From assembly GCA_965231075.1 (NCBI GenBank), contig OZ246412.1, positions 463,282-527,281 of the forward strand: a DNA stretch of 64,000 nt. The letters run 5' to 3'. The notes beneath the pieces are model-generated. The model did no database searches and was not told the origin of the DNA. It worked only from the letters and a program-made list of their open reading frames with translations. The translations under genes and the position numbers were made by a program. This document shows, one piece after another, positions 1 through 64,000 of this stretch. The first letter of the stretch is position 1, and each line of letters begins with the position of its first letter. Source of the stretch: an uncultured Candidatus Saccharibacteria bacterium (lineage in GTDB: Bacteria; Patescibacteriota; Minisyncoccia; RBG-13-40-8-A).

Positions 1-183
1 ACAATAACCTCGTAATTCTTTTGGAACGTCTTCTGGTTTTCGAATTTCTTCTTGAAAACCCTCTGAGAAAAGGGCCATATGTGTGCCTTCGGCAATATCA
101 TGTAAAGCAAAAACTCCCACTCCAGCATTTTTTATTGTGGATGGTTTTAAAATAAACGAAAAATGATCAGTTTTATTTTTCAT
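1..183 (-). CDS. hypothetical protein, N-terminal part only (gene runs off the window start)
   Basis: minus-strand ATG at 181-183 opens a frame (MKNKTDHFSFILKPSTIKNAGVGVFALHDIAEG...) that continues past position 1; absent from the ORF track because truncated. Confidence 0.3.
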   Translation of the reverse strand, partial: MKNKTDHFSFILKPSTIKNAGVGVFALHDIAEGTHMALFSEGFQEEIRKPEDVPKELRGYC

Positions 184-245
184 GTCTCCATTCTAACAGA
201 AAAATCGTCTTATTGAAAGACGGCTTTACTGGGGTTATTATTTTT

Positions 246-1568
246 TTATTCCGTTAGCAATGTCAGCGTTTTGTCTTTATAAACAATTCTCGATCTTAAG
301 TTTCCGAGCAACTCTCTTTTCTCTGATACCGATCCCTCTTTTAAAATATACTTTGCGTAATTTCGTATATCCATATCTTCTCTATTTTTGACCTTATCCG
401 TGCTACCCAATACCGATCTTTGAAATATATTGAATCTTGCAATTTCATCTTCTAATTTTTGTCGCATTCCAAGTTCATTGATATTTACCCTATCCAATAT
501 CTTCAATAACTCGGCAATTAATTCTTCTTCACGAATATATTTGTTCTTACAGTTGCGATCTACACCTCGACTACAACCATAATAAATATAATGAGCTAAG
601 GTGCCATTTTTGAGCGGTTTCCATTTTTCCTCGGCTGATATGCCGGACCCGCAATAACCACACGTAAATAGCTTTGTAAAAGCGAATTCTTTGTTTTCTC
701 TAACTATCTGATCTCGTTTTAATTGCACCTTGGCTTTTTCAAACAAATCTTGAGTGATAATTGGTTCATGTTTGCCGGTATACCAATTTCCGCTTTCTTT
801 GGGATGTTCAAAAACTCCATAATAGAATGGATTATCTAATATACGATAAACTCCACTGAGCGTAAGAGGTTTATTGCCTCTTGTATAAAAATTCAATTCA
901 AATTTAAGCCAGTTATATATCTTTCTACCCGAATAATGTTCAAACGCTACTTTTTCAAACATCTTTTTAATAATCGGTGCTCGCAATGGGTCAATGATGA
1001 TCTGACACTTCTTATCCATATGTTTTTGATTCAAATATCCAAGTGGTGCCATTCCTGGCCACAATCCCATTTCTACTCTTGTTCTTAATCCTCGCTTTAC
1101 ATTAATACCCCTGTTGTCATTTTCTAATTTCGCCTGAGATCCCAAAATCATCAGCAAGAATTTCTCATTTGGATTATTACCAAATCTTTGTCCAAATGTT
1201 CGTATGTCTAAGAGGGCACCCGAATCCATTAAATCTACAATTTTTCCTAAATCGCCAGCATTCCTTGAAATACGATCCGGCGCCCAAGTGAGAATACCAT
1301 TAAATTTACCCTGTTTTAATTCTTCAATAATCTCATTGAAGACTGGCCGTTGTCCAGTTTCTTTAGCTGAGTGCGATTCTCGCTTCATTGTTACTACTTC
1401 TAAATTCTCTCTTTCAGCCAATTGAAGCATCTCTTTGATTTGGCTATCGATAGAAAGGACTTGTCGTTCCTCTGATTCTGTTGATTTCCTCGCGTAAAGA
1501 CAATATTTAATTTTCGTTGGAACTATTGTTTTGCCCGTAGTCCCCATGGGCATTTGCGCTGTATTCAT
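246..1568 (-). CDS. large serine recombinase (resolvase/invertase catalytic domain + recombinase domain + zinc ribbon)
   Basis: N-terminal YARKSTESEERQ..SIDSQ serine-recombinase catalytic motif; C-terminal CGYCGSG...YYGCS zinc-ribbon; 440 aa typical of phage/ICE large serine integrases. Confidence 0.85.
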   Translation of the reverse strand: MNTAQMPMGTTGKTIVPTKIKYCLYARKSTESEERQVLSIDSQIKEMLQLAERENLEVVTMKRESHSAKETGQRPVFNEIIEELKQGKFNGILTWAPDRISRNAGDLGKIVDLMDSGALLDIRTFGQRFGNNPNEKFLLMILGSQAKLENDNRGINVKRGLRTRVEMGLWPGMAPLGYLNQKHMDKKCQIIIDPLRAPIIKKMFEKVAFEHYSGRKIYNWLKFELNFYTRGNKPLTLSGVYRILDNPFYYGVFEHPKESGNWYTGKHEPIITQDLFEKAKVQLKRDQIVRENKEFAFTKLFTCGYCGSGISAEEKWKPLKNGTLAHYIYYGCSRGVDRNCKNKYIREEELIAELLKILDRVNINELGMRQKLEDEIARFNIFQRSVLGSTDKVKNREDMDIRNYAKYILKEGSVSEKRELLGNLRSRIVYKDKTLTLLTE

Positions 1569-1662
1569 ATACTTAATGAATGACGCAACCTATTTCGAGA
1601 GTCAAGAGCGTCCCATGTAGGCAAACTGTCGATAAATTATCTTGTGGTATTGTCCATTATTA

Positions 1663-2988
1663 CTACATCATCGGATTATCGTAAGGGTCAAAACGTTCCT
1701 CTTCTTCCTCTTCTGTGTCGTAATCATAAAAACCTGAATCATTATTTATTTTGCTCTCAATTATAGAGGCGTAACGATGAACATCGGCAGCATGAGATGT
1801 CCAATTATGATACGGAACTTCTCTAAACATATTTTTCTTATCATCCCATTCTCGTTTATATTCCGAAATGGCATTAATCCACAACGCACAATTGTTTTCA
1901 TCAACCATTAACATATTAAACGCGAATTTACCCATCTGAATGCCTTCATCAACTCCAAGTCTAGAATCAATAACGCTAAAGGATATACCAAGATCTTTAG
2001 CATAATCAATTCTCGTTTTTCCTGTACTTGTTTCTCTGGTGTTGATATCATGAGGCGCAAAATGTTTTCCGTAATTATATTCTTTTTGTTTTACTGCCAA
2101 CACGGCCTGATCGATCCCATCATTCTCGGTCCCTTGCCAATAATCAATCATATGCAACATTGCTCCGACGCGTTGATAAAATCCGATTGCCATAGCTGGA
2201 CCCACGCCTATATCCCACACAGTATGCACTTTAAATTCTTTTCTCCAAGGAACCATGCCTATACGATTATCGTTTCTTAACATCGCCAGTTCTTCTGCAT
2301 AGACCGCACCCTTAGTCGAAGCATTAAATGAGCAATAAAGCTCTTGCATAAATTCCTCGTGCGACATTGTTCTTCTGGAATTTTCTATCTCTTTCTGGCT
2401 AATGGTTCCTGTATCATCTGCCGTAAGATGGCAAGTAAACCATTCGCTATCATTCTTGTGAGTCTCATATAATAGATAGAATTCATTTCTGCCCTTTGGC
2501 GTTCCAATCCAAATACCATATCCTCCGTTATCAATAAGCGTTGGCCGAATTACTTCAGTAAAGATATTACTCGGCTGCATGCCGTATTCATCGAATACGA
2601 CCCCGCTCAAACCAATTCCTCTTAATCGATCAGGGTTTTCTGCGCCATACAATGTTATTTTTGACCCGCCAGGAAATTCTACTGATAATTCTGATTCTTT
2701 ACATTTTACTCCTGGAAATCTCGTATATCTTTTCAAAATACTCCATCCGGCGCTTTTGGCCATCTTATAGGTTGGAGCAATATACGCATAGTTAGTGCCA
2801 GGATTTTTTATTGCACTAAATATAAGATAATTTAGGGCTGCAGTTGTTTTGCCCGCACGTCGATGCACAACAAGCACCATCCAACGTTTATCGGTCTCAT
2901 GAAATGGGATTGCCCAATTTCGTGGCCGATATAGACTTAAAGATTTTTTGTCCATAAGTTTAATGTTTCTGGTTATGATTAAACTCAA
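1663..2988 (-). CDS. phage terminase large subunit-like ATPase/nuclease
   Basis: Walker A HRRAGKTTAA, Walker B hhhFDEYG (VVFDEYGM), size 441 aa, immediately downstream of a small HTH gene. Confidence 0.7.
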   Translation of the reverse strand: MSLIITRNIKLMDKKSLSLYRPRNWAIPFHETDKRWMVLVVHRRAGKTTAALNYLIFSAIKNPGTNYAYIAPTYKMAKSAGWSILKRYTRFPGVKCKESELSVEFPGGSKITLYGAENPDRLRGIGLSGVVFDEYGMQPSNIFTEVIRPTLIDNGGYGIWIGTPKGRNEFYLLYETHKNDSEWFTCHLTADDTGTISQKEIENSRRTMSHEEFMQELYCSFNASTKGAVYAEELAMLRNDNRIGMVPWRKEFKVHTVWDIGVGPAMAIGFYQRVGAMLHMIDYWQGTENDGIDQAVLAVKQKEYNYGKHFAPHDINTRETSTGKTRIDYAKDLGISFSVIDSRLGVDEGIQMGKFAFNMLMVDENNCALWINAISEYKREWDDKKNMFREVPYHNWTSHAADVHRYASIIESKINNDSGFYDYDTEEEEEERFDPYDNPMM

Positions 2989-3328
2989 CGTCTAGTGGCG
3001 TACTTATTTCGACCTTTGTTTTGTTATACTTCGGATGACACTTATTAAGACGATAAAGAACCGCCGGCCAGTATTTTTCTTTTATTAACAACAACAACTG
3101 ATGTTCGCTCATGTCGTTAATAAATTCATCGCCCTCAGCCATGGCATCTTCAACGGCCTTAGCAAATTCCGGATCTTCATTCCGCCACCGATAATAAGTG
3201 GCTTTTCCGACTCCAGCTTTCTCGCACGCCAACAACTGAATTGGGTATTTTCTCAGTTGCTCAAGTAAAATTTCTTTTTCTTTTACTTGTCTTGCTTTAA
3301 TTGTTTTTCGTTTTTTAGCGTTGTTCAT
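2960..3328 (-). CDS. small basic HTH protein, possible terminase small subunit
   Basis: 122 aa, basic N-terminus, HTH-like segment KATYYRWRNEDPEFAKAV; overlaps the start of the terminase-large-like gene (translational coupling). Confidence 0.35.
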   Translation of the reverse strand: MNNAKKRKTIKARQVKEKEILLEQLRKYPIQLLACEKAGVGKATYYRWRNEDPEFAKAVEDAMAEGDEFINDMSEHQLLLLIKEKYWPAVLYRLNKCHPKYNKTKVEISTPLDVEFNHNQKH

Positions 3329-4650
3329 ACAATTTTTTTGGCTTTTTGGCCAGTTAATTTTTCCCAGCGATATTTAATTACTTCTGTATATACTGGCGAC
3401 TTCTCCATTACATAACAACGTCGTTTCATTTTTTCGGCTGCAATTAAGGTGCTTCCCGACCCACCAAACGGTTCAACGATTAAATCATCGCGTTTGGTTA
3501 AGACTTTAATATATGGAATCAAAATCTCAATTGGCTTCGTGCCAAATACAACTCCTTGTCCGGAGTGTTTAGCATCTTCGGCGCGAAACTCGACGAAATC
3601 GCTTGGACAATATTTTTTTCCACCTTGATATTTTTCCCATTGCGGTTTGCCACTCGTTGCGTAGAGTGCTGTCTCGTATTCGTTTTGTAATAACTCTTCT
3701 TCCGGTTCAATGTTAAGTTGCTTATTTTTGGAACTTCCGACTAACGCAAAATCATATTTGTTGAAGAATTTGTATTTTGCCGAGAATCCCTGAGAACGAT
3801 TAGGCAAATGCCAAATGATCATATTCCGCACACGCCATCGTTTTTCAATTTCTGTCCAAATATGCGGAGCATTCTTCCAATACTCAAACACAATAATGCT
3901 GAAATCTTCTTTTGCAACAGTTTTTATATTCGTCATCCACTGTTCGGTAAAATTATCTGGCAATTCATCTGTTTCAAGATACCGACGATCACGTTTGTAA
4001 CCGAATCCTTTTTTTGTATTACCACGTCGCTTAATGCCCTGGAGGTATGCGAGCAAATAAGGAGGATCAGTGAACGACATATCTGCCTTTTCCCTATTCA
4101 TGAGCTTCAAGATATCTTTTTTAACAGTAGAATCTCCACACATTAAGCGGTGTGGTCCGAGCTGATACACATCGCCTTTCTTTACTTTAATCTTTTTGAT
4201 ATCCAGTTTGGCAAGTTCTTTTTCTAAATCAAACTCTTCTGCTACATCTTCGACCGCAAATATGTTGTCCAATTCTTCTGACGCAAATCCGATATCTGCC
4301 AAAAACGATTCCTTAAAATTAGTTAGCATGTCCCAGTCAAATTCTCCGGTATTTTTATTTAGTCGGATATTTAATTCTTTTTCTCTTTCAATGTCGGCAA
4401 TGTTTAAATACACAACCGGGATTTCTTTAAATTTTAATTCTTTAGCCGCCCGCAATCTCATGTGACCACCAATTACAACATTTTTTCTATTTGAAGCAAT
4501 GTTTACAATTATTGGATCAACTATTTGGAACCGCTTTATGCTTTTCTTCAGCTGTTCCATTGATTCTTTACTAATTTTTCGAGGATTATATTCGGATGGC
4601 TTAAGTTCGTTTATTGGAACATAAACGATATTTAGTTTATTATTTTGCAT
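3325..4650 (-). CDS. ParB-like nuclease domain fused to beta-class N6A/N4C DNA methyltransferase
   Basis: N-terminal ParB/Srx fold motif (NPRKISKESMEQLKKSIKRFQIVDPIIV...GGHMRLRAAKEL); C-terminal methyltransferase motif IV TDPPY followed by motif I EPFGGSGST. Confidence 0.8.
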   Translation of the reverse strand: MQNNKLNIVYVPINELKPSEYNPRKISKESMEQLKKSIKRFQIVDPIIVNIASNRKNVVIGGHMRLRAAKELKFKEIPVVYLNIADIEREKELNIRLNKNTGEFDWDMLTNFKESFLADIGFASEELDNIFAVEDVAEEFDLEKELAKLDIKKIKVKKGDVYQLGPHRLMCGDSTVKKDILKLMNREKADMSFTDPPYLLAYLQGIKRRGNTKKGFGYKRDRRYLETDELPDNFTEQWMTNIKTVAKEDFSIIVFEYWKNAPHIWTEIEKRWRVRNMIIWHLPNRSQGFSAKYKFFNKYDFALVGSSKNKQLNIEPEEELLQNEYETALYATSGKPQWEKYQGGKKYCPSDFVEFRAEDAKHSGQGVVFGTKPIEILIPYIKVLTKRDDLIVEPFGGSGSTLIAAEKMKRRCYVMEKSPVYTEVIKYRWEKLTGQKAKKIV

Positions 4651-5364
4651 GTTTTTTGGCGATTATTAATTTTTATTTTTTTATGCTGATTAATATCGAC
4701 CGTGGCCTTCAGGAGCACACATTGATCAGTAGAACGCAAAACGAGGAACGCACAAATGCGTTCCTCGTATGATTAAAATGGAAAAATCCAGAAGTTAAAC
4801 CACAAAGATACGCATTGCAACGCAATGTTTTAATGATTTAACTTCCGGATTTTTACGAGCGATCTTCACTCAAGAATGTTGGGTCACTTCTGTTGTTCTG
4901 ATCTGATTTTGTGAGCACATTCACTCACAAAGCAATAAATACTGAACTATGCGACAGAAGGTTGAATAAACCTCGAAAAGTTTTTGGATCTATTTTATTT
5001 TTAATGCTCTATTTTAATGTTAGCAAATTTTATTAAAATGTCAAGTCCAACATTATGCCTAACAGCCCATAATGAGTCAACCTGTTGGTAACTCGACTTC
5101 GCAAAGCCATTAAAATGAGATAACATGGGATTGATGTAGAAATCGATTTAAGTTATAATTCAATTAACAATTAAATAGCTTATAAGCAGATCTAAACCAT
5201 TTAGAGAAATCTGATGGCATGATCCAAAAACGTTCAACACAGAAAGCTCTTAGTCAGAGCACGTGTTGAACGTCATATCAGGAAACTGATATGGGTCCCG
5301 CAAGGGATCGCTGGCTAGGAGCTTTGTGTTTCTCGCCAATAATAATTAAAATCTATACAAAAAC

Positions 5365-5844
5365 ATGGGAAAATTAACAAATAAACTTAATCTCAAAATA
5401 CCAACATTTCTAAGGTGGATATTGTTTATTCCCGTTACTTTAATAATTTATAAAATTATTACCTTCGTAGTTTATCTCGGGGTTACTTTTTTGTTTCATT
5501 TTCTGGGCACACTGCATTGGTATCTCTTAATAATAATTCTGTTTCCTGCCGTTATCCTGCTAATAATTATTGCTGGTGGTATATGGGCTTGTTTCTATCT
5601 GGGGCTATCTCTCAGTCCTAATAAATTATTGTGCTGGCTACTCTCTGCGTGGCTTATATTCTCAGCGATTTCAACTATTCATGGATACTACTCACCAATC
5701 CCGCAGCAAGGTATTGATATTTCAATGCCCTGTTGGGCATATGTGATATTGCAAGCATATATTATTATCAGCTTAATAATGGCTGCCATTGTTAGTGGAA
5801 AAAATATTTCAAATAGAGAAGATAATAAAAATCAGGTAAAATAA
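5365..5844 (+). CDS. hypothetical polytopic membrane protein
   Basis: 159 aa, 4-5 hydrophobic helices, no recognisable motif. Confidence 0.4.
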   Translation: MGKLTNKLNLKIPTFLRWILFIPVTLIIYKIITFVVYLGVTFLFHFLGTLHWYLLIIILFPAVILLIIIAGGIWACFYLGLSLSPNKLLCWLLSAWLIFSAISTIHGYYSPIPQQGIDISMPCWAYVILQAYIIISLIMAAIVSGKNISNREDNKNQVK

Positions 5845-5848
5845 ATCT

Positions 5849-6247
5849 ATGAAGCTTTATTTTGACATTGATGGAGTTCTTATCGCACAAGGACGGAAAC
5901 CGGCTAACTATGTAGCCGAGTTTCTTAAAATAGCAACAGAGAAGCATAATTGCTATTGGCTTACAACTCATTGCAAGGATAGCTCCGAAGCTTCAATTGC
6001 GATGGATCACATTAAAGACGTCTTGCCAGCAGAAGCTATTTCTTATTGTGAACGAATTAAACCCACAGAATGGTCTCTAAAAAAAACCGAAGCAATTGAT
6101 CTTGATTCTGATTTTCTTTGGTTTGACGATGTTTCGTTTGATTTTGAAAAAGAAGTTCTATCGCAACACAATAAATCCAGCAATTTTGTGCTGGTTGATT
6201 TGATAAATAACCCCGATCAATTAAAAGAGTTAATTAAGTTATTATAG
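5849..6247 (+). CDS. hypothetical protein with HAD-like motif I (FDIDGVL)
   Basis: 132 aa; N-terminal DxDGV motif typical of HAD phosphatases, too short for a full HAD fold. Confidence 0.35.
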   Translation: MKLYFDIDGVLIAQGRKPANYVAEFLKIATEKHNCYWLTTHCKDSSEASIAMDHIKDVLPAEAISYCERIKPTEWSLKKTEAIDLDSDFLWFDDVSFDFEKEVLSQHNKSSNFVLVDLINNPDQLKELIKLL

Positions 6248-6262
6248 ATTTATAAATACTTA

Positions 6263-6291
6263 TTGACAGCAGATTTTATTTAAAATAATGT
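6263..6291 (+). promoter_or_regulatory. sigma70-like promoter (TTGACA-17-TAATGT) upstream of ORF 6493
   Basis: ttgacagcagattttatttaaaataatgt read directly; followed by a GC-rich ~110 nt leader. Confidence 0.4.
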
Positions 6292-6492
6292 AGATACATA
6301 CAATTGAATACGTTAATTATCAAGAGTGTGGCGAGAGCACTGGCTCAATGACCCACCGGCAACCCTTTAAGGCGACTCCTCAAGGAAGGTGCCAATTCCA
6401 GCTCCAAAAGGAGAAAGATAAAAGGTCGATTTTTTATTACTCTTTCTTTGTGGAAAGAGTTTTTTAATTATTAAATTAGTAAAAATAAAAAT

Positions 6493-6906
6493 ATGGAAAG
6501 TTTTGAAGAACAATTGAAACAAGGAATTCTTTATGGATTTATTCCCAAAGAGTTACAAATAGAGGGGCGTCCGGAATTAAACGTTTTTCCATTTAACGTT
6601 CTTTTTATGCGATTTAAACAAGAAGACGGGAAAACAATTTCCGGAAGCGCAGTATATGATCCAGATTTAAATTCGTTACAACAAGGCGCAGATAAATGGT
6701 CTATGCGTTACAATAACGCTTATGGTGGCGATAGTTGGCTTATAGTCGAATATGATATTGTGAGCAGGGGTTATCATGGTAAAAAATTCGTGAATGGTAA
6801 GTGCGTCGGAATAACAGATGGCCTAGAATGGAAAGGATTTTTTATACATCTCACCATATTGGGCCTATCCAATGGTGAACAATGCAGATTTGAGACTGTC
6901 GATTAA
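6493..6906 (+). CDS. hypothetical protein
   Basis: 137 aa ORF with AT-rich genome-typical codon usage; no motif recognised. Confidence 0.4.
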   Translation: MESFEEQLKQGILYGFIPKELQIEGRPELNVFPFNVLFMRFKQEDGKTISGSAVYDPDLNSLQQGADKWSMRYNNAYGGDSWLIVEYDIVSRGYHGKKFVNGKCVGITDGLEWKGFFIHLTILGLSNGEQCRFETVD

Positions 6907-7657
6907 ATTTCTCCAAAATCCAATTCAGGGACTGGAAAAAAGAGAAGAAAAGAGATATGATGAAGATGTAATGAAATCTATAAAAAACAATAGATTTATA
7001 ATTAAATCCAAGCAGAGAATCAAGGACCATGGAGAAGTATTTACTCCTGATTTTATTGTGCAAGAAATGCTTGATTTGGTAAAAAATGAAACTGAAAGGA
7101 TTGAATCCCGATTTTTGGAACCAGCTTGTGGCGATGGAAATTTTTTAGCTCCGATACTTGAGAGAAAACTTGAAGTGGTAAAGAGCAAATATAAATCAAG
7201 CCAAGTTGAATTTGAACGGAATGCTCTTTTGGCAGTGAGTAGTATTTATGGCGTTGAATTGTTGCAAGACAACGTTGTAGCGTGTATTGAGCGACTTTAT
7301 AAAATTGTTGATGAAGTATATTCAAAATTATACAAAGAAAAGTGCAGTATTGATTTTAGAAAAAGCATTCGATTTGTATTAAACAGGAATATCTTGCAAG
7401 GCAACGCGCTTGATCTAAAAACTTCTGATGGCAAAGAGCATATAGTTTTCTCCGAATGGTCACCTGCAAATGGCAGTTCAATTAAGAGAAGAGATTTTAG
7501 ATTTTTGGCTCTATCTAATTTTTATAAACCAGGCACATTGCCACTTGATTCAGTAAAAGAACTTTCAGATACCGGCGAAACCGTATTTTCCCCAATGCCG
7601 ATAAAAGAATTTCCGTTGAAACACTATCTTAAACTTGATTATGAAGATGCAAAATAA
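6872..7657 (+). CDS. N6-adenine methyltransferase-like protein lacking the catalytic NPPY/DPPY motif (methyltransferase paralog / possible partner subunit)
   Basis: motif X FTP ([13 protein letters not shown]) and motif [11 protein letters not shown] present, no motif IV anywhere in 261 aa; overlaps downstream methyltransferase gene start. Confidence 0.5.
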
Positions 7658-9137
7658 TTACAATCCGGACGTATTGTCGTGTTTAGCAAATCTTAGTAGT
7701 GATGAAGTTTTCACACCACCAAAATTAGCGAACGAAATATTAGATTTGCTTCCTCAAAAAATTTGGAAAGATAAAAACGCAACTTTTTTGGATCCGGTTT
7801 GTAAGTCGGGAGTATTCCTTCGCGAAATTGCAAGAAGATTGTTAGAGGGACTTAAAGAAGAAATCCCAGATATACAAAAACGCGTTGATCATATTTATAG
7901 GAATCAGCTTTTTGGAATAGGCATTACTGGATTGACCTCACTACTTTCTAGGCGCAGCTTGTATTGTTCAAAATCCGCTAATGGAAAATACTCTGTATCT
8001 AACACTTTTAATAATGAACAAGGTAATATTTCTTTCGAAAAGACGGAGCATGATTGGAAAAACGGAAGATGCTCTTTTTGTGGAGCTAGCCAATCAGAGT
8101 ATCAGCGTGAGAAGGGGCTCGAAACTCACGCTTATCAATTTATACATAATAAAAAACCTAATATAATAAACAATATGAAATTTGATGTAATTATAGGCAA
8201 CCCGCCTTATCAACTCGCGACAGGAGGAGCACAAGCACAAGCGACTCCCTTATATGATAAATTTGTTTTGCAGGCGAAGAAATTAAACCCACGCTTTTTA
8301 ACAATGATCATACCATCAAGATGGTTTTCAGGCGGGATGGGATTAAATGAATTTAGGGCAGAGATGTTAAAAGATACCAGAATAAGAAAATTGATTGATT
8401 ACCCAATATCATCAGAATGTTTTCCTGGTGTCGAGATTAAGGGGGGTGTATGCTATTTCCTTTGGGATAGGGAGAATAAAGGATTGTGTGAAGTTACTTC
8501 TATTAGAGGTGACAGAAAAACCATTTCTCAGAGACCCTTGTTGGAAGAGGGTCAAGACATTTTTATTAGATTTAATGAGGCATTGTCAATTTTATCTAAA
8601 GTAAAAAAACTTAAGGAAAAGTCTTTCTCCGATATCGTAAGTCCACAAAAACCTTTTGGTTTCCCAACAAATTTTAGAGGAAAAACTAAGCCATTCAAAA
8701 ACGCAGTTAAAATTTATGTCACAAAAGAAATAAATTACGTAAATAGAGAAGATATTTCTACTAATCTTGATTGGATTAATCAATATAAAATATTAATTAC
8801 CAAGGGTTATGGTGCTGGCGAAGATTACCCCCATCAGATAATTAATAAACCAATTCTAGCTGAACCAGGAAGTTGTTGTTCTGAGACTTATATTGTCTTG
8901 GGAACATTTTCAAATAAAACACAAGCTCAAAATGCAATATCCTATATAGAGACAAAATTCTTCCGATTTTTGGTGATGTTACAAAAAAACACTCAGGACG
9001 CATTGAGACGTGTTTATACTCTTGTCCCAATACAAGATTTTTCTGAATCATGGACTGACGAAAAGTTATATAAAAAATACAAATTAACAAAAGAAGAAAT
9101 TGAGTTTATTGAATCTATGATTCGTCCGATGAAATAA
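7635..9137 (+). CDS. gamma-class N6-adenine DNA methyltransferase (Eco57I/TaqI-like arrangement) with C-terminal target-recognition region
   Basis: motif X VFTPP, motif [12 protein letters not shown], motif [10 protein letters not shown] in canonical gamma order; ~300 aa C-terminal extension. Confidence 0.8.
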
Positions 9138-9138
9138 T

Positions 9139-11670
9139 ATGAGTAAAGATTTCTTTCCGCAAAAACCTGAAATTAGACCCACTATTTACGCCTATGAACT
9201 TATAGGCGTTGATTCACATAAGGGCCTGTTTAAGGTTGGCTACACTGTTCGTAATGCACAAGACAGAGTCGCCGAGCAATTAAAAACTAGCCGGCTTAAA
9301 TATAAAATTGTTCTCGAAGAATTCGCTGTTAGAAACGACGGAACTGCCTTTACAGATCATGAAGTCCATCATTATTTGAAACGTCGTAGCATTAAGAAAG
9401 AAGACGGAGAATGGTTTAAATGCACCGTAAAAGATATCAAGTCGGCTATCAATGATATAAGGAATCGAAAATTTAGTGTTGAAACGCGGGGATCAAATTT
9501 TAAAATGCGTCCAGAACAGAAGGCGGCGGTAGAAAAAACAGCAGATTATTTTGCGAGTTATAAAAAAGAAAATCCCAGTAAAACACCGCATTTTTTATGG
9601 AATGCAAAAATGCGTTTTGGTAAAACTTTTGCAACCTATCAATTGGCGAAAAAGATGGAGTGGACAAAGATTTTGGTAATGACTTTTAAGCCAGCAGTAG
9701 AAAGTGCTTGGGATGACGATTTAAAGGAACATGTTGATTTTCGAAATTGGCAATTTGTTTCAGCATCAGAGGACACGCTTTGGCATAAAGATATTAATCC
9801 CAAAAAACCGTTCGTGTGCTTCGGTTCATTTCAAGATTATTTAGGAAAAAATAAAAGCACAGGCGGTGTCAAAACAAAAAATAAGTGGGTACATAAAACT
9901 AAATGGGATTGTATTGTATTTGATGAATATCATTATGGTGCGTGGCGAGAAAATGCCAAAGAACTTTTTGAAGCAGAAGATAAAAAAGAAAAAGAATTTG
10001 CCGAGGGTCAAGGACTGGAATATTTAGACGAAAAAACATTGCCCATTGAAACGGAGGCATATTTATACCTTTCGGGGACTCCGTTTAGAGCAATAGCATC
10101 TGGCGAATTTATCGAGGAACAGATTTATAACTGGACATACTCGGACGAACAAAAAGCTAAAAATTCTTGGAATGACAAAGAAGGTTCTAATCCGTATGCC
10201 CCTCTTCCGCGCATGGTAATGATGACCTATCAACTACCGGATTCAATTCGAGATATAGCAATGCAGGGCGAATTCAATGAATTTGATTTGAACTTGTTTT
10301 TCTCTGCGGAGGGCAAGGGCAGGAATGCAAAATTTGCTTATGAGGACGAAGTTCAAAAATGGCTCGATTTGATTCGGGGTTCATTTTTAGAAACAACGAT
10401 TGACAACTTAAAGCTTGGCGCAAAAAAGCCTCCAATGCCCTTTTCTCATGCGGAACTTTTGAGTGTATTAAATCACACACTTTGGTTTTTGCCATCAGTT
10501 GCTTCGTGTCAGGCAATGTATAATTTACTAAAGAAAAAACAAAATACTTTTTATCATGATTATGAAATCATTGTGGCAGCAGGTCAGAAAGCGGGTATCG
10601 GGTTAAAAGCACTTCCGCCAGTTTTGGAAGCCATGGAAGATCCGCTGGAATCAAAAACTATTACTTTAACTTGTGGAAAGCTTTTGACTGGCGTAACCGT
10701 AAGGCCGTGGACAGGTATTTTCATGCTTCGCAATTGTTCAACTCCGGAAACATATTTTCAAGCCGCTTTCCGTGTTCAGTCTCCGTGGATCGTCAAAAAC
10801 CCGGATAACAAATCTCCGAATAAAGAAGAAATTATCAAGCAAGAGTGTTATGTCTTTGATTTTGCGCCCAATAGAGCATTGAGACAAATTGCTGAATATA
10901 GCTGTCGTCTTAACGTAAACGAATCTAATCCAGAGGCAAAAGTGGCTGAGTTTATAAGTTTTCTTCCGGTGCTTGCATATGATGGGAGTGCCATGAAACA
11001 AATCGATGCAGCGGGAATTTTAGACATGGCAATGAGTGGTACTACAGCAACACTTCTTGCGCGACGATGGGAAAGCGCCCTACTTGTAAATGTCGACAAC
11101 AATACATTAAACAGATTAATGAATGACAAAGCAGCAATGGACGCGCTCATGAGCATTGAAGGGTTTAGAAATTTGAATCAAGACATTGAGACGATTATTA
11201 ACAAATCCGAGTCTGTTGAAAAGATAAAAAGGGAGACGAACGACAAAGAGTTATCCAAAAAAGAGAAGAGAGAGCTTACCGAGGAAGAAAAAGAATACAA
11301 GAGTCTCCGCAAGCGGGTGCAGGATAAGCTTATTAAGTTTGCTACTCGCATACCCGTCTTTATGTATCTTACAGATTATCGCGAAAGAACATTAAAAGAT
11401 GTGATTACAAAACTAGAGCCTGGATTATTTAAAAAAGTTACCGGATTAACTCAAAAAGATTTCGAATTACTTGTAAGTCTCGGGGTATTCAATAGTGCAC
11501 TGATGAACGATGCGGTTTATAAGTTTAAGCGATATGAAGACGCGAGTCTTGTTTATACTGGAATAAATAAACACGAAGGTGAAAAAATAGGTCTTTATGA
11601 TACTGTGATCTCACAAGGAGAACATCGAAACGAGTCCGAAAAAATACTTATAAATAATCCGGCTGAATAA
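9139..11670 (+). CDS. T5orf172/GIY-YIG-like domain fused to SF2 (ResIII/DEAH-type) helicase; Res-like subunit
   Basis: N-terminal YAYELIGVDSHKGLFKVGYT...R motif of T5orf172/GIY-YIG superfamily; Walker A AKMRFGKT, motif II VFDEYHYGA, motif III LSGTPF, motif VI QAAFRVQS; start codon 1 nt after methyltransferase stop. Confidence 0.75.
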   Translation: MSKDFFPQKPEIRPTIYAYELIGVDSHKGLFKVGYTVRNAQDRVAEQLKTSRLKYKIVLEEFAVRNDGTAFTDHEVHHYLKRRSIKKEDGEWFKCTVKDIKSAINDIRNRKFSVETRGSNFKMRPEQKAAVEKTADYFASYKKENPSKTPHFLWNAKMRFGKTFATYQLAKKMEWTKILVMTFKPAVESAWDDDLKEHVDFRNWQFVSASEDTLWHKDINPKKPFVCFGSFQDYLGKNKSTGGVKTKNKWVHKTKWDCIVFDEYHYGAWRENAKELFEAEDKKEKEFAEGQGLEYLDEKTLPIETEAYLYLSGTPFRAIASGEFIEEQIYNWTYSDEQKAKNSWNDKEGSNPYAPLPRMVMMTYQLPDSIRDIAMQGEFNEFDLNLFFSAEGKGRNAKFAYEDEVQKWLDLIRGSFLETTIDNLKLGAKKPPMPFSHAELLSVLNHTLWFLPSVASCQAMYNLLKKKQNTFYHDYEIIVAAGQKAGIGLKALPPVLEAMEDPLESKTITLTCGKLLTGVTVRPWTGIFMLRNCSTPETYFQAAFRVQSPWIVKNPDNKSPNKEEIIKQECYVFDFAPNRALRQIAEYSCRLNVNESNPEAKVAEFISFLPVLAYDGSAMKQIDAAGILDMAMSGTTATLLARRWESALLVNVDNNTLNRLMNDKAAMDALMSIEGFRNLNQDIETIINKSESVEKIKRETNDKELSKKEKRELTEEEKEYKSLRKRVQDKLIKFATRIPVFMYLTDYRERTLKDVITKLEPGLFKKVTGLTQKDFELLVSLGVFNSALMNDAVYKFKRYEDASLVYTGINKHEGEKIGLYDTVISQGEHRNESEKILINNPAE

Positions 11671-11719
11671 AATTTGGGTTATTTGTTTTCAATATATAAA
11701 ATAATCAAAAAATAATTTT

Positions 11720-12133
11720 ATGGAAAAGAAAATAACTGAAGACTTTGTTAAACATTCAATTATTAAGTGGTTATCGGCAAATAACTGGGGACATTTTCAG
11801 TTTGGCGGTTTGCACGAGCGAGGCGTTGATATTAGGGCGAAACACAATCAATATCCAATTTATTATTTTATAGAAACAAAAGGTCAAGGGAAAATTAGGC
11901 AGGCCGATGAAGTAGCATTTGTGTATTCATTAGGACAAATTATTACCAGAATGAAAACAAATAATACGAGAAATAAACATGCCTTAGGGTTGCCAGATAC
12001 AAGTGCAAAAATCGCCATCCGGCGTATTCCTTGGCAAATCGCTAAAAAGCTTTTGCTTTATGTGCTTTCCGTAGATCGCACCGGAAAAGTTAAACAATAT
12101 TCTTGGCAGGATTTAAAGAAAGTTCAGAAATAA
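11720..12133 (+). CDS. hypothetical small protein, possible PD-(D/E)xK fold
   Basis: 137 aa; GVDIRAK...YYFIETKG resembles D...ExK nuclease core; weak. Confidence 0.3.
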   Translation: MEKKITEDFVKHSIIKWLSANNWGHFQFGGLHERGVDIRAKHNQYPIYYFIETKGQGKIRQADEVAFVYSLGQIITRMKTNNTRNKHALGLPDTSAKIAIRRIPWQIAKKLLLYVLSVDRTGKVKQYSWQDLKKVQK

Positions 12134-12885
12134 AAAATTTAATCGGAAAAATTATGTTTATTTTTTTAGAGAGACAAAGAGGGAGATTGAATCAATGGTT
12201 AAAGAAAAAAACAACAATAGATTTTTCGGATTGGGGAGTTTTTATTTTATTCCTTGAAGGATTGTTTGCAATTATCTATTTAAATAAAGCCGCAAAAATC
12301 GCTGATATAATATCTGCCGTAGTCTTATGGTTTACTGCAATTGCGATATTGCAGTATACAAAGGAGACATACTGGTTGAAGCAAATACAAAACAAGCAAA
12401 TCAAAGAATTAAGAAAAAGCAGATGTTTAGAAAAAATGCCCATGATAAGAATTGTTTCTATGGACATAGAGAAGAAACCTCCAATACCCAAAGTTGATCC
12501 GTCAAGGATTCCACCAATAAAAGATAAAAATTTCTATAAAATCATTTATAAAAATATCGGAGAAGATTGGGCATTTATAAATAGCATCACAATGTGGGTA
12601 GGAAATCCGGCACCAGAAAAAGAGATCGTTTTTGAAGAACACGCATTCAAGAAAACTCTATTCAGAAACGAGGAAGATATTGTCGTTACTTACAATATAG
12701 AGAAAAAACAAAACGGCGAATTATTGCTTTTTCCCCGTAAAATAGAAATATCATTTTCTGATAGGTATGGAAATAATTTTGTTTATAAAGCCGAAAAGAT
12801 TTTACAATTGGCCGAACCAACTCCATTTTTGGGCGTTAGAGACTATATCAAAGAAGAGATACAATATCCTTCTAATTTGAGATAG
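12103..12885 (+). CDS. hypothetical membrane protein
   Basis: 260 aa, two N-terminal hydrophobic helices; true start may be internal Met near 12154. Confidence 0.35.
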   Translation: MAGFKESSEIKNLIGKIMFIFLERQRGRLNQWLKKKTTIDFSDWGVFILFLEGLFAIIYLNKAAKIADIISAVVLWFTAIAILQYTKETYWLKQIQNKQIKELRKSRCLEKMPMIRIVSMDIEKKPPIPKVDPSRIPPIKDKNFYKIIYKNIGEDWAFINSITMWVGNPAPEKEIVFEEHAFKKTLFRNEEDIVVTYNIEKKQNGELLLFPRKIEISFSDRYGNNFVYKAEKILQLAEPTPFLGVRDYIKEEIQYPSNLR

Positions 12886-12940
12886 ACGATTAACAAAAAT
12901 TTAATTTTAGAAAACAACCCCATAATAAAGTTTAAAAATC

Positions 12941-13546
12941 ATGCACAGATTTAGAAATCCATTTATAGATATCGCTACATTGGTGGCTTTAATTATCAAT
13001 ACCATTGCTTTAATTGTGGTCATTTGGCAAACCATTATTGCGAAACGATCATTGGCTGTCACCAAAAAAAGTGTTGACGACGCAAAAACGCAAAGGCAAT
13101 TAGAAGCGCTTCCAAAATTCGCATGGGTAATTGAAATACAGGTGCAGTTAGAATGTTGGAAAAAGAGTTTACAAGAAAAAAGAGATCTGCTACAAAAAGG
13201 AATAGATGAAAAAAACAATGAAATGTTTAAAAAGGCAAGCGATACCAAAATAAAGAGTTCAAAAGATTTAGCCCTCAATAGATTTCTTTATGACAATATG
13301 CCCGCTTGGTTGCGAGAATTGTGGATGTCTGGTGTTCAATATTATTATGATGCGATAGCTGCACTACCCTATGTCTATAAAGACGAAAAACCAAACCATG
13401 ATTATGCTAAAAAATGGATAAAGGAGCGGTGTGGAGATTCATTACAAGCCATTTCAAAACTATTGGAATACTTTAAAGAAATGGTGCCACCTGTGATTTT
13501 AGACACGCCAGCAAGTTTGTCCGATAAAGATTTTTTGAGAGATTAA
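12941..13546 (+). CDS. hypothetical protein with N-terminal transmembrane helix
   Basis: 201 aa, TM helix LVALIINTIALIVVIW then charged coiled-coil-like region. Confidence 0.35.
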   Translation: MHRFRNPFIDIATLVALIINTIALIVVIWQTIIAKRSLAVTKKSVDDAKTQRQLEALPKFAWVIEIQVQLECWKKSLQEKRDLLQKGIDEKNNEMFKKASDTKIKSSKDLALNRFLYDNMPAWLRELWMSGVQYYYDAIAALPYVYKDEKPNHDYAKKWIKERCGDSLQAISKLLEYFKEMVPPVILDTPASLSDKDFLRD

Positions 13547-13578
13547 AGAGTGGAAAATAATAATAAAAAAATAAATTT

Positions 13579-14109
13579 ATGGATCAACTTAGTGGATTAT
13601 TTGGAAAATTGTTATTGTATTTGGGGCCAATTTTTATTGTGGCCTTAATAATTAAATATTTATTGCCAGAATTAATTAAGGCATTCAAGATAAGGAAGAA
13701 ATTTAAAGCTGGGCAAAAATGGAGTTCAGAAAAAGATTTAATTTATTGGTTGCGAGGAATGAAACCGTGGGAGTTTGAGGAATACATTTCTGGACTATTT
13801 TCAAAATTAGGTTATAAAATAGAAAAAGTCGGTGGAGGATATGATAAAGGAGTCGATGTTATTGCAGAGAAAAATGGAATTAAACACTATATCCAATGCA
13901 AGAAATACATAACTTCTGAAGTTGGAGTTGGCGAGGTTAGAGATTTTTATGGCGCAATTGCCGATCATTTGGCCCAAGGCAAGGGTTATTTCATAACCAC
14001 GAACAAATTCACCTTAGAAGCAGAAAAATTCGCTGAAAGCAAGCCAATCGAACTAATTGATTCTTATGGACTACTAAAGTATATTAAATTGGCAGAAGAT
14101 AAAAAATAA
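13579..14109 (+). CDS. membrane-anchored Mrr-like restriction endonuclease (Mrr_cat domain)
   Basis: N-terminal TM helix then YDKGVDVIAEK...IQCKKY (PD-(D/E)xK of Mrr family), GAIADHLAQGKGYFITT typical downstream segment. Confidence 0.65.
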   Translation: MDQLSGLFGKLLLYLGPIFIVALIIKYLLPELIKAFKIRKKFKAGQKWSSEKDLIYWLRGMKPWEFEEYISGLFSKLGYKIEKVGGGYDKGVDVIAEKNGIKHYIQCKKYITSEVGVGEVRDFYGAIADHLAQGKGYFITTNKFTLEAEKFAESKPIELIDSYGLLKYIKLAEDKK

Positions 14110-14111
14110 AA

Positions 14112-14798
14112 ATGCAAAAATTAGATAGAACGAAATATATTAGTGGAAAAAATCTCGGTGAATTGGCATTACAAAAATTTTGTCCAAGGTGTTTTTGGTT
14201 AAAAAGACACATTGGAGATACGCCGGGCGGTTTTCCTGGCATATTCTCCACTATCGATAGTTTAACCAAAAGAAGCACAAAGAGATCTTTTGATTCTAAA
14301 AATATTCCTCCACTTTGGTTAAAAATAAATGGTCTCAAAAAGGTTTTATCTGTTCCCAAGATAAAAGTTGATATGAGTGAGCATGGCGGATGGATTTTAA
14401 CTGGTGCCATTGATGATGCCTTTTTGAGAGATGACGGGACAGTGCATATCGTAGACTATAAGACCGCAAAGCATACAAAGACACAAGACGAATTACGACC
14501 AGAATACGATGTTCAATTAAATGCCTATGCACTTGCTTTACAAAAAATGGGGATTGGAAAGGTATCTCGTTTGTCTTTGATCTATTGCGAACCTAGTGAA
14601 AATTTAGATTCTGATAGTGATTTTAAATTATCTTTTAGTACACATATTGAAGATGTTGAAATAAACCCCGACCTTGTTCCCAAACTTCTGATTAAGGCAA
14701 GAAATATTTTAAATGCCGATATTCCCAATTCTATTGAAAAATGTACTGGTATTTGTTCGTGGATAGAAAAATACGACGTCAAAATGAGTAATTTATAA
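14112..14798 (+). CDS. Cas4/RecB-like PD-(D/E)xK nuclease with Cys cluster
   Basis: N-terminal CPRC, core GAIDDAF...VHIVDYKTAKH, C-terminal CTGICSW; architecture of Cas4/Dna2-type Fe-S nucleases; no CRISPR array nearby. Confidence 0.6.
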   Translation: MQKLDRTKYISGKNLGELALQKFCPRCFWLKRHIGDTPGGFPGIFSTIDSLTKRSTKRSFDSKNIPPLWLKINGLKKVLSVPKIKVDMSEHGGWILTGAIDDAFLRDDGTVHIVDYKTAKHTKTQDELRPEYDVQLNAYALALQKMGIGKVSRLSLIYCEPSENLDSDSDFKLSFSTHIEDVEINPDLVPKLLIKARNILNADIPNSIEKCTGICSWIEKYDVKMSNL

Positions 14799-14799
14799 A

Positions 14800-16308
14800 A
14801 TGAACGACGATTTATTGCAAAAATTAAAAGTCTGGAGACAAAACATGGTCAACATTGAAAAAGTTGAACCATTTCGAATTTTTACAAACAAAACATTGGA
14901 AAATATTGCAGAAATAAAACCATCAAACCGAGAGGAGCTGATGGCTATAAAGGGTATCAAAGATAGAAAATTTGCAAAATATGGAGAAAAGATTCTATCT
15001 ATAATCAATAATGGTGAAGAGTATCCAGAATTATTTAATAGTTCTCCAAACAAGCAACCCGACAAACCACTGTCTGTTAGTGCGTATATAGATTTGTTGA
15101 ATCATCAACTGAGCAAGTGTAGTGCCAGAATTAAGGGGGAAATTAGTAGTGTAGACACAAGAGATCGAGTTATATATTTCTCGCTCAAAGATTCAGACGA
15201 TGAGAGTATTATTAATTGTTTAATTTGGAAACGCGATTATAATTTGAGTGGCATTGAATTTGAGGTGGGCATGGAAGTTATTCTTGAAGGAACGCCCGAC
15301 ATGTACAAACCAACTGGTCGACTGTCGTTTAAGGCCTCATCGGTTGAGTTGGTTGGAGAGGGTGCCCTTAAAAAAGCATATGATCAATTGAAAAAGAAAC
15401 TCACCGCTGAAGGATTATTGTTAAAGGAGAGAAAAAGAGAAATTCCCAACCTTCCCCAAAAAATCGGAATAATTACTTCTCGACAAGGAGCAGTTTTAGC
15501 GGATTTCTTAAGTAATATTGGCCATTATGGTTTTAAAATTAAAATGATTGATTCTAGAGTCGAAGGACAGTCAGCTGTCACAGATTTACTGTCAGCCATT
15601 AAAACCATCAAGAAAAAAAATATTGAAGTTTTAGTTATCATGAGGGGCGGCGGTTCTTTTGAATCATTGCAGCCATTTAATAATGAATTATTAATTAGAG
15701 AGATTGTAAATTTTCCCGTTCCGGTAATTGCGGCAATTGGTCACGACAAAGACATGCCATTAGTTTCTTTGGTTGCAGACCTTGAAGTTTCCACGCCAAG
15801 CATTGCCGCCATTACGCTCAGCAAATCATGGAGGGAAGCCATTATGTTTTTAGAAAAGCATGAAAGAAGTATATTTGATAATTATGGAAATAACATAAAA
15901 AATACACACGACTTAATAAGTCAATCAATCGAGATAACTCGAGAATCCAGCGAATCTATTATCAAAAAATATAAAGATATTAAAAATAATTTTAGAGTCT
16001 CGGTCCAAATTTTTAAAAACACTTTATTAAATATTAAAGATGGTTTAACAGATTTTTGTAGCAAAACATTATTCGGTTTTAGCGGATTAGTTAAGAGAGG
16101 GTATCAACAACTGGAAAAATCGAGAAGCATTATCTCCGCGCATAATCCAGAACGACAATTGAGCCTGGGATACAGCATAGCTAGCATTGACGGCAAGATA
16201 GTTAAAAGCGTAAAAGATGCCACCGCGGGAAACAACATAAATTTAATGGTTACCGACGGAACGATTATTTCACAAATTAAAAATATAAATAAGAAATTAA
16301 TAAAATAA
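14800..16308 (+). CDS. xseA: exodeoxyribonuclease VII large subunit with N-terminal HRDC domain fusion
   Basis: residues ~1-80 match the HRDC pattern (LQKLKVWRQN..EPFRIFTNKTLENIAEIKPSNREELMAIKGIKDRKFAKYGEKIL); rest matches XseA (IGIITSRQGAVLADFL, VIMRGGGSFESL, AIGHDKD). Confidence 0.85.
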   Translation: MNDDLLQKLKVWRQNMVNIEKVEPFRIFTNKTLENIAEIKPSNREELMAIKGIKDRKFAKYGEKILSIINNGEEYPELFNSSPNKQPDKPLSVSAYIDLLNHQLSKCSARIKGEISSVDTRDRVIYFSLKDSDDESIINCLIWKRDYNLSGIEFEVGMEVILEGTPDMYKPTGRLSFKASSVELVGEGALKKAYDQLKKKLTAEGLLLKERKREIPNLPQKIGIITSRQGAVLADFLSNIGHYGFKIKMIDSRVEGQSAVTDLLSAIKTIKKKNIEVLVIMRGGGSFESLQPFNNELLIREIVNFPVPVIAAIGHDKDMPLVSLVADLEVSTPSIAAITLSKSWREAIMFLEKHERSIFDNYGNNIKNTHDLISQSIEITRESSESIIKKYKDIKNNFRVSVQIFKNTLLNIKDGLTDFCSKTLFGFSGLVKRGYQQLEKSRSIISAHNPERQLSLGYSIASIDGKIVKSVKDATAGNNINLMVTDGTIISQIKNINKKLIK

Positions 16309-16313
16309 ATAAT

Positions 16314-16547
16314 ATGCCAAAAGAATATGCCAAAAATTTAAATAATGATCTTAAGCGCTTATCGGAGATTACCGATTGGTTTAATAATCAAGAAGAAGTT
16401 GACGTAGAAGAGGGACTAAAAAAAGTGAAAGAAGCGGTCGGACTCATTAAGGCCAGTAAATCCAGACTTAAAGAGATAGAGAACGAATTTGAAGAAATTA
16501 AAAAGGAAATAGAAACAGAAGAAAAAACGGATGAAGAAAATAATTAA
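16314..16547 (+). CDS. xseB: exodeoxyribonuclease VII small subunit
   Basis: 77 aa, acidic helical protein directly downstream of xseA; LSEITDWFNNQE..VDVEEGLKKVKEAVGLIKASKSRL fits XseB. Confidence 0.75.
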   Translation: MPKEYAKNLNNDLKRLSEITDWFNNQEEVDVEEGLKKVKEAVGLIKASKSRLKEIENEFEEIKKEIETEEKTDEENN

Positions 16548-16562
16548 TGATTTTAATAAAAC

Positions 16563-17255
16563 ATGATTTCTCCCAAAGCAATAAAAGAATTCCAAGAAAT
16601 ATACAAGAAAGAATATGACAAGGAATTGACCCACGAAGAAGCAGCGGAGGCCAGCCGTAATTTGGCTGGCCTTTTTGAGATTTTATATAACAGCCACATC
16701 GCCGAACTTAAATTGAAAGAAAAACTGAAAAAATCTCCTAAGGGGTTTTCGTTAATGGATGGTCAAACCTATAACTGCGGCATTTGCCATGCCCAAATAA
16801 AAGACGAAGAACTTTGGTATGATAAATGGGGCAAAAAATGTTTGGCCTGCCAAGACGCAATCAATAAAAAAATCATTCCCGGGAAGATTTGTTATAACGA
16901 TAAATATTGGTATGCCACATGGGAACTTGAATCATATCTTAAATTGAAATCGCCGACGGTTAAAAAACTTATTCGACAAGGTGTTTTAAATGTTCGCATT
17001 ATACCCAAAAGTGGTTTTGAAGTTTTTCTTTTAAAAGAGAATGCTGATGTACTACCACCTAAAAATGTTTTAGAGCATGTTTCTGTGCCAACGAAAGGTG
17101 AAGAGAATACAATTACCATAACTCCTTGGTATGAAATTTATGATCCTAAAAAGGTACTTAGAAAATATAAGATTTGGCCATATTTAACAGCATTCCAGCA
17201 GTCCCCAAAAAATCATAAGCACTGTCGCATTTTGAAGGCAATGAAGAACTATTGA
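16563..17255 (+). CDS. hypothetical protein with CxxC...CxxC zinc ribbon
   Basis: 230 aa; CGICHAQ...KKCLACQ. Confidence 0.4.
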   Translation: MISPKAIKEFQEIYKKEYDKELTHEEAAEASRNLAGLFEILYNSHIAELKLKEKLKKSPKGFSLMDGQTYNCGICHAQIKDEELWYDKWGKKCLACQDAINKKIIPGKICYNDKYWYATWELESYLKLKSPTVKKLIRQGVLNVRIIPKSGFEVFLLKENADVLPPKNVLEHVSVPTKGEENTITITPWYEIYDPKKVLRKYKIWPYLTAFQQSPKNHKHCRILKAMKNY

Positions 17256-17279
17256 AATTAATCAAACCAAACAAAAATC

Positions 17280-18017
17280 ATGATTTATATTAAACTTAAA
17301 GGTAAAAATATGGTGTGTTTTGATGAAATCGAATTAGATAATTTGTATAAACAAAAACAATTTTTAGAAATTTTAAAGGAAATGTCTAGGCAAAATGTTA
17401 CATTTAACGACATAAGAAATGATGAACAAAAAATGTTAGATATCTCAAGTGCCATATCGCAAAACGCATCTAAGAGCAAAGAAGAACATGAATTTTTTTC
17501 GGCTTTTTACATATTCTTGAGATTTTATAAAAAAGACAGTAAGGTTTGTTTTGAATTAAAACATACTTTTGACTTTAAACAAACAATAGACACATTCGAA
17601 GACCTAAAAAAGGCAACAGAAGAAGATACTCTAAATGATTTCATTATTAAATCTGGAAACGAAATAAAATTATTTCAGTTAAAAAGATTTCGAGATGAAG
17701 CAAAAACCGACCAAGCACAAAGGTTTATAAAAAAAGTATTATTACATTACGGTAATAACCTGGGAGAAACAAATTTATTAATAATGCTAGAATCTCCAAA
17801 ATGGGGATCTGCCATAGAAGAGAAATTTTTTGAGAATATAAACAAAGAAATTAATAGCTTAAAACTGAAATCAGAATCACAAATACTAATTGCATATAAC
17901 GAAAATAATATGCACAGCGTTGTTGTTCAGGTCTATCCAAGACTCGCCAAATCACAAATTCCTCTAAAAATAAACTATAGGTCTCTATTGTCAGAATATG
18001 AAAAACGTCAAAATTAA
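17280..18017 (+). CDS. hypothetical protein
   Basis: 245 aa, charged/helical, no motif recognised. Confidence 0.4.
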   Translation: MIYIKLKGKNMVCFDEIELDNLYKQKQFLEILKEMSRQNVTFNDIRNDEQKMLDISSAISQNASKSKEEHEFFSAFYIFLRFYKKDSKVCFELKHTFDFKQTIDTFEDLKKATEEDTLNDFIIKSGNEIKLFQLKRFRDEAKTDQAQRFIKKVLLHYGNNLGETNLLIMLESPKWGSAIEEKFFENINKEINSLKLKSESQILIAYNENNMHSVVVQVYPRLAKSQIPLKINYRSLLSEYEKRQN

Positions 18018-18023
18018 ACTTCA

Positions 18024-18602
18024 ATGACAATGATTTCAGAAAAACAATTTAAAGAAAATCTAATATATAATTTAAACCGCCTTAGCTTAGGATGGATTGA
18101 TGGAGATAAACAAAATCACAATAACAGAACCGCTGATATAGTAAACCATCGGGTCAAGACAGCTATAGAGATTAAAGACGACACAAAATACAAAACCGAA
18201 CTACCCACGGTCCCCGGGGTTATAATTGGACAGGGATGTGATCTAACAAAGATGAATCAACGATATAGTGATCATGTTAAGTCAGCAAACAATAAATTTA
18301 AACAATATCCTGGCTATAAAACAATTTTAATTTTCAGAACAGAATTTATAATTACCGATATTATTCGATATGCAATTGAGGGGTTGCATTCTTATCAGAA
18401 ATCAGGAGCTGGAATGACGTATATTGGTCGGAGAGGCAAATATTCACAATTCGCTAAAAACGAAATAGGATGTTTTATTATAATCAATGGAGGTGATTTT
18501 GGTTATTTCCCAAACCAACTCTCAAAAGAAGATCGTATCATGAGTAAAGATGAGATAGAAATAATATTCGGACACAAATTTAACGATATCTCTACAAGAT
18601 AA
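18024..18602 (+). CDS. hypothetical protein, possible PD-(D/E)xK nuclease fold
   Basis: 192 aa; TADIVNHRVKTAIEIKDD resembles D...ExK core. Confidence 0.35.
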   Translation: MTMISEKQFKENLIYNLNRLSLGWIDGDKQNHNNRTADIVNHRVKTAIEIKDDTKYKTELPTVPGVIIGQGCDLTKMNQRYSDHVKSANNKFKQYPGYKTILIFRTEFIITDIIRYAIEGLHSYQKSGAGMTYIGRRGKYSQFAKNEIGCFIIINGGDFGYFPNQLSKEDRIMSKDEIEIIFGHKFNDISTR

Positions 18603-18607
18603 AGCAT

Positions 18608-19579
18608 ATGGTTAAGAATAAAAACATTATAATTGTAGTTGGAACAATTTTAGCAATAATAATTATCGCGGTTTTTGTGTTTCTATATCAATTTTCCGCG
18701 CCACGAAGAAATGCTGAAGAAGAAAGCATAGTGGTTAATTCTACCACCACCACAACAGAATTAATCCCAAAATTAAAAGAACAGGGATATATAAAAAATA
18801 TATGGGCATTTAAATTTGCGTTAAAGAATGGAGAAGTTAGACCAGGCGGATATAAAATTTCAAAAGGCATGAATGCGTGGAAAATTGCCAGAATATTAAC
18901 TGGCGAGCCATATATGAAATGGGTCGTGATTCCCGAAGGATTAAGAAAAGAACAAATAGCGAAAATCCTTAGCGATGAACTTGGCTGGAACGAACAACAA
19001 GAAAGTGATTGGATTAAAAAATACACCGCCATGAAATTCGATTATATTGAGGGCGTTTATTTTCCCGATACCTACCTTATACCGAAAAATGAAAATGGAC
19101 TAGAAGTTGCCCAACGTTTTATTAATAAATTTAACGAAGAATTTGCATCGTATTCTGATAAATTTACACAAGCGAATATTAAATGGACCACCGCCTTAAA
19201 AATCGCTTCACTTATTCAGCGAGAAGCAGGAAGCAAAGACGATATGCCGCTTATTGCGGGCATAATCTGGAACCGCTTATCAAAAGATATGAAGCTCGAA
19301 ATTGACGCCACGCTGCAGTATGCCAGAGGTGATACCGGCAATGGTTGGTGGTCACCAATCAATGTATCGGACAAACAGACCGATTCGCCATATAATACTT
19401 ATCTTTATAAGGGACTTCCGCCTCATCCAATTTGTAATCCGGGAATCAACGCCATAGACGCGGTTTTAAATCCTACCCAGACCGATTGTTTATATTATTT
19501 ACATGATTCGAATAGACAAATTCATTGTGCCGTAACCTACGAGGAGCATAAAGCAAACATTGAAAAATATCTAAAATAA
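18608..19579 (+). CDS. mltG: endolytic murein transglycosylase MltG (YceG family)
   Basis: N-terminal TM helix, YFPDTYLIP and LASLIQREAGSKDDMPLIAGIIWNRL motifs. Confidence 0.85.
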   Translation: MVKNKNIIIVVGTILAIIIIAVFVFLYQFSAPRRNAEEESIVVNSTTTTTELIPKLKEQGYIKNIWAFKFALKNGEVRPGGYKISKGMNAWKIARILTGEPYMKWVVIPEGLRKEQIAKILSDELGWNEQQESDWIKKYTAMKFDYIEGVYFPDTYLIPKNENGLEVAQRFINKFNEEFASYSDKFTQANIKWTTALKIASLIQREAGSKDDMPLIAGIIWNRLSKDMKLEIDATLQYARGDTGNGWWSPINVSDKQTDSPYNTYLYKGLPPHPICNPGINAIDAVLNPTQTDCLYYLHDSNRQIHCAVTYEEHKANIEKYLK

Positions 19580-19622
19580 AACGGATGGGAAAATACTGAG
19601 ATTTATTAAAATTAATACGAAA

Positions 19623-20591
19623 ATGAGTCACAAAATATTCTCAGAAAAAATTGATCTTATTCACAAGGCTCGCGAAGCCATGCTTTCGGCTGTTCAAATT
19701 TATAATAATCCACTCATCACATTTAAGACAGAATCTTTTATAGTTCTATCATTAATTGCGTGGACTTATATGCTTCATGCACACTATCGTTCTGAGAGAA
19801 TTGATTATCGTTATTCTACTATACCAAAAAAGCGCAAAAAATTTGTTCGTAATCCAGACGGAAGTATTCGTTATTGGGATCTAACGGAATGTATTTCCCG
19901 ACAAGCCTGTCCTCTCGACAAAGACACAAAAAATAATTTAGGCTTTCTGATAGGATTGCGGAATCAAATTGAACACAAAAAAGCTACGGGACTAGATTCA
20001 TATCTATCGGCTCGTTATCAAGCATGTGCCCTAAATTTTAATTATTACCTTAAAAAAATTCATGGAGAAAAATTTGGATTAGATCAAAGCCTAGCTCTAA
20101 GTTTACAATTTGCGGAACTCGATTATTCTCAATCAAAAATTATCAAAGATAAAGAAGGATTAATACCTCAGGATATAATTTCTTATATCGCTAATTTCGA
20201 TGGCAAACTATCAAATGCCGAGATAGAGAGTGACAGATTCGCATATAGATTACTTTTTACTAAAGTGGTTGCGAAAAGAAAAGGACAAGCAGATAGAGTT
20301 ATCGAGTTTATTGATCCAAATTCGAAGCTAGCCAAGAATATCTCTCAGCAATATTGGGTTAAAGAAGAAAAAGAGAAAGCAAAGTTTTCTGCGACTCAAG
20401 TAATCCAAAAAGTGCAAGAAGCTGGATTTAAAAGTTTTAGCATGCATCAACATACTGTTTTTTGGAAAGAGCGTGATGGCAAAAATCCCGACAAGGGATT
20501 CGGGGTAATTGTGGTTAAAACATGGTGTTGGTACCAAAATTGGATTGATTGCATAATCAACGAACTTAATAATGAAAAAACGGACAAATGA
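19623..20591 (+). CDS. HEPN-domain protein (Rx4-6H motif), Abi-like
   Basis: alpha-helical protein with GLRNQIEHKK (R-x4-H HEPN signature). Confidence 0.55.
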   Translation: MSHKIFSEKIDLIHKAREAMLSAVQIYNNPLITFKTESFIVLSLIAWTYMLHAHYRSERIDYRYSTIPKKRKKFVRNPDGSIRYWDLTECISRQACPLDKDTKNNLGFLIGLRNQIEHKKATGLDSYLSARYQACALNFNYYLKKIHGEKFGLDQSLALSLQFAELDYSQSKIIKDKEGLIPQDIISYIANFDGKLSNAEIESDRFAYRLLFTKVVAKRKGQADRVIEFIDPNSKLAKNISQQYWVKEEKEKAKFSATQVIQKVQEAGFKSFSMHQHTVFWKERDGKNPDKGFGVIVVKTWCWYQNWIDCIINELNNEKTDK

Positions 20592-20637
20592 GACACGAGA
20601 CAATACCCATAAAAAGTGTCTCATTTGTCTTATTTGT
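20588..20637 (+). terminator. Rho-independent terminator after HEPN gene
   Basis: atgagacac / gtgtctcat 9-bp stem followed by ttgtcttatttg. Confidence 0.65.
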
Positions 20638-20664
20638 AAAAGCTGACCCCGACCCACGTGCTTC

Positions 20665-20693
20665 TTGAAATAGAGCCGAAAAAATGTTAAAAT
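20665..20693 (+). promoter_or_regulatory. sigma70-like promoter TTGAAA-17-TAAAAT for GGDEF gene
   Basis: ttgaaatagagccgaaaaaatgttaaaat read directly, ~40 nt upstream of ATG 20733. Confidence 0.5.
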
Positions 20694-20732
20694 ACCCTTA
20701 CGGTACGGGTTACTTAACCCGACTGTTCCGCA

Positions 20733-21302
20733 TTGTTTATGTCTAGTGAAATAAAAATCCTACAAAAAGAAAATCGAGAATTAAAAAAAGAAATCAACCA
20801 ACTAAAGGAATTGGTTACCGTTGATTATCTCACTAAAATATATAATCGTCGTGCTTTTTCTCATTTTTTAAAAAATCTTTGCCAAGAAGTAAAATGGACG
20901 GCTCAAAACATGAGTCGTCGACAGCGCAAAGAATTTTTTTCTTTATTGTTAATTGATATCGATGATTTTAAAAAAATAAATGATGCCCACGGACATCTCT
21001 ATGGTGACAAGGTTTTACAAAAAGTCGCAAGGTTTTTAGAAAACTCCGTTAGAGATTTTGATGTTGTCGCTCGGTGGGGAGGCGAAGAATTTGTAATTAT
21101 TTTACAAGAGGCAACCCTTAGACAGGCCCAAGCTAGGGCAGAAGTAATATTAAAAAATGCTCCTAAAAAACTATCGATTACCTTTAGCATTGGCGTAGTC
21201 GAATCAAGTCCTGGACTTACAGAAAAATCAATATTCCATAAAGCCGATCGTGCTGTTTATAAAGCAAAAAGGTTGGGCAAGAATCAAATTGTTTTAGCGT
21301 AA
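20733..21302 (+). CDS. GGDEF-domain diguanylate cyclase with N-terminal coiled coil
   Basis: RxxF...IDIDDFKKINDAHGH...RWGGEEF active-site motif. Confidence 0.85.
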   Translation: MFMSSEIKILQKENRELKKEINQLKELVTVDYLTKIYNRRAFSHFLKNLCQEVKWTAQNMSRRQRKEFFSLLLIDIDDFKKINDAHGHLYGDKVLQKVARFLENSVRDFDVVARWGGEEFVIILQEATLRQAQARAEVILKNAPKKLSITFSIGVVESSPGLTEKSIFHKADRAVYKAKRLGKNQIVLA

Positions 21303-21305
21303 AAT

Positions 21306-21390
21306 GGAGGAGTCGCATAGTGGCCTAGTGCGACGGTCTTGAAAACCGTTAGAGGGCAACCTCTCGTGAGTTCGAATCTCACCTCCTCCG
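21306..21390 (+). tRNA. tRNA-Ser (anticodon TGA), long variable arm
   Basis: acceptor ggaggag/ctcctcc, anticodon stem acggt/accgt with loop cttgaaa, T-arm gtgag ttcgaat ctcac; folded by hand. Confidence 0.9.
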
Positions 21391-21415
21391 AATTCAAAAT
21401 TAATGACAAGTAAAA

Positions 21416-21877
21416 ATGTTAATGACAGAAAAAATAATTAAAGTTGAAAAGAATATAAATAATATTTTATTCTGGATATGTTTTTTTGTAACTATTATCG
21501 CCATGTTTATGGCTTTTTTAGAATTTTTTGCCCGTGGTGAATTTCCCACATCTAAAATCGGATTATTCTATATCGGAGTTTTGGCAATTTATTCTTTCCA
21601 CAAAGAGGCACTAAGATTCTTGGAACATGCCCAAACAGAAAAAACCCAGAAAAAGGGAGAATTATTCGTTTACGCTTGGATCATTATTGCGGCAATTTTA
21701 CATCTTGTGAACTTTATAACGAAGAATTATTATGTTATTGGTGATAACGGTGAACATCTTTTGGGCTTAACAAATATAAGTTACACTGCACTAGAGGTTG
21801 GCGCGGTATTTGTTTTCGCAAGAATTTTAAAATTGTTAATGACAAGGTTTTACTATAAAAATAATTCACCCCGTTAA
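21416..21877 (+). CDS. hypothetical membrane protein
   Basis: 153 aa, 4 hydrophobic helices. Confidence 0.4.
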   Translation: MLMTEKIIKVEKNINNILFWICFFVTIIAMFMAFLEFFARGEFPTSKIGLFYIGVLAIYSFHKEALRFLEHAQTEKTQKKGELFVYAWIIIAAILHLVNFITKNYYVIGDNGEHLLGLTNISYTALEVGAVFVFARILKLLMTRFYYKNNSPR

Positions 21878-21920
21878 ATATCCCGCATTGCGGGATCCTG
21901 CTATGCAGGATTTAACAGGG
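21869..21920. promoter_or_regulatory. structured intergenic element copy A (11-bp inverted repeat ccccgttaaat/atttaacaggg enclosing two GC hairpins), 9 nt upstream of ATG 21930
   Basis: hairpins atcccgcattgcgggat and cctgctatgcagg read directly; same architecture at 33400-33451 and 52860-52909. Confidence 0.6.
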
Positions 21921-21929
21921 TAAAAAAAC

Positions 21930-22502
21930 ATGGATATTATTAAACCAATAAAAAAATTAATCGAACCAGAACCAGCTCCGACGCTCGTTGAAGACGAGGT
22001 CGGAGTCCCGACTTCCCCAGAGGAGAACGTCGGGAAAACCACACTACAAACTTTCGAGTGGGAAGCGCCAGAATTTGAGAAACATAACAAATCGGGTTCT
22101 TGGTTTGTGTTGCCAGCGATTATTACAATTATTGTTGGGGTGATTGCTATCGCCACAGAGAATATTTTATTTTTAATTTTAATTTTGTTGGGATTTTTTA
22201 CTTTCTATGTTTATGCCAAAAAAGAACCGGGAATAATAAAATTTAAAATTAACGAGAAAGGAATTGAAATTGACGGAAAACTATACGATTTTAGTTCGAT
22301 CAAATCTTTTTGGATTTTTTATAACCCGCCCACAGAAAAAGAAATTAGTATTCGTAGTCGAAAAACATCCTCACCGTATATTAAAATTCCTTTGGCCGAA
22401 CAAAACCCAAACGAAATTCGAAAATACTTATTAAGATTTTTACCGGAAAAAAGACACAAAGAATCTCTGGTTGATATCTGGATGAAACGAGTTGGATTTT
22501 AA
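21930..22502 (+). CDS. hypothetical membrane protein
   Basis: 190 aa, two central TM helices; preceded by element copy A. Confidence 0.4.
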   Translation: MDIIKPIKKLIEPEPAPTLVEDEVGVPTSPEENVGKTTLQTFEWEAPEFEKHNKSGSWFVLPAIITIIVGVIAIATENILFLILILLGFFTFYVYAKKEPGIIKFKINEKGIEIDGKLYDFSSIKSFWIFYNPPTEKEISIRSRKTSSPYIKIPLAEQNPNEIRKYLLRFLPEKRHKESLVDIWMKRVGF

Positions 22503-22526
22503 CTTGCCCGCTTCTGGCGGGAATAC

Positions 22527-22598
22527 GCCCTTGTCGTTCAACGGACAGGACGCGAACTTGCGGAGTTCGAAATCGAGGTTCGACTCCTCGTGAGGGCA
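22527..22598 (+). tRNA. tRNA, probably Arg (anticodon reads GCG); atypical
   Basis: acceptor gcccttg/tgagggc (two G-U pairs), D-stem gttc/ggac, anticodon stem cgaac/gttcg loop ttgcgga, T-arm cgagg ttcgact cctcg. Confidence 0.5.
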
Positions 22599-22605
22599 AA
22601 TTTCT

Positions 22606-24684
22606 ATGATTAAATTTTCACTTGATGATTCGATTTCTGAATTACCAAGAATAAACGAAAAACATTTAAAAAGATTTCAAAAGCTCGGATTAAATAAAAT
22701 CCGAGATTTGTTGTATCATTTTCCGCATCGTTACGATGATTTTTCCAATATTAAAACTATAAATAAATTACAACTCAACGAAACCGCCACGATTCAGGGA
22801 GAAATTTTGAAAATTACCAACACTCGAACATTCAAAAAACACATGTCCATAACCGAAGCATCAGTCAAAGATAAAACCGGCAATGTACGTGTGATTTGGT
22901 TTAATCAACCGTTCTTGATTAAAAATATTTCGGAGGGAAAAATGGTTAGCTTGTCGGGAAAATACGCCATGGGGCCAAAAGGACCATATTTATCTAATCC
23001 TAGTTATGAATTATTAAGTTTATACAAAACCACCACTCACACTGCCGGATTAATCCCCGTATATCCAGAAACCACCGGGATTAGTTCAAAATTTTTAAGA
23101 TATTATATTAAATTAATTTTACCGAATATTGTTTTAATTAAAGATCCCCTACTATTGGAAATATTAAAACAATACAATTTACCAAACATTCAAAAAGCAT
23201 TATTAAATATCCATTTTCCCAAGACCCTAAAATCTGCCGACGAAGCCAAAAAACGTTTTGCCTTCGAAGAATTATTTTTATTGCAATTATATGTTTTAAA
23301 ACAAAAAATAAATTTACACAAAGAAAATGCGTTTAAGATTCCCTTTAACAAGGATTTGATTCAATCATTTGTAAAACAACTTCCTTTCGAATTAACCGAA
23401 GCACAAAGAAAAACAATTTGGGAAATAATTCAAGATCTAGAAAAATCGGAACCGATGAATCGCTTATTACAAGGAGATGTTGGTTCAGGAAAAACTGTTG
23501 TAGCCGCAACTGTAGCCCTAGAGGTTGCCAGGACGGGATTTCAGGTCGCATTTATGGTGCCAACAGAAATTCTCGCACAACAACATTTTAAAGAAATACA
23601 AAAACTACTTAAAGGATTTGATATCGAAATTGGACTATTAACTGGAAACGATAAAAAAATATCCCAGAAAACAAAAATTGTTGTTGGAACACATGCCCTC
23701 ATACAGAAGTCAGTAAAATTTAACAACCTAGCTCTAGTTATCGTAGACGAACAACATCGCTTCGGTGTCGAACAACGTGCTGCTTTATTGAAGAACAGCA
23801 CCATTTCTCCGCATTTATTATCAATGACTGCTACGCCGATACCAAGAACGCTTGCTCTGACCATTTACGGTGATCTGGATATCTCTTTATTAAATGAAAT
23901 GCCGAAAAATCGACAAAAAATAATTACTAAGATTGTTCCTCCTCATCAGCGTGAACAAGCGTATGAATTTATTCGTCAGGAAGTTAAAAAAGGCAGACAA
24001 TGTTTTGTAATTTGCCCTCGGATAGAGCTATCAAAACCAAAAGAAAAGTCAGAAGAGAACAGCGGTCAAATAAAAATTGACGCCAAGAAATTATTATGGG
24101 CGGAGGTTAAGGCGGTTAAAGATGAATATGAGAAATTATCAGAAAAAATATTTCCCGATTTAACCATTGATATGATTCATGGCAAGATAAAAGCGAAAGA
24201 CAAAGAAAAAATTATGTCTGATTTCCGCAATAAAAAAACCGACGTTTTAATTTCAACATCAGTGATTGAGGTGGGCATTGATATTCCTAACGCTACTGTG
24301 ATGATGATTGAGGGCGCTGATCGATTTGGATTAGCACAATTACACCAATTCAGAGGACGCGTAGGAAGAGGAGAACACCAATCGTATTGTTTGTTATTAT
24401 CGACTTCCGGAGAAACAACAACGCGTTTGAGAGCAATGCAAAAATATGACAATGGTTTCGATCTGGCCGAACAGGACATGAAAATTAGAGGTCCGGGACA
24501 ATTTTACGGCGTTCAGCAATCCGGTTTGCCCGATCTAGCCATGGCGAATTTAAACGATTTAGAATTAATAAAATCCACTCGCCACGAAGCGTTGGAATTA
24601 TTAAAAAAAGATCCCAATTTGGAATCTCATAAATTACTTCTCGAAAAACTCAATAAGTTCAAACAAACAATTCATCTAGAATAA
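22606..24684 (+). CDS. recG: ATP-dependent DNA helicase RecG
   Basis: wedge/OB region then helicase motifs LQGDVGSGKTVVA, VIVDEQHRFG; 692 aa. Confidence 0.9.
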   Translation: MIKFSLDDSISELPRINEKHLKRFQKLGLNKIRDLLYHFPHRYDDFSNIKTINKLQLNETATIQGEILKITNTRTFKKHMSITEASVKDKTGNVRVIWFNQPFLIKNISEGKMVSLSGKYAMGPKGPYLSNPSYELLSLYKTTTHTAGLIPVYPETTGISSKFLRYYIKLILPNIVLIKDPLLLEILKQYNLPNIQKALLNIHFPKTLKSADEAKKRFAFEELFLLQLYVLKQKINLHKENAFKIPFNKDLIQSFVKQLPFELTEAQRKTIWEIIQDLEKSEPMNRLLQGDVGSGKTVVAATVALEVARTGFQVAFMVPTEILAQQHFKEIQKLLKGFDIEIGLLTGNDKKISQKTKIVVGTHALIQKSVKFNNLALVIVDEQHRFGVEQRAALLKNSTISPHLLSMTATPIPRTLALTIYGDLDISLLNEMPKNRQKIITKIVPPHQREQAYEFIRQEVKKGRQCFVICPRIELSKPKEKSEENSGQIKIDAKKLLWAEVKAVKDEYEKLSEKIFPDLTIDMIHGKIKAKDKEKIMSDFRNKKTDVLISTSVIEVGIDIPNATVMMIEGADRFGLAQLHQFRGRVGRGEHQSYCLLLSTSGETTTRLRAMQKYDNGFDLAEQDMKIRGPGQFYGVQQSGLPDLAMANLNDLELIKSTRHEALELLKKDPNLESHKLLLEKLNKFKQTIHLE

Positions 24685-24705
24685 ATATTATTAAATTCAA
24701 TAAAA

Positions 24706-24740
24706 AATAACGAAGTTGAACGTCGTTATTTTTTATTTTT
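24706..24740. terminator. bidirectional Rho-independent terminator between recG (+) and GT2 gene (-)
   Basis: aataacga agttgaacg tcgttatt flanked by A-run and T-run. Confidence 0.6.
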
Positions 24741-26255
24741 GGGCGTGACCCAGAATCCCATATATTTGCCAAACATTAAACGGGTTTGCGAAATTAATGC
24801 CGGAATAGATCCAAAAATAATTGTTGCCACCGGAACCAAAACCCACTGCAAGATCATCCAGATATATTTTTTAGAACTATATTTCGCAGGTCTTGGCGGT
24901 AAAAGTTTTAAAGTATAAAATGCCGACAAGAACAACCCCAGTGTTGCCACAGACATTAAGGTACGGGTCAACCGAGGAAGATTATACGAGAGCAAGGTAC
25001 GATTAAAGCTGTCTCCGCCTAAAAATAACGGCAACCAACCTAAAGCGAAAATCATTAAAGAATTTGTCCCCCACGACCAAAATGCCTCCCAATGATAAAA
25101 CATATGATAGATTTTCTTCCTTAATGGCATTAATTTGTTTTTGATACAGCCGAAAGTAAAATATGGCACGTTTTCTACTCCCCAACTCCATCTCGTTTGT
25201 TGTTTGAAAACATTTTTAACTGTTGTCCAAAAATTATCGGCTAAATTTGCATCCATTGAAATTGGATAATAAAGTGGAACATTGTGATAGTTTCCATTGT
25301 AAAACAATAATGCTTGCCAATAAATCCTTGAATCTTCTGAGACGTTTTTGTTCGTCCAAAAATCCATTTCTACCAGCGCCTTAAAACTCATTGAATGAGA
25401 TGAAAATGTCGACATTCTTTCTGATCTTTCTTGTTGAATCATGTGCCAAAAAGTTGCACCAGTTGCAATAACTCGGGAAATTGCTGGTGCGTCCCAAATA
25501 TTATTATTATACATTGGCACTGGCTGAAAGCTCGAATGTAACGGGTCGGGACAAGTTAGATAGTTAAAAGACAAACAAGCAAAATAATGAGGGAAAACTT
25601 GCGTATCAATATCAAACGACGAAACGATGATGTTTTCGTAGGGGATTTGTAATTGATCGATTAGTTTTTTGGCCTCTTTAGCGGCAAAAGTTTCGTTAGA
25701 GGCTTTCCCCGCTAATTCGCCAACAATGTCTTGCGGATGGACAGTGGTTAAAAATTTAAAAAAATTATTAGAGAATTCTTTTTCTATCTGCTGAGCAATT
25801 CTTAATGCTTCTTCTCCAGCTCTTTGCTCAACCGCCAACACAACAATAAATTTGTCTAGGGGATATTTAGATTTTATTAGAGCATCAAAAGTTGATCTTA
25901 ATACTTCGATTTTTTCTTTATAGAATGGGAGAATAATCAAGTGATGTATTTCTTGCCAGTTTTTAAGCGGAGATTCTTCTAGTTTTTCTAACCAATTAAT
26001 TTTCATGTTTTGCTTCATTCGACGATAAGAAAATTGTTGATGAAAGGCTAAAAAAATCGTTTTCAATAACCAATAAATATCAAAAGCGATAATAAAAAAA
26101 GCCACAAAAACCGGTGCTTTCCAGGAAAGCACAAACATCAAGATTAACGTCCCCCAACTTAAAACTCCCGGCAATATTTCTAGAAAACGAAACAGTCTTC
26201 TGTCTCCAGGGGCTTCTAAATCTCTAGCAAAGCCAATTTTAATATACTTTTTCAT
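24726..26255 (-). CDS. membrane glycosyltransferase family 2 (processive, QxxRW motif)
   Basis: QQTRWSWG motif, multiple TM helices N- and C-terminal, 509 aa. Confidence 0.7.
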   Translation of the reverse strand: MKKYIKIGFARDLEAPGDRRLFRFLEILPGVLSWGTLILMFVLSWKAPVFVAFFIIAFDIYWLLKTIFLAFHQQFSYRRMKQNMKINWLEKLEESPLKNWQEIHHLIILPFYKEKIEVLRSTFDALIKSKYPLDKFIVVLAVEQRAGEEALRIAQQIEKEFSNNFFKFLTTVHPQDIVGELAGKASNETFAAKEAKKLIDQLQIPYENIIVSSFDIDTQVFPHYFACLSFNYLTCPDPLHSSFQPVPMYNNNIWDAPAISRVIATGATFWHMIQQERSERMSTFSSHSMSFKALVEMDFWTNKNVSEDSRIYWQALLFYNGNYHNVPLYYPISMDANLADNFWTTVKNVFKQQTRWSWGVENVPYFTFGCIKNKLMPLRKKIYHMFYHWEAFWSWGTNSLMIFALGWLPLFLGGDSFNRTLLSYNLPRLTRTLMSVATLGLFLSAFYTLKLLPPRPAKYSSKKYIWMILQWVLVPVATIIFGSIPALISQTRLMFGKYMGFWVTPKNKK

Positions 26256-26614
26256 TTAAAATATTCTATCCAAAGCTTAAGATTAGATATTTTTTTTATT
26301 TGTGAATTATTATTTTCGTTTTGAATAATATCGTTGGCGTTTGTAATCATGACCACCGTTTCTCCCTCCTTGACCATGTTTAATTTTTTTCTGGCTTCGT
26401 CTTCCAAAAATTCCTGCGATTGAAAATATTCTCTATTTTCAATTAATTCTTTGTTATTTTCTTTCAGATCTTCAATATCTTGTTCTAGATTATTAATTTC
26501 TTCGCCAACTTTAAAATAGCGATAACCTTCGCGACCGAGGGCAACGATAACCAATACCAATATAATCACTAAGCAGAAAACAAAATATGGTGATTCAAAA
26601 AAATTGTTTTTCAT
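26252..26614 (-). CDS. FtsB/DivIC-like septum formation initiator (TM + coiled coil)
   Basis: TM helix VFCLVIILVLVIVAL then EEINNLEQDIEDLKENNKELIEN coiled coil; start taken at internal Met (MKNNFF). Confidence 0.5.
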   Translation of the reverse strand: MKNNFFESPYFVFCLVIILVLVIVALGREGYRYFKVGEEINNLEQDIEDLKENNKELIENREYFQSQEFLEDEARKKLNMVKEGETVVMITNANDIIQNENNNSQIKKISNLKLWIEYFK

Positions 26615-26719
26615 TATTGGAACATGGGTATGAACAAAAATGCAATCATACTCAACGTAACAATGATTACCGCAACTGCCCAAAAAAACTTTGCTAATTT
26701 TGTAAATCTTTTATTCATA

Positions 26720-28456
26720 TTATCTTTGTTTTAATACTTTTAAAAATACGTCTGCAGGTATGTTAACCTTTCCAAACTGTGCCATTTTCTTCTTTCCCTT
26801 TTTTTGCTTTTCTAATAATTTCCTTTTTCTTGAATAATCGCCACCGTATAAATACCCGGTTACATCTTTTTTCATAGCTTTTTTAGTTTCTCGAGCAAGA
26901 ATGTTGCCGTCGACAGCTGCCTGGATTGGCACTGACCACTGATAATACGGCAAAACATCTTTTAATAGTTCTACTAATCTTTTACCTTCTCGATAAGCAT
27001 CATCGCGTCTAACCATCTTGGAAAATGCTTCTATTTTTTCCCCATCAATTAAAATGTCTAACTTCACCAAGTCAGCAACCTTATAGTCTTTGATTTGATA
27101 AGACATGGAAGCATATCCCGAACTCACGGTTTTCAACTTGTCGTAGAAACTTTGCAAAATTATATCTAATGGTCCCTCAAATTTAATGATTATTTTTTCG
27201 TCGGTTAACCATACCGTGTCTTTAAATTCTCCAGGGAAATTGGTTAATAGTTTGTTTATTGGTCCCAGATATTGATTGGGCGTAATAATCTCCATATCCA
27301 TTACTGGTTCTTCAATTTTATCTTCTGCGTTTTTTCTGTAAATAACACTAGGGGAGGTTGTAATTAAATTCAGGCCGTAGTCCCTTTTTAATCTCTCGGT
27401 AACAATTTCTAAATGAAGCATGCCCAAAAAACCACAACGAAATCCCCTACCCAGCGCGCCTGATGACTCGGGATTAAAAGACAACGAAGAATCGCTCAAT
27501 TTTAATTTTCTCAGACCATCATTTAATAAATCGTAATCATCTGAATCGATGGGATAGAAGCTCGCAAACACAACCGGCTGTGGTTCTTTGTATCCCTTTA
27601 GTGGCTCAATTTCGGTTTTAAAATTATCGTTTTTTAATGTAACAGTATCACCAACGCGACATCTTTCTATTTCTTTTAGTCCAGTCGCGATATAACCAAT
27701 TTCTCCAGCCCTTAATTCTTTGCTTTCCATAAAATCTGGTTTAAAATATCCCAATTCTAATACTTCGGCGTTGGCGCCGACTTGCATCAAATAAATTCTG
27801 TCTTGTTGTTTAAAATTTCCATTGAAAACACGGACATAGGCAACAACTCCTTTGTAGGTGTCGTATTCTGAATCGAAGATAAGTGCCCGCGGTATATCAT
27901 TTTTTTCGCCAGAATTAAATTTTGGCGCTGGCACCTTTTCAATTACAACCCTTAAAAGTTTTTCAACGTTTTCTCCTGTTTTCCCAGAAACCAATATGAT
28001 GTCTTCTCTTTTAACGTCTAAAAGTTTTTCTATTTCGGCAACGGTTTTCTCAACATCGGCTGTGGCCAAATCAATCTTGTTTACGGCGGGAATAATCGTT
28101 AAATTTTCCTTCCTAGCAAATTCCAGATTGGTTAGTGTTTGCGCTTGTACGCCTTGCGTTGCGTCAACCAACAAAATTGCTCCCTCTACTGCCGCTAGAC
28201 TGCGTGAGACCTCATAAGAAAAATCAACGTGACCAGGGGTATCAATTAAATTCAAGATATATCCATCCCATTCCATCCTTACGGGTTGCATTTTAATAGT
28301 AATCCCTCTTTCGCGCTCAATCGACATTCTATCTAAAAATTGTGGCTGCATTTTCCTTGGATCAATGGTTTTGGTAATATCTAAAAATCGGTCAGCGAGA
28401 GTTGACTTGCCGTGATCGATGTGTGCCATGATGACAAAATTCCTAATGTTATTCAT
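26720..28456 (-). CDS. lepA: translation elongation factor 4 (LepA)
   Basis: MNNIRNFVIMAHIDHGKSTLADRFL G-domain N-terminus, 578 aa. Confidence 0.95.
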   Translation of the reverse strand: MNNIRNFVIMAHIDHGKSTLADRFLDITKTIDPRKMQPQFLDRMSIERERGITIKMQPVRMEWDGYILNLIDTPGHVDFSYEVSRSLAAVEGAILLVDATQGVQAQTLTNLEFARKENLTIIPAVNKIDLATADVEKTVAEIEKLLDVKREDIILVSGKTGENVEKLLRVVIEKVPAPKFNSGEKNDIPRALIFDSEYDTYKGVVAYVRVFNGNFKQQDRIYLMQVGANAEVLELGYFKPDFMESKELRAGEIGYIATGLKEIERCRVGDTVTLKNDNFKTEIEPLKGYKEPQPVVFASFYPIDSDDYDLLNDGLRKLKLSDSSLSFNPESSGALGRGFRCGFLGMLHLEIVTERLKRDYGLNLITTSPSVIYRKNAEDKIEEPVMDMEIITPNQYLGPINKLLTNFPGEFKDTVWLTDEKIIIKFEGPLDIILQSFYDKLKTVSSGYASMSYQIKDYKVADLVKLDILIDGEKIEAFSKMVRRDDAYREGKRLVELLKDVLPYYQWSVPIQAAVDGNILARETKKAMKKDVTGYLYGGDYSRKRKLLEKQKKGKKKMAQFGKVNIPADVFLKVLKQR

Positions 28457-30125
28457 CTAATTGATTTAGGGGTTGAACCTCCTCTAGTTTGTCTTCTTTG
28501 TTTTTAAATATAAACTTTCTGACAATTGTCATCGATTCCGATAATCTAAACGCCAGAGATATCAAAAAATAAATTCCAATGCCAATGATCGCCGATATCG
28601 CAACCTGCAAAAATAATCCCACAAATGTCGCCGTGTTAAAAATTGAATTCAGAACCTGTAATAGTCCATATATAATTACGGCCATCAAAACGCAAGAAAT
28701 TAAAATTTTAGAAACAGAATCGAAAATCGCTTTTGTGTCGTATCCTTTGACTTTTTTGTGAAAAAATTTCATTAAAACGACAAAATTAAAGATACTAGAC
28801 AATGAGAATGCTAACGGTAATCCCAATACAGCAAAACTTTTAATACCACTTAATTTAAATATTGACGAAAATATTTCTGAAAACACGTTAACGCGATTTA
28901 AAATCCAAACAAACCCAAAGCTCATCACAATGTTTAAGCCGATGCTGATTAAACTAATCGAGACCGGTGTTTTGGTATCTTTTAAAGAGTAAAATGCTCT
29001 CGAGACCAAGGGAATTAAGCTTTGTGCAAAAATGCTAATGGCAAAAATTCCTAGAGCGGCTGCAGTTAATCTGGTATCCACCCAATTAAATTGACCCGTG
29101 CCTAATATTAAACGAATTATTTGTGCTCGCAAAACGAAAAATATAGTCGTAATTGGCAACACTAAGTACAGAATTTGACTAAAGGCCATTGAAAAATCTT
29201 GAGAGAATTTCTCCTTATTCTCTTCTGCTGATGATTCCGCAAGTCTGGGAAATACCGCAATTGAAAAAGAAATTGCAATTATCCCGATGGGCACATATTG
29301 CAAGTTATTGGACAGATTAAAAATTGCTACACTACCAATAGTTAAACTGGAGGCGATTGCCGTAATCACCAGATAATTAATTTGCGTCCCTGCCAAACCG
29401 ATCGTTCTGGGTATGGTGAGTTGAAGCATTTTTTTTATTCCCTCGTGAAATCTAAACAAGCCATTAAATTTCATACCCGAATAAATTGCGCTTGGCAATT
29501 GTATTAATAAATGGAGGAACGCTCCCAATACCACTCCCCAGGCCAAACCAATTAATCCCATTTTGGGTACAAAAAAAATGATTCCCAATATGATTCCCAG
29601 ATTATACATTATTGGCGCTAAAGAATATATAAAAAAGCGACGAAAATATTGTAATACGCCACTCAAAATACTACTCACGCCCAATAACAACGGACTTAAA
29701 AACATCACTCTGGTCAGTGCCACTGTTGCTTCTTTTTTGGCACCAGAGAATCCAGGGGCGATAAATGCAACGACTTGTGGCGCGAATAAAATCAGAATCC
29801 CCGATAAAACGATTAAAATTAAAACAACCCAACTGAATATCCCGCTGGTTAATTTCCAGGCATCTTTCTCGTCTTTTTTAAAATATTGAGCAAAAATTGG
29901 AATGAATGCCGAAGAAATTGCACCCATAATCAAAATACTGTAAATTAAGTCCGGCAATCGAAACGCTGTAAAATAAACATCTAATTCATCACCGGCACCA
30001 AATTTTCCTGCTAGCAATCTATCTCTGATTAAACCTAAAATTCTGCTCAGTAAGGCCGTGATCGCCAAAATAAAAGCAGCAGAAAACACTGTTTTCGATG
30101 TGTGGTTAATTATCTTTTTAACCAT
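28449..30125 (-). CDS. murJ: lipid II flippase MurJ (MviN)
   Basis: LSRILGLIRDRLLAGKFGAGDELDVYFTAFRLPDL signature, 14 TM; start taken at MVKKII. Confidence 0.9.
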   Translation of the reverse strand: MVKKIINHTSKTVFSAAFILAITALLSRILGLIRDRLLAGKFGAGDELDVYFTAFRLPDLIYSILIMGAISSAFIPIFAQYFKKDEKDAWKLTSGIFSWVVLILIVLSGILILFAPQVVAFIAPGFSGAKKEATVALTRVMFLSPLLLGVSSILSGVLQYFRRFFIYSLAPIMYNLGIILGIIFFVPKMGLIGLAWGVVLGAFLHLLIQLPSAIYSGMKFNGLFRFHEGIKKMLQLTIPRTIGLAGTQINYLVITAIASSLTIGSVAIFNLSNNLQYVPIGIIAISFSIAVFPRLAESSAEENKEKFSQDFSMAFSQILYLVLPITTIFFVLRAQIIRLILGTGQFNWVDTRLTAAALGIFAISIFAQSLIPLVSRAFYSLKDTKTPVSISLISIGLNIVMSFGFVWILNRVNVFSEIFSSIFKLSGIKSFAVLGLPLAFSLSSIFNFVVLMKFFHKKVKGYDTKAIFDSVSKILISCVLMAVIIYGLLQVLNSIFNTATFVGLFLQVAISAIIGIGIYFLISLAFRLSESMTIVRKFIFKNKEDKLEEVQPLNQLDE

Positions 30126-30232
30126 ATATAATTTATTCTCATTGTAACAGAAAGAAATTTTCATTGCTAGACACGGAGTTGGCCCTAAAGCGGAAATTTG
30201 CCAAAACAACAAAAAACCCTTATGATTAAAAC

Positions 30233-31885
30233 ATGAAAAAAATTGCTCAAATTATGCTTATTCCCACAACAATCATTTTACTGATCGTTGTTTTTGTAGT
30301 CTCGCTTTACACATTAAATGCCGAAAAAATAAATTACGGAACCAAAATTGCCGGACAAACAATTGGTGGACTATCGCCAGACGAAGCAATCGATAAACTT
30401 TCTAATTATTTCCAAGAGATAACTAATCAAAATTTCAACTTGGTCTACCAAGATAAAATCTGGACAATTAATTTAAAAAACCTAGGCATTAATATTGATG
30501 TTCACGCCACCGTTAATTTGGCTTTCGAACGTGGCCATCAATCTGGAAAATTAGTCAAAAATATTTTTTGGCAGATCAAATCATTACTGGGACTAAACCA
30601 AGCGTTGGCCTACGATATCGAAGACGCAAAAATTGAAAAATTTTTCCAAGAGAATCTCGCAATTATTCATCGACCAGCAAGAAATTCTCTTTTAGTTTAC
30701 AACAAAGAAAATAATGATTTTAACATCAGCGAATCAAGGTTTGGGACCATTATCAACAAGGATAAATTTCGAAAAGATATTGAAAAAAATATTTATCATT
30801 TCGAAGCCCAATCAATTTATTTAGACCTTGAAAATGACGAGCCAACCACAACCGAAGAACAGGCTAAAAAATTAATCCCTCGAGCTAAAGAATTGATTAA
30901 TCTTGCGCCAGTTACAATTACCGTTAATGGGAAGAAGGTAAACGAAATTACTATTGAAGATATTTTAGAATTAACCGAACCAGTTCCTGAATTAAATGAG
31001 CATAAAATAGAAAATTATCTTGTCTCACTTGCTCCATCAGTAGCCCAAGAACCGATTAATGCTCAATTGACAGTGGTCGATAACAAGGCCACAGCGTTCT
31101 CTTTATCTCAGGATGGAATACAGTTAGAAATCAGAAACAATATTGAAATTTTAAAAAACGGCCTACTCAATGGCGATAAAGAAATTGTTCTGAAAACGAT
31201 TAACACCAAGCCCGAAATTTCCACAGAAAATATCAACAATCTTGGCATCACTTCTTTTCTTGCTAAAGGTGTTTCTAATTTTTCGGGATCTTCGGCCAAC
31301 AGAATCACCAATATAAAAATTGGAGCAGCTAAATTTAACGGCGTATTAATTAAACCAAACGAAGAATTTTCTTTCAATAAATTATTGGGTGATGTCGGCC
31401 CCGAACAAGGATATAAGCCAGGATTGGTGATCAAGGACAACAAAACCATTCCTGAATACGGGGGTGGATTGTGTCAGGTTTCAACCACGGCATTTAGAGC
31501 AGCGGTCTATTCTGGCATGGAGATTACCAAGCGCTTCCCTCACGCATTTCCCGTGAAATACTATAATCCTCAAGGATTTGATGCGACTATCTATCCCCCT
31601 ATGCCAGATCTTAGATTTATTAACAATACCCCTGGACACATCCTTATACAAACCAAAATTGTCGGCAACGAATTAATTTTTGAATTTTATGGGACAAACG
31701 ACAACAGAAAGATTGAAGTTATTGGACCAGAACAATATGATTTACAGCCCGATGGCGCAATGAAAGCGAAGCTCACACAAAAAGTCTACGACAACAATGG
31801 AAATGTTATCATTGATAAAACTTTTTATTCAAATTATAAATCGCCGAGTCTGTACCCCGAAGAGATAATCAACCCCCTTCAATGA
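30233..31885 (+). CDS. VanW-family protein with N-terminal TM anchor
   Basis: YGGGLCQVSTTAFRAAVYSGMEITKR VanW core motif. Confidence 0.8.
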   Translation: MKKIAQIMLIPTTIILLIVVFVVSLYTLNAEKINYGTKIAGQTIGGLSPDEAIDKLSNYFQEITNQNFNLVYQDKIWTINLKNLGINIDVHATVNLAFERGHQSGKLVKNIFWQIKSLLGLNQALAYDIEDAKIEKFFQENLAIIHRPARNSLLVYNKENNDFNISESRFGTIINKDKFRKDIEKNIYHFEAQSIYLDLENDEPTTTEEQAKKLIPRAKELINLAPVTITVNGKKVNEITIEDILELTEPVPELNEHKIENYLVSLAPSVAQEPINAQLTVVDNKATAFSLSQDGIQLEIRNNIEILKNGLLNGDKEIVLKTINTKPEISTENINNLGITSFLAKGVSNFSGSSANRITNIKIGAAKFNGVLIKPNEEFSFNKLLGDVGPEQGYKPGLVIKDNKTIPEYGGGLCQVSTTAFRAAVYSGMEITKRFPHAFPVKYYNPQGFDATIYPPMPDLRFINNTPGHILIQTKIVGNELIFEFYGTNDNRKIEVIGPEQYDLQPDGAMKAKLTQKVYDNNGNVIIDKTFYSNYKSPSLYPEEIINPLQ

Positions 31886-32853
31886 CAACCAAGATTTTAA
31901 AAATAAACCCCCAGAAACCAAACAAAGACAAAATCGATCAAGCCGCCAAAATCATAAAAAATGGCGGCTTAGTTGCTTTTCCCACTGAGACCGTTTACGG
32001 TCTAGGGGCCAACATATTTAACAAAGAGGCAATTAAAAACATCTTTAGAGTTAAAGAAAGGCCGATGGATGACCCATTAATCGTCCATATTGCCGAGATA
32101 AAAGATTTAGATAAACTCACTACAAACATTCCGACAATTGCTTTAAAATTGGCAAAAAAATTTTGGCCAGGGCCATTGACCATGGTTTTGAATAAATCTG
32201 GAATTGTTTCCGACTATGTAACCGGCGGATTAGATACAGTGGCCATACGCATGCCCAAAAATAAGATTGCTTTTGAATTAATTAAAACCGCAGAAACACC
32301 ATTGGCTGCTCCCAGTGCTAATAAATTTACCAGACCATCACCAACTATCGCTAAGCATGTTTTAATTGATTTAAGTAATAAAATTCCTTTGATTATAGAT
32401 GGTGGACAAACAGACATTGGCATCGAGTCGACGGTCTTAGATTTAACCTCAAAAATTCCTACAATTTTAAGGCCGGGGAAAATAACCGAAAAAGATTTAA
32501 AAAAAGTTTTAAGGATGGTTAAAGGGCCACAGTCCACAACAAGTCAATTGCAGATCAGAAAATCTCCTGGGACGCGCTACAAACATTATTCTCCTAATGC
32601 CCGGGTGATTCTGGTTTATGGCAAGATAACAGAAAATCTAATTAACCGATATAAAAAATCAAAACAAAAAATTGGAACCATAAAAGCCAACAAAAATATC
32701 AACTTTTTGACAAAAAATTTATTCAAAAAATTTCGAGAGTTAGATAATAAAAAAACCGACATCATTCTTGTCGAAAATGTCGAAGAAAAAGGATTGGGAA
32801 TTGCACTAATGAACCGCCTTAAAAAATCGGCAAGCGAAATTATAAAAAATTGA
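31882..32853 (+). CDS. tsaC: L-threonylcarbamoyladenylate synthase (Sua5/YrdC type, with Sua5 C-domain)
   Basis: AFPTETVYGLGAN YrdC motif; 323 aa. Confidence 0.9.
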   Translation: MTTKILKINPQKPNKDKIDQAAKIIKNGGLVAFPTETVYGLGANIFNKEAIKNIFRVKERPMDDPLIVHIAEIKDLDKLTTNIPTIALKLAKKFWPGPLTMVLNKSGIVSDYVTGGLDTVAIRMPKNKIAFELIKTAETPLAAPSANKFTRPSPTIAKHVLIDLSNKIPLIIDGGQTDIGIESTVLDLTSKIPTILRPGKITEKDLKKVLRMVKGPQSTTSQLQIRKSPGTRYKHYSPNARVILVYGKITENLINRYKKSKQKIGTIKANKNINFLTKNLFKKFRELDNKKTDIILVENVEEKGLGIALMNRLKKSASEIIKN

Positions 32854-32887
32854 TTTTTACAATAAACTAAAGTAAAATGAAATTATC

Positions 32888-32969
32888 GTCCGGGTGGCGG
32901 AATTGGCAGACGCGCTAGCCTTAGGAGCTAGTGGGGCAACCCGTGGGAGTTCGACTCTCCCCTCGGACA
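32888..32969 (+). tRNA. tRNA-Leu (anticodon TAG), type II
   Basis: acceptor gtccggg/ctcggac, anticodon stem ctagc/gctag loop cttagga, long variable arm, T-arm gggag ttcgact ctccc. Confidence 0.9.
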
Positions 32970-33027
32970 CAATTTTAAAAAGCCGATTTAAATCGGCTTT
33001 TTAAATTTAGTTTCGAAACTAATAACA

Positions 33028-33387
33028 CTATTGCAATCCACTACATTCGTTCGTAAATCTGAATAATCCAGATATTCCAACTCCACCAAGAAAACCTTCA
33101 ACCAATGAAATTAGAATCATGGCACAGAAGATTATTGCAACACCAATTAACGCGTTGATGATCATTTTCTTTGCTCCGTCAGCTTTCTCGCTATCACCCT
33201 TAGATAACATGTATTGAATACCTCCTAAAATTAAGAAGATAACAGCAATACCAAAACCAACAACCGCTAAAATCATTTTAACTTTAACAAAAATGTTGCA
33301 AAGAATGACCGTTGGCTCTAATGCTGCACTAGCAACAAATGGCAAAACTAACAACGATAACATTATAACTGGTAATATTTTTTTCAT
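33028..33387 (-). CDS. VirB2/TrbC-like small membrane protein (paralog 1 of 3)
   Basis: signal peptide + GGIQYMLSKGDSEKADGAKKMIINALIGVAIIF segment. Confidence 0.45.
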   Translation of the reverse strand: MKKILPVIMLSLLVLPFVASAALEPTVILCNIFVKVKMILAVVGFGIAVIFLILGGIQYMLSKGDSEKADGAKKMIINALIGVAIIFCAMILISLVEGFLGGVGISGLFRFTNECSGLQ

Positions 33388-33399
33388 ATTTGTTTTTTA

Positions 33400-33451
33400 C
33401 CCTGTTAAATATTCCGCCCCGCGGAATCATGCTTCGCATGATTTAACAGGG
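33400..33451. promoter_or_regulatory. structured intergenic element copy B (ccctgttaaat/atttaacaggg inverted repeat, two hairpins), 12 nt upstream of minus-strand ATG at 33387
   Basis: hairpins attccgccccgcggaat and catgcttcgcatg; compensatory substitutions relative to copy A. Confidence 0.6.
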
Positions 33452-33497
33452 TGAACTATGTTTATTTCTCGACCTTTGAAATATTTTTTAATTGACA

Positions 33498-33866
33498 TTA
33501 GTTTCCTGTAAGCCTAGTACTAATAAAGTCTTGCACCACCTGGATTAAAAAGAATGCCGCAAAAACAATTCCCACTCCAATCAAACTGTTGATAATCATT
33601 TTTCGAGCGTCTTTTGCCTGATCATCTTTCTCTCCCGCCGTAATATATTTAATCGCACCAAGAATGATAAAAATGACCGCTAAAATTATACCCGCCACAA
33701 ATAAAATATCTCCGATGTCCTCTATTAGGTAGCACACTTTTTGTGCGCTAGGATAACTTGATAAACTACCTTTCACGCATTGTGTGTACCCGAAAATATT
33801 TTGCGCGCTAACGACATACGGTAAGGCCAGAATTATTAAAATAAAAACGAATAATATTTTTTTCAT
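33498..33866 (-). CDS. VirB2/TrbC-like small membrane protein (paralog 2)
   Basis: signal peptide + GAIKYITAGEKDDQAKDARKMIINSLIGVGIVF. Confidence 0.45.
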   Translation of the reverse strand: MKKILFVFILIILALPYVVSAQNIFGYTQCVKGSLSSYPSAQKVCYLIEDIGDILFVAGIILAVIFIILGAIKYITAGEKDDQAKDARKMIINSLIGVGIVFAAFFLIQVVQDFISTRLTGN

Positions 33867-33882
33867 ATTAAAATTTTGTTAA

Positions 33883-34221
33883 TTATTTAATCTTCCCCAA
33901 AATCTCTGTTACTAACTGTACAATAAAGCTCGATGCCAAAACAATTGCTACACCAATTAGTGTATAGCGAATAGTTTTTTTAGCTTTTCCGGCTTTTTCG
34001 TCATCTCCAGCTGACGTTGTATATTGAATCCCGGCAATTATTATCATCACCACGCCAACGGACACGGCTACTGCCTGTAATATTCCGGCAATAATGTTAA
34101 TTAATTCGGTTATGTTGTTGGGCTTTATTGGATTTGGTATTTCAACGGTTTCTGCGCCACAGAAAGATGGCAATATTAATAACGTGCCCAAAACCAATCC
34201 TAGAAATAATTTTGTTTTCAT
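33883..34221 (-). CDS. VirB2/TrbC-like small membrane protein (paralog 3)
   Basis: signal peptide + AGIQYTTSAGDDEKAGKAKKTIRYTLIGVAIVL. Confidence 0.45.
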   Translation of the reverse strand: MKTKLFLGLVLGTLLILPSFCGAETVEIPNPIKPNNITELINIIAGILQAVAVSVGVVMIIIAGIQYTTSAGDDEKAGKAKKTIRYTLIGVAIVLASSFIVQLVTEILGKIK

Positions 34222-34223
34222 AA

Positions 34224-35555
34224 TTATTTTTTTAATAATAAATTTATTTGATTAGCTATGTTCTCGATCGTATCGTCTAAGGTTGATGCTCCTAATACTA
34301 TTGACTCTATGGCACTAGATAATATGTTTTCTATTTTTGCTGAATCAATCTGATACCAGCTTTTTGCGGTTAAACTTTGTTCAGCAAAAACCGCTAAATT
34401 TAAATTGTCGTTTTTCTGCCAATCAACTAGATTTCTTTGTGCGGTTGGTCTGTTGGTCTTTTTTAAATAATCTTTGTTAACTTTTTCTTGTGTTAAATAA
34501 AGCAAAAAATCCCACGCCGCTCCTGATGATTTAGATTTTTTAGAAACTGTATACGCCCAATAATTAGCATAATTAATGTCGAAAGCCCTTCCTTTGATCT
34601 GTGGCATCTTACCTATGCCATAGTTTAAATAAGAGTTTTTAGAATTAATTGTAGGAATGTGATAAGCATAGCTTAACATCATCGCTGATTTTCCATCAGC
34701 AAAGGCGTCTATAGAATATGGCATTTGACGATTCCATGTATAAGTTTTTTTGCTAGGATTAGAAAATTCTGTATAGAATCTTAATGCATCTTTTCCGGGA
34801 TAATATGTTTCATCATTCAGAAAAACTCCTTCGTCAAGCGTGGTGGTTCTTTTATCATCACTGATCATCTTCGTGCCATTTTGAAGCATGATTAATGATA
34901 AAATATCGGTTGCGCGATTTACGTTTTCGGCAGCGCCAAGAGATATGCCTGCACGATCTATACCGCCCCATTGGTTTCTCTTGGTTAATTTATCTAAATC
35001 TATAATTAATTCGTCCCATGTTTCCGGTGGGCCAGCAATACCAGCGCTATTAAAATAATTTTTATTATAATAAAGTGCTAGCGTATCAACATATAGTGGT
35101 AGCCCGTAAATTTTACCGTTGTCAACAAAATCGGCTTCGACAACATCAACAAATTTTTTTCTAAATTCAGCTAGGGTAAATTTTGTTGTTTGTTGTGGCA
35201 ATTCGGCTATTTTATCTTTGTGTTTAGGAAGCCAAGTGTTGTGTATTAACCAAATATCCGGACCCTTGTCTGATGCGAAAGCATTAATGAGCTCTTGTTC
35301 ATAGTTCTCGGCTGGCATTTTTCTGTAAGTAATCTTAACCGAGCAATCATTAGATTTTTTAAATCCTTCCATTGCTTCAGAGAATACTTCTGGTTCATCA
35401 TAAACTCCCCACACTTCCAAATTGGCTGGCCTGCACTGGTCCTTGGTGATTGTACCAATAATAAACACAATTATACCAATCACTACAACAACACTTAAGA
35501 TGATAATTATTTCCTTTTTCTCCATTTTTAATTCTTGGTTAATATTAATCCCCAA
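34224..35555 (-). CDS. extracellular solute-binding protein (ABC transporter, family 1-like) with N-terminal TM anchor
   Basis: 443 aa, TM anchor, periplasmic-binding-protein-like composition; weak. Confidence 0.45.
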   Translation of the reverse strand: MGININQELKMEKKEIIIILSVVVVIGIIVFIIGTITKDQCRPANLEVWGVYDEPEVFSEAMEGFKKSNDCSVKITYRKMPAENYEQELINAFASDKGPDIWLIHNTWLPKHKDKIAELPQQTTKFTLAEFRKKFVDVVEADFVDNGKIYGLPLYVDTLALYYNKNYFNSAGIAGPPETWDELIIDLDKLTKRNQWGGIDRAGISLGAAENVNRATDILSLIMLQNGTKMISDDKRTTTLDEGVFLNDETYYPGKDALRFYTEFSNPSKKTYTWNRQMPYSIDAFADGKSAMMLSYAYHIPTINSKNSYLNYGIGKMPQIKGRAFDINYANYWAYTVSKKSKSSGAAWDFLLYLTQEKVNKDYLKKTNRPTAQRNLVDWQKNDNLNLAVFAEQSLTAKSWYQIDSAKIENILSSAIESIVLGASTLDDTIENIANQINLLLKK

Positions 35556-36067
35556 TGATATTGATCAACAGAAATGTTGTGCTTAGATCCAAAATTGTTC
35601 TGCATTGCAATTTCCTCTATTTGATTTATTGGAACAAATAGATCTTTCGAGGGGCCCAGCGGCTGATTTTCGTTCCAATCAATAACAACTAGCCTTCCTC
35701 TTTTTTTCAAGACCCTGCTCGCCTCCTTAATTATACCAATTTTATTTTCCGATTGGAATAAAATATTGGCCAACAACACCAGATCTATAGAATCGTTTTC
35801 GATTTGTGAGCCATTAATAACTTCTAAATTACAACGTCTAGTTATGATATTAAAAAGACCCTGAATCTTAGCTCTACTTCGAACCGATTCAAGGGCCGTG
35901 TCTAAAACATCTAAGGCATAAATTTTGCCTTCATCTCCCACTATTTTAGCCATTGGTATTACAAAATATCCCGCGCCACAACCGAAGTCAGCAATTTGCA
36001 TGCCTTTATCAATATTCAATTGTTTGATAACTTGTTCGGGATTTAAAAATCCTCCAGTTCCACTCAT
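35528..36067 (-). CDS. class I SAM-dependent methyltransferase
   Basis: motif I IADFGCGAGYF. Confidence 0.65.
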   Translation of the reverse strand: MSGTGGFLNPEQVIKQLNIDKGMQIADFGCGAGYFVIPMAKIVGDEGKIYALDVLDTALESVRSRAKIQGLFNIITRRCNLEVINGSQIENDSIDLVLLANILFQSENKIGIIKEASRVLKKRGRLVVIDWNENQPLGPSKDLFVPINQIEEIAMQNNFGSKHNISVDQYHWGLILTKN

Positions 36068-36071
36068 ATAA

Positions 36072-38612
36072 TTATACGCAAGTAATTGAAGCTACCTTGT
36101 CTTTGTCGTCCAGCTTCATAATTCTTACGCCTTGTGTAACTCTACCAAGTTTAGAAATGTTCTTAATGCCCGTCCTAATTACATTACCTTTTTGTGATGT
36201 AACGATTAAATCCTCCTCTTCTAGTGAAATCATCCTCACGCCAACCAACGATCCAGTCTTCTCGGTCACATTGGCAGTTTTTACGCCCACACCACCACGA
36301 TGCTGTAATTTAAAATTATCTACTGGCGTACGTTTCCCATAACCATTAGAGCTAACAATCAATATGTCGGGGTTAATTTTTTTAACTGCCTGCGTGATTA
36401 CTTCCATGCCCACAACCGCATCAGTAAATTCTTCTTTGTCTTTGGCTTTCACAACTCTTAATCTAACGCCTCTAACTCCAATGGCATTTCTTCCCATGGG
36501 TCGTAAATCTTTTTCTGAAAATTTAATCCCTTGGCCAAGTTTGGTTACCAACATTATTTCATCATCGCCATGAGTAATTTTTACCCATTGTAAATCATCA
36601 TCTTTATCTAGGGTTATAGCGGCAATACCACCCTTTCTAATGTTCCTAAATTTTTCTACTTCTGTCTTCTTTATTATACCTTTTTTTGTGACCATTGCCA
36701 AAAATTTTGTCTGAATTCCATTTTCTCCCTTTTTTTCTCTTTCTAGAGGCACAACCGCACTGATTTTCTCGTCGGAAGATAGTCCTAGAATATTCACGAT
36801 TGCTCGTCCCCTTGAAACACGAGTTGCCTCGGGAATTTCATAGGCTTTGGTTTGATAAACCTTGCCCTTATTACTAAAAAACAATAAATCGTCGTGGGTA
36901 GAACAAACGAAGAAATGTTCAACAAAATCCTCTTCTTTGGTTTTAATTCCCACCATTCCTTTGCCGCCTCGGTTTTGTGCGCGATAAGATTTAGGATCAA
37001 CACGTTTAATGTATCCTGTATTGGTAACTGTAACAATAATTTCTTGATCGGCGATTAAATCCTCTTCAGCAAATTCTCCCACACCAGCACTGTGAACCTT
37101 GGTTTTTCTCTCATCACCAAATTTTTGTTTAAGTTCCGATAATTCTTCCTTAACAACCTTCAAAATTTTCTTAGGATTAGCTAAAATGTCTTCTATTTCT
37201 TTAATCAATTTCAATTTTTCTTCTAATTCATCAAGAATTTTCTTTCTTTCTAGTCCAGCTAGTGTTTGAAGGCGCATATCCAAGATAGCATTGACCTGGA
37301 TTTCAGTTAATTTAAATGCTTTAATTAATCCCAATTTAGCATCTTCGCGATCTTTCGACTTCTTGATAATCTCAATTACTTTGTCAATATTTTTCAATGC
37401 TTTTGCCAGTCCCTCCAAAATATGCACCCTGTCTTTTGTCTTAGCTAATTCAAACTTGTAGCGACGGGTGATTACAATTTGTCGGTGCTCAATAAAATGA
37501 GTCAAGACCTGCTTCAATGACAATGTCTGCGGTTGAATTCCTTCAGTCAAAGCTAGCATGTTTAAATGAAAAGTTTTTTGAAGTTCGGTGTACTTGAACA
37601 ATTTGTTCAAAACCTTTTGCGGAAAGGCGTCATTTTTTAATTCAATTACAACTCTAATTCCTTCTTTGTCGGATTCATCACGAATATCTCGAATGCCTTC
37701 AATCTTTTTTTCTTTTACTAGATCAGCGATTTTTTCAAGCAATACCGATTTATTGGTTTGATAAGTCAGTTCAGAAATAATAATTTTAAATTTCCCCTTT
37801 TCTTCAACAATGTCGGCTTTGGCACGATTTAAAATTGGGCCCTTACCAAAAACATAGGCCTGCATTATTTCTTTTTTATTATAAATTTCTCCGCCGGTTG
37901 GAAAATCTGGTCCTTTTATAAATTGAAACAATTCCTCAACTGTGGCTTTGGGGTTTTCAATTAAATGTTCAGTGGCATCAACAACCTCCGTAAGGTTGTG
38001 CGGTGGAATACTTGTTGCCATACCAACAGCGATGCCTAATGTTCCATTTAATAATAATTGTGGAATTTTTGATGGTAAAACCTGTGGTTCTGTGCGCGTG
38101 TTGTCATAATTAGGAATAAAATCAACCGTGTCTTTTTCTAGGTCTTTAAGCATTTCTTCGGCAATAGGAGTTAATCTCGCTTCCGTATAACGCATTGCGG
38201 CAGCGCCATCGCCATCAATTGAACCAAAGTTTCCTTGGCCATCAACTAACGGATAACGCATTGCAAAACTTTGTGCCATTCTTACCATTGAATCATAAAC
38301 TGCCATATCTCCATGTGGATGATATTTACCTAGAGTTTCTCCAACAACCGTTGCTGATTTTCTATGTTTACCACCAGACGAAAGTCCCATGTCATGCATC
38401 GCGTAAAGAATCCTACGATGTACGGGCTTCATTCCGTCTCGAACATCGGGCAATGCACGTGCAACAATAACACTCATTGCATAAGATAAGTATGATTCTT
38501 CCATTTCGGTGACAATCTCTCGATTTTGAAAATTAATCCTTTCTTCTGTGGGATTGTCTGACTTTTGTTCTGCCGGCAGGGCAGGTTTTTTGTTTTTATT
38601 CTTGTCCTTCAT
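36072..38612 (-). CDS. gyrA: DNA gyrase subunit A
   Basis: [25 protein letters not shown]-terminus, active-site Tyr region, C-terminal beta-pinwheel repeats; 846 aa. Confidence 0.95.
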
Positions 38613-38892
38613 TTAATTCTTGTAAATCTTCTAAATTAGTTTGATCTTTAATTTCTCTTAAACTTGCAGTTACATTCTGTTTAACCGCTGAAATGTCGTT
38701 TTTGATGGTTTCAAATAGGGACGGTAGTTCGGTTTTATTTATTGCGTCCTTGGCATTTTGTTTGTTTGTGTTTAAAGAAAAAGAGAAAATCCAGAAAACT
38801 ATTATAATTGTCATTATGAGTCCACTTGCCAACCACAAAATCATAATTCTGGTTTTTTTGGGTTTGTTTTGTAGTTTTTCTATGAAATTCAT
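38596..38892 (-). CDS. hypothetical small membrane protein
   Basis: 98 aa, one TM helix. Confidence 0.3.
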
Positions 38893-38893
38893 A

Positions 38894-39544
38894 TTATTCT
38901 AATTTCATTACCACAACCTTCATATCTTCACCTAAATCGGTTTTCTTTACGTTATATTCTTGTGTTGTTTCTGGTTCTACGCCAACTTCTTTCAAAAAGT
39001 CATCCACTTTGTCTAGTTTGATTTCGATTCCAGGAATCTTGTAGTGCATGGGAATTACCACGCTAGGTTCAATTTGATTGATGATTTTTACAGCACCCTC
39101 ACCATTAATCGTCCACGTTCCACCAACCGGAACCATTAAAATATCGATTTCTCCCATCTTGTCTAATTGCATATCAGCTAGTTCTTTTTGTCCCAGATCG
39201 CCCAAATGACAAATCTTTAAATCTTCGGCCTCAATTACATAAATTGTATTAATGCCGTTTTCACTACCCTTGGAATTGTCATGATAAGAATAAATGCCTT
39301 TTATGGAAACACCCTTAACGTCGTATTCTCCTGGACCATTAATTACAAACGGTTGTCCATTCACGGTTTGTAAGTTATTGTGATCATGATGATTGTGGGT
39401 AATTAAAACAATATCAGCCCCACCACGTGGAGGAGTTAATCCAGTTTCTTTATCAAATGGATCAATAAGAATCGTAATTTTGTCACCGACATTTGATTTA
39501 ACCAAAAGTTTAAAACAACTTTGGCCATGCCAAGTAATTTTCAT
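38894..39544 (-). CDS. MBL-fold metallo-hydrolase
   Basis: VLITHNHHDH motif. Confidence 0.7.
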   Translation of the reverse strand: MKITWHGQSCFKLLVKSNVGDKITILIDPFDKETGLTPPRGGADIVLITHNHHDHNNLQTVNGQPFVINGPGEYDVKGVSIKGIYSYHDNSKGSENGINTIYVIEAEDLKICHLGDLGQKELADMQLDKMGEIDILMVPVGGTWTINGEGAVKIINQIEPSVVIPMHYKIPGIEIKLDKVDDFLKEVGVEPETTQEYNVKKTDLGEDMKVVVMKLE

Positions 39545-39689
39545 ATATTAAAATTATAACATATAAAAAATATCCTTGCCAAATTATTTTAAATACCCTA
39601 TACTGAAAACACTACGTTAAACATTGATACTTCGACCAATGCGGAGCGTAATAATAATTAACTGTCGGAGTTTTTCTATTTATAAAAAT

Positions 39690-40766
39690 ATGAAAACAGA
39701 AAACAAAACATCAGAATTAATGCAAACTCTTTTAGATCAAGAGACGGTTAGTATTCCCAAAGCTGGAGATGTTGTCGAGGCAAAAGTTATTGCTCTCAAA
39801 CCATCAATCATTTATCTTGATTTTGGTAATTTTAAGAGTGGCATTATTCTAGGAAGCGAGATTAAAAAACATCCTTTTGAATTTAAAAAGGTCAAACTTA
39901 ATGACATTATCACCGTCAAAATTATTTCTATCGACAATGAAGATGGATATGTTGAAGTTTCGCTTTTAAAGGCTGGCGAAGAAAAAACTTGGCAAGCACT
40001 TCGCGAAAAAATGGAAAGAAATGAGATAATCGACACATTAATCACCAAAGCCAATAAAGGTGGATTAATGGTTGAAATCGAAGGCGCGGAGGCGTTTATG
40101 CCTGTTTCTCAGCTGTCGTCTATACATTATCCTCGCGTAGAAGGTGGTGACAAAACTAAAATTCTTTCTGAATTAAATAAATTAATCGGCCAAACAATTA
40201 AAACAAAAATTATCGATGTTAATCAGCGAGAAAAGAAATTGATTGTTTCCGAGAAAGCGACCGAAGAAAAGAAATTAAAAATCGCTTTAGAAAAATATAA
40301 GGTTGGTGATACGGTTGAAGGAATAATTACAGGTATTGTTGATTTCGGAGCGTTTATTAAATTTGACGATCTAGAAGGATTAATTCACATCTCAGAAATG
40401 GATTGGCAAATCATTAACAACCCCAACGAAATCTTCAGTGTTGGCGATCAAATTAAAGCAGAAATCATTGAGATTGACGGAGATAGAGTTTCTTTGTCAA
40501 CGCGCGCTTTAAGAGAAAATCCTTGGACAAAAGTTGAAGAAAAATACCAAGTCGGACAGACCGTAAAAGGCACTGTAGTTAAATTTAATCCTTTTGGTGC
40601 ATTTATTAAATTAGATAAGAACATCCAGGGATTAGCGCATATTTCTGAATTTGGTACTGAAAAGAAAATGGAAGAAACTATTGAGATTGGCAAGGAGTAC
40701 GAATTCAAAATCATATCAATCAAGGCCTCGGAATATAGAATGGCATTGAAGCCAATCACAGAATAA
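39690..40766 (+). CDS. rpsA: 30S ribosomal protein S1 (four S1 domains)
   Basis: repeated S1 OB-fold segments (GDVVEAKV..., GDTVEGIITGIVDFGAFIK, GQTVKGTVVKFNPFGAFIK); start taken at MKTENK. Confidence 0.85.
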   Translation: MKTENKTSELMQTLLDQETVSIPKAGDVVEAKVIALKPSIIYLDFGNFKSGIILGSEIKKHPFEFKKVKLNDIITVKIISIDNEDGYVEVSLLKAGEEKTWQALREKMERNEIIDTLITKANKGGLMVEIEGAEAFMPVSQLSSIHYPRVEGGDKTKILSELNKLIGQTIKTKIIDVNQREKKLIVSEKATEEKKLKIALEKYKVGDTVEGIITGIVDFGAFIKFDDLEGLIHISEMDWQIINNPNEIFSVGDQIKAEIIEIDGDRVSLSTRALRENPWTKVEEKYQVGQTVKGTVVKFNPFGAFIKLDKNIQGLAHISEFGTEKKMEETIEIGKEYEFKIISIKASEYRMALKPITE

Positions 40767-40820
40767 AAACCTTACCTACCAGTAGGCAGGCAAGAAACAA
40801 AACACAATAACTAGACATTC

Positions 40821-40856
40821 AAAAATCTGTCATTATCCTTGACAGATTTTTGTTTT
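40821..40856 (+). terminator. Rho-independent terminator after rpsA
   Basis: aaaaatctgtca ttatcct tgacagattttt gtttt. Confidence 0.7.
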
Positions 40857-40922
40857 AAGATTATTATATAGCAACAATGCACTTTGTACGAATTATTGTT
40901 AAAATTATTTTTGGAGGTTTGA

Positions 40923-41393
40923 ATGTTTCTTCATCGTAATGAACGTATCATTTGGAGGAACGGTAGTCGGATGATCACAATGAAGTTTTTCATTGTTGGG
41001 GAGGTTAAAAGAGTTGACGGGAAAAGCTTTTTTATATCTCAATCCGTGTTCTGGGATTCAAGTCGATATCCTGATCCGACGAAACGAATTCTGGTTGGGG
41101 TTCGTTTCACCTTTTACGGGATTGATCCCGACGAACTAACGAATTACGAGGTAAAAGTTTCTACGAATAACGGATCACCCGTGGACTATTATCAAGAATT
41201 TAAACACAACGACTGTATTGTTCTTGAATATCGAAGCTACTATCCTTTGGTAGTGAAAGTTCATGATTATCCATTAAATAAGCGTTACGAATTCGTAGCG
41301 CAATGGAATCGCAAACCTCACGAATCTCAGTTAAATGATTTTATATTTGTTCTTTATGTTAAAAGTCATTCGGAGCCTCTAGGGAAAGATTAG
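40923..41393 (+). CDS. hypothetical protein
   Basis: 156 aa; strong SD ggaggtttga before ATG. Confidence 0.4.
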   Translation: MFLHRNERIIWRNGSRMITMKFFIVGEVKRVDGKSFFISQSVFWDSSRYPDPTKRILVGVRFTFYGIDPDELTNYEVKVSTNNGSPVDYYQEFKHNDCIVLEYRSYYPLVVKVHDYPLNKRYEFVAQWNRKPHESQLNDFIFVLYVKSHSEPLGKD

Positions 41394-41504
41394 TTTTTGT
41401 TGAACAGACTCCCCAAAACAGACGAAAGAAAGGAGTCTGTTTTTTTATTTTTAAGACCGATAGCGGGATTTGAAATTTTTATCGATTGTGGTATATTAAA
41501 GACT

Positions 41505-43319
41505 ATGAAAACATTTATTAAAAATATTCTAATTGCGTTTTTTGTTTTGCTTTTTATTTCAGCAATTTTTACGGCTTATAATTCTTCATACAAGATTTCC
41601 GAAAATATTCCCCTAAATCAAGTGGTTACTCTGATTAATGAAGATAAAATTGAGAAAATAACCATTCAGGAAAACAAGCTCACCATAGATTTAAAAGACA
41701 AGACTCAAAAAACTAGTCGGAAAGAGGGAGAACTGGGACTAAGCGAAACCTTGAAAAATTTAGGCGTTAATGAAGAAAAACTAAAAACTTTAAATTTTGA
41801 AATCAAAGAACAGTCTGGGACAATGTATTGGTTGAATATTATTTTGCCGTTTGTCTTGCCATTTCTTTTGATCGGTGCATTTATTTGGTTTATGTTGAAA
41901 CAAGCACAAAAGGGACAAACCCAAGCTATGTCCTTCGGCAAAGCCAATGCTCGTTTAAACCAGCCCGAAAAAGGCAAGAAAGTAACCTTTAAAGATGTTG
42001 CTGGCATCGAACAAGCCAAGGAAGAGCTGAAAGAAATTGTTGAATTCTTAAAAACCCCACAAAAATTCATTGATATCGGCGCAAAAATTCCGCGTGGAGT
42101 TCTTTTAATGGGTCCTCCGGGATGTGGCAAAACACTACTAGCTCGCGCCGTTGCCGGAGAGAGTGATGTCCCCTTCTTCCATATTTCAGGATCAGAATTT
42201 GTGGAAATGTTTGTGGGAGTTGGTGCTTCTCGAGTTAGAGATTTATTTATGACGGCTAAAAAAATGGCTCCAGCAATTATTTTCATTGATGAAATTGACG
42301 CCGTGGGCAGGCATCGTGGTGCAGGATTGGGCGGTGGACACGATGAGCGCGAACAAACCTTAAATCAAATTTTGGTTGAAATGGATGGATTTGATAACAA
42401 TACCAATCTAATTGTCATTGCCGCAACCAATCGACCAGACATTTTAGACCCAGCACTGTTAAGACCGGGTAGATTTGATCGCCGTGTTGTTTTAGATATG
42501 CCCGATATTAATGAAAGAGAAGATATTTTGAAAATTCACGCTAAAAACAAAAAGTTTACCGAAGAAGTAAAATTAAGACAATTAGCCGAAAGAACTCCTG
42601 GATTTTCAGGAGCAGATTTGGCCAACTTGGTTAATGAGGCAGCAATTTTAGCAGCGCGCAAAAATCAAAAATCAATCACACAATTAGATTTAATTAATTC
42701 AATTGAAAAAGTTTTACTTGGCCCAGAAAGAAAAAGTCATATCTATACAAAAAAAGAAAAAGAAATTGCTGCTTATCATGAAGCCGGGCATGCTTTAGTT
42801 AATGCCAGCTTAAAACATACCAATCCTGTACACAAAGTTTCAATTATTTCTCGTGGCATGGCCGGTGGTTATACTTTGACTATGCCCGAAGAAGATAAAC
42901 ACTTACACTCTCGTTCAGAATTTATCGAAGAACTTTCAGTTTTGTTGGGTGGTTATTGTGCCGAAAAATTAATTTTTAACGAAATTACTACTGGTGCCTC
43001 TAATGACCTCAAGGTTGCTTCTGGGATAGCTAGAGATCTGGTTTCTAAATATGGAATGTCAGAAAAACTAGGACCGGTTGCGTTTAATGATCATGACGAG
43101 TTAGTGTTTCTGGGTAAAGAAATTTCTGAGGGCAAAAATTATTCAGAAAAAGTTGCTTCAGAAATTGACGAAGAAATCAAGAAATTTATTCATGACGCGC
43201 GATTAGTAACTGAAAAAATTCTTAAGACCAAAAAAACCAAATTAATTCTGATTGCCAAAGAACTGATTGAAAAAGAAACAATCGAAAAAGACGAATTTAA
43301 AGCACTGATAAGTAAATAG
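41505..43319 (+). CDS. ftsH: ATP-dependent zinc metalloprotease FtsH
   Basis: AAA+ GPPGCGKT Walker [10 protein letters not shown] Walker B, HEAGHA zinc motif; start taken at MKTFIKN. Confidence 0.95.
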
Positions 43320-43329
43320 CACAATTCAC

Positions 43330-43389
43330 GGGCGTGTAGCTCAGCTGGTTAGCCTCTGGCCCTACGGGCCATAGGCCCGGAGGGAGCAC
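43330..43389 (+). pseudogene. 5' fragment of tRNA-Ile gene (first 22 nt identical to 43667-43688) interrupted by 33-nt GC-rich insert, then gagcac
   Basis: gggcgtgtagctcagctggtta identical to the intact tRNA start 337 bp downstream. Confidence 0.6.
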
Positions 43390-43398
43390 TCATATGAC

Positions 43399-43650
43399 AT
43401 GTTTTACGTTTATCTTTTGAAAAGCTTAAAAGACAACAATTATTATATTGGTCAAACCGACAATATTAAAAGCAGATTAGATTACCATAACGGCGGGAAA
43501 GTTAAATCAACGAAGAATCGAATACCGTTTATTCTAATCGGAACAGAAGAATATCAAACGAGAAATGAATCGAGATGGCATGAATACACATTAAAGAATA
43601 ATACAAACGAAAAGCGAAAATTTATAAATAAATTTTCGCCCAAACCATAA
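43399..43650 (+). CDS. stand-alone GIY-YIG nuclease domain protein
   Basis: 83 aa; VYLLKS..YYIGQT..R..H..G GIY-YIG core. Confidence 0.7.
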   Translation: MFYVYLLKSLKDNNYYIGQTDNIKSRLDYHNGGKVKSTKNRIPFILIGTEEYQTRNESRWHEYTLKNNTNEKRKFINKFSPKP

Positions 43651-43666
43651 AATTAAGACCATTGTC

Positions 43667-43740
43667 GGGCGTGTAGCTCAGCTGGTTAGAGCACGGCTCT
43701 TATAAAGCCGGGGTCGATGGTTCGAGTCCATCCACGCCCA
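43667..43740 (+). tRNA. tRNA-Ile (anticodon TAT)
   Basis: acceptor gggcgtg/cacgccc, D gctc/gagc, anticodon stem cggct/agccg loop cttataa, T-arm gatgg ttcgagt ccatc. Confidence 0.85.
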
Positions 43741-43745
43741 TTTTT

Positions 43746-43774
43746 AAAACCCCCCGCAGTGCGGGGGGTTTTAT
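43746..43774. terminator. bidirectional GC hairpin terminator between tRNA-Ile (+) and speH-like gene (-)
   Basis: aaaacccccc gcagt gcgggggg tttt. Confidence 0.7.
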
Positions 43775-43777
43775 TAT

Positions 43778-44155
43778 TTACTCTCCAACTTTTATTGGTC
43801 TTTGAATAAAATCAACTGATTGAGGATTAACTTTTTGTTTGAAAATTTCGTATGTCTGCATTCCATCCTCTTCTCCTCTACAAGAATATAATCCAAAATA
43901 AATTGAATTATGCTCCGGATAAGTATGGATCGATACGTGCGATTCAGCTAACAATACCATCAAAGTAAATCCGTTTGGCTTAAAATTGTGGGATGCCTTT
44001 CCCAAGATCGTAAACTGATCTTCCTTTAATGCTCCTAAAAGAGCATCCTCAAGTTCGGCACTATTGTTGATAATTTCTTGATTTACGCCATGTAACACAC
44101 AAGAAATTTCGTTCCCCAACGAAGGGGACCGGTATGCGTCATCCATAAGCCACAA
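43778..44155 (-). CDS. speH: S-adenosylmethionine decarboxylase proenzyme (pyruvoyl-dependent, SpeH type)
   Basis: LAESHVSIHTYPE processing/active-site motif; 125 aa. Confidence 0.7.
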   Translation of the reverse strand: MWLMDDAYRSPSLGNEISCVLHGVNQEIINNSAELEDALLGALKEDQFTILGKASHNFKPNGFTLMVLLAESHVSIHTYPEHNSIYFGLYSCRGEEDGMQTYEIFKQKVNPQSVDFIQRPIKVGE

Positions 44156-44226
44156 AATACTATTTTAAGCTTGCCTAAATTTAAAGGTTCTGCTATTATT
44201 AATTATTATAAATTTATAATAACACA

Positions 44227-44460
44227 ATGAATTTAGAAGCACAAAATGAACGAAATTCTTCCGAAAAATTAATCCTGGGAATACAACGAGAATTGATTTC
44301 GGAAGTCTGTGGCAAAGACCGTGCCAAACAAGCGCAATGGATAGATAAGTATAGTGAAATCTTTCGACAAATTGTCGAAACTGATCCTAGATTGGTTTGG
44401 GAATATCCTCACACGAAAGATGAATTAAGGGCGCTTCTTTACAAAGAAACAACACATTAA
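44227..44460 (+). CDS. hypothetical small protein
   Basis: 77 aa ORF, no motif. Confidence 0.3.
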   Translation: MNLEAQNERNSSEKLILGIQRELISEVCGKDRAKQAQWIDKYSEIFRQIVETDPRLVWEYPHTKDELRALLYKETTH

Positions 44461-44465
44461 TTTAG

Positions 44466-44540
44466 GGGCGTGTAGTTCAGTGGTAGAACGCTACATTGAC
44501 ATTGTAGAGATCGGAGGTTCGATCCCTCCCGCGCCCACCA
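44466..44540 (+). tRNA. tRNA-Val (anticodon GAC), CCA encoded
   Basis: acceptor gggcgtg/cgcgccc, anticodon stem ctaca/tgtag loop ttgacat, T-arm ggagg ttcgatc cctcc, then acca. Confidence 0.9.
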
Positions 44541-45190
44541 TGGAAATACCAACCATTTTCGAGGACGACAATATTGTTATCATAAATAAGCCGGCGGGAT
44601 TATTAGTTCATCCGGTTACCAACGAAAAAGATACTCTAATCGATATTTTAAAAATCAAACACCCTAATGCTGAATTGGTTCACCGATTAGATCAAGACAC
44701 TTCTGGCGTAATGGTTATAGCAAAAAACAATCAGATCGCAGAATTTTTAAAACAACAATTCAAAGATAGAATTATCAAGAAAAAATACGTTGCCCTAGTT
44801 TATGGGATTTTAAAAGAAAAAAAGGGCATTATCGTTAAATCGATTTCCAAATCCAGAAAAAGGGGTGGCTCACAAACCATCGCACCAATTGGAAAAAATC
44901 GCGAAGCGGTTACAAGATACGAAGTTGTTCAAGAATTTGCTGATTATTCCTTATTAGAAGTTTCTCCCGAGACTGGCAGAACCCACCAAATTAGAGTTCA
45001 TCTCGCATCAATTGGGCATCCAATTGTCGGAGATGAAAAATATAAATTTAAAAGACAAAAAACAATCGAAGGTCTTAATCGGCAATTTTTACATGCTAAA
45101 TATTTAAAACTTTCTCTGCTTGACGGAGAAATAAAAGAGTTCTATGCTGAATTACCAGAAGAACTAAGTAATATATTAAAAAATATATGA
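44540..45190 (+). CDS. RluA-family pseudouridine synthase
   Basis: HRLDQDTSGVMVIAKN catalytic Asp motif; start placed at MEIPTIF because the upstream part of the ORF overlaps the tRNA. Confidence 0.85.
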   Translation: MEIPTIFEDDNIVIINKPAGLLVHPVTNEKDTLIDILKIKHPNAELVHRLDQDTSGVMVIAKNNQIAEFLKQQFKDRIIKKKYVALVYGILKEKKGIIVKSISKSRKRGGSQTIAPIGKNREAVTRYEVVQEFADYSLLEVSPETGRTHQIRVHLASIGHPIVGDEKYKFKRQKTIEGLNRQFLHAKYLKLSLLDGEIKEFYAELPEELSNILKNI

Positions 45191-45564
45191 CCAATAAATT
45201 AGATAAATTTAAAGAAAAATTTGTGAAGAAAGATATCCCAGAAATTAGAACTGGTGATATTGTTAAAGTTCACATCAAACTTGCCGAAAAGACAAAGGCT
45301 GGCGGAGACAAAATCCAGATTTTTGAAGGACTGGTAATTGCCAAGAAACACGGAAAGGGAATGGAGGGAACTTTTACGGTTAGAAAAATCGCTGAAGGGG
45401 TGGGAGTGGAAAAGGTATTCCCTCTTCAATGCCCAACAATTTCTAAAATTGAAATCGTTAAGCACTCAAAAGTAAGACGCGCAAAACTTTATTACATGAG
45501 AGGAAGAATTGGAAAGAAAGCAAGAATGTCCGCCCTCGCCGAACCTACTACCGAAGCGAAATAA
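45187..45564 (+). CDS. rplS: 50S ribosomal protein L19
   Basis: GDIVKVHIKLAEKTKAGGDKIQIFEGLVIAKKHGKGMEGTFTVRK. Confidence 0.95.
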   Translation: MTNKLDKFKEKFVKKDIPEIRTGDIVKVHIKLAEKTKAGGDKIQIFEGLVIAKKHGKGMEGTFTVRKIAEGVGVEKVFPLQCPTISKIEIVKHSKVRRAKLYYMRGRIGKKARMSALAEPTTEAK

Positions 45565-45570
45565 TCTTCC

Positions 45571-45654
45571 GCGCGGGTGCTGTAATTGGTAGCCAGGCTA
45601 GCCTAAGGAGCTAGTGGGAATTATCCCGTGGAGGTTCGAGTCCTCTCCCGCGCA
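45571..45654 (+). tRNA. tRNA-Leu, type II; anticodon loop ctaagga reads AAG by my fold (unusual)
   Basis: acceptor gcgcggg/cccgcgc, anticodon stem ctagc/gctag, long variable arm, T-arm ggagg ttcgagt cctct. Confidence 0.75.
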
Positions 45655-45730
45655 TCAGATTAGATCCGACACGTCCGGTAATCAATTGTTAAATAAAAAA
45701 TTACGACTTTACGGGTCGTAATTTTTTTGT

Positions 45731-45805
45731 TGGAGCGGAAGACGGGATTCGCACCCGCGACCTTCTCCTTGGCAAGGAGACGTTCTGCTGCTGAACTACT
45801 TCCGC
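45731..45805 (-). tRNA. tRNA-Gly (anticodon GCC), CCA encoded
   Basis: minus strand gcggaag...cttccgc t cca; anticodon stem tctcc/ggaga loop ttgccaa; T-loop tgcgaat noncanonical. Confidence 0.8.
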
Positions 45806-45809
45806 AAGA

Positions 45810-45881
45810 TGCCGAGGGAGAGAATCGGACTCTCGACACCACGATTTTCAGTCGTGTGCTCTACCACTGAGCTACCCCGGC
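45810..45881 (-). tRNA. tRNA-Phe (anticodon GAA)
   Basis: minus strand gccgggg ta gctc agtggta gagc; anticodon stem cacga/tcgtg loop ctgaaaa; T-loop tccgatt. Confidence 0.8.
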
Positions 45882-45914
45882 GTAATTTTATATTTATGAT
45901 ATCTTATCGTTATT

Positions 45915-46481
45915 TTATTGTAAAGGTTGAAGTACAATTTGTGACTCACCATTAATGCATTGATCAGCATCAAATCCTTGGTTTATCATTAACTGTTCTG
46001 CATAAATTGGAATCGTGTTTCCATTAGATAAGTTGCCCTGCACTCCAACATAAATTCCGGGAGGAATCGTGCATCCGTATCTAGTTGCTCCTAATGGCCA
46101 ATAATTATAATCGTACTCTCCTCCCCAAGGGGTAGTATCTGGCCAATTATTTGTATACGGTCCAGACCAATTTTGATTTATAATTGTTGTCCAGTTTGAC
46201 GGACAATGATCGCATGGGACAATATAGCTTTCGCCTGTAACATAATCATATGGCAATGAATGAGCTAGTCCAGGATCCCACCCCCTACTCACATCAGGAG
46301 GATAAAATCCCATATCGTTATAATAAAATTCTACCGCCAGTGCAAGATTTTTTGCTGTGCTCCCCGCCCCCACAACCCTTCCTTTTTCTTTAGCATTATT
46401 CATGCTCACTAAAACGATAGTTGCCAACAAACCAATAATTGCGATTACAACTAGAAGTTCTATCAATGTAAAGCTTTTCAT
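45915..46481 (-). CDS. type IV pilin / pseudopilin (prepilin N-terminal methylation motif)
   Basis: MKSFTLIELLVVIAIIGLLATIV class III signal peptide. Confidence 0.75.
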   Translation of the reverse strand: MKSFTLIELLVVIAIIGLLATIVLVSMNNAKEKGRVVGAGSTAKNLALAVEFYYNDMGFYPPDVSRGWDPGLAHSLPYDYVTGESYIVPCDHCPSNWTTIINQNWSGPYTNNWPDTTPWGGEYDYNYWPLGATRYGCTIPPGIYVGVQGNLSNGNTIPIYAEQLMINQGFDADQCINGESQIVLQPLQ

Positions 46482-46497
46482 TTTTTAAATATTTTAG

Positions 46498-46569
46498 AGG
46501 CCAGGATGGGAATCGAACCCATGTATAAGAGTTTTGCAGACTCATGCCTTACCACTTGGCGACCTGGCC
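46498..46569 (-). tRNA. tRNA-Cys (anticodon GCA)
   Basis: minus strand ggccagg...cctggcc; anticodon loop ctgcaaa; T-arm atggg ttcgatt cccat. Confidence 0.75.
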
Positions 46570-46575
46570 AATATG

Positions 46576-46647
46576 TGGGCGATGTAGGAGTCGAACCTAC
46601 CGTATTCTGCGTGTAGAGCAGACGTTTTACCGATAAACTAATCGCCC
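46576..46647 (-). tRNA. tRNA-Val (anticodon TAC)
   Basis: minus strand gggcgat ta gttt atcggta aaac; anticodon stem tctgc/gcaga loop tctacac; T-arm gtagg ttcgact cctac. Confidence 0.75.
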
Positions 46648-46706
46648 CTGCTGAGCCCCGCCTTCGCTAAAGCTACGGCGGGCAAGTAAACGCCCCAACA
46701 ACCATG

Positions 46707-46789
46707 TGCCGGGGGCGGGACTCGAACCCGCACGGTCGTGAGACCACAAGATTTTAAGTCTTGCGTGGCTGCCATTACACCACCCCGGC
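46707..46789 (-). tRNA. tRNA-Leu (anticodon TAA), type II
   Basis: minus strand gccgggg...ccccggc; anticodon stem caaga/tcttg loop cttaaaa; T-arm gcggg ttcgagt cccgc. Confidence 0.9.
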
Positions 46790-46799
46790 AAAACAATAT

Positions 46800-47132
46800 T
46801 TAATTTTTTAAACTTCTTAAAATTTCTTCTACTCTGCCTGCTTTTTCTTCGATTTTATCAATAACAAATCTGATCTTGGGAACAAATTTAATCACAATTT
46901 CTTTATTTAAAATTCTTTGTAAATTCGGCTGTTGTTTGTCTAAAACTTCTAAAACCTTTTTGGATTGATTAAACGGAATCACACTTATTTTTATTTTAGC
47001 ATATTTCAAGTCCTTAGAAACGTCAACATTTTGCACGGTAATAAAAACATCTTTCACAAAAATTTCTCTCACAAGAATTTCTGAAATTTTTTCTTGTATT
47101 AAACTATTTATTCTGCTAATTCTGTCCTTCAT
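46800..47132 (-). CDS. rbfA: ribosome-binding factor A
   Basis: 110 aa; [22 protein letters not shown]-like N-terminus; downstream of infB as in the nusA-infB-rbfA operon. Confidence 0.9.
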
Positions 47133-47180
47133 TTGATTAAATCTTTAGCGAGAATTATTTGTATAAAAGTCCGCATCGCA

Positions 47181-47229
47181 GACCGACCGCAGTCGGTCGA
47201 GATAGAGTGGGATCCCGCATTGCGGGATC
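47181..47229. repeat. pair of GC hairpins in the infB-rbfA spacer; second hairpin gatcccgcattgcgggatc is identical to hairpin 1 of element copy A
   Basis: gaccgaccgcagtcggtc and gatcccgcattgcgggatc read directly. Confidence 0.55.
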
Positions 47230-47270
47230 AACACGTGTCTTTTATATAAATAATTCGAGCCTTATAATCA

Positions 47271-48782
47271 TTATAATTCGCGTTTTTTGTGTTCTGTTCT
47301 ATAACATTCTAAAATATCTCCTTCTTGAATAATCGCATCCCCCTCAAACAATAATCCTGCCTCTCTCCCTTTCTCAACCTCCGGCATATCTTTTTTATTG
47401 TGTTGTAGCTGAACTATTTTTCCTGTGCCAATCTTTTCTTCGTTACGAATAATATCAACCTGTGTTTTGTTAACAAATTTTCCTTCAGTAACCTTTCCAC
47501 CTAAAATCATTCTGGTTTTTTCGGTTTTAAAAATTGCTAGAACTTTTAATTTCCCCAAATTTTCTTTTTCCGCTAATGGATCTAATAATTTCGCTGCATC
47601 CTTCCTAATTCCTTCGAATAATTCATAAATAATATCGTATGATCTGGTTTTAATTTTTTTTCTTTTGGCCATATCAGCAACATCGTTGGCAATTTTTACT
47701 CTGAAGGCAATAATAATTGAATTTGTTGATTCGGCTAGTTTTATATCGGTTTCTGAAACATTACCCACGTCAGCTTTTAAAATTTTTAATCCTATTTCTT
47801 CTAAATTTAACTTTGCTAAACTTTCTCCAATTGCTTCAAGCGAGCCGTGAACGTCGGTTTTTAAAATTACATTTAAAGTTTTCCCTCCACCAACACCTTC
47901 GGCATTTGGTGTGGCAGCTTGTATGTTAAAATTTACAGCCGGTTTTACTGTTACTCCCTGGATCGCGGATTGTTCGTTATCGACCACCTGGAATTTACTT
48001 CCCACTACCGGCACTTCGTTTAGTCCTATAACAATTACTGGTGTGCTTGGGATTGCTTTTTCAACTCTTTGCCCATTATAATCTTCTAGCCCCCTAACCT
48101 TACCATAAGCGTTACCACAAACAATCCACTTGCCCACCTCTAATGCGCCACTCAGCACTAAAAACGTCGCTGTAGCCCCTCTCCTTGCGTCCATATATGA
48201 CTCTACAACTACTCCCGTGGCTGGCACCAAAATATCGGCTTTTAATTCTTCCATTTCCGCAACCAATAAAATCATTTCTAATAAATCATTGACTCCCGTA
48301 CCAACCAAGGCCGAAAGTTTTATTGCGGGAATTTTGCCGCCACGTTGCTCAACAACCAATCCTTCTTTTTCTAATTCACCAACTGCTTTTTCAAAATTGG
48401 CTCGGGGATTATCCATTTTGTTCACCGCCACAATTACAGGAATTTCTTCTTTTTTGATTGATTCTATAACCTCTTTGGTTTGTGGTTTTACGCCCTCTTC
48501 TCCAGCAATAACCAATACTGCGATATCCGCAGTTTTAGCACCACGCGATCTCATTTGCGAAAATGCTTCGTGACCAGGAGTATCGATAAAAGTAATCAAT
48601 TTACCATTATATTCGGCCTGATAAGCACCAACGTGTTGCGTGATTCCACCCGATTCTTTAGCAACAACATGAGTTTTTCTAATGGTGTCTAATAATGTGG
48701 TTTTCCCATGATCGACATGACCCAAAATAACCACAATTGGTGGTCGATTCATAATATTTGAATTTTGTTTTTCTTTCATCAT
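47271..48782 (-). CDS. infB: translation initiation factor IF-2 (short form lacking long N-terminal region)
   Basis: G-domain GHVDHGKTTLLD, NKMD; 503 aa. Confidence 0.95.
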   Translation of the reverse strand: MMKEKQNSNIMNRPPIVVILGHVDHGKTTLLDTIRKTHVVAKESGGITQHVGAYQAEYNGKLITFIDTPGHEAFSQMRSRGAKTADIAVLVIAGEEGVKPQTKEVIESIKKEEIPVIVAVNKMDNPRANFEKAVGELEKEGLVVEQRGGKIPAIKLSALVGTGVNDLLEMILLVAEMEELKADILVPATGVVVESYMDARRGATATFLVLSGALEVGKWIVCGNAYGKVRGLEDYNGQRVEKAIPSTPVIVIGLNEVPVVGSKFQVVDNEQSAIQGVTVKPAVNFNIQAATPNAEGVGGGKTLNVILKTDVHGSLEAIGESLAKLNLEEIGLKILKADVGNVSETDIKLAESTNSIIIAFRVKIANDVADMAKRKKIKTRSYDIIYELFEGIRKDAAKLLDPLAEKENLGKLKVLAIFKTEKTRMILGGKVTEGKFVNKTQVDIIRNEEKIGTGKIVQLQHNKKDMPEVEKGREAGLLFEGDAIIQEGDILECYRTEHKKREL

Positions 48783-49246
48783 TTTATTGCTTTGTTAATG
48801 GCTTGCTGTTCTTCATCTGACAAATTATATCCTATCGACTTTCCAGCTTCGATTGGTTTGGTGTAAATTCTTGTTCCTTCGCGAGAATATAGTGAAGAGA
48901 TCACCAATCCATTGTTGTTGCTGTCCAGCAACGCCACTGCAAAACTTTGATCTCCGCCCGTATCCTTAAACGGATTAAATCTTACCACGCCAACCTTGGT
49001 GATTGAGATGTCAGAAATTTTTTGTAATTTTTCGTTCCAATCAGAAAGTTTTTTAATGTCATTTTTAACTTCCTTGATGAGTTTGGTTTGTTCGGTTACC
49101 ACCTCCTCGACGTCCATCACTTTCGCACCCTTCATAAAAATTTTAATTTTCTTCCGTGTCTTCAAAAATAAAAACACTAAAATAATATCAACAACTGTTA
49201 AAATTGCTAAAATTATTAAAATTAAATTGTTGGTCAAAATAGACAT
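48779..49246 (-). CDS. hypothetical protein with N-terminal TM helix
   Basis: start taken at MSILTNN; TM LILIILAILTVVDIILVFLFL then soluble domain. Confidence 0.4.
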   Translation of the reverse strand: MSILTNNLILIILAILTVVDIILVFLFLKTRKKIKIFMKGAKVMDVEEVVTEQTKLIKEVKNDIKKLSDWNEKLQKISDISITKVGVVRFNPFKDTGGDQSFAVALLDSNNNGLVISSLYSREGTRIYTKPIEAGKSIGYNLSDEEQQAINKAIK

Positions 49247-49334
49247 ATTTTTTACGTTCGGACCTGTCCATCTTTGGCGGAGAGTGGAGGATTTTCCGCC
49301 CAAGGCGGACCAGCCTCGGGCTGGGAACTACATT

Positions 49335-49421
49335 CGGAGAGGGTGAGATTCGAACTCACGATACCTTTTCAGATATACCGCTTTTCGAGAGCGGCCCATT
49401 CAACCACTCTGGCACCTCTCC
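49335..49421 (-). tRNA. tRNA-Ser (anticodon CGA), type II
   Basis: minus strand ggagagg...cctctcc g; anticodon stem ccgct/agcgg loop ctcgaaa; T-arm gtgag ttcgaat ctcac. Confidence 0.85.
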
Positions 49422-49431
49422 ATTATTGCGG

Positions 49432-49502
49432 TGGACCCAGGGGGAGTCGCACCCCCGACTCATCCATGCCATGGATGTGTTTTACTGCTGAACTATGGGC
49501 CC
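49432..49502 (-). tRNA. tRNA-Ala (anticodon GGC)
   Basis: minus strand gggccca...tgggtcc; anticodon stem catcc/ggatg loop atggcat; T-arm ggggg tgcgact ccccc. Confidence 0.7.
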
Positions 49503-49516
49503 AAAAAACTCTCGAT

Positions 49517-49588
49517 TGCCCCGACGAGGAATTGGACCCCGATCTCTCCCTTAGGACGGGATTGCTCTATCCGTTGAGCTATCAGGGC
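49517..49588 (-). tRNA. tRNA-Arg (anticodon CCT)
   Basis: minus strand gccctga ta gctc aacggata gagc; anticodon loop gtcctaa; T-loop tccaatt noncanonical. Confidence 0.7.
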
Positions 49589-49680
49589 TCAATATTTTTT
49601 AATCCTAACACACTTTTATTATAATTTAAACCCCCCAGCATCAAAATTTGATGTGGGGGTAAAAATTAATTTAAACTTGT

Positions 49681-49896
49681 TTATTCTACTGTGATAATCT
49701 GTACCGGACAAGCTGCAGCCGCTTCCTTGTTACAACCAGGATCGTCTATTTCTAACTCAAACTTATCTCCGCCCATGTCTTTGGCATCTTTTAAAGATGA
49801 TTTTCCGTCATCTCCCATGTGCCAAAAACTTGGACAAACCGCGACACAGGTCCCGCAACCAATGCATTTGTCTCGTTGTTGTGTGATTTTTGCCAT
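49681..49896 (-). CDS. 4Fe-4S ferredoxin
   Basis: CIGCGTCVAVCP and second Cys cluster; 71 aa. Confidence 0.8.
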   Translation of the reverse strand: MAKITQQRDKCIGCGTCVAVCPSFWHMGDDGKSSLKDAKDMGGDKFELEIDDPGCNKEAAAACPVQIITVE

Positions 49897-49964
49897 AAAT
49901 TAAGGATTACTTTTTAATAATTACCTGATTTTATCAATATAGCACAAATTAAAGATCAAAACAA

Positions 49965-50675
49965 CTAAAATCTTAAGTATTCGTCCCAATAATCATAGAG
50001 TTCTTTTGTGGCAACGATGTCGTGGCTATTATATTCGGCAATTTCCTTAAACTTCCCTTCTCGGAACATTCTAGTGACATCCTCGCCTTTTACTCCTTCC
50101 GATTTGGGACTCTTAATCCCAAACGCCCTAGACCACATGTGTAGGCCACCTTTTTTTCTGGTTGATCCGTAAAAAGTTAATTGATCATATAAATCAACGT
50201 GTTTGGCATTGAATTTCTGTAAATTAAGATAACGATTAGATAATAAATCTTTGCTTGGCCTGATTCCGTGAATTGCCGATCTCACCATTAAAAATGGAAC
50301 ATCGAATCCTCGACCATTAAAACTAATAAACTCATCGTATTTTATTGCTAGTTCCCAAAATTTTTCTAACATTTCTGGTTCGGTCATTTGTTTAAATTTA
50401 ATCCCATCTTTTTCAAATTCTTTGATTTCTTTTCCGGGCGCCTGGAAATAAACCGCGCCCTGCTCTTTTTCGTAATCCAAAACGCCAATTACTACAACCT
50501 CGCCAGTTAACGGCGAAAACCCAAGCCCATCTTTGAGATCGCTTAGATCTTTTTCGTATTCTTCTTTGTTATCGATTTCTTTTCTAATCCAATGCGTTAA
50601 AACTTCCTGAGTGGTTTCATCAAGCTTATCAAAATCCTCGCCAATTGTTTCAATGTCAAAAACTAGTTTGGGCAT
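49965..50675 (-). CDS. predicted 3'-5' exonuclease, RNase H-like fold (PolB-exonuclease-like)
   Basis: Exo I-like FDIETIG at N-terminus, later YNSHDIVAT; 236 aa. Confidence 0.55.
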   Translation of the reverse strand: MPKLVFDIETIGEDFDKLDETTQEVLTHWIRKEIDNKEEYEKDLSDLKDGLGFSPLTGEVVVIGVLDYEKEQGAVYFQAPGKEIKEFEKDGIKFKQMTEPEMLEKFWELAIKYDEFISFNGRGFDVPFLMVRSAIHGIRPSKDLLSNRYLNLQKFNAKHVDLYDQLTFYGSTRKKGGLHMWSRAFGIKSPKSEGVKGEDVTRMFREGKFKEIAEYNSHDIVATKELYDYWDEYLRF

Positions 50676-50786
50676 GTTTTATTTTTACTTAATTTGTTTC
50701 TTTATTAATTATAGCAGAATTGACCCAATTTTAAAATTTTGTTAAGATTAAATCCTAAAATAGCTCTTAAAATCAAGGAGGAAATT

Positions 50787-51842
50787 ATGCTTAATCACGC
50801 TTATCCGGTCAAGATTTTTGCAACCACAGGAACCGCTAAGTTGGCAGAGGAAATTTCCGAAGAATTAAGGAAAATCCTTCCGCTAGAGTATCGACCAGAA
50901 GATGGGAGAATTTTGGGCAGAGTTAACTTCGAAGAATTTTCTAATGAAAACTTCCAAGCACAACTCATTGATAATGTGAGAGGACATTTTGTAATCGTTG
51001 TCCACACGCAGGTACCACCGGTACACAATGGTCTTTTCGAATTATTCGGCATTTTGGATGCAATCAAAAACGCCCAAGCCGCCGACATTCTTCTGGTGTT
51101 CCCCTACATGCCCTACGTCAGATCCGATCGCAAAAACAAACCAAGAATTTCGGTTATGGCTCATCGATTGGCCGACATTATTAGTAACTCCTTCCGGATC
51201 AGAAGAGTGCTTCTCATGGATCCTCATGATTCTCACGTGAAACATTATTTTGAACCGGCCGCGGATGAGATCACAGCAATTAATCTTGTGGGAGATTATC
51301 TGGAAAGAAAATTCTTTTCTATACACCCCAAGCAAGATTGTGTTATGGTGTTTGCCGATGCCGGCGCTGCCAAGAAATACGGAACACTTGCTCACGATCT
51401 CCAAATTGCTTCCGCATATATCGACAAGGACCGACCCGACGATATGGAAAACCCGGAAATCAAGAAAGTTGTCGGTAGTGTCGATGGGCGCGTTTGCATT
51501 TTGATCGACGATGAAATTCTAACCGGAAAAACCTCTGTTCAAGATGCCGAAACCTTAATCAAAGAAGGCGCCCTAGAAGTTCACGCATTCGCCATACATG
51601 GAATTTTAAACAACAAGAAGACTTCCTGGGAGGCAGTGATTAAGAAGATTGATGAATCTCCAATCAGAACCGTTGTGGTGACAGACAGCATCCCTGTTCG
51701 CCACAAAATCGATTCAAATCCAAAATTCGTTGTCCTGAGCGTGGTCAAACTTTTGGCCCACGCAATCGGCAATGCGGTTCAAGGCGGTTCATTGAGTGCG
51801 CTTCACGAACGAAAAAATGTTGATCTTTATCGTGGAACCTGA
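50787..51842 (+). CDS. prs: ribose-phosphate pyrophosphokinase
   Basis: VKIFATTGTAKLAEEISEEL N-terminus, strong SD aaggagg 7 nt before ATG; PRPP-binding region VLLMDPH... and ILIDDEILTGKT. Confidence 0.9.
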   Translation: MLNHAYPVKIFATTGTAKLAEEISEELRKILPLEYRPEDGRILGRVNFEEFSNENFQAQLIDNVRGHFVIVVHTQVPPVHNGLFELFGILDAIKNAQAADILLVFPYMPYVRSDRKNKPRISVMAHRLADIISNSFRIRRVLLMDPHDSHVKHYFEPAADEITAINLVGDYLERKFFSIHPKQDCVMVFADAGAAKKYGTLAHDLQIASAYIDKDRPDDMENPEIKKVVGSVDGRVCILIDDEILTGKTSVQDAETLIKEGALEVHAFAIHGILNNKKTSWEAVIKKIDESPIRTVVVTDSIPVRHKIDSNPKFVVLSVVKLLAHAIGNAVQGGSLSALHERKNVDLYRGT

Positions 51843-51900
51843 CTTTAAAATACCTCGATTCCTAACGGAATCGAGGTATTCTTTTTTGTCTATTTTGTTT

Positions 51901-52470
51901 TTATCCTTTACCGACTCTTTCTGTATAGTCGCCAGTTTCTGTATTAATTCTAATTATGTCTCCAGATTCGATAAACAATGGAACATTCACCATCGCACCG
52001 GTTTCGATTTTTACCGCTTTCACTCCACCTTGAGCAGTGTTTCCTTTAATGCTGGGTGGCGCTTCGATTACCTTAAAATCCATTTTCACCGGTAAATTTA
52101 CGTTAATAATTTTTCCTTCAAACTCGACAATTTCAACCGGACCATTTGGCTTCAAATAGGGGCTGATGTTTCCAATTTGTTCTTCGCTCATTTCAAATCT
52201 TTTTGAGGGATCATTCATCTCGCAAAAGAAATATTTTCCACGGTTGGCATAGAGAAACTTAACGTCTCGGTAATCAATGTTGGCCTCTTCAAAGCTGTCG
52301 GTGTGTTGAAAATTACGGCTCATGGTTTTACCGTTAATCAAATTTTTAATTTTAGTTTGTGCTACCGGTTTTCTTTGTTGCATTCTAACAAAACTAAATT
52401 CCATAACTTGGTATGGTTGTCCATCTAAAACAAAAATGACTCCCGGTTTAAGATCATTATAATTTATCAT
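51901..52470 (-). CDS. efp: elongation factor P
   Basis: MINYNDLKPGVIFVLDGQPYQVMEF; 189 aa. Confidence 0.95.
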   Translation of the reverse strand: MINYNDLKPGVIFVLDGQPYQVMEFSFVRMQQRKPVAQTKIKNLINGKTMSRNFQHTDSFEEANIDYRDVKFLYANRGKYFFCEMNDPSKRFEMSEEQIGNISPYLKPNGPVEIVEFEGKIINVNLPVKMDFKVIEAPPSIKGNTAQGGVKAVKIETGAMVNVPLFIESGDIIRINTETGDYTERVGKG

Positions 52471-52590
52471 AAACTTATATTTACTTAGATATTCTTAATT
52501 TACCTTAAAATTTAATTTTCTGCAACCCCGACGCAAGGTCGGGGTAAAGTTTACTCTGTCATCAATGGGGCTCGACGCAATGCGAGATCG

Positions 52591-52627
52591 GCATAAATTA
52601 AAAATCACCCCGCAGTTGCGGGATGAT
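52591..52627 (-). terminator. Rho-independent terminator downstream of csp (minus strand)
   Basis: minus-strand hairpin atcatcccgcaactgcggggtgat followed by ttttaatttatgc. Confidence 0.6.
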
Positions 52628-52652
52628 TTTTATCAACAAATCCTAAATAAAA

Positions 52653-52850
52653 TTAAATTTTAGTTACATTTGTCGCGTTTGGTCCTTTTGGAGAATCAGC
52701 CTTGTCAAAAGACACATTGTCTCCAACTTTCAAATCCTCGAAAGTTACGCCCTTAAGTTCATTTTTGTGAAAAAATAAATCTTTAGCCTCACCTTCAACA
52801 GCGATGAATCCAAACCCTTTTTCGTTAAGGTTTTTTATTGTTCCTGTCAT
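52653..52850 (-). CDS. cspA: cold-shock protein (CspA family)
   Basis: MTGTIKNLNEKGFGFIAVEG...DLFFH RNP motifs; 65 aa. Confidence 0.95.
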   Translation of the reverse strand: MTGTIKNLNEKGFGFIAVEGEAKDLFFHKNELKGVTFEDLKVGDNVSFDKADSPKGPNATNVTKI

Positions 52851-52859
52851 GTTTGCTCG

Positions 52860-52909
52860 CCCTGTTAAATTTCGCCTACGGCGAACCCGCTTCGCGGGAT
52901 TTAACGGGG
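52860..52909. promoter_or_regulatory. structured intergenic element copy C (ccctgttaaat/atttaacgggg inverted repeat, two hairpins), 9 nt upstream of csp start codon
   Basis: hairpins ttcgcctacggcgaa and cccgcttcgcggg. Confidence 0.6.
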
Positions 52910-53030
52910 TAAATTAATGATTAACGTTTTAAGGTCTTCCCTAAAGTTTGGTTTCAAAAATAAACTCGACTAAATTTTTATTAAGCAACCCACTTGTACC
53001 GTGTAATCATAACACGTATCGAATAAATAA

Positions 53031-53612
53031 TCAATCTCTTCTTTCTCGCACAAATCCGATGCGTTTATTCTGCGCTGTTCTTTTTATAAAATGTGCTAGG
53101 GCTTTTTTGTACATACTCGCATCATATTGTTTATAATCATCAATATATGCTATGCGAATACGTTGATAGGAGGGTGGCATTTTTTGAAAATGTTTCCAAG
53201 CCTCTTTGTTTGCTTTTAACGCCTTTAAGGTTTCTGGAGAAATTTTGAGTTTTTCTTCTTTGTCTGTTTTGGGATTAAACGCATGTACAACAGCTTTAAA
53301 TCCCCATTTTGTCATTTTGTTTTCTTTAATAAGTTCGCGTATGCGTTCTTTGTTCATTTGCGAAAGTACACTATTAGGTCTGCGCGGAGAAAAACGTTGA
53401 GCAAAAGATTCTGTGTCGATTTTTTTGACAGTGCTATCTATCCATCCGTAAGCAAGAGCCTCTAAAACTGCGTCGTCATACGAAATGCGAGGCTTCTTGG
53501 TTTCTTTACGATAATATACGAGCCAAATTTCGTTCTGCTTTTTATGATTTTTCGCTAACCACTTCCGCCAGTCCTTTCTATTAGTTACATATAATTTATT
53601 TTTGATTTCCAT
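53031..53612 (-). CDS. YdeI/OmpD-associated family-like protein
   Basis: 193 aa basic protein; EIWLVYYRK...AYGWIDS pattern; weak. Confidence 0.4.
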   Translation of the reverse strand: MEIKNKLYVTNRKDWRKWLAKNHKKQNEIWLVYYRKETKKPRISYDDAVLEALAYGWIDSTVKKIDTESFAQRFSPRRPNSVLSQMNKERIRELIKENKMTKWGFKAVVHAFNPKTDKEEKLKISPETLKALKANKEAWKHFQKMPPSYQRIRIAYIDDYKQYDASMYKKALAHFIKRTAQNKRIGFVRERRD

Positions 53613-53671
53613 GTTGTTATCCTGTCAAAAAACCACCTCGATTAAAAGGTAGTTCTATTGAAATTCCTCTT

Positions 53672-53747
53672 GGGGTGCCCAACGGGAATCGAACCCGTAT
53701 AGCTGGTTCCACAAACCAGAACTCTAACCGTTGAGCTATGGGCACCA
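53672..53747 (-). tRNA. tRNA-His (anticodon GTG) with encoded G-1 and CCA
   Basis: minus strand g gtgccca ta gctc aacggtta gagt; anticodon stem ctggt/accag loop ttgtgga; T-arm acggg ttcgatt cccgt; tgggcac c cca. Confidence 0.9.
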
Positions 53748-53780
53748 TAATCTATATCATAATTTAAAACACATTTTAAG

Positions 53781-53811
53781 TCAAATAAAAGAGGGGCGTG
53801 GTTAGCGCCCC
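53781..53811 (-). terminator. Rho-independent terminator on minus strand (closes the GC-rich candidate ncRNA)
   Basis: minus-strand ggggcg ctaacca cgcccc followed by tcttttatttg. Confidence 0.65.
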
Positions 53812-54010
53812 GTTGTCTCCTGAAGCAAGAAATGTAGATGTGGTGGAAGCTGATCCGGTCTCTTGGCGCTGCTGTGGAAGCTGCTCGTCGAGGTTCTGAC
53901 CGTAATCGCTGCTGTGTGTTTGAATTGGCGGATATCGGGACTAGTACATCCCGTCGATGGATGAATGCCGTCCGCACACATCACCCCGCAACTGTGACAA
54001 TACATTTTCA
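53812..54010 (-). ncRNA. candidate structured ncRNA (GC-rich; possibly SRP RNA/ffs-like), minus strand
   Basis: ~200-250 nt block of markedly higher GC than flanks, no credible ORF, ends in a minus-strand intrinsic terminator; contains GGUCAG...AGCAGCGCCAAG...CCGGAUCAGCU segments reminiscent of SRP domain IV; identity unproven. Confidence 0.35.
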
Positions 54011-54085
54011 CTTCCTTTCAGTGTGCAAAATAAATAGGCGTTTAGCCTACATCCATAATACTATAATAGATTTTTAAAATCAAGA

Positions 54086-55204
54086 TTATTCCCCGATTAG
54101 TCCCTCCTCTGTATAGATATTTCTAGGATTCCACAAAAGCCAACCCATTCCACCAGCATCATCGGTGGCCTGTTTCTGCAATTCAATCATTTTGGCGTCA
54201 TAAATTGCGCCCATATTAAAGTCCTGCAACCATGGTCTCAATTTGGCTAACTCTAGTTCCGGATTCGACGCCGACAAACTGGCAATTCTTTCGTTTCCTT
54301 TTTGCAGTTCTTTAAAAATTACTTCGTAGGGATAACTGGCTGGGTTTTCAAAACCCATAAATCCGGGCGGATAGTGTGATGGATAAACCATCGGACAAAC
54401 ATAATCAAAATAAGGCACAGCATATTCTAACCACTGTCCAATTCCTAGGTCATTTGTACTGCTCATTGTTAAACCAAATAAATCTGCCGAAATTGGAATG
54501 TTTAATGGCTTTAACCTTTGATCAATATATTCAAAAAATTGTCTAATAATTTCTTTTTTGGGTGTTTTTTGGTCCCAAAACGGATAAATTGCGCTAGAAA
54601 CGTTGCCGTCAGAAGGAAAGCGAATATAGTCAAAATTAATTTCATCAAAACCAACTTTAATTGCCTCCTTGGCAATTTCTAAATTGTAATCCCAAACCTC
54701 TTGTGATGCCGGATCAACCCACGCCAAACCGTTATTGTCTTCCCAAATTCCACCACCGGGTTTCTTGATTGCTAAATCAGTTCTTTCTCTGGGTAGATAG
54801 TTGTCTTCGAAAACGGCAATTCTGGCAATTATATAAATATTTTCTGTGTGTAATTTTCTTATTAATCCGTTAATATCTTTGATAAAGATCTTTTCTGAAC
54901 CAATTTTTTTAATCATGTCACTTTTGGTTTCAAACGGAACCCTGCCAGTATAATCTTTTAAATCAATCACAATCGCATTTAGTTCTGTGTTCTTTATTAG
55001 GTCAATTAATTCATTTATTCGATCATTTCCGGCGGTTCTAAATGTTGCATAAACTCCCTTAGCGGCAAACGGCTCTGGCTTTTTGATTAAATCAATTAAA
55101 AAATCTCCTCGCCCCACAAATATGGTGCGAGGAATATCAGTAACAATAAACCCGATTATCACTAACACAATAATCAAAAAAATAAAGATTTTATCTTTTT
55201 CCAT
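54086..55204 (-). CDS. membrane-anchored putative glycoside hydrolase (TIM-barrel, DUF4015-like)
   Basis: N-terminal TM anchor; FDEINFDYIRFPSDGN segment; 372 aa; weak family assignment. Confidence 0.4.
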   Translation of the reverse strand: MEKDKIFIFLIIVLVIIGFIVTDIPRTIFVGRGDFLIDLIKKPEPFAAKGVYATFRTAGNDRINELIDLIKNTELNAIVIDLKDYTGRVPFETKSDMIKKIGSEKIFIKDINGLIRKLHTENIYIIARIAVFEDNYLPRERTDLAIKKPGGGIWEDNNGLAWVDPASQEVWDYNLEIAKEAIKVGFDEINFDYIRFPSDGNVSSAIYPFWDQKTPKKEIIRQFFEYIDQRLKPLNIPISADLFGLTMSSTNDLGIGQWLEYAVPYFDYVCPMVYPSHYPPGFMGFENPASYPYEVIFKELQKGNERIASLSASNPELELAKLRPWLQDFNMGAIYDAKMIELQKQATDDAGGMGWLLWNPRNIYTEEGLIGE

Positions 55205-55209
55205 TCTAA

Positions 55210-55281
55210 TACCCTCAGTAGGAATCGGACCTACATCACCTGCTTAGAAGGCAGGTGCTCTATCCATTGAGCTATGAGGGC
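55210..55281 (-). tRNA. tRNA-Arg (anticodon TCT)
   Basis: minus strand gccctca ta gctc aatggata gagc; anticodon stem cctgc/gcagg loop cttctaa; T-arm gtagg tccgatt cctac. Confidence 0.8.
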
Positions 55282-55288
55282 AAAAATC

Positions 55289-57763
55289 TTAAAATTTCCT
55301 TTTTTTCACATCTATTGGCTTCATCTTTTTGAGGATTTTTGTCTCTAGCTCCTTGCTGGATAATTGTTCTCTTTTGAATAGTCCTGAAAATAATCTATTT
55401 AAAAATCCTTTTCTATTTTTCTTCTCTTTTAACCTATAAGGTGGAGCTGCTTCTTCTCTGTTTGAATTGCCCAATATTACGCCACCATCATAAAGTGCTT
55501 GCTTTATATCTTCTTCGCTTAATTCGGCAAATTTTATTGATTCTTTCGGAGTTTCAATTTCTTGTTCTGTTTTTTTTGTCTCTACGCTGCCAGACACAAT
55601 TATATCTGTTTTAATCTTATCGGCTATCTTGCGCATCACTTCCGGATCCACTGGATTAATATTTTCTTTTTTCGCCTCTACCTTCTTTCGGTTGCCCAGT
55701 CTAAGTTCTTGTTGTCTTTGTTTTTGTAGTTCTTTTAGTTCGCCTTTAAGTCTTTCTAGTTCGGAATTTATCCCATAATAACCCAAATCCCTGACTACTG
55801 GTTTTTTCCTAAACCAGCCCAATGGTCGGTAGATTGCCATTCTTTGCTCGGCTTGTTCAATTTCTTTGTTTTTTCTTTCTATTTTTTGAAGAATGTTCTC
55901 TTCGGCTTCAGTTTTTATTTCAACTTTAATTTCTCCAGCAACGGTTGTTTCCGACACTTCTTTCTCCTTGTCTGCGCCAGATATGTATTTTTCTAACTCA
56001 CTTCCTGGTAATATCTTAGCATCAATCCTATCTAAGATATCCTTTAAATTCAACTTTTCGTTCGCATCTGTTCGCGGAACTATCCATAAATGTTCTCTGA
56101 TTCTCAAACCAACATCAAATAGACTCTTGTCCAACTCTTTGTCTGAGAATATGAAGAAACTTTTTCCTGTTGTGTCCCACTTAAAATAACTTGCCCCTAC
56201 CGATTGAGCAGCAAAAGCTCCTCCTGGCAATTCACCTTTTACGTCGATTACTGTTTTCCCAAGTTTGGTTTCAATAATAAACCCTTTTTGTTCAAATTCT
56301 TTTAGTTTGTCTTTTGAGACCTCTATAACCTTCCTCTGTTGTTCTTGTCGGTTAATTTTTCTCATTTTCCCATTTTCTTCAATCTCGCCAATCAAATTAT
56401 ATTTCTTTAATTCCTCTTCTGTTAATTCTCGGTTGTAACCACTGTCCTCTCTGAAAAATTTCAATAATTCAGGAAAGTCCATAAATCGATGCAACCCCAA
56501 AATCGTTTTATCTGACTTGTTCCAATTTTCTGGTTTACCAATTTCTTGATAACCCTGACTGTCAATTAAATCAATAAATTCGATCATTCTAGGAATTGCC
56601 TCTATGTCATTACGCTTTATTCTTTTGTTGTTTTCAAACATTCTAAGTTTGTCGAGCAGTTTAAACACCATTCCGGCTGCCGATGGAGCGCCGTCTGGAT
56701 GATGGTCAATGATCATCCCCATATTAAATAACGGATTTTTATCTTTTCTTTCGAGTTTTATCGCTTCTTTATCGTCTAGGTCTAGTACCTGTAATTCGTT
56801 TTCTACTTCTCTTAAAATACCCACCCCATTATATTGACCGACGTCCATGTGGATTTTGTTCTTGGATCTTTCGTTGGGGTTAATGTACGAGATACTACCC
56901 TTTTTTGTATCGTTCCAGCCAGCTAATCCGAGCAATCCCAAACAAACCTTCCCGTCTAGATCTGTTTCTTGATTACTCCACGCAACATTGTGAACTGCAA
57001 AATTTCTGAACGCATAGGGAATCGTTTTTTTAAATTTTTCTTTTAGGTTGTCTATGGCTTGACCATAAATGTCTTCATACGAATATCGCTCTTTTCCTTT
57101 TTCCAGCTTTTTCTCAACCTTGTCCATTTCCCGGCCAATCTTTTCTTTAATCCATAAATCAATAGCTTCTTCCCATGTCAATTTTTCCGACTTAGCTCCC
57201 GTCTCTGTTTCTGTCTTTATTATCGTTTCTGGTTCTGTTTCTTCTGTCGTCGATTGATTTTCCTTGTTTTCAACAACGGGAATATCTTCGGCAATTCTTT
57301 CCGCCATTTTTCTCAATGACTCGTCTACCGAATCAATTGGTGGATCCAATAATATTGGTCTCTTTGAAGATCGTTCTGGTTTAGTTTTTCTTTGAGGTTT
57401 TTGTTCTCGGTATAAGTTCCTGCATACTTGTTCCCATTTATCAATTTCCTCTTGCGGTCGGTTGTTCTTTCTGGCAAATTCTAACGCCTCCTGTGCTTCT
57501 TTTAGTGAACGATCAGGAATTGTTTCTTCGTGTGCAGGGAGAAACCCCTTAACATCTTCTGCGGTATTGTTAGAGGGTTTTTTTGTTTCGTCTTTTTCTT
57601 CTTGTGCTGTTTGTTCTACTTCTTCTGGCAATATTTCACCTGGCAATAAGTCTGCACGTTCCATGTCTTCGGGACTCAAAATTCTGACCTTTTTAGTTCT
57701 TTTGGGTTTAGTAGATTTTAATTTTTCAGTTTTTTCGCCAATTCTCTCTCTTGATCTAGACAT
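55289..57763 (-). CDS. large DHH-family phosphoesterase-like protein with charged low-complexity N- and C-terminal extensions
   Basis: central MIIDHHPDG (DHH motif III) and GGAFAAQS (DHHA1-like) segments; KE-rich N-terminus and coiled-coil C-terminus; 824 aa. Confidence 0.4.
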   Translation of the reverse strand: MSRSRERIGEKTEKLKSTKPKRTKKVRILSPEDMERADLLPGEILPEEVEQTAQEEKDETKKPSNNTAEDVKGFLPAHEETIPDRSLKEAQEALEFARKNNRPQEEIDKWEQVCRNLYREQKPQRKTKPERSSKRPILLDPPIDSVDESLRKMAERIAEDIPVVENKENQSTTEETEPETIIKTETETGAKSEKLTWEEAIDLWIKEKIGREMDKVEKKLEKGKERYSYEDIYGQAIDNLKEKFKKTIPYAFRNFAVHNVAWSNQETDLDGKVCLGLLGLAGWNDTKKGSISYINPNERSKNKIHMDVGQYNGVGILREVENELQVLDLDDKEAIKLERKDKNPLFNMGMIIDHHPDGAPSAAGMVFKLLDKLRMFENNKRIKRNDIEAIPRMIEFIDLIDSQGYQEIGKPENWNKSDKTILGLHRFMDFPELLKFFREDSGYNRELTEEELKKYNLIGEIEENGKMRKINRQEQQRKVIEVSKDKLKEFEQKGFIIETKLGKTVIDVKGELPGGAFAAQSVGASYFKWDTTGKSFFIFSDKELDKSLFDVGLRIREHLWIVPRTDANEKLNLKDILDRIDAKILPGSELEKYISGADKEKEVSETTVAGEIKVEIKTEAEENILQKIERKNKEIEQAEQRMAIYRPLGWFRKKPVVRDLGYYGINSELERLKGELKELQKQRQQELRLGNRKKVEAKKENINPVDPEVMRKIADKIKTDIIVSGSVETKKTEQEIETPKESIKFAELSEEDIKQALYDGGVILGNSNREEAAPPYRLKEKKNRKGFLNRLFSGLFKREQLSSKELETKILKKMKPIDVKKRKF

Positions 57764-57775
57764 ATAAATTAATTA

Positions 57776-59344
57776 TTAATGATTAGTTCCACACTTTTTA
57801 TATTTAGACCAGCCATCTAGTTGAAGATGATTATGATTTCCTTCTGGGTTGATCCAGATGTCTTCAAGGCTTCCGTCCCAAAGTTGTTCAGCGCATTCTT
57901 CAGCTGCATTTTCAAGATTTTTTTCGTTTGTACCGTTAGCAAAATCCACTGCCAAAGAACAGCTTCGACAATCAACCGACCCCACAGAGCAATTAGTGGG
58001 ACCGAAATCTGACCTTCTATAACCGCCGTAATGCAAACTACATAACGAATGACCACAACAGCTCGAATCGCACGAATCTTTGTCTGATGAACACGTACCA
58101 CTATTTGATGTGGGATTAAAACATCTTCCCAGGTTTCCATATGTGATTGGGCTATTGTCGGAAATAGAAGTTATGATTCTATCGGACGCCGACAATTTAC
58201 TGCTCATACAGCTTAAAATACTCTTAAGTTCCGAACAAGCATCCCTTTCTTGGGTAGTTAGCATCTGTTTGCAAGTGTATTTGCCATCGAAACAACTGAA
58301 AGATGCCTTTACATCGCCACAACTATTCGTTGGTGTATCGATACACTTCTGATAATCACAACCTATGCGACAATAAGTACTAGAAGTTCCACCACAATCA
58401 AACAAACTCGTATCATCTCCTGTTGTGGCCTCTTTTTTGGTTTGATAGATAACATATTTACTAGACGAATTACCACAGGTGTTCTTCGATGCCCCCGTGT
58501 AGCAAGTACACATTGCTTGGTCATTTAAATAGCATTTTTTTGCAAACGTTGTTAGGGTCGCATCGAAACATTCCTGTTGACTATTATAACAATTACTACT
58601 AACTTGACAATTAGAGGATGCTTCATTTAACGTACATGCCGAAACACTTTTTAGCCCTGTATCGCTTGCGCAATATAGTTTTGCAGCGTCCATTTTTAAT
58701 GATGAATGACAATAAGTAGACGCATTGGCACTAACGCACTTTTCAAGACATTCTTCTTTGTCTGCAAAATTAAGGTAAACCTTGGCGTTTGTTCCGATCT
58801 GTGATGCTCCAGAGTCTGCAGGATTCAAATCATAAACCGGAGTTTCGCAAACACAGAATTTACCCTCTTCTACTGGTGGCGTTTCTGGTGTTTCTGGTGC
58901 ATCGGTTACCCCTCCTCCCGTACATTCTATTTTATTCCACGGCCAAGGAAATTGGCCAGGATTGGCTAGCTTATTAAAAATTGTATCAATTGCTGTCCAC
59001 GCTAATAGCGCAATAATTAAACCAATAACAACATTCTTGATTACGCTTTTGCCCTTGCTTAACAATCCCGGATCGGCACCAGCAAATAAAATCATTCCAC
59101 CGCCAACAGCAATTAAAATGGGTCCGATAATGATGATTAGACCGATAAGTAAATCCACAATTAGTTGTGCCATCTTAAAGATATCACAGAGCGTGCAATC
59201 GGCTTGATTTATTGAACTTCTCCCGCAAATCACAAATGGACCATTAAAGTCTGGCAGCCCTGCGAAAGAGATTGTCGGCAAAACGGTGCCAATAATTATC
59301 AGCGACAGAAGTAAATATGTTTTCATATTATTTAAATGGATCAA
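57776..59344 (-). CDS. VirB2/TrbC-like N-terminal membrane domain fused to a large Cys-rich extracellular domain
   Basis: N-terminal TM + GGGMILFAGADPGLLSKGKSVIKNVVIGLIIALLAW resembling the 33028-34221 paralogs; then ~40 Cys over 350 aa. Confidence 0.45.
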   Translation of the reverse strand: MIHLNNMKTYLLLSLIIIGTVLPTISFAGLPDFNGPFVICGRSSINQADCTLCDIFKMAQLIVDLLIGLIIIIGPILIAVGGGMILFAGADPGLLSKGKSVIKNVVIGLIIALLAWTAIDTIFNKLANPGQFPWPWNKIECTGGGVTDAPETPETPPVEEGKFCVCETPVYDLNPADSGASQIGTNAKVYLNFADKEECLEKCVSANASTYCHSSLKMDAAKLYCASDTGLKSVSACTLNEASSNCQVSSNCYNSQQECFDATLTTFAKKCYLNDQAMCTCYTGASKNTCGNSSSKYVIYQTKKEATTGDDTSLFDCGGTSSTYCRIGCDYQKCIDTPTNSCGDVKASFSCFDGKYTCKQMLTTQERDACSELKSILSCMSSKLSASDRIITSISDNSPITYGNLGRCFNPTSNSGTCSSDKDSCDSSCCGHSLCSLHYGGYRRSDFGPTNCSVGSVDCRSCSLAVDFANGTNEKNLENAAEECAEQLWDGSLEDIWINPEGNHNHLQLDGWSKYKKCGTNH

Positions 59345-59600
59345 AATAATTTTTATTTAATATTTCGTTTATGTTATTTTCTTGTTGGGAAAATTTATTG
59401 ATTAAGGCATTATAGATGCTCTCTTTAATTTCTAGTCTGGGTGGCATAATTTCTTGCGGACTATAGATTGGCGTATAAATGTATTTATAGAACACAATCC
59501 CTAGGTACATAATTATAACAACAAACATCAAAATTGTCCATATTCGCCAATGGTTTTTAAAAAATATCGAAACTGATTTAATTAATTTATTCTGATTCAT
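59328..59600 (-). CDS. hypothetical small membrane protein in pilus operon
   Basis: 90 aa, one TM helix. Confidence 0.3.
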   Translation of the reverse strand: MNQNKLIKSVSIFFKNHWRIWTILMFVVIIMYLGIVFYKYIYTPIYSPQEIMPPRLEIKESIYNALINKFSQQENNINEILNKNYFDPFK

Positions 59601-60156
59601 TGCTTTGAGATGGTAATTTAATTTGCAGAATGGTTCTAATTTCGCCCAACGAAAATAGTTCTGATTCTCTGGAAAACAAATCTTTTTCTGTTAATTTTCT
59701 TGTTTGCATTGATTCAATGCTAATCAAATATGGATTGTTTTCGATCCATCCAATAAATTTCATTAAATTTTCGAAGCTTCCCGTTAAAATTAAATTAAAA
59801 ATTGGATATTCGGCAGACTTTATTTCTAAATCATTAGAGGTCCTAGCAGCATTGTTCTCCAATTCGACAATAAAATCAATGATTTGTTTTTCAGTTAGAT
59901 TAATTTTAAACATTGCTAAATCCTCTGTGATTTTTTTATATTTAAATTCTATCTGTTTTAAGTAGTCGATGTCTATCTTCTTGAGTGATAAAAGTTTTTG
60001 ATTGTCTTCGGTTGTTAAAATTGAATTTTTCTTAATTTCCCGAATCATCGGACAAATTAAAAAACCAACCATCAGAACGATTATGATCGCAAAGATTCCT
60101 GCAGTTAGATATATTTTTTGATGATTATTCATATATAAAACTAAATCTGAAATCAA
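59587..60156 (-). CDS. PilO-like type IV pilus assembly protein
   Basis: N-terminal TM then periplasmic domain; position after pilM/pilN-like genes. Confidence 0.45.
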   Translation of the reverse strand: MISDLVLYMNNHQKIYLTAGIFAIIIVLMVGFLICPMIREIKKNSILTTEDNQKLLSLKKIDIDYLKQIEFKYKKITEDLAMFKINLTEKQIIDFIVELENNAARTSNDLEIKSAEYPIFNLILTGSFENLMKFIGWIENNPYLISIESMQTRKLTEKDLFSRESELFSLGEIRTILQIKLPSQSNESE

Positions 60157-60664
60157 TATTTTTCGGATTAGTCAAATTGGAAATCGGAAAATCAATCTCT
60201 TGGTATCGAGCTGATCCTTCTAATTGTTGTTTGATTTTCAACAAACTCTCGCGAGTTGGCGAAAATCCGACAATTGTTATTCTTTTCGTGACAGAATTCA
60301 CTTCTAAATTATAGACGCTTACCTCTGATAATAATTCAGGGATAACATTTGATAGTGTTTGATAAAAATCGCTTTGATTTTTGCTAATTTTTTCTAAATC
60401 ATTTAATTTTTTGTTTAACTCTTTAACCTTCTTTTCGATTCCTTTAATGGTGTTGGTTTGTATGATTTTGGATTGTTCGATCACGATTTCTTGATTGATC
60501 GCACTGGATTTAGCATTAGAGAATATTAAAAATCCGCTCAGGAATAATATCGTAATCAATAACAAGAAAACAATAAAACAACCCGCAAAAATTATATTGT
60601 GTTCAATAAGGTGTAATCTTAATCTGTTCTTTTGTTCTGTTGGTAAAAGGTTTAATTTTATCAT
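60125..60664 (-). CDS. PilN-like type IV pilus assembly protein
   Basis: short cytoplasmic N-terminus, TM helix, coiled coil; immediately downstream of the pilM-like gene. Confidence 0.55.
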   Translation of the reverse strand: MIKLNLLPTEQKNRLRLHLIEHNIIFAGCFIVFLLLITILFLSGFLIFSNAKSSAINQEIVIEQSKIIQTNTIKGIEKKVKELNKKLNDLEKISKNQSDFYQTLSNVIPELLSEVSVYNLEVNSVTKRITIVGFSPTRESLLKIKQQLEGSARYQEIDFPISNLTNPKNIDFRFSFIYE

Positions 60665-61806
60665 TATATGTTTTTAGAATTAATGCCTCTCAATGCCAAT
60701 CCTAATACCGTAGAATAGCTTAGAGATTCTTCGTACGAAAATTCGGGAAATTTTAATTCATTCAGACAACTTGTCGGCTTTCTCTTGCTAGAACAAAGAA
60801 TGTTAACCCATGGATTTCCCAAAACAACTGGTAATTTTAACCAAAGTGAAAGATATTCAGCAATGCCAGACAAATTCGCTCCGCCACCACAAAGAATTAC
60901 TTTAGAAATCCTATCCAAACAATCTTTTTGATGTTCATCGTGTTGTTCATAAAACGATGCGCAATCTTTGATGCTCTCTACGAGTTTGGTTAGGACTGGT
61001 AATAGTATGTTAAAAATTTTCCCGTTGTCTTTATTTTTGTCTAGTCCAATTTTAAACTTTAAAACCTTGGCTTCTTCCCAGCTGATTTTCATTTGATCGG
61101 CGATTTCTTTTATCATTTGATTGTTGGATATTGGAATACTAGACGTAAATCTAATACTGTGACCAGAAAAAATATTAAAACTAGTTCGATTAAATCCAAG
61201 GTCGATAATTAATACTGGCTTGTCAGTAAATTCGTTTTTAATCAAACTTCTGATTGAGGCGATGGATTCTGTCTCAAAGACTATTGGCTCGATATCGGCT
61301 TTTCTTAGCACGCCTAAATATCTATCGATTATCTTTTTAGGAACGGCGTTAATTAGAATATCAAAATGATCGGCGTGCCCCTGTTCTTGCCTAATAATCT
61401 GCCAATCCATATAGACCTCATTTGACGGAAAAGGAATATTTGCTTCTGCTTCCCATTTAATGGCTGTTTCCAGCTCGGCCATGGTCATTTTCGGCATCCG
61501 GATAATTTTTATAAAACTATGTTGTTCCGGCAGAGAACAGACCGCATAATTAGATCTTAATTTTTTACCCTTTATTTCTTTTGTGGTTTTTCGTATTAAA
61601 TCAATTAATTCTTGATCCTTTATGATTTCACCCTCTTCAATAATCCCCGGCGGAACACTGACTCGATTATGACTTATTAACCTAGCCCCATTATTACTTT
61701 TTTTTAGTTGCGCAATCTTAATTGAAGAATCAGAAATGTCCAGGCCGAAAGCCTGAATATTTTTATATGATTTAGAAAAGATAATATTTTTGATGTTCAT
61801 GGTCAA
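60664..61806 (-). CDS. pilM: type IV pilus assembly protein PilM (actin-like ATPase fold)
   Basis: 380 aa; FGLDISDSSIKIAQL N-terminus and overall PilM/FtsA-like pattern. Confidence 0.75.
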   Translation of the reverse strand: MTMNIKNIIFSKSYKNIQAFGLDISDSSIKIAQLKKSNNGARLISHNRVSVPPGIIEEGEIIKDQELIDLIRKTTKEIKGKKLRSNYAVCSLPEQHSFIKIIRMPKMTMAELETAIKWEAEANIPFPSNEVYMDWQIIRQEQGHADHFDILINAVPKKIIDRYLGVLRKADIEPIVFETESIASIRSLIKNEFTDKPVLIIDLGFNRTSFNIFSGHSIRFTSSIPISNNQMIKEIADQMKISWEEAKVLKFKIGLDKNKDNGKIFNILLPVLTKLVESIKDCASFYEQHDEHQKDCLDRISKVILCGGGANLSGIAEYLSLWLKLPVVLGNPWVNILCSSKRKPTSCLNELKFPEFSYEESLSYSTVLGLALRGINSKNI

Positions 61807-63099
61807 TTATTCGATCTCTTCCCACTCGGTTAATTCCCCGCTTCCACCGGGGCCACTAGAAAAAATTACGCTTTCTAGTCCGCTTTCGTATTCAATTAGC
61901 GAATTATTGTTTAATTTAATTTTATATCCCGTGATCTCTTTCGCCTTCATATTATTATTTAAATAAATCATACCGTTGTTAGCATAAAAAATTGCGCCCC
62001 TAGCGTTGTTACTCACGGATATTGCTGGGGTAGACGGATTAATCGAGTTGTTTGTAGACAAGATCATAATAAAACTTGATGTGTCGCCTGATCCTCTTAA
62101 TATTGCATTATTACCACTAACTATTCTTCCGTCAGATAGAATTATCCCGCTTAATGGACCATAAACATTATTGTCTAATTCGATAATTGCATTGTTGCTA
62201 AATGTAATCGTCCCCGTAACATAGATTGTGCCGGTAATCTTTAAACGAGCATTATTAGTAACAAGTAAATTTTTGGGACTGGCCGGGGTACCGATTTGAA
62301 TTGGGCCCAGAGAATTGGATGTACCACCGTAGGTTACATTGTCATTAATAATCCCCCCCGTTAATGCTTCTTGTTTCCAATTATTAATTTGTGAATCAGG
62401 AATAGGCAGGCCAACTGGTTGAATTTCGTTCACTTGTGTTGTGGTTGATCCTTCAACGTCGCAAGTATTCGTTCCGCCACTAACATAGGTTAGATTTCCT
62501 TGAATGTTGGCATTATCACATGAATAGGTTAAGGCATCTTGATTTACAGTCACTCCTTGTATTTTATTGCCATTATGTGCGACTATTGCACTGTTATAAA
62601 TAATTCCTGATCCAGTAATGTTGCCATTGGAAAAGACATTCCCCTTAATTCCCGAATTGTTACCCATTTCAATGCCGCCCTCTCCAGCTTGAGCGCCATA
62701 GTGAAAAGAAACTCCCTCACTGTTAACAGAATAAACTGCTCTAATTTTTCTGATGCGGTTATTTTTATCTCCTTCTACGGTGATTGTTCTCGCGCCACCG
62801 ATTGGATCTGATATATTAATTGTAGCACTTACATCCTCAACTGTTAAATTATTAGACAGAACATAATTCATCCCCTTGGATAATCTTAATAGAGAATCCT
62901 CTATTCCGGATTCAGCCGCATAATAGGCCCGTAATGAGTAGATATTGTTGCGAATTGATTTTAAATTATTATAGACAATATAGCTGGCACTTAGAACAAT
63001 TATCGAACTAGCGATTAAGATTAAAATCGTAGAGAAGATAGCAGCAAAGCCTGATTTTGTTTTTAAAATATTTTTCATCTTATTATCTTGTTGTCGCAA
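61807..63099 (-). CDS. putative pilus-associated minor pilin/adhesin-like protein
   Basis: N-terminal hydrophobic pilin-like helix KSGFAAIFSTILILIASSIIVL, then 400 aa beta-rich Gly/Asn/Thr-rich region. Confidence 0.4.
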   Translation of the reverse strand: MRQQDNKMKNILKTKSGFAAIFSTILILIASSIIVLSASYIVYNNLKSIRNNIYSLRAYYAAESGIEDSLLRLSKGMNYVLSNNLTVEDVSATINISDPIGGARTITVEGDKNNRIRKIRAVYSVNSEGVSFHYGAQAGEGGIEMGNNSGIKGNVFSNGNITGSGIIYNSAIVAHNGNKIQGVTVNQDALTYSCDNANIQGNLTYVSGGTNTCDVEGSTTTQVNEIQPVGLPIPDSQINNWKQEALTGGIINDNVTYGGTSNSLGPIQIGTPASPKNLLVTNNARLKITGTIYVTGTITFSNNAIIELDNNVYGPLSGIILSDGRIVSGNNAILRGSGDTSSFIMILSTNNSINPSTPAISVSNNARGAIFYANNGMIYLNNNMKAKEITGYKIKLNNNSLIEYESGLESVIFSSGPGGSGELTEWEEIE

Positions 63100-63613
63100 C
63101 CGAACTTAAACTGTAAGAGAATTGATACTTTGGATTAGTGGTATTATTTTCGATGGTTAGATTCACCTTTATAGATTCTGAATTAGAGGCAATATATTCG
63201 AATTCCAAATTGGTTATTTTTAATCTTTCTGAAACTAAGAGTTGCGAATTTTGACCATCTCTTTTTAGATAAAAATTATTGTTGGTATCGAAATAAAAAT
63301 CAACATAGGTCGATCGTTCATTCTCGGGCAATTCAACTGTTGTTTCTAGGCTTAGTTGACCAGGATTAGTGTTAAATATACTGGTTGGATTATAAACCTT
63401 ATTTGCGGATTTTATTTCTAATAATATTAATCTCATTATTGAATAAGTGGCGGTAGATATCTCTTTCTTAATTTGATTCTTATGAACAGTTTCTAGTGAG
63501 GTGATGGCGAACACTGTAATTATAGTTATTAGGATTACAAAAATCGATAAATACATTAAAAGTTCAATTATCGTAAATCCGGATTTATTAACAGTGTTAA
63601 TTTTATTTTTCAT
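63083..63613 (-). CDS. type IV pilin-like protein
   Basis: KSGFTIIELLMYLSIFVILITII prepilin motif. Confidence 0.7.
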   Translation of the reverse strand: MKNKINTVNKSGFTIIELLMYLSIFVILITIITVFAITSLETVHKNQIKKEISTATYSIMRLILLEIKSANKVYNPTSIFNTNPGQLSLETTVELPENERSTYVDFYFDTNNNFYLKRDGQNSQLLVSERLKITNLEFEYIASNSESIKVNLTIENNTTNPKYQFSYSLSSVATTR

Positions 63614-63987
63614 CTCCAGTTGGTTAAATAGACGCTTAAACTTTCACTAACTGCACCATTGCGATCGACCCAACTAACAATTGCTGTAATTTTTCTTGTA
63701 TTAATGTCGTTATTTACAGGGTTGTAAACGGCTTCAATGTTGTCGTTGGCATCGCGCGAAACGGGACTAAAAATGATCCTACGATTAAATGCTCCGATAT
63801 TTTCACTACCAACAACCATGCTCCAAGACAATTCATTTTTTACTGGATAATAATCAGTGTTCAGCGAGTAATTGCCAATTGTTGCTGACCAAGTATAGTT
63901 GTCTCTTATGAACCGCGTTATTTCTATAGACCCTTCCGCCAAGGATAATGCCTGGAGCCTTAATCGGTTCCGTTCTGAAATGCGCAC
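63610..63987 (-). CDS. hypothetical protein, pilus-operon member
   Basis: 125 aa ORF translationally coupled to the downstream pilin gene. Confidence 0.3.
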   Translation of the reverse strand: MRISERNRLRLQALSLAEGSIEITRFIRDNYTWSATIGNYSLNTDYYPVKNELSWSMVVGSENIGAFNRRIIFSPVSRDANDNIEAVYNPVNNDINTRKITAIVSWVDRNGAVSESLSVYLTNWR

Positions 63988-64000
63988 ATCTAAAGCGAAA

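Follow-up and report, generated by a model that had tools for sequence, protein, structure and literature searches.

The window analyzed here, a 64-kb stretch of DNA from a candidate-phyla-radiation bacterium, contains a 337-bp cassette (positions 43330-43666) directly 5′ of a tRNA-Ile gene. In order, the cassette consists of a 22-nt copy of the tRNA-Ile 5′ end, a GC palindrome, the hexamer gagcac and an 83-aa GIY-YIG gene, followed by the complete tRNA-Ile(UAU) (Table 1). The explanation that we consider probable is a free-standing homing-endonuclease-like cassette that resides within tRNA transcription units and regenerates the tRNA that it interrupts, in which case the segment would be the filled state of the ftsH|tRNA-Ile junction. 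At the level of sequence, similar cassettes at tRNA genes in many phyla point to a widespread tRNA-associated selfish element, of which no description was found in the literature searched. Throughout, WIN denotes the cassette locus of this window and L followed by three digits labels a compared locus; all compared loci are from MAGs and metagenome contigs.

The window contains exactly two copies of the 22-mer GGGCGTGTAGCTCAGCTGGTTA (43330-43351 and 43667-43688), as the sequence-only reading had noticed; no such repeat is expected by chance, even with 3 mismatches allowed. The upstream copy, termed the orphan, begins 10 nt after the ftsH stop codon and covers the 5′ acceptor strand, the 5′ strand of the D-stem and the D-loop. 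The same reading described a 33-nt hairpin-forming insert followed by gagcac, and both are present, but the palindrome measures 32 nt when gagcac is counted as tRNA, the difference being a single ambiguous G. Its description of an 83-aa GIY-YIG ORF with an intact tRNA 16 nt after the stop is borne out by the Pfam match (E = 1.3e-12), and tRNA-Ile(UAU) at 43667-43740 is the sole tRNA call by ARAGORN and Rfam at the locus. Besides the ORF, only ∼25 nt of the cassette is neither tRNA nor hairpin sequence.

Table 1. Features of the ftsH-cassette-tRNA-Ile unit in window coordinates
Feature	Positions	Strand	Basis
ftsH, upstream neighbor	41505..43319	+	ORF list; 604-aa orthologues, 68-100% identity
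Orphan copy of tRNA-Ile positions 1-22	43330..43351	+	22/22 exact repeat of 43667-43688
GC palindrome, 32 nt, in the orphan D-loop	43352..43383	+	CCTCYGGCCC-nnn-GGGCCR-nn-GGCCCRGAGG family
Orphan continuation gagcac (tRNA-Ile positions 23-28)	43384..43389	+	Sequence, alignments
Variable 9-nt leader ahead of the start codon	43390..43398	+	Differs among WIN, L001 and L007
GIY-YIG nuclease gene, 83 aa, UPF0213/Slx1-like, catalytic domain only	43399..43650	+	Pfam, PDB
A/T-rich palindrome GCGAAAATTTATAAATAAATTTTCGC within the ORF 3′ end	43612..43641	.	Minus-strand flag in terminator scan
16-nt spacer, ORF stop to tRNA	43651..43666	+	Alignments
Intact tRNA-Ile(UAU)	43667..43740	+	ARAGORN; Rfam tRNA, 72.8 bits
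Intrinsic-terminator-like hairpin closing the ftsH-cassette-tRNA-Ile unit	43745..43773	+	Terminator scan

The hairpin that closes the unit has a 13-pair stem followed by a T run, and a terminator-like GC hairpin with a T run stands at the matching place in relatives that lack the cassette (L097, L223). For the GIY-YIG ORF itself, neither a terminator nor a strong promoter is evident; its expression probably relies on read-through, either from ftsH or from the tRNA promoter, and its transcript is probably released by tRNA processing. The RNA fold of the leader region as a whole (91 nt) is no better than that of shuffled sequences (z = -1.5). The palindrome in the 3′ end of the ORF encodes a KFINKF motif, and L001, L007 and L225 also have a palindrome at the matching place.

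The relatives share the gene order FtsH, tRNA-Ile, AdoMetDC, tRNA-Val, RluA, L19. Comparison with related genomes, which the sequence-only reading had proposed, reveals both occupied and empty junctions. In the empty loci (L095-L097, L223, L224 and L100), FtsH is directly followed by tRNA-Ile without fragment, hairpin or ORF. FtsH identity in these relatives is ∼80% for L096/L097, 74% for L223, 81% for L095 and 75% for L224; in all of these the tRNA lies 3-5 nt past the ftsH stop or overlaps it, and the downstream genes are unchanged. Filled loci of identical layout are WIN, L001-L006, L225, L007-L010 and L227, and in the FtsH tree the empty lineages split the filled ones. By this sequence comparison the cassette is an insertion at the 5′ side of tRNA-Ile, with presence/absence polymorphism at one defined site, as is characteristic of a homing-endonuclease gene. 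The 5-nt spacer ahead of the tRNA in the empty locus L097 (ttctc) matches that ahead of the orphan in the filled locus L225 (ttctt), which indicates that the orphan occupies the original tRNA position. The junction is also occupied in other ways: L098 holds a different GIY-YIG gene flanked by a 12-bp inverted repeat, and L222 holds an ORF that was considered as a LAGLIDADG endonuclease and rejected, since Pfam, PHROGs and PDB gave only helix-turn-helix (HTH) matches and identify it as an unrelated HTH ORF. L098 and L222 come from one metagenome, JGI 3300031999.

Identical boundaries across divergent relatives had been named beforehand as the pattern expected of an ancient fixed leader rather than a mobile insertion. 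That pattern is found in part: boundaries are identical across five lineages, with FtsH identity down to ∼75%, while the spacers diverge, so the arrangement is old and constrained within the clade. Lineages nested between the filled ones are nevertheless empty, so the cassette can be regarded as neither a recent scar nor a leader that is universally fixed. The orphan and hairpin are ∼90-95% identical among filled lineages, and the 22-nt piece is kept at 21-22 of 22 positions in L001, L007 and L225; the orphan of L227 carries the D-loop variant of its own tRNA. In the less eroded relatives L007 and L227, orphan-tRNA homology extends to the anticodon loop, the 16-nt spacer is absent and the ORF ends on the TAG that forms tRNA positions 8-10. 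A second copy of the GC palindrome takes the place of this spacer in L225. Gene conversion between orphan and tRNA was considered and gave an ambiguous result, as position 2 changed in both copies in the window lineage, and in L001 and L005 the tRNA diverged with the orphan unchanged.

The ORF evolves under purifying selection as strong as that on FtsH, with a dN/dS of 0.04-0.09 at a pS of 0.51-0.67, and the layout is retained in lineages with near-saturated synonymous sites. The sequence-only reading took the locus for the scar of an insertion; the insertion stands, given the empty sites in syntenic relatives, but the strength of selection on the ORF makes 'scar' the wrong word. Amino acid identities of the GIY-YIG protein and FtsH (93/79% versus 88/75%) track each other, so that long vertical inheritance with one loss fits as well as repeated homing.

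The GIY-YIG protein matches the Pfam family GIY-YIG (PF01541) at 48.3 bits against a cutoff of 22.6. Y5, Y16, R26, H30 and E62, which correspond to the catalytic Tyr (GIY), Tyr (YIG), Arg, His and Glu, are invariant among 26 homologues. The proposal that the protein is UPF0213/YhbQ-like agrees with its best solved-structure matches, both UPF0213 proteins (1zg2, E = 7.3e-8; 1ywl, E = 3.1e-6) and covering residues 2-79; the SLX1 structure 4xlg matches weakly (E = 0.53). Its single-domain size and similarity to BH0048 and EF2693 fit the UPF0213 or prokaryotic Slx1-like branch, which includes YhbQ. Eukaryotic Slx1 has a RING domain and acts with its partner Slx4 on branched DNA, whereas the cassette protein is a GIY-YIG domain alone. 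UPF0213/YhbQ-type proteins are among the commonest small 'endonuclease' annotations in bacterial genomes, and we know of no established function for them. The catalytic domain accounts for all 83 aa, leaving no separate DNA-binding module for a long homing site. No phage homologues were found, and defense-system families yielded only a weak PDC-S14 match. A tblastn search of the window with 56 homologues found no other GIY-YIG gene, matching only 43399-43647; weak matches at 31655-31798 and 55256-55501, each within a long unrelated ORF, were rejected.

The linkage between this type of nuclease gene and tRNA genes extends across the family. The comparison covered 78 genome loci, which belong to several bacterial phyla and, in a few cases, to MAGs labelled archaeal; the locus search used an alignment of 11 sequences. 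At 51 of these loci, the homologous small UPF0213/Slx1-like GIY-YIG gene lies ≤100 nt from a tRNA on the same strand, and 70 of the 72 tRNAs in the GIY-YIG loci point the same way as the ORF. A partial copy of the adjacent tRNA is present beyond the far side of the ORF at 40/51 loci compared with 5/47 control regions. Many different tRNAs are targeted, and the orphan is a 5′ piece if the tRNA is downstream and a 3′ piece if it is upstream. The exact architecture of the window is repeated at tRNA-Asn in L177, and L022 and L024 display the layout of orphan 5′ copy, hairpin, ORF and intact gene at protein genes. Tandem arrays or near-identical copies within one genome are found in L060, L068, L045 and Flavobacterium terrigena. 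Cultivable carriers of the gene are F. terrigena DSM 17934 (L074, L087), Brumimicrobium salinarum LHR20 (L072) and Rubrolithibacter danxiaensis (L090). In L044, L055, L067 and L098 the ORF lies in the loop of perfect inverted repeats; family members borne on such repeats have 23S rRNA, protein genes and the ftsH|tRNA-Ile spacer as their insertion sites. No report of a linkage of UPF0213/Slx1-like genes to tRNA genes with orphan copies was found in the literature searched. The suggestion that GIY-YIG genes of this size are frequently mobile-associated is supported by the presence/absence pattern, the tandem arrays, the variants flanked by inverted repeats and the many tRNA targets.

The proposed mechanism begins with a double-strand break in or beside a tRNA gene, presumably made by the GIY-YIG protein, which would start both insertion and spread. 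The break would be repaired by copying a cassette-bearing template, with conserved tRNA segments serving as homology; such copying would explain the many tRNA hosts, the co-orientation, the 5′/3′ orphan rule and the tandem arrays. At the locus of the window, the left tRNA piece would be the displaced original 5′ part of the tRNA, which keeps its native ftsH-proximal context, and the 5′ part of the complete tRNA would have been supplied or duplicated at insertion, so that the essential tRNA-Ile(UAU) stays functional. The palindrome belongs to a family of its own, widespread and accompanying this nuclease clade. That it is conserved suggests a function for the cassette: it may interrupt a direct repeat able to delete the cassette, abolish a site for the nuclease or for recombination in the orphan, or provide 5′ RNA structure. 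Against homing stands the small size of the protein, a catalytic domain alone without a DNA-binding domain for a long homing site. In addition, the intact tRNA does not differ consistently between filled and empty sites, so an enzyme that cuts tRNA-Ile DNA would also cut the copy of its own host.

An alternative that we consider unlikely is a hairpin-based transposon, in which a structure-specific Slx1-like nuclease mobilizes palindromic DNA (the GC hairpin and the inverted-repeat stems) and hits tRNA and rRNA genes because their DNA forms hairpins; hairpins without an ORF would be non-autonomous partners, by analogy with REP/RAYT or MITE. The 32-nt palindrome folds at -11.1 kcal/mol as single-stranded DNA (z = -2.9 versus shuffles), its inner stem displays C-G/T-A covariation, and its family numbers at least 120 sites across metagenome contigs. 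Hairpin and nuclease gene are significantly linked, a finding that counts for the homing-like cassette as well: hairpin-bearing contigs totalling 686 kb contain six GIY genes, every one of them ≤350 nt from a hairpin and none in the other 556 kb; the nearest measured baseline is 19% of bases ≤600 nt from one. Further points in its favor are the hairpins that accompany the closest homologues, upstream or downstream (L011, L016, L019, L020, L022-L025), and lie on both sides of the ORF in L225, the matching D-loop site of the hairpin in orphans of other tRNAs (L177, L025, L183, L188, L105), the family ORFs in the loops of perfect inverted repeats, and the solved UPF0213 relatives along with the weak Slx1 match. 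Yet the gene accompanies only ∼5% of hairpin sites (6/120 loci, among the matches listed), the 64-kb window contains no second palindrome copy, and in the retrieved loci the CCCCACACCT inverted repeat has no short derivatives without an ORF. Sequence past the hairpin is still target-derived, which means that the hairpin is not the cassette end, and we know of no GIY-YIG transposase in prokaryotes.

A function that benefits the host would explain the strong conservation of ORF, orphan and hairpin equally well. The gene would then be domesticated, with a tRNA-linked role such as processing, repair or quality control, and co-expression would be the reason for its place in tRNA operons; orphan and hairpin would form a conserved leader or processing signal. 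Selection as strict as that on FtsH, an age comparable with the split of the host lineages, spacers that diverge around a conserved orphan and hairpin, and the strict co-orientation with tRNAs all favor this view, as does a published report that Slx1-like GIY-YIG domains of prokaryotes occur in fusion, or share an operon, with methyltransferases, one of them an orthologue of TrmH (tRNA Gm18), which the authors read as suggesting a role in RNA metabolism (PMC1564403). We nevertheless give it a small chance, as the gene is dispensable in close syntenic relatives, unrelated ORFs occupy the same junction in others, tandem arrays and near-identical copies occur in one genome, rRNA and the interior of protein genes harbor insertions of family members, and the orphan pieces, which lack one acceptor strand, cannot fold as tRNA. 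Far less credible is a relic, either a degenerate anticodon-loop group I intron or an att-site duplication left by a decayed integrase-borne island. Orphans of L007 and L227 do end at the anticodon, the classic position of tRNA introns, and partial tRNA duplicates are a known remnant of integrative elements. However, a group I intron had already been discounted on the ground that the downstream tRNA carries its own 5′ half, and this holds: an Rfam scan of the segment (E ≤ 10) matched the tRNA alone and no ribozyme. Integrase insertion implies a recombinase between the repeats and usually duplication of the 3′ end; here no recombinase gene is nearby, the GIY-YIG ORF alone lies between the repeats, the 5′ end is duplicated, the insert is just 337 bp and hardly any other sequence is left. 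Dozens of other tRNAs also show this layout, with this ORF type alone.

If the homing-like cassette is the correct explanation, the range of such elements gains bacterial chromosomes, including the reduced genomes of the candidate phyla radiation, and some annotated tRNA-gene fragments and pseudo-tRNAs would be explained. A large share of one UPF0213-type clade is embedded in tRNA transcription units with an orphan piece, which provides concrete, testable biology: selfish cassettes that would exploit essential, highly transcribed, universally conserved genes without killing them. The nucleases are very small, and their target rules could have practical interest. A broader proposal, which we regard as speculative and rather improbable, is that UPF0213/Slx1-like proteins are the nucleases of unrecognized minimal prokaryotic mobile elements acting on DNA secondary structure instead of long sequence sites. 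Such elements would colonize tRNA and rRNA genes, regenerate them via a carried or duplicated gene end and mobilize GC palindromes as non-autonomous partners, and 'disarmed' pseudo-tRNAs, in which a tight GC hairpin replaces the anticodon arm, would be a functional part of the element.

Several known systems resemble the cassette in part. Phage T4 encodes the free-standing GIY-YIG enzyme SegB within a tRNA cluster; SegB recognizes a site that includes the conserved T-psi-C stem-loop motif of tRNA genes and drives inheritance of itself and the flanking tRNA genes (PMC2330249). According to a 2026 report, SegB is associated with the segmental amplification of tRNA loci (PMC13096335), which parallels the tandem arrays of the cassette family. 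Both systems have a stand-alone GIY-YIG gene among tRNA genes, but SegB is a phage protein with extra DNA-binding regions, while the cassette encodes an 83-aa, UPF0213/Slx1-like catalytic domain on a bacterial chromosome. To our knowledge, SegB is not accompanied by an orphan tRNA copy in which a hairpin is inserted or substituted. In fungal mitochondria, free-standing endonuclease genes are accompanied by partial duplication of the neighboring gene; a GIY-YIG or LAGLIDADG ORF lies at the gene end (atp9, atp6, cox1), with one copy functional and the other a pseudogene (PMC7487136). This combination of an endonuclease ORF with a partial duplicate of the host gene resembles the cassette, but it concerns protein genes of organelles rather than mainly bacterial tRNA genes and those of a few MAGs labelled archaeal, and the fungal duplicate decays whereas the cassette orphan is conserved and carries a specific palindrome. 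Integrative elements that target tRNA genes (attL/attR) likewise regenerate the gene with a tRNA segment and leave a partial direct repeat; in contrast, the cassette has no integrase, measures 0.3 kb, duplicates the 5′ end and has its repeat interrupted by a palindrome.

The palindrome family is common to contigs of 28-66% G+C. As short GC palindromes at many sites across metagenome contigs, sometimes in ORFs, its members resemble REP/RAYT elements, MITEs and Rickettsia palindromic elements. REP/RAYT elements are linked to an HUH/Y1 transposase, whereas this palindrome is statistically linked to a GIY-YIG nuclease gene. A Rickettsia-like in-frame coding insert was considered and rejected, as long open frames hold 18 of 122 hairpins compared with 73 of 201 control windows; counted across contigs, in-ORF copies without a stop codon are the minority (18/122) and most hairpins are intergenic, unlike the in-frame habit of the Rickettsia elements. 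Many 'type 2' hairpin matches are tandem dimers of a 15-16-nt unit inside other repeats.

The sequence-only reading had placed a repeat of the tRNA 5' end, a palindrome, the motif 'gagcac', a small ORF and an intact tRNA-Ile in succession, and the elements were recovered in that order. The closest homologues carry names that put the host in Patescibacteria (CPR), near 'Candidatus Portnoybacteria'. The window contains two exact copies of the 22-mer GGGCGTGTAGCTCAGCTGGTTA, for which the chance expectation is none. The partial tRNA copy, termed the orphan, lies across the ORF from the intact tRNA and, together with the GC palindrome (the hairpin), the ORF and a spacer, makes up the cassette (43330-43666). 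The best matches of the 83-aa GIY-YIG protein (GIY) among solved structures are the UPF0213 proteins BH0048 and EF2693, in agreement with its initial description as UPF0213-like. The argument against a group I intron also holds, and the Rfam scan of the segment detected no family besides tRNA and no intron ribozyme. No strong terminator-like hairpin separates ftsH from tRNA-Ile in the window. An A/T-rich palindrome forms the 3' end of the ORF and codes for a conserved KFINKF motif, with equivalents in the comparison loci L001, L007 and L225; it could reflect constraint acting on the DNA or RNA, or be a mere consequence of codon choice.

Features of the window and of the comparison loci (L numbers; genome, MAG or metagenome contigs), each in its own coordinates
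Feature	Locus	Position	Details
22-mer, first copy	window	43330-43351
GC palindrome	window	43352-43383	32 nt, directly after first 22-mer copy
'gagcac'	window		after palindrome; tRNA-Ile positions 23-28
Leader	window		9 nt, between 'gagcac' and ORF start
GIY-YIG ORF	window	43399-43650	83 aa; Pfam GIY-YIG E = 1.3e-12
A/T-rich palindrome	window	43612-43641	~26 nt, 3' end of ORF
Spacer	window		16 nt, ORF to intact tRNA-Ile
22-mer, second copy	window	43667-43688
tRNA-Ile(UAU), intact	window	43667-43740	ARAGORN; Rfam 72.8 bits; begins with second 22-mer copy
Terminator-like hairpin, strong	window	43745-43773	3' of tRNA-Ile
tRNA cluster	window	44466-46789	seven genes in 2.3 kb, both strands
Empty junction	L096/L097		FtsH about 80%; tRNA-Ile 3-5 nt past ftsH stop
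Empty junction	L223		FtsH 74%; tRNA-Ile 3-5 nt past ftsH stop
Empty junction	L095	3812-3821	ftsH stop TAG at tRNA-Ile positions 8-10
Empty junction	L224	3312-3321	ftsH stop TAG at tRNA-Ile positions 8-10
Filled, window layout	L001-L006		FtsH 88%, GIY 93%
Filled, window layout	L225		FtsH 85%, GIY 85%
Filled, window layout	L007-L010		FtsH 75%, GIY 79%
Filled, window layout	L227
84-aa GIY-YIG gene at junction	L098	3805-4110	also in L099
221-aa ORF at junction	L222	3393-4058	FtsH 80%
ftsH stop in orphan duplicate	L100	3800-3815	equivalent TAG
Second GIY-YIG gene	L001/L005	4898-5252	minus strand, adjoining tRNA-Gly(GCC)
Same site, gene missing	L002/L004	4257-4328
GIY-YIG ORF in 23S rRNA gene	L044	~1440-1790
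GIY-YIG ORF in protein gene	L055	~1090-1380
GIY-YIG ORF in protein gene	L067	~1460-1790
GIY-YIG ORF in protein gene	L158	~470-720	minus strand
tRNA with anticodon UUA	L066	1265-1340	ARAGORN 'tRNA-Stop'
tRNA-Gln(UUG)	L064	1265-1341	position equivalent to L066 tRNA
Disarmed orphan	L042	1740-1798
Disarmed orphan	L065
Disarmed orphan	L088
Disarmed orphan	L045	1743-1819
Disarmed orphan	L038	1044-1102
Disarmed orphan	L027	1425-1483
Disarmed orphan	L060	1740-1804
Disarmed orphan	L092	1739-1799
Tandem array	L060	1440-2540	three units of 365 nt
Tandem array	L068	230-2190	five ORF copies or fragments
Tandem array	L045	1500-2130	two ORF copies

Relatives were collected as contigs of FtsH orthologues with identities from 100% down to 68%, and they display an indel polymorphism at one fixed site, the ftsH|tRNA-Ile junction. 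Filled junctions carry the cassette; the empty junctions of L096/L097 and L223 have no tRNA fragment, hairpin or ORF and share with the window the downstream order of terminator, AdoMet decarboxylase (minus strand), tRNA-Val, RluA and L19. In L095 and L224 the ftsH frame ends within tRNA-Ile, so that protein gene and tRNA gene overlap. Empty L097 has 'ttctc' ahead of its tRNA, a match to the 'ttctt' ahead of the orphan of filled L225, so the orphan is the original tRNA 5' end, left in place. Comparison with relatives upholds the proposal of an insertion, and the aligned sequences show it to be old. In the FtsH neighbour-joining tree the filled lineages do not form one clade: the window clade has empty L095 and L097, with L222, as its sister, and L007/L008 fall outside, so either one gain and one precise loss or two gains are required.

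The junction is a hotspot. In L098/L099 (FtsH 74%), a different GIY-YIG gene is bracketed by the perfect 12-bp inverted repeat CCCCACACCTAA...TTAGGTGTGGGG, the core of which also brackets the ORF within the 23S rRNA gene of L044, another Patescibacteria MAG. The ORF of L222 is unrelated and has an N-terminal helix-turn-helix domain; a LAGLIDADG-like motif was seen by eye only, and no database match confirms it as an endonuclease. L100/L101 are empty, yet a ~15-nt duplicate of the tRNA 5' end remains there, directly against the tRNA and without an intervening ORF; the ftsH stop of L100 falls inside this duplicate. Separately, the second GIY-YIG gene at tRNA-Gly(GCC) is divergent and polymorphic in presence among the close relatives L001, L005, L002 and L004, which encode an identical window-type GIY protein.

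The cassette had been read as a scar, a description that its conservation contradicts. GIY dN/dS is 0.04 between the window and L001 (pS 0.51) and 0.09 between the window and L007 (pS 0.67), near the FtsH values of 0.05-0.06 for the same pairs (pS 0.65-0.74), and the cassette is not decaying. Residues Y5, Y16, R26, H30 and E62 are invariant among 26 GIY homologues; the nuclease is under purifying selection and apparently catalytically competent. The orphan is kept at 21-22 of 22 positions in most filled lineages, as are 'gagcac' and the hairpin, the latter with compensatory changes. The 9-nt leader and the spacers before the orphan and after the ORF are variable. Orphan homology extends to the anticodon in L007 and L227, with the start codon directly after.

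Linkage to co-oriented tRNA genes is seen family-wide. A locus scan with an 11-sequence alignment and one genome per species yielded 80 loci (78 non-redundant) from Patescibacteria, Ignavibacteriota, Bacteroidota, Calditrichia, Acidobacteriota and a few MAGs labelled archaeal. The ORF lies within 100 nt of a same-strand tRNA in 51 of the 78, an adjacency expected by chance in less than 1% by our rough estimate, and 70 of the 72 tRNAs of these loci run in the same direction as the ORF. Counted by single ORFs, 31 have the tRNA on their upstream side and 23 on their downstream side. The targets are diverse (Pro, Ala, Ser, Glu, Asn, Asp, Arg, Leu, Met, Trp), one tRNA-Pro has different GIY ORFs on either side (L043, L056), and several ORFs stop at the TAG of tRNA positions 8-10 or within the D-loop. 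The adjacent tRNA is partly duplicated on the far side of the ORF (local alignment score of at least 28) at 40/51 loci versus 5/47 control regions. The polarity of this copy is set by the side of the tRNA, a 5' part if the tRNA is downstream of the ORF and a 3' part if upstream. L177, at tRNA-Asn, has the exact window architecture, and two protein-gene targets (L022, L024) show an orphan 5' copy with inserted hairpin, the ORF and then the complete gene.

Long orphans are disarmed: they keep the D-arm and T-arm, but in place of the whole anticodon arm they have a tight GC hairpin closed by a loop of 3-5 nt. The stem TCCCGAT-loop-ATCGGGA recurs in Ala, Ser, Glu and Asp orphans (L042, L065, L088, L045, L038, L027), and others carry TCCCGC-TTCG-GCGGGA or TCCGCC…GGCGGA. 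Cassettes are also amplified into tandem arrays beside one intact tRNA, the unit consisting of spacer, GIY-YIG ORF and orphan. Copies within an array are 92-96% identical, the degenerate units of L068 excepted. Near-identical copies lie at contig ends of one genome, including the isolate Flavobacterium terrigena DSM 17934 (L074, L087); this position, seen for copies in several genomes, suggests that arrays break assemblies.

The hairpin is not private to the window. A pattern scan of metagenome contigs recovered at least 120 stretches (L102-L221) of the form CCTCYGGCCC…GGCCCRGAGG, with nearly the same copies of 31-32 nt on listed contigs spanning 28-66% G+C. GIY genes are linked to this palindrome family: among the matches listed (686 kb), each of the six family GIY genes has a hairpin at most 350 nt away, four of them one at most 18 nt away, and none occurs in the 556 kb more than 600 nt away. 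As the 600-nt zone covers 19% of bases, the chance of six out of six is about 0.19^6, roughly 5e-5. Window-type hairpins occupy the same D-loop position (…GGT(T)A | GAGC…) in orphans of other tRNAs (L025, L177, L183, L188) and in the 3' orphan of a tRNA-Lys (L105); in L210 the hairpin instead follows tRNA position 9. L225 has a second copy between ORF and intact tRNA, and related tandem dimers lie just 3' of the ORF, before the ribosome-binding site of the next gene (L011, L019, L020, L023, L182). The inner stem covaries (C-G 9, T-A 7, C-A 3 and T-G 2 distinct copies), both differences between the window and L001 form one such pair, and an alternative pairing of the 3' arm (CCGGAGG) with the 5' arm is possible. 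Hairpins are mainly intergenic, with 18/122 of those listed in long open frames versus 73/201 control windows. In-frame copies also occur within conserved genes, whose translations read as ychF (L193), uvrA (L219) and an aminoacyl-tRNA synthetase N-terminus (L159), and many of the 'type 2' copies form tandem dimers that occupy the middle of other inverted or direct repeats.

We favor a mechanism in which the cassette would spread and persist through break-induced copying, with conserved tRNA segments as homology. The orphan would be the retained side of the break, ending in the anticodon loop here and variably elsewhere, and the intact tRNA would be rebuilt from cassette-borne or duplicated sequence. 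Out-of-register repair, or unequal exchange of tRNA with orphan, may generate the arrays, and the ORF may be expressed through read-through within the tRNA unit. T4 SegB offers a precedent (PMC2330249; PMC13096335), as do fungal mitochondrial free-standing endonuclease genes next to a partly duplicated gene (PMC7487136). We class the cassette among free-standing endonuclease genes accompanied by a duplicated target-gene end. The full-text literature searched contains no description of the GIY-YIG, tRNA and orphan arrangement; work in subscription journals may exist.

The weak points of this break-induced mechanism are that the 83-aa protein has no DNA-binding domain and the resident tRNA no protective difference. 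GIY divergence moreover keeps pace with that of FtsH; vertical inheritance with loss therefore accounts for the clade as well as repeated homing does. Most listed hairpin matches are without a GIY gene. A transposon directed by the hairpin or by structure, with GC palindromes as non-autonomous partners, is a less likely alternative. A domesticated, tRNA-linked host function of the GIY-YIG protein is another, judged equally probable. COG4123 is presumably the tRNA m6A37 methyltransferase TrmN6. A 2006 superfamily survey reported Slx1-like domains fused to a TrmH orthologue and to COG4123 methyltransferases (PMC1564403). All comparison sequences come from MAGs or metagenome contigs. An assembly artefact is unlikely since the layout recurs in many independent assemblies: P0001 by itself is indexed in 95 blocks of the collection, and 22 of the contigs with it were read.

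Several further observations concern the surroundings of GIY-YIG genes. The hosts of the insertions in L055, L067 and L158 resemble, by reading, a four-helix-bundle '23S rRNA IVS protein' and an IS200-like/REP-transposase-like gene, and the inverted repeat CCCYGTSAAATA/TATTTSACRGGG brackets the ORFs of L055 and L067. The window harbors 16 tRNA genes in 64 kb, and the order and content of its tRNA cluster vary among relatives (L002 versus L001, and L100). The UUA tRNA of L066, a Sphingobacteriales MAG, adjoins a GIY-YIG cassette and could be an ochre-suppressor-like tRNA or a pseudogene; its tRNA-Gln counterpart is in L064, a related Chitinophaga MAG.

Follow-up and report, generated by a model that had tools for sequence, protein, structure and literature searches.

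Which function can be assigned to a Cys-packed protein encoded beside a type IV pilus (T4P) operon in a member of the Candidatus Saccharibacteria? This question is raised by an ORF near one end of the analysed stretch of 64,000 nucleotides (the window). A sequence-only reading of this DNA had described the product as a VirB2-like membrane domain fused to a Cys-dense domain, and had suggested a disulfide-rich adhesin or a toxin-like module. Our results make it likely that the protein is a zinc peptidase of the LAS superfamily (lysostaphin / D-Ala-D-Ala peptidase / Sonic hedgehog) that is tethered to the membrane, lies outside the cytoplasm, is stabilised by disulfides and cuts peptidoglycan stem peptides.

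The Cys-packed gene is real and conserved

The gene was delimited as follows.

57776..59344, (-): mechanical ORF, intact and single, 522 aa from TTG at 59344
57776..59326, (-): gene proper, 516 codons from ATG at 59326 (M7), stop codon at 57776-57778

Translation most likely begins with the ATG at 59326 (M7), for a product of 516 aa. This ATG lies 1 nt from the stop codon of the upstream 90-aa ORF, and the 516-aa product is identical to the database protein P0001. A Logan run assembly also contains a called protein identical to P0001, on a contig of 48.9 kb, and P0001 is recorded from NCBI as well (longest contig, 626 kb). The count of promoter-like sites around the gene was not above that in shuffled sequence.

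We obtained 19 full-length, collinear homologs (33-63% identity), and 19 Cys positions are invariant across them, down to 33% identity. Therefore, the Cys-rich ORF is not a frameshift artefact. The collinear homologs, the invariant Cys and the Logan copy likewise rule out low-complexity sequence. The sequence-only reading had allowed for a low-complexity artefact (frameshift) or a gene split in the reads; the same protein was recovered in the Logan assembly and the NCBI record.

Cys accounts for 38 residues of the window protein (7.3%), whereas the other ORFs (53 ORFs of at least 150 aa in the window) average 1.0%. It is the sole real gene in the window that exceeds about 4% Cys. Three Cys are located in residues 1-140, 23 in residues 141-370 and 12 in residues 371-522. 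No ORF with a thioredoxin-type CxxC was found in a regex motif scan of the window ORFs.

Predicted signal peptide and pilin-like membrane anchor

The N-terminal part was divided into three segments.

59261..59326, (-): predicted signal peptide, residues 7-28, MKTYLLLSLIIIGTVLPTISFA, hydrophobic N-terminal stretch
58922..59257, (-): VirB2/TrbC-like T4SS_pilin domain, residues 30-141, PF18895, two TM helices and a K-rich loop
58874..58921, (-): Pro/Thr/Glu-rich linker, residues 142-157, TGGGVTDAPETPETPP, pLDDT <50, length variable in the alignment

The hydropathy of the window protein showed three hydrophobic stretches, corresponding to the signal peptide and the two TM helices. P23 and A28 of the signal-peptide region are invariant in the 19 homologs, and cleavage would occur after SFA. 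In the AF2 model, the helices of the pilin-like domain span residues 52-90 and 92-126 and are joined by the loop ADPGLLSKGKS. The window protein thus has the T4SS_pilin layout, in which a signal peptide is followed by two hydrophobic helices with a short basic loop.

PF18895 (T4SS_pilin) matched the window protein with an E-value of 6e-4 and 20.3 bits, the gathering cut-off being 26.6. It matched 19 of 19 full-length homologs at E<=1 (best, 5e-11). A precomputed PF18895 match is present in 12 of the 19 homologs and missing in 7, the window protein included. In NCBIfam, the pilin domain gave a weak match to the Mbov_0395 pilin-like conjugal transfer protein. Furthermore, a profile of the pilin-like region matched three small paralogs at 33028-34221 (-), with E-values from 2e-13 to 4e-11. 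The profile and PF18895 matches agree with the earlier remark that the N-terminal ~130 aa are akin to the small VirB2-like paralogs.

Three invariant Cys (C40, C50 and C53) precede the hairpin, and the invariant C141 follows it, within PWNKIEC. A disulfide staple of C40/C50/C53 with C141, and a hairpin with both N- and C-terminus outside, may be envisaged. The signal peptide, the two TM helices and the 19 invariant Cys suggest that the C-terminal region is extracytoplasmic. The architecture proposed from the sequence, in which a VirB2-like membrane domain of two helices is joined to a large, Cys-dense region outside the cytoplasm, is supported.

The Cys-dense region contains two modules

The remainder of the protein had been taken as one Cys domain of ~350 aa. 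The Cys density was confirmed, but the region consists of two modules, a middle domain and a catalytic-looking C-terminal domain (head).

58328..58873, (-): Cys-rich middle domain, residues 158-339, alpha/beta, pLDDT about 80-94
57779..58327, (-): C-terminal LAS (Hedgehog/DD-peptidase)-fold domain, residues 340-522, with Cys-containing insertions; putative Zn peptidase

Ten Cys of the middle domain are invariant (C164, C166, C199, C203, C212, C225, C259, C279, C317 and C325). This domain has no Pfam or PDB sequence match, and fold searches with it were uninformative. Repeats of CxC and CxxC had been reported in the Cys-dense region. This description was overstated: CxC occurs twice, CxxC twice and CC once, and the hhalign self-comparison detected no internal repeat. 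A middle domain built from repeats of a ~50-aa module ("CxC...ECxxxC...YC"), shared with the short Cys modules of P0020, P0025, P0027 and P0034, was considered and rejected, as this self-comparison showed no repeat and the modules lacked significant similarity (best E, 0.009).

The middle domain is lineage-specific. It is also present in P0010, which carries a different head (SLT). P0018, P0022 and P0023, which are short forms, lack this domain, as does the majority form of the family (~300 aa).

The head carries a putative zinc peptidase site

Three motifs of the head were compared with those of Sonic hedgehog (Shh), T5 endolysin and MepA.

58031..58051, (-): H432-S-L-C-S436-L-H438, then Y-G-G; matches Shh H135...S-L-H141-Y-E-G (mouse numbering)
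57944..57958, (-): S463-L-A465-V-D467; D467 corresponds to D148 of Shh and D73 of T5 endolysin
57827..57844, (-): E501-G-N-H504-N-H506; matches Shh E177...H181-I-H183 and MepA H209-M-H211

The family profile was aligned by hhalign with human ShhN (sequence identical to 6e1h_C), giving a probability of 65-75% with E-values of 6e-5 and 2.7e-5. The score was 36.4 for real ShhN and at most 14.9 for thirty ShhN shuffles. In this alignment, H432, H438, D467, E501, H504 and H506 were paired with Shh H135, H141, D148, E177, H181 and H183, respectively; of these, H135 is catalytic in Shh. D467 aligned with the D of Shh AVDI and also with that of T5 DAIDFA, although the T5 match alone was not significant. 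In Shh, the Zn ligands are H141, D148 and H183, and E177 is the catalytic Glu (PMC6027127).

These residues are strongly conserved. H438, G440, D467, H504 and H506 are found in all 173 family members (100%), H432 and S436 each in 171 of 173, and S463 and A465 in at least 98%. E501, aligned to the catalytic E177, is kept in 149 of the 173 members (86%). The H-x-H motif is present as H504-N-H506. The spacing H-x(3-6)-D, canonical for LAS peptidases, is not found: the window protein has H438-x28-D467, and the shortest forms have H-x13-D. An insertion splits the H...D motif of the head, and the insertion at residues 441-462 may serve as a lid. H438, D467 and H506 are putative Zn ligands, and the head has a complete set of putative Zn/catalytic residues.

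The structural model of the head alone was confident (pLDDT 82, pTM 0.83), and the head was scored as having the Hedgehog/DD-peptidase fold. In Foldseek, which had been proposed earlier as a check together with structure prediction, the whole three-domain model gave no PDB match at E<=1e-3. Searches of Pfam, NCBIfam and PDB with the whole protein and a 19-sequence profile recovered the pilin domain only. No match to the Pfam Peptidase_M15 families or HH_signal was obtained at E<=1 with the window protein and 19 homologs, and the head had no match in NCBIfam or PDB sequence searches (single and profile). The family profile did not align significantly with the single T5 endolysin or MepA sequences, the alignments being short and placed on the Zn-ligand motifs. 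A viral-contig scan for relatives of T5 lys returned near-identical sequences only. We count against the peptidase assignment that no curated peptidase family was matched, that the hhalign probability was 65-75%, not >95%, that the H...D spacing departs from the canonical one, and that Hedgehog itself is an example of this fold acting as a ligand.

Some relatives keep the anchor and exchange the head

The family comprises 664 clusters at 50% identity, mostly from Parcubacteria-type genomes, and its members are annotated only as "pilin" or "hypothetical". A scan of GTDB genomes with the single protein found nothing, and a scan with a tighter alignment recovered a single locus (L008), which bears the label "uncultured Candidatus Saccharibacteria".

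In the close relatives P0010, P0017, P0020 and P0021, the pilin domain and Cys-rich stalk are kept and the head is replaced by an SLT lytic transglycosylase. In other relatives, the LAS head shares its chain with SLT (P0111 and P0142) or glucosaminidase (P0105), and in P0087 it is followed by papain. The pilin anchor also carries a GH-like domain in relatives. Since the head is swapped for, or joined to, SLT or glucosaminidase, peptidoglycan is suggested as its substrate.

The gene closes the T4P operon in most informative contexts

The following genes surround the target gene.

59328..61806, (-): upstream operon genes (pilM, pilN-like, pilO-like and the 90-aa ORF)
60664-61806, (-): pilM, PilM_2 E 2e-48
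60125-60664, (-): pilN-like, named by position only
59587-60156, (-): pilO-like, named by position only
59328-59600, (-): 90-aa single-TM ORF
55289..57763, (-): 824-aa ORF, highly charged, separated by 12 nt from the 3' end of the target gene, without Pfam match
54086..55204, (-): gene of a putative DUF4015 glycosyl hydrolase (PF13200, E 4e-103), TM segment at the N-terminus

Pilin-like genes extend beyond pilM to 63987. The T4P genes had been placed downstream of the Cys-rich gene; they are on the same strand, as stated, but with respect to transcription they are upstream of it. The order pilB-pilC-pilins-pilMNO-90aa-target is kept in L001, L003, L044, L045, L047 and L048, and in 6 of 10 informative contexts the gene is the last of the T4P operon, the gaps being 0-4 nt. 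In these contexts, the gene of a putative wall hydrolase closes the operon of an envelope-spanning machine, and that machine is T4P, not T4SS. The protein belongs to a CPR/Patescibacteria lineage and is linked to the pilus operon, as had been supposed.

The slot of the 824-aa ORF varies in relatives (0, 113, 363, 573, 666 or 752 aa), and ORFs in this slot share only a C-terminal stretch, the length of which differs between loci (about 65-200 aa). Downstream of the ortholog, the DUF4015 gene is present in 12 of 12 contexts; its homolog in PDB, 4s1a, was deposited as "uncharacterized protein". EF-P and RNase Y also recur close to the homolog loci, and the conserved neighbourhood may partly be synteny inherited within one clade. 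The head and stalk show 30-61% identity across loci, compared with 56-81% for the neighbouring DUF4015 protein, and thus evolve faster. The organism encodes MurJ and a VanW/PG_binding_4 protein, and therefore builds its own peptidoglycan.

Proposed mechanism and other explanations

We propose that the protein would be exported by its signal peptide and anchored in the cytoplasmic membrane by the VirB2/TrbC-like hairpin, whose two ends would face outwards. These ends would be stapled by two invariant disulfides (C40/C50/C53 with C141), and the Pro/Thr linker and rigid Cys-rich stalk would hold the catalytic head off the membrane. Zn2+ would be coordinated by H438, D467 and H506 of the head, while activation of water and stabilisation of the transition state would fall to E501, H504 and H432. 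The CPR/Patescibacteria in cultivation grow attached to host cells and have two walls to cross, their own and that of the host. The enzyme would remodel or open the wall locally, either its own for passage of the pilus and/or that of the host at the contact site. Since the gene closes the T4P operon in most relatives and DUF4015 always follows, local wall remodelling or opening is the most likely role.

The same anchor could also be read as part of a filament. In that case, the VirB2-like domain would polymerise into, or cap, a T4SS-type filament, and the lytic head would be carried on it to breach the host wall. Such a breach could serve to attach, to scavenge nutrients or to transfer DNA or protein. 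The three small pilin paralogs in the window are of one family with the N-terminal domain, F-type pilins expose both of their termini at the pilus surface, and the same anchor bears varied lytic heads (SLT, GH-like, or a LAS head then papain). VirB2-like pilin arrays are widespread in Patescibacteria, most such genomes being without VirB1 (PMC12102498), and VirB2-like pilins are essential in S. epibionticum (PMC10633639). However, T4SS assembly genes (VirB4 etc.) were found neither among the scanned window ORFs nor among the called genes at related loci and adjoining the homologs, the gene sits in the operon of a different machine (T4P), and a C-terminal load of 380 aa per subunit fits a helical VirB2 lattice poorly. 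We therefore regard the filament as unlikely. Its broader form, in which the VirB2-type hairpin is a general Patescibacteria display platform for LAS peptidase, SLT, GH-like and papain domains and the filament is the strongest version, is given the same small chance. If true, an "enzymatically armed pilus" with T4P would drill the host wall at the episymbiotic contact site, and would supply the VirB1 function apparently missing from most CPR T4SS loci.

It is quite unlikely, in our estimation, that the head is a housekeeping DD- or LD-carboxypeptidase (VanY/LdcB/DacA-like) that trims the stem peptides of the cell itself and has no link to pilus or host. The purpose of such an enzyme would be wall maturation or recycling. 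Membrane anchoring is usual for DD-/LD-carboxypeptidases, the presence of MurJ indicates that the organism makes its own wall, and the gene lies away from pilus genes in 3 to 4 contexts. Against this stand the contexts at the end of the T4P operon, which include distant short forms (about 25-45% identity), the rapid evolution of the head and stalk, and the SLT/glucosaminidase swaps and fusions, a pattern typical of lytic or machine-associated hydrolases and not of carboxypeptidases.

A non-catalytic adhesin or ligand, in which the Cys-rich region with its Hedgehog-like head only binds a host-surface molecule, is very improbable. The disulfide-rich extracellular architecture would suit it, the middle domain, without informative fold match, could be a binding module, and animal Hedgehog uses the HhN fold as a ligand (PMC6027127). 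However, ligand-only lineages such as Drosophila Hh lose the Zn/catalytic residues (PMC6027127), whereas the six are invariant or nearly so in 173 diverged members; moreover, bona fide enzymes and the head can replace each other. Since the LAS fold is accompanied by the complete invariant Zn/catalytic set, the best reading is a tethered peptidoglycan hydrolase, not an adhesin. The "adhesin or toxin-like module" suggested earlier was only partly right; a toxin-like, lytic role against the host wall may apply.

Comparison with known systems

On this reading, a family known as "pilin" or "hypothetical" becomes a candidate for a zinc-dependent peptidase of peptidoglycan, whose active-site residues can be named, and for the VirB1-type wall-opening function, which is rarely found near CPR secretion or pilus genes. 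For the Hedgehog/DD-peptidase superfamily, it would add a divergent, disulfide-braced, insertion-bearing branch, with some bearing on the bacterial ancestry of Hedgehog. New Pfam/NCBIfam models would be justified for the head and the Cys-rich stalk.

HhN and the bacterial Hh-DD-peptidases (M15A-type) gave the sole significant profile match of the head (E about 3e-5). The head shares with HhN the motifs H-S-x-x-S-L-H-Y-x-G, A-V-D-(I/F) and E-x(2-3)-H-x-H. The H-x6-D spacing is that of Hh/DD-peptidases (PMC6027127); in contrast to the 6 of HhN, the H...D spacing of the head is 13-28, with two Cys-rich insertions. Unlike Hedgehog, the window protein has no Hint/intein-type autoprocessing domain.

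We also compared M15/M74 peptidases, namely the phage L-Ala-D-Glu endopeptidases T5, RB49, Ply500 and LysB4, as well as VanX/VanY/LdcB, MepA and the S. albus Zn DD-peptidase. All of these families are known to cut peptidoglycan stem peptides. Their ligand logic (His, Asp, H-x-H) is the same as that of the head, with D467 corresponding to T5 D73 and H504/H506 to MepA H209/H211. However, the pairwise similarity is not significant, the disulfide-rich insertions are new, and the head is fused to a pilin-like anchor.

The small T4SS_pilin (PF18895) proteins of Patescibacteria are of the same family as the N-terminal 140 aa of the window protein. They are stand-alone proteins of 110-125 aa that form arrays, whereas the window protein lies outside any pilin array and adds ~380 extracytoplasmic residues with a putative enzyme head.

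The wall of Gram-positive bacteria is opened for T4SS by PrgK, TraG (pIP501), CwlT and TcpG, which are TM-anchored, lie outside the cytoplasm and combine a glycan-cutting with a peptidase domain (PMC12102498). The relatives P0142, P0111 and P0105 have a muramidase-plus-peptidase layout exactly as in these VirB1-type hydrolases. The peptidase of the latter is a CHAP or NlpC/P60 cysteine peptidase, in contrast to the putative LAS metallopeptidase head of the window protein. Furthermore, their anchors are not VirB2-like hairpins, and the neighbouring machine of the window protein is a T4P operon, not a T4SS.

Reality and Extent of the Gene

The ORF at 57776-59344 on the minus strand is present without interruption, and its 522-aa translation, the numbering of which is used here, contains 38 Cys (7.3%). 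Across the 53 window ORFs of at least 150 aa, Cys content averages 1.0%, and every other real gene stays at or below about 4%. The database copy of the protein (P0001, 516 aa, 100% identical) begins at ATG 59326, and the stop codon of a preceding 90-aa ORF lies 1 nt ahead of this ATG. Thus, 57776-59326 is likely the gene proper.

Nineteen full-length homologs (33-63% identity) aligned collinearly with the protein from end to end, and 19 Cys positions were invariant. A separate run assembly also yields the protein, on a 48.9-kb Logan contig, and it has an NCBI record, where the longest contig is 626 kb. Therefore, the gene is not an artefact of a frameshift, low complexity or gene splitting, and the Cys-dense gene proposed in the sequence-only reading is real. 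The "CxC and CxxC repeats" of that reading were overstated: two CxC and two CxxC motifs exist, but there is no internal repeat.

Domain Organization of the Protein

The protein is divided as follows (residues).
7-28, hydrophobic segment resembling a signal peptide, ending in SFA
~30-141, two-helix hairpin (AF2 helices 52-90 and 92-126)
142-157, disordered Pro/Thr/Glu linker
158-339, alpha/beta middle domain, the Cys-rich stalk (confident model, pLDDT ~80-94)
340-522, separate C-terminal domain, the head

The hairpin matched Pfam T4SS_pilin (PF18895) only weakly in the target itself (E 6e-4), but the match recurred in 19/19 homologs, with a best value of 5e-11. The profile of the hairpin region also matched three small pilin paralogs at 33028-34221 on the minus strand (E 2e-13 to 4e-11). 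These matches bear out the earlier description of the N-terminus as VirB2-like. C40, C50 and C53 ahead of the hairpin and C141 after it are all invariant, and the loop between the two helices is basic. We infer that the hairpin is N-out/C-out and stapled by two disulfides. A pattern scan for thioredoxin-like CxxC ORFs, as a check for Dsb-like oxidoreductases, gave no hit in the window. The middle domain has at least 10 invariant Cys. When the head was modelled alone with 30 homologs, pLDDT was 82 and pTM was 0.83.

The small paralogs (119, 122 and 112 aa) are tandem PF18895 genes adjoining a solute-binding-protein gene at 34224-35555. No T4SS gene was found among the ORFs scanned beside them. 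The 119-aa paralog has Cys on either side of its TM hairpin, like the target.

The C-Terminal Domain Resembles LAS Metallopeptidases

No match to the head was obtained with curated sequence models (Pfam, NCBIfam) or PDB sequence searches. Its alignment shows S-x-H-Y-G-G ... S-x-A-V-D-F ... E-x-x-H-x-H, and these motifs resemble the LAS signature (SxHxxGxAxD ... HxH), here interrupted by an inserted stretch. The LAS idea was tested in three ways. The comparison list contained Drosophila Hh (6.1), RB49 M15C L-Ala-D-Glu peptidase and MepA (both 5.6), Streptomyces Zn DD-peptidase, VanX and Ply500 (all 5.4), LysB4 (5.3), VanXYg (5.0), VldE (4.9) and T5 endolysin (4.8); VanY and LdcB came slightly below the last, mixed with designed proteins.

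Family profiles of 30 and 173 sequences were aligned with human ShhN (query identical to PDB 6e1h_C) by hhalign. Prob was 65-75%, with E values of 6e-5 and 2.7e-5 and a score of 36.4, whereas the top score of 30 shuffled ShhN sequences was 14.9. The alignment paired H432, H438, D467, E501, H504 and H506 of the target with mouse Shh H135 (which we take to have a catalytic role), H141, D148, E177, H181 and H183, respectively. In Shh, Zn is bound by H141, D148 and H183, with E177 as the catalytic base (PMC6027127). Non-significant local alignments hit the same ligands, placing D467 on T5 endolysin D73 and H504/H506 on MepA H209/H211. In the 173 members, H438, G440, D467, H504 and H506 are 100% conserved, H432, S436, S463 and A465 at least 98%, and E501 86%. 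Given the comparison list, the ShhN match and this conservation together, the head very probably belongs to the LAS superfamily. In the family, an inserted Cys-bearing loop widens the canonical H-x(3-6)-D spacing to 13-28 residues. Thus, we class the head as a divergent new LAS branch, outside every existing M15 or Hedgehog family.

A Modular Family

With the head profile, 664 representatives of 50% identity clusters were retrieved at E<=1e-3, of which 398 also passed E<=1e-10. The head is C-terminal in almost all of the best 150 of the 664 matches, and the pilin hairpin is present in 164/178 collected proteins. The commonest relatives (~260-320 aa) consist of hairpin and head only; the spacer between them is 0-489 aa long in 159 members, with a median of 61 aa. 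The target belongs to a small subfamily bearing the 180-aa stalk. In other members the head is replaced by SLT or stands beside SLT or glucosaminidase domains, and further combinations were found.
P0010, P0017, P0020 and P0021: hairpin and stalk with an SLT lytic transglycosylase head instead (P0010, 55% identity across 66% of the target query)
P0036: pilin hairpin alone with a GH-like domain (PF12904)
P0111: SLT, then the LAS-like head, without pilin
P0142: pilin and SLT, then the head
P0105: 1496-aa multi-TM membrane protein with the head behind a glucosaminidase domain
P0087: pilin, ~490-aa Cys-rich region, the head, PKD and papain C1 protease, an exception to the C-terminal position

The named proteins are labelled "pilin" or "hypothetical protein" and, by source labels, come from Parcubacteria, Komeilibacteria, Minisyncoccia or the Patescibacteria group. 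One full-length homolog, P0019 (MDP2947568.1, 34% identity, 96% coverage), lies on a 3-kb NCBI contig as "pilin [Nanoarchaeota archaeon]"; the gene is probably not archaeal but comes from a mis-binned CPR contig.

Gene Neighbourhood

On the minus strand, pilin-like genes are followed by pilM (PilM_2, E 2e-48), pilN-like and pilO-like genes, the 90-aa TM ORF and the target, and then by the following features.
55289-57763, minus strand, very charged 824-aa ORF beginning 12 nt after the target
55210-55281, minus strand, tRNA gene
54086-55204, minus strand, putative glycosyl hydrolase of DUF4015 (PF13200), TM segment at the N-terminus

At locus L001, pilB and pilC lie farther upstream. The target is the last gene of the T4P operon, with gaps or overlaps of 0-4 nt, in 6/10 informative contexts, including those of distant ~300-aa short forms (L044, L045, L047, L048). 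RNase Y is upstream instead in three contexts, and L008 has neither. The P0142 gene has a divergent T4P operon 1.7 kb away. The pilus linkage noted from the sequence alone is thus recurrent, but in the direction of transcription the T4P genes precede the target and are not downstream of it.

The DUF4015 gene is 3' of the target in 12/12 orthologous contexts, directly or past one variable ORF. Since DUF4015 is 56-81% identical among loci and EF-P is also recurrent nearby, the neighbourhood is in part inherited synteny. Functional coupling of the target to the T4P operon or the DUF4015 gene is probable. Downstream of the DUF4015 gene lies a terminator-like hairpin; no such hairpin was found between the target and the 824-aa ORF. 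The sole solved DUF4015 homolog, PDB 4s1a, carries the deposition title "uncharacterized protein", and published mentions of DUF4015 are limited to its fusion with the YkyA domain (PMC12700454).

The 824-aa ORF has no Pfam match. ORFs in the same slot at related loci (752, 666, 573 and 363 aa) share with it only a C-terminal stretch (about 65-200 aa, by locus); elsewhere the slot is empty or occupied by an unrelated 113-aa ORF. The 824-aa ORF contains IIDHHPDG, which may recall DHH phosphoesterases.

Other Features of the Window and Related Loci

5189-5309, plus strand, LOOT RNA (RF03000, 84.9 bits)
6314-6424, plus strand, SAM riboswitch (RF00162, 67.2 bits), directly 5' of a 137-aa ORF (6493-6906)
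6872-9137, MmeI/Eco57I-type N6 DNA-methylase ORFs
9139-11670, plus strand, 843-aa ORF with T5orf172/MUG113 (GIY-YIG-like) and ResIII helicase domains

The 137-aa ORF and the methylase ORFs after it are an unusual cargo for a SAM riboswitch. The 843-aa ORF, which adjoins the methylase genes, is a possible restriction or defence module. At locus L046 (13824-15203), a reverse transcriptase (RVT_1) and a bAvd gene, which typically occur together in diversity-generating retroelements, lie 3-4 kb from the P0142 gene. At L004 (5094-5504), a bAvd/23S_rRNA_IVP gene is upstream of the target ortholog, beside sortase and SpaA-like genes.

Proposed Role and Comparison with Known Systems

To our knowledge, every characterised bacterial LAS enzyme (M15, M74, M23) cuts peptidoglycan stem peptides or cross-bridges. 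Two genes in the window show that the organism makes its own wall.
28449-30212, MurJ
30233-31885, VanW/PG_binding_4 protein

The combination of SLT or glucosaminidase with the head is like the classic pairing of glycan cutter and peptide cutter in autolysins and VirB1-like enzymes (PMC12102498). From the LAS substrates, this pairing and the wall genes, the target is predicted to be a tethered peptidoglycan peptidase. It would be exported by Sec, anchored by the hairpin and braced by disulfides, and its putative Zn peptidase head would cleave peptides of the wall close to the pilus machine, at the host contact or in both places, probably with the TM-anchored DUF4015 glycosidase-like protein as partner. 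We regard this scheme as fairly likely.

Display of the enzyme on an armed T4SS-type pilus is unlikely; the hairpin is pilin-like, but no T4SS genes (VirB4 etc.) were found among the scanned window ORFs or the called genes at related loci. A housekeeping carboxypeptidase is slightly less likely still. A non-catalytic adhesin or ligand, near the surface adhesin first suggested, is highly improbable, since the invariance of the predicted catalytic residues speaks against it. The tethered peptidase thus remains the preferred reading. Its enzymology would be conventional; a pilin-anchored family of lytic heads linked to T4P and DUF4015 genes is unexpected for a CPR or cell-envelope specialist, and is directly testable.

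In S. epibionticum, essential pilins lie in a T4SS cluster (PMC10633639). The Patescibacteria T4SS survey lists VirB2-like pilins without mention of pilin fusions; most VirB2-bearing genomes lack VirB1, and association of VirB1 homologs with VirB4 is the exception (PMC12102498). Our literature search found no description of pilin-hydrolase fusions or of this head, and bacterial Hedgehog-like DD-peptidases are already known (PMC6027127). Thus, the enzyme superfamily is known, and the family forms a new branch and architecture within it, large and unannotated.
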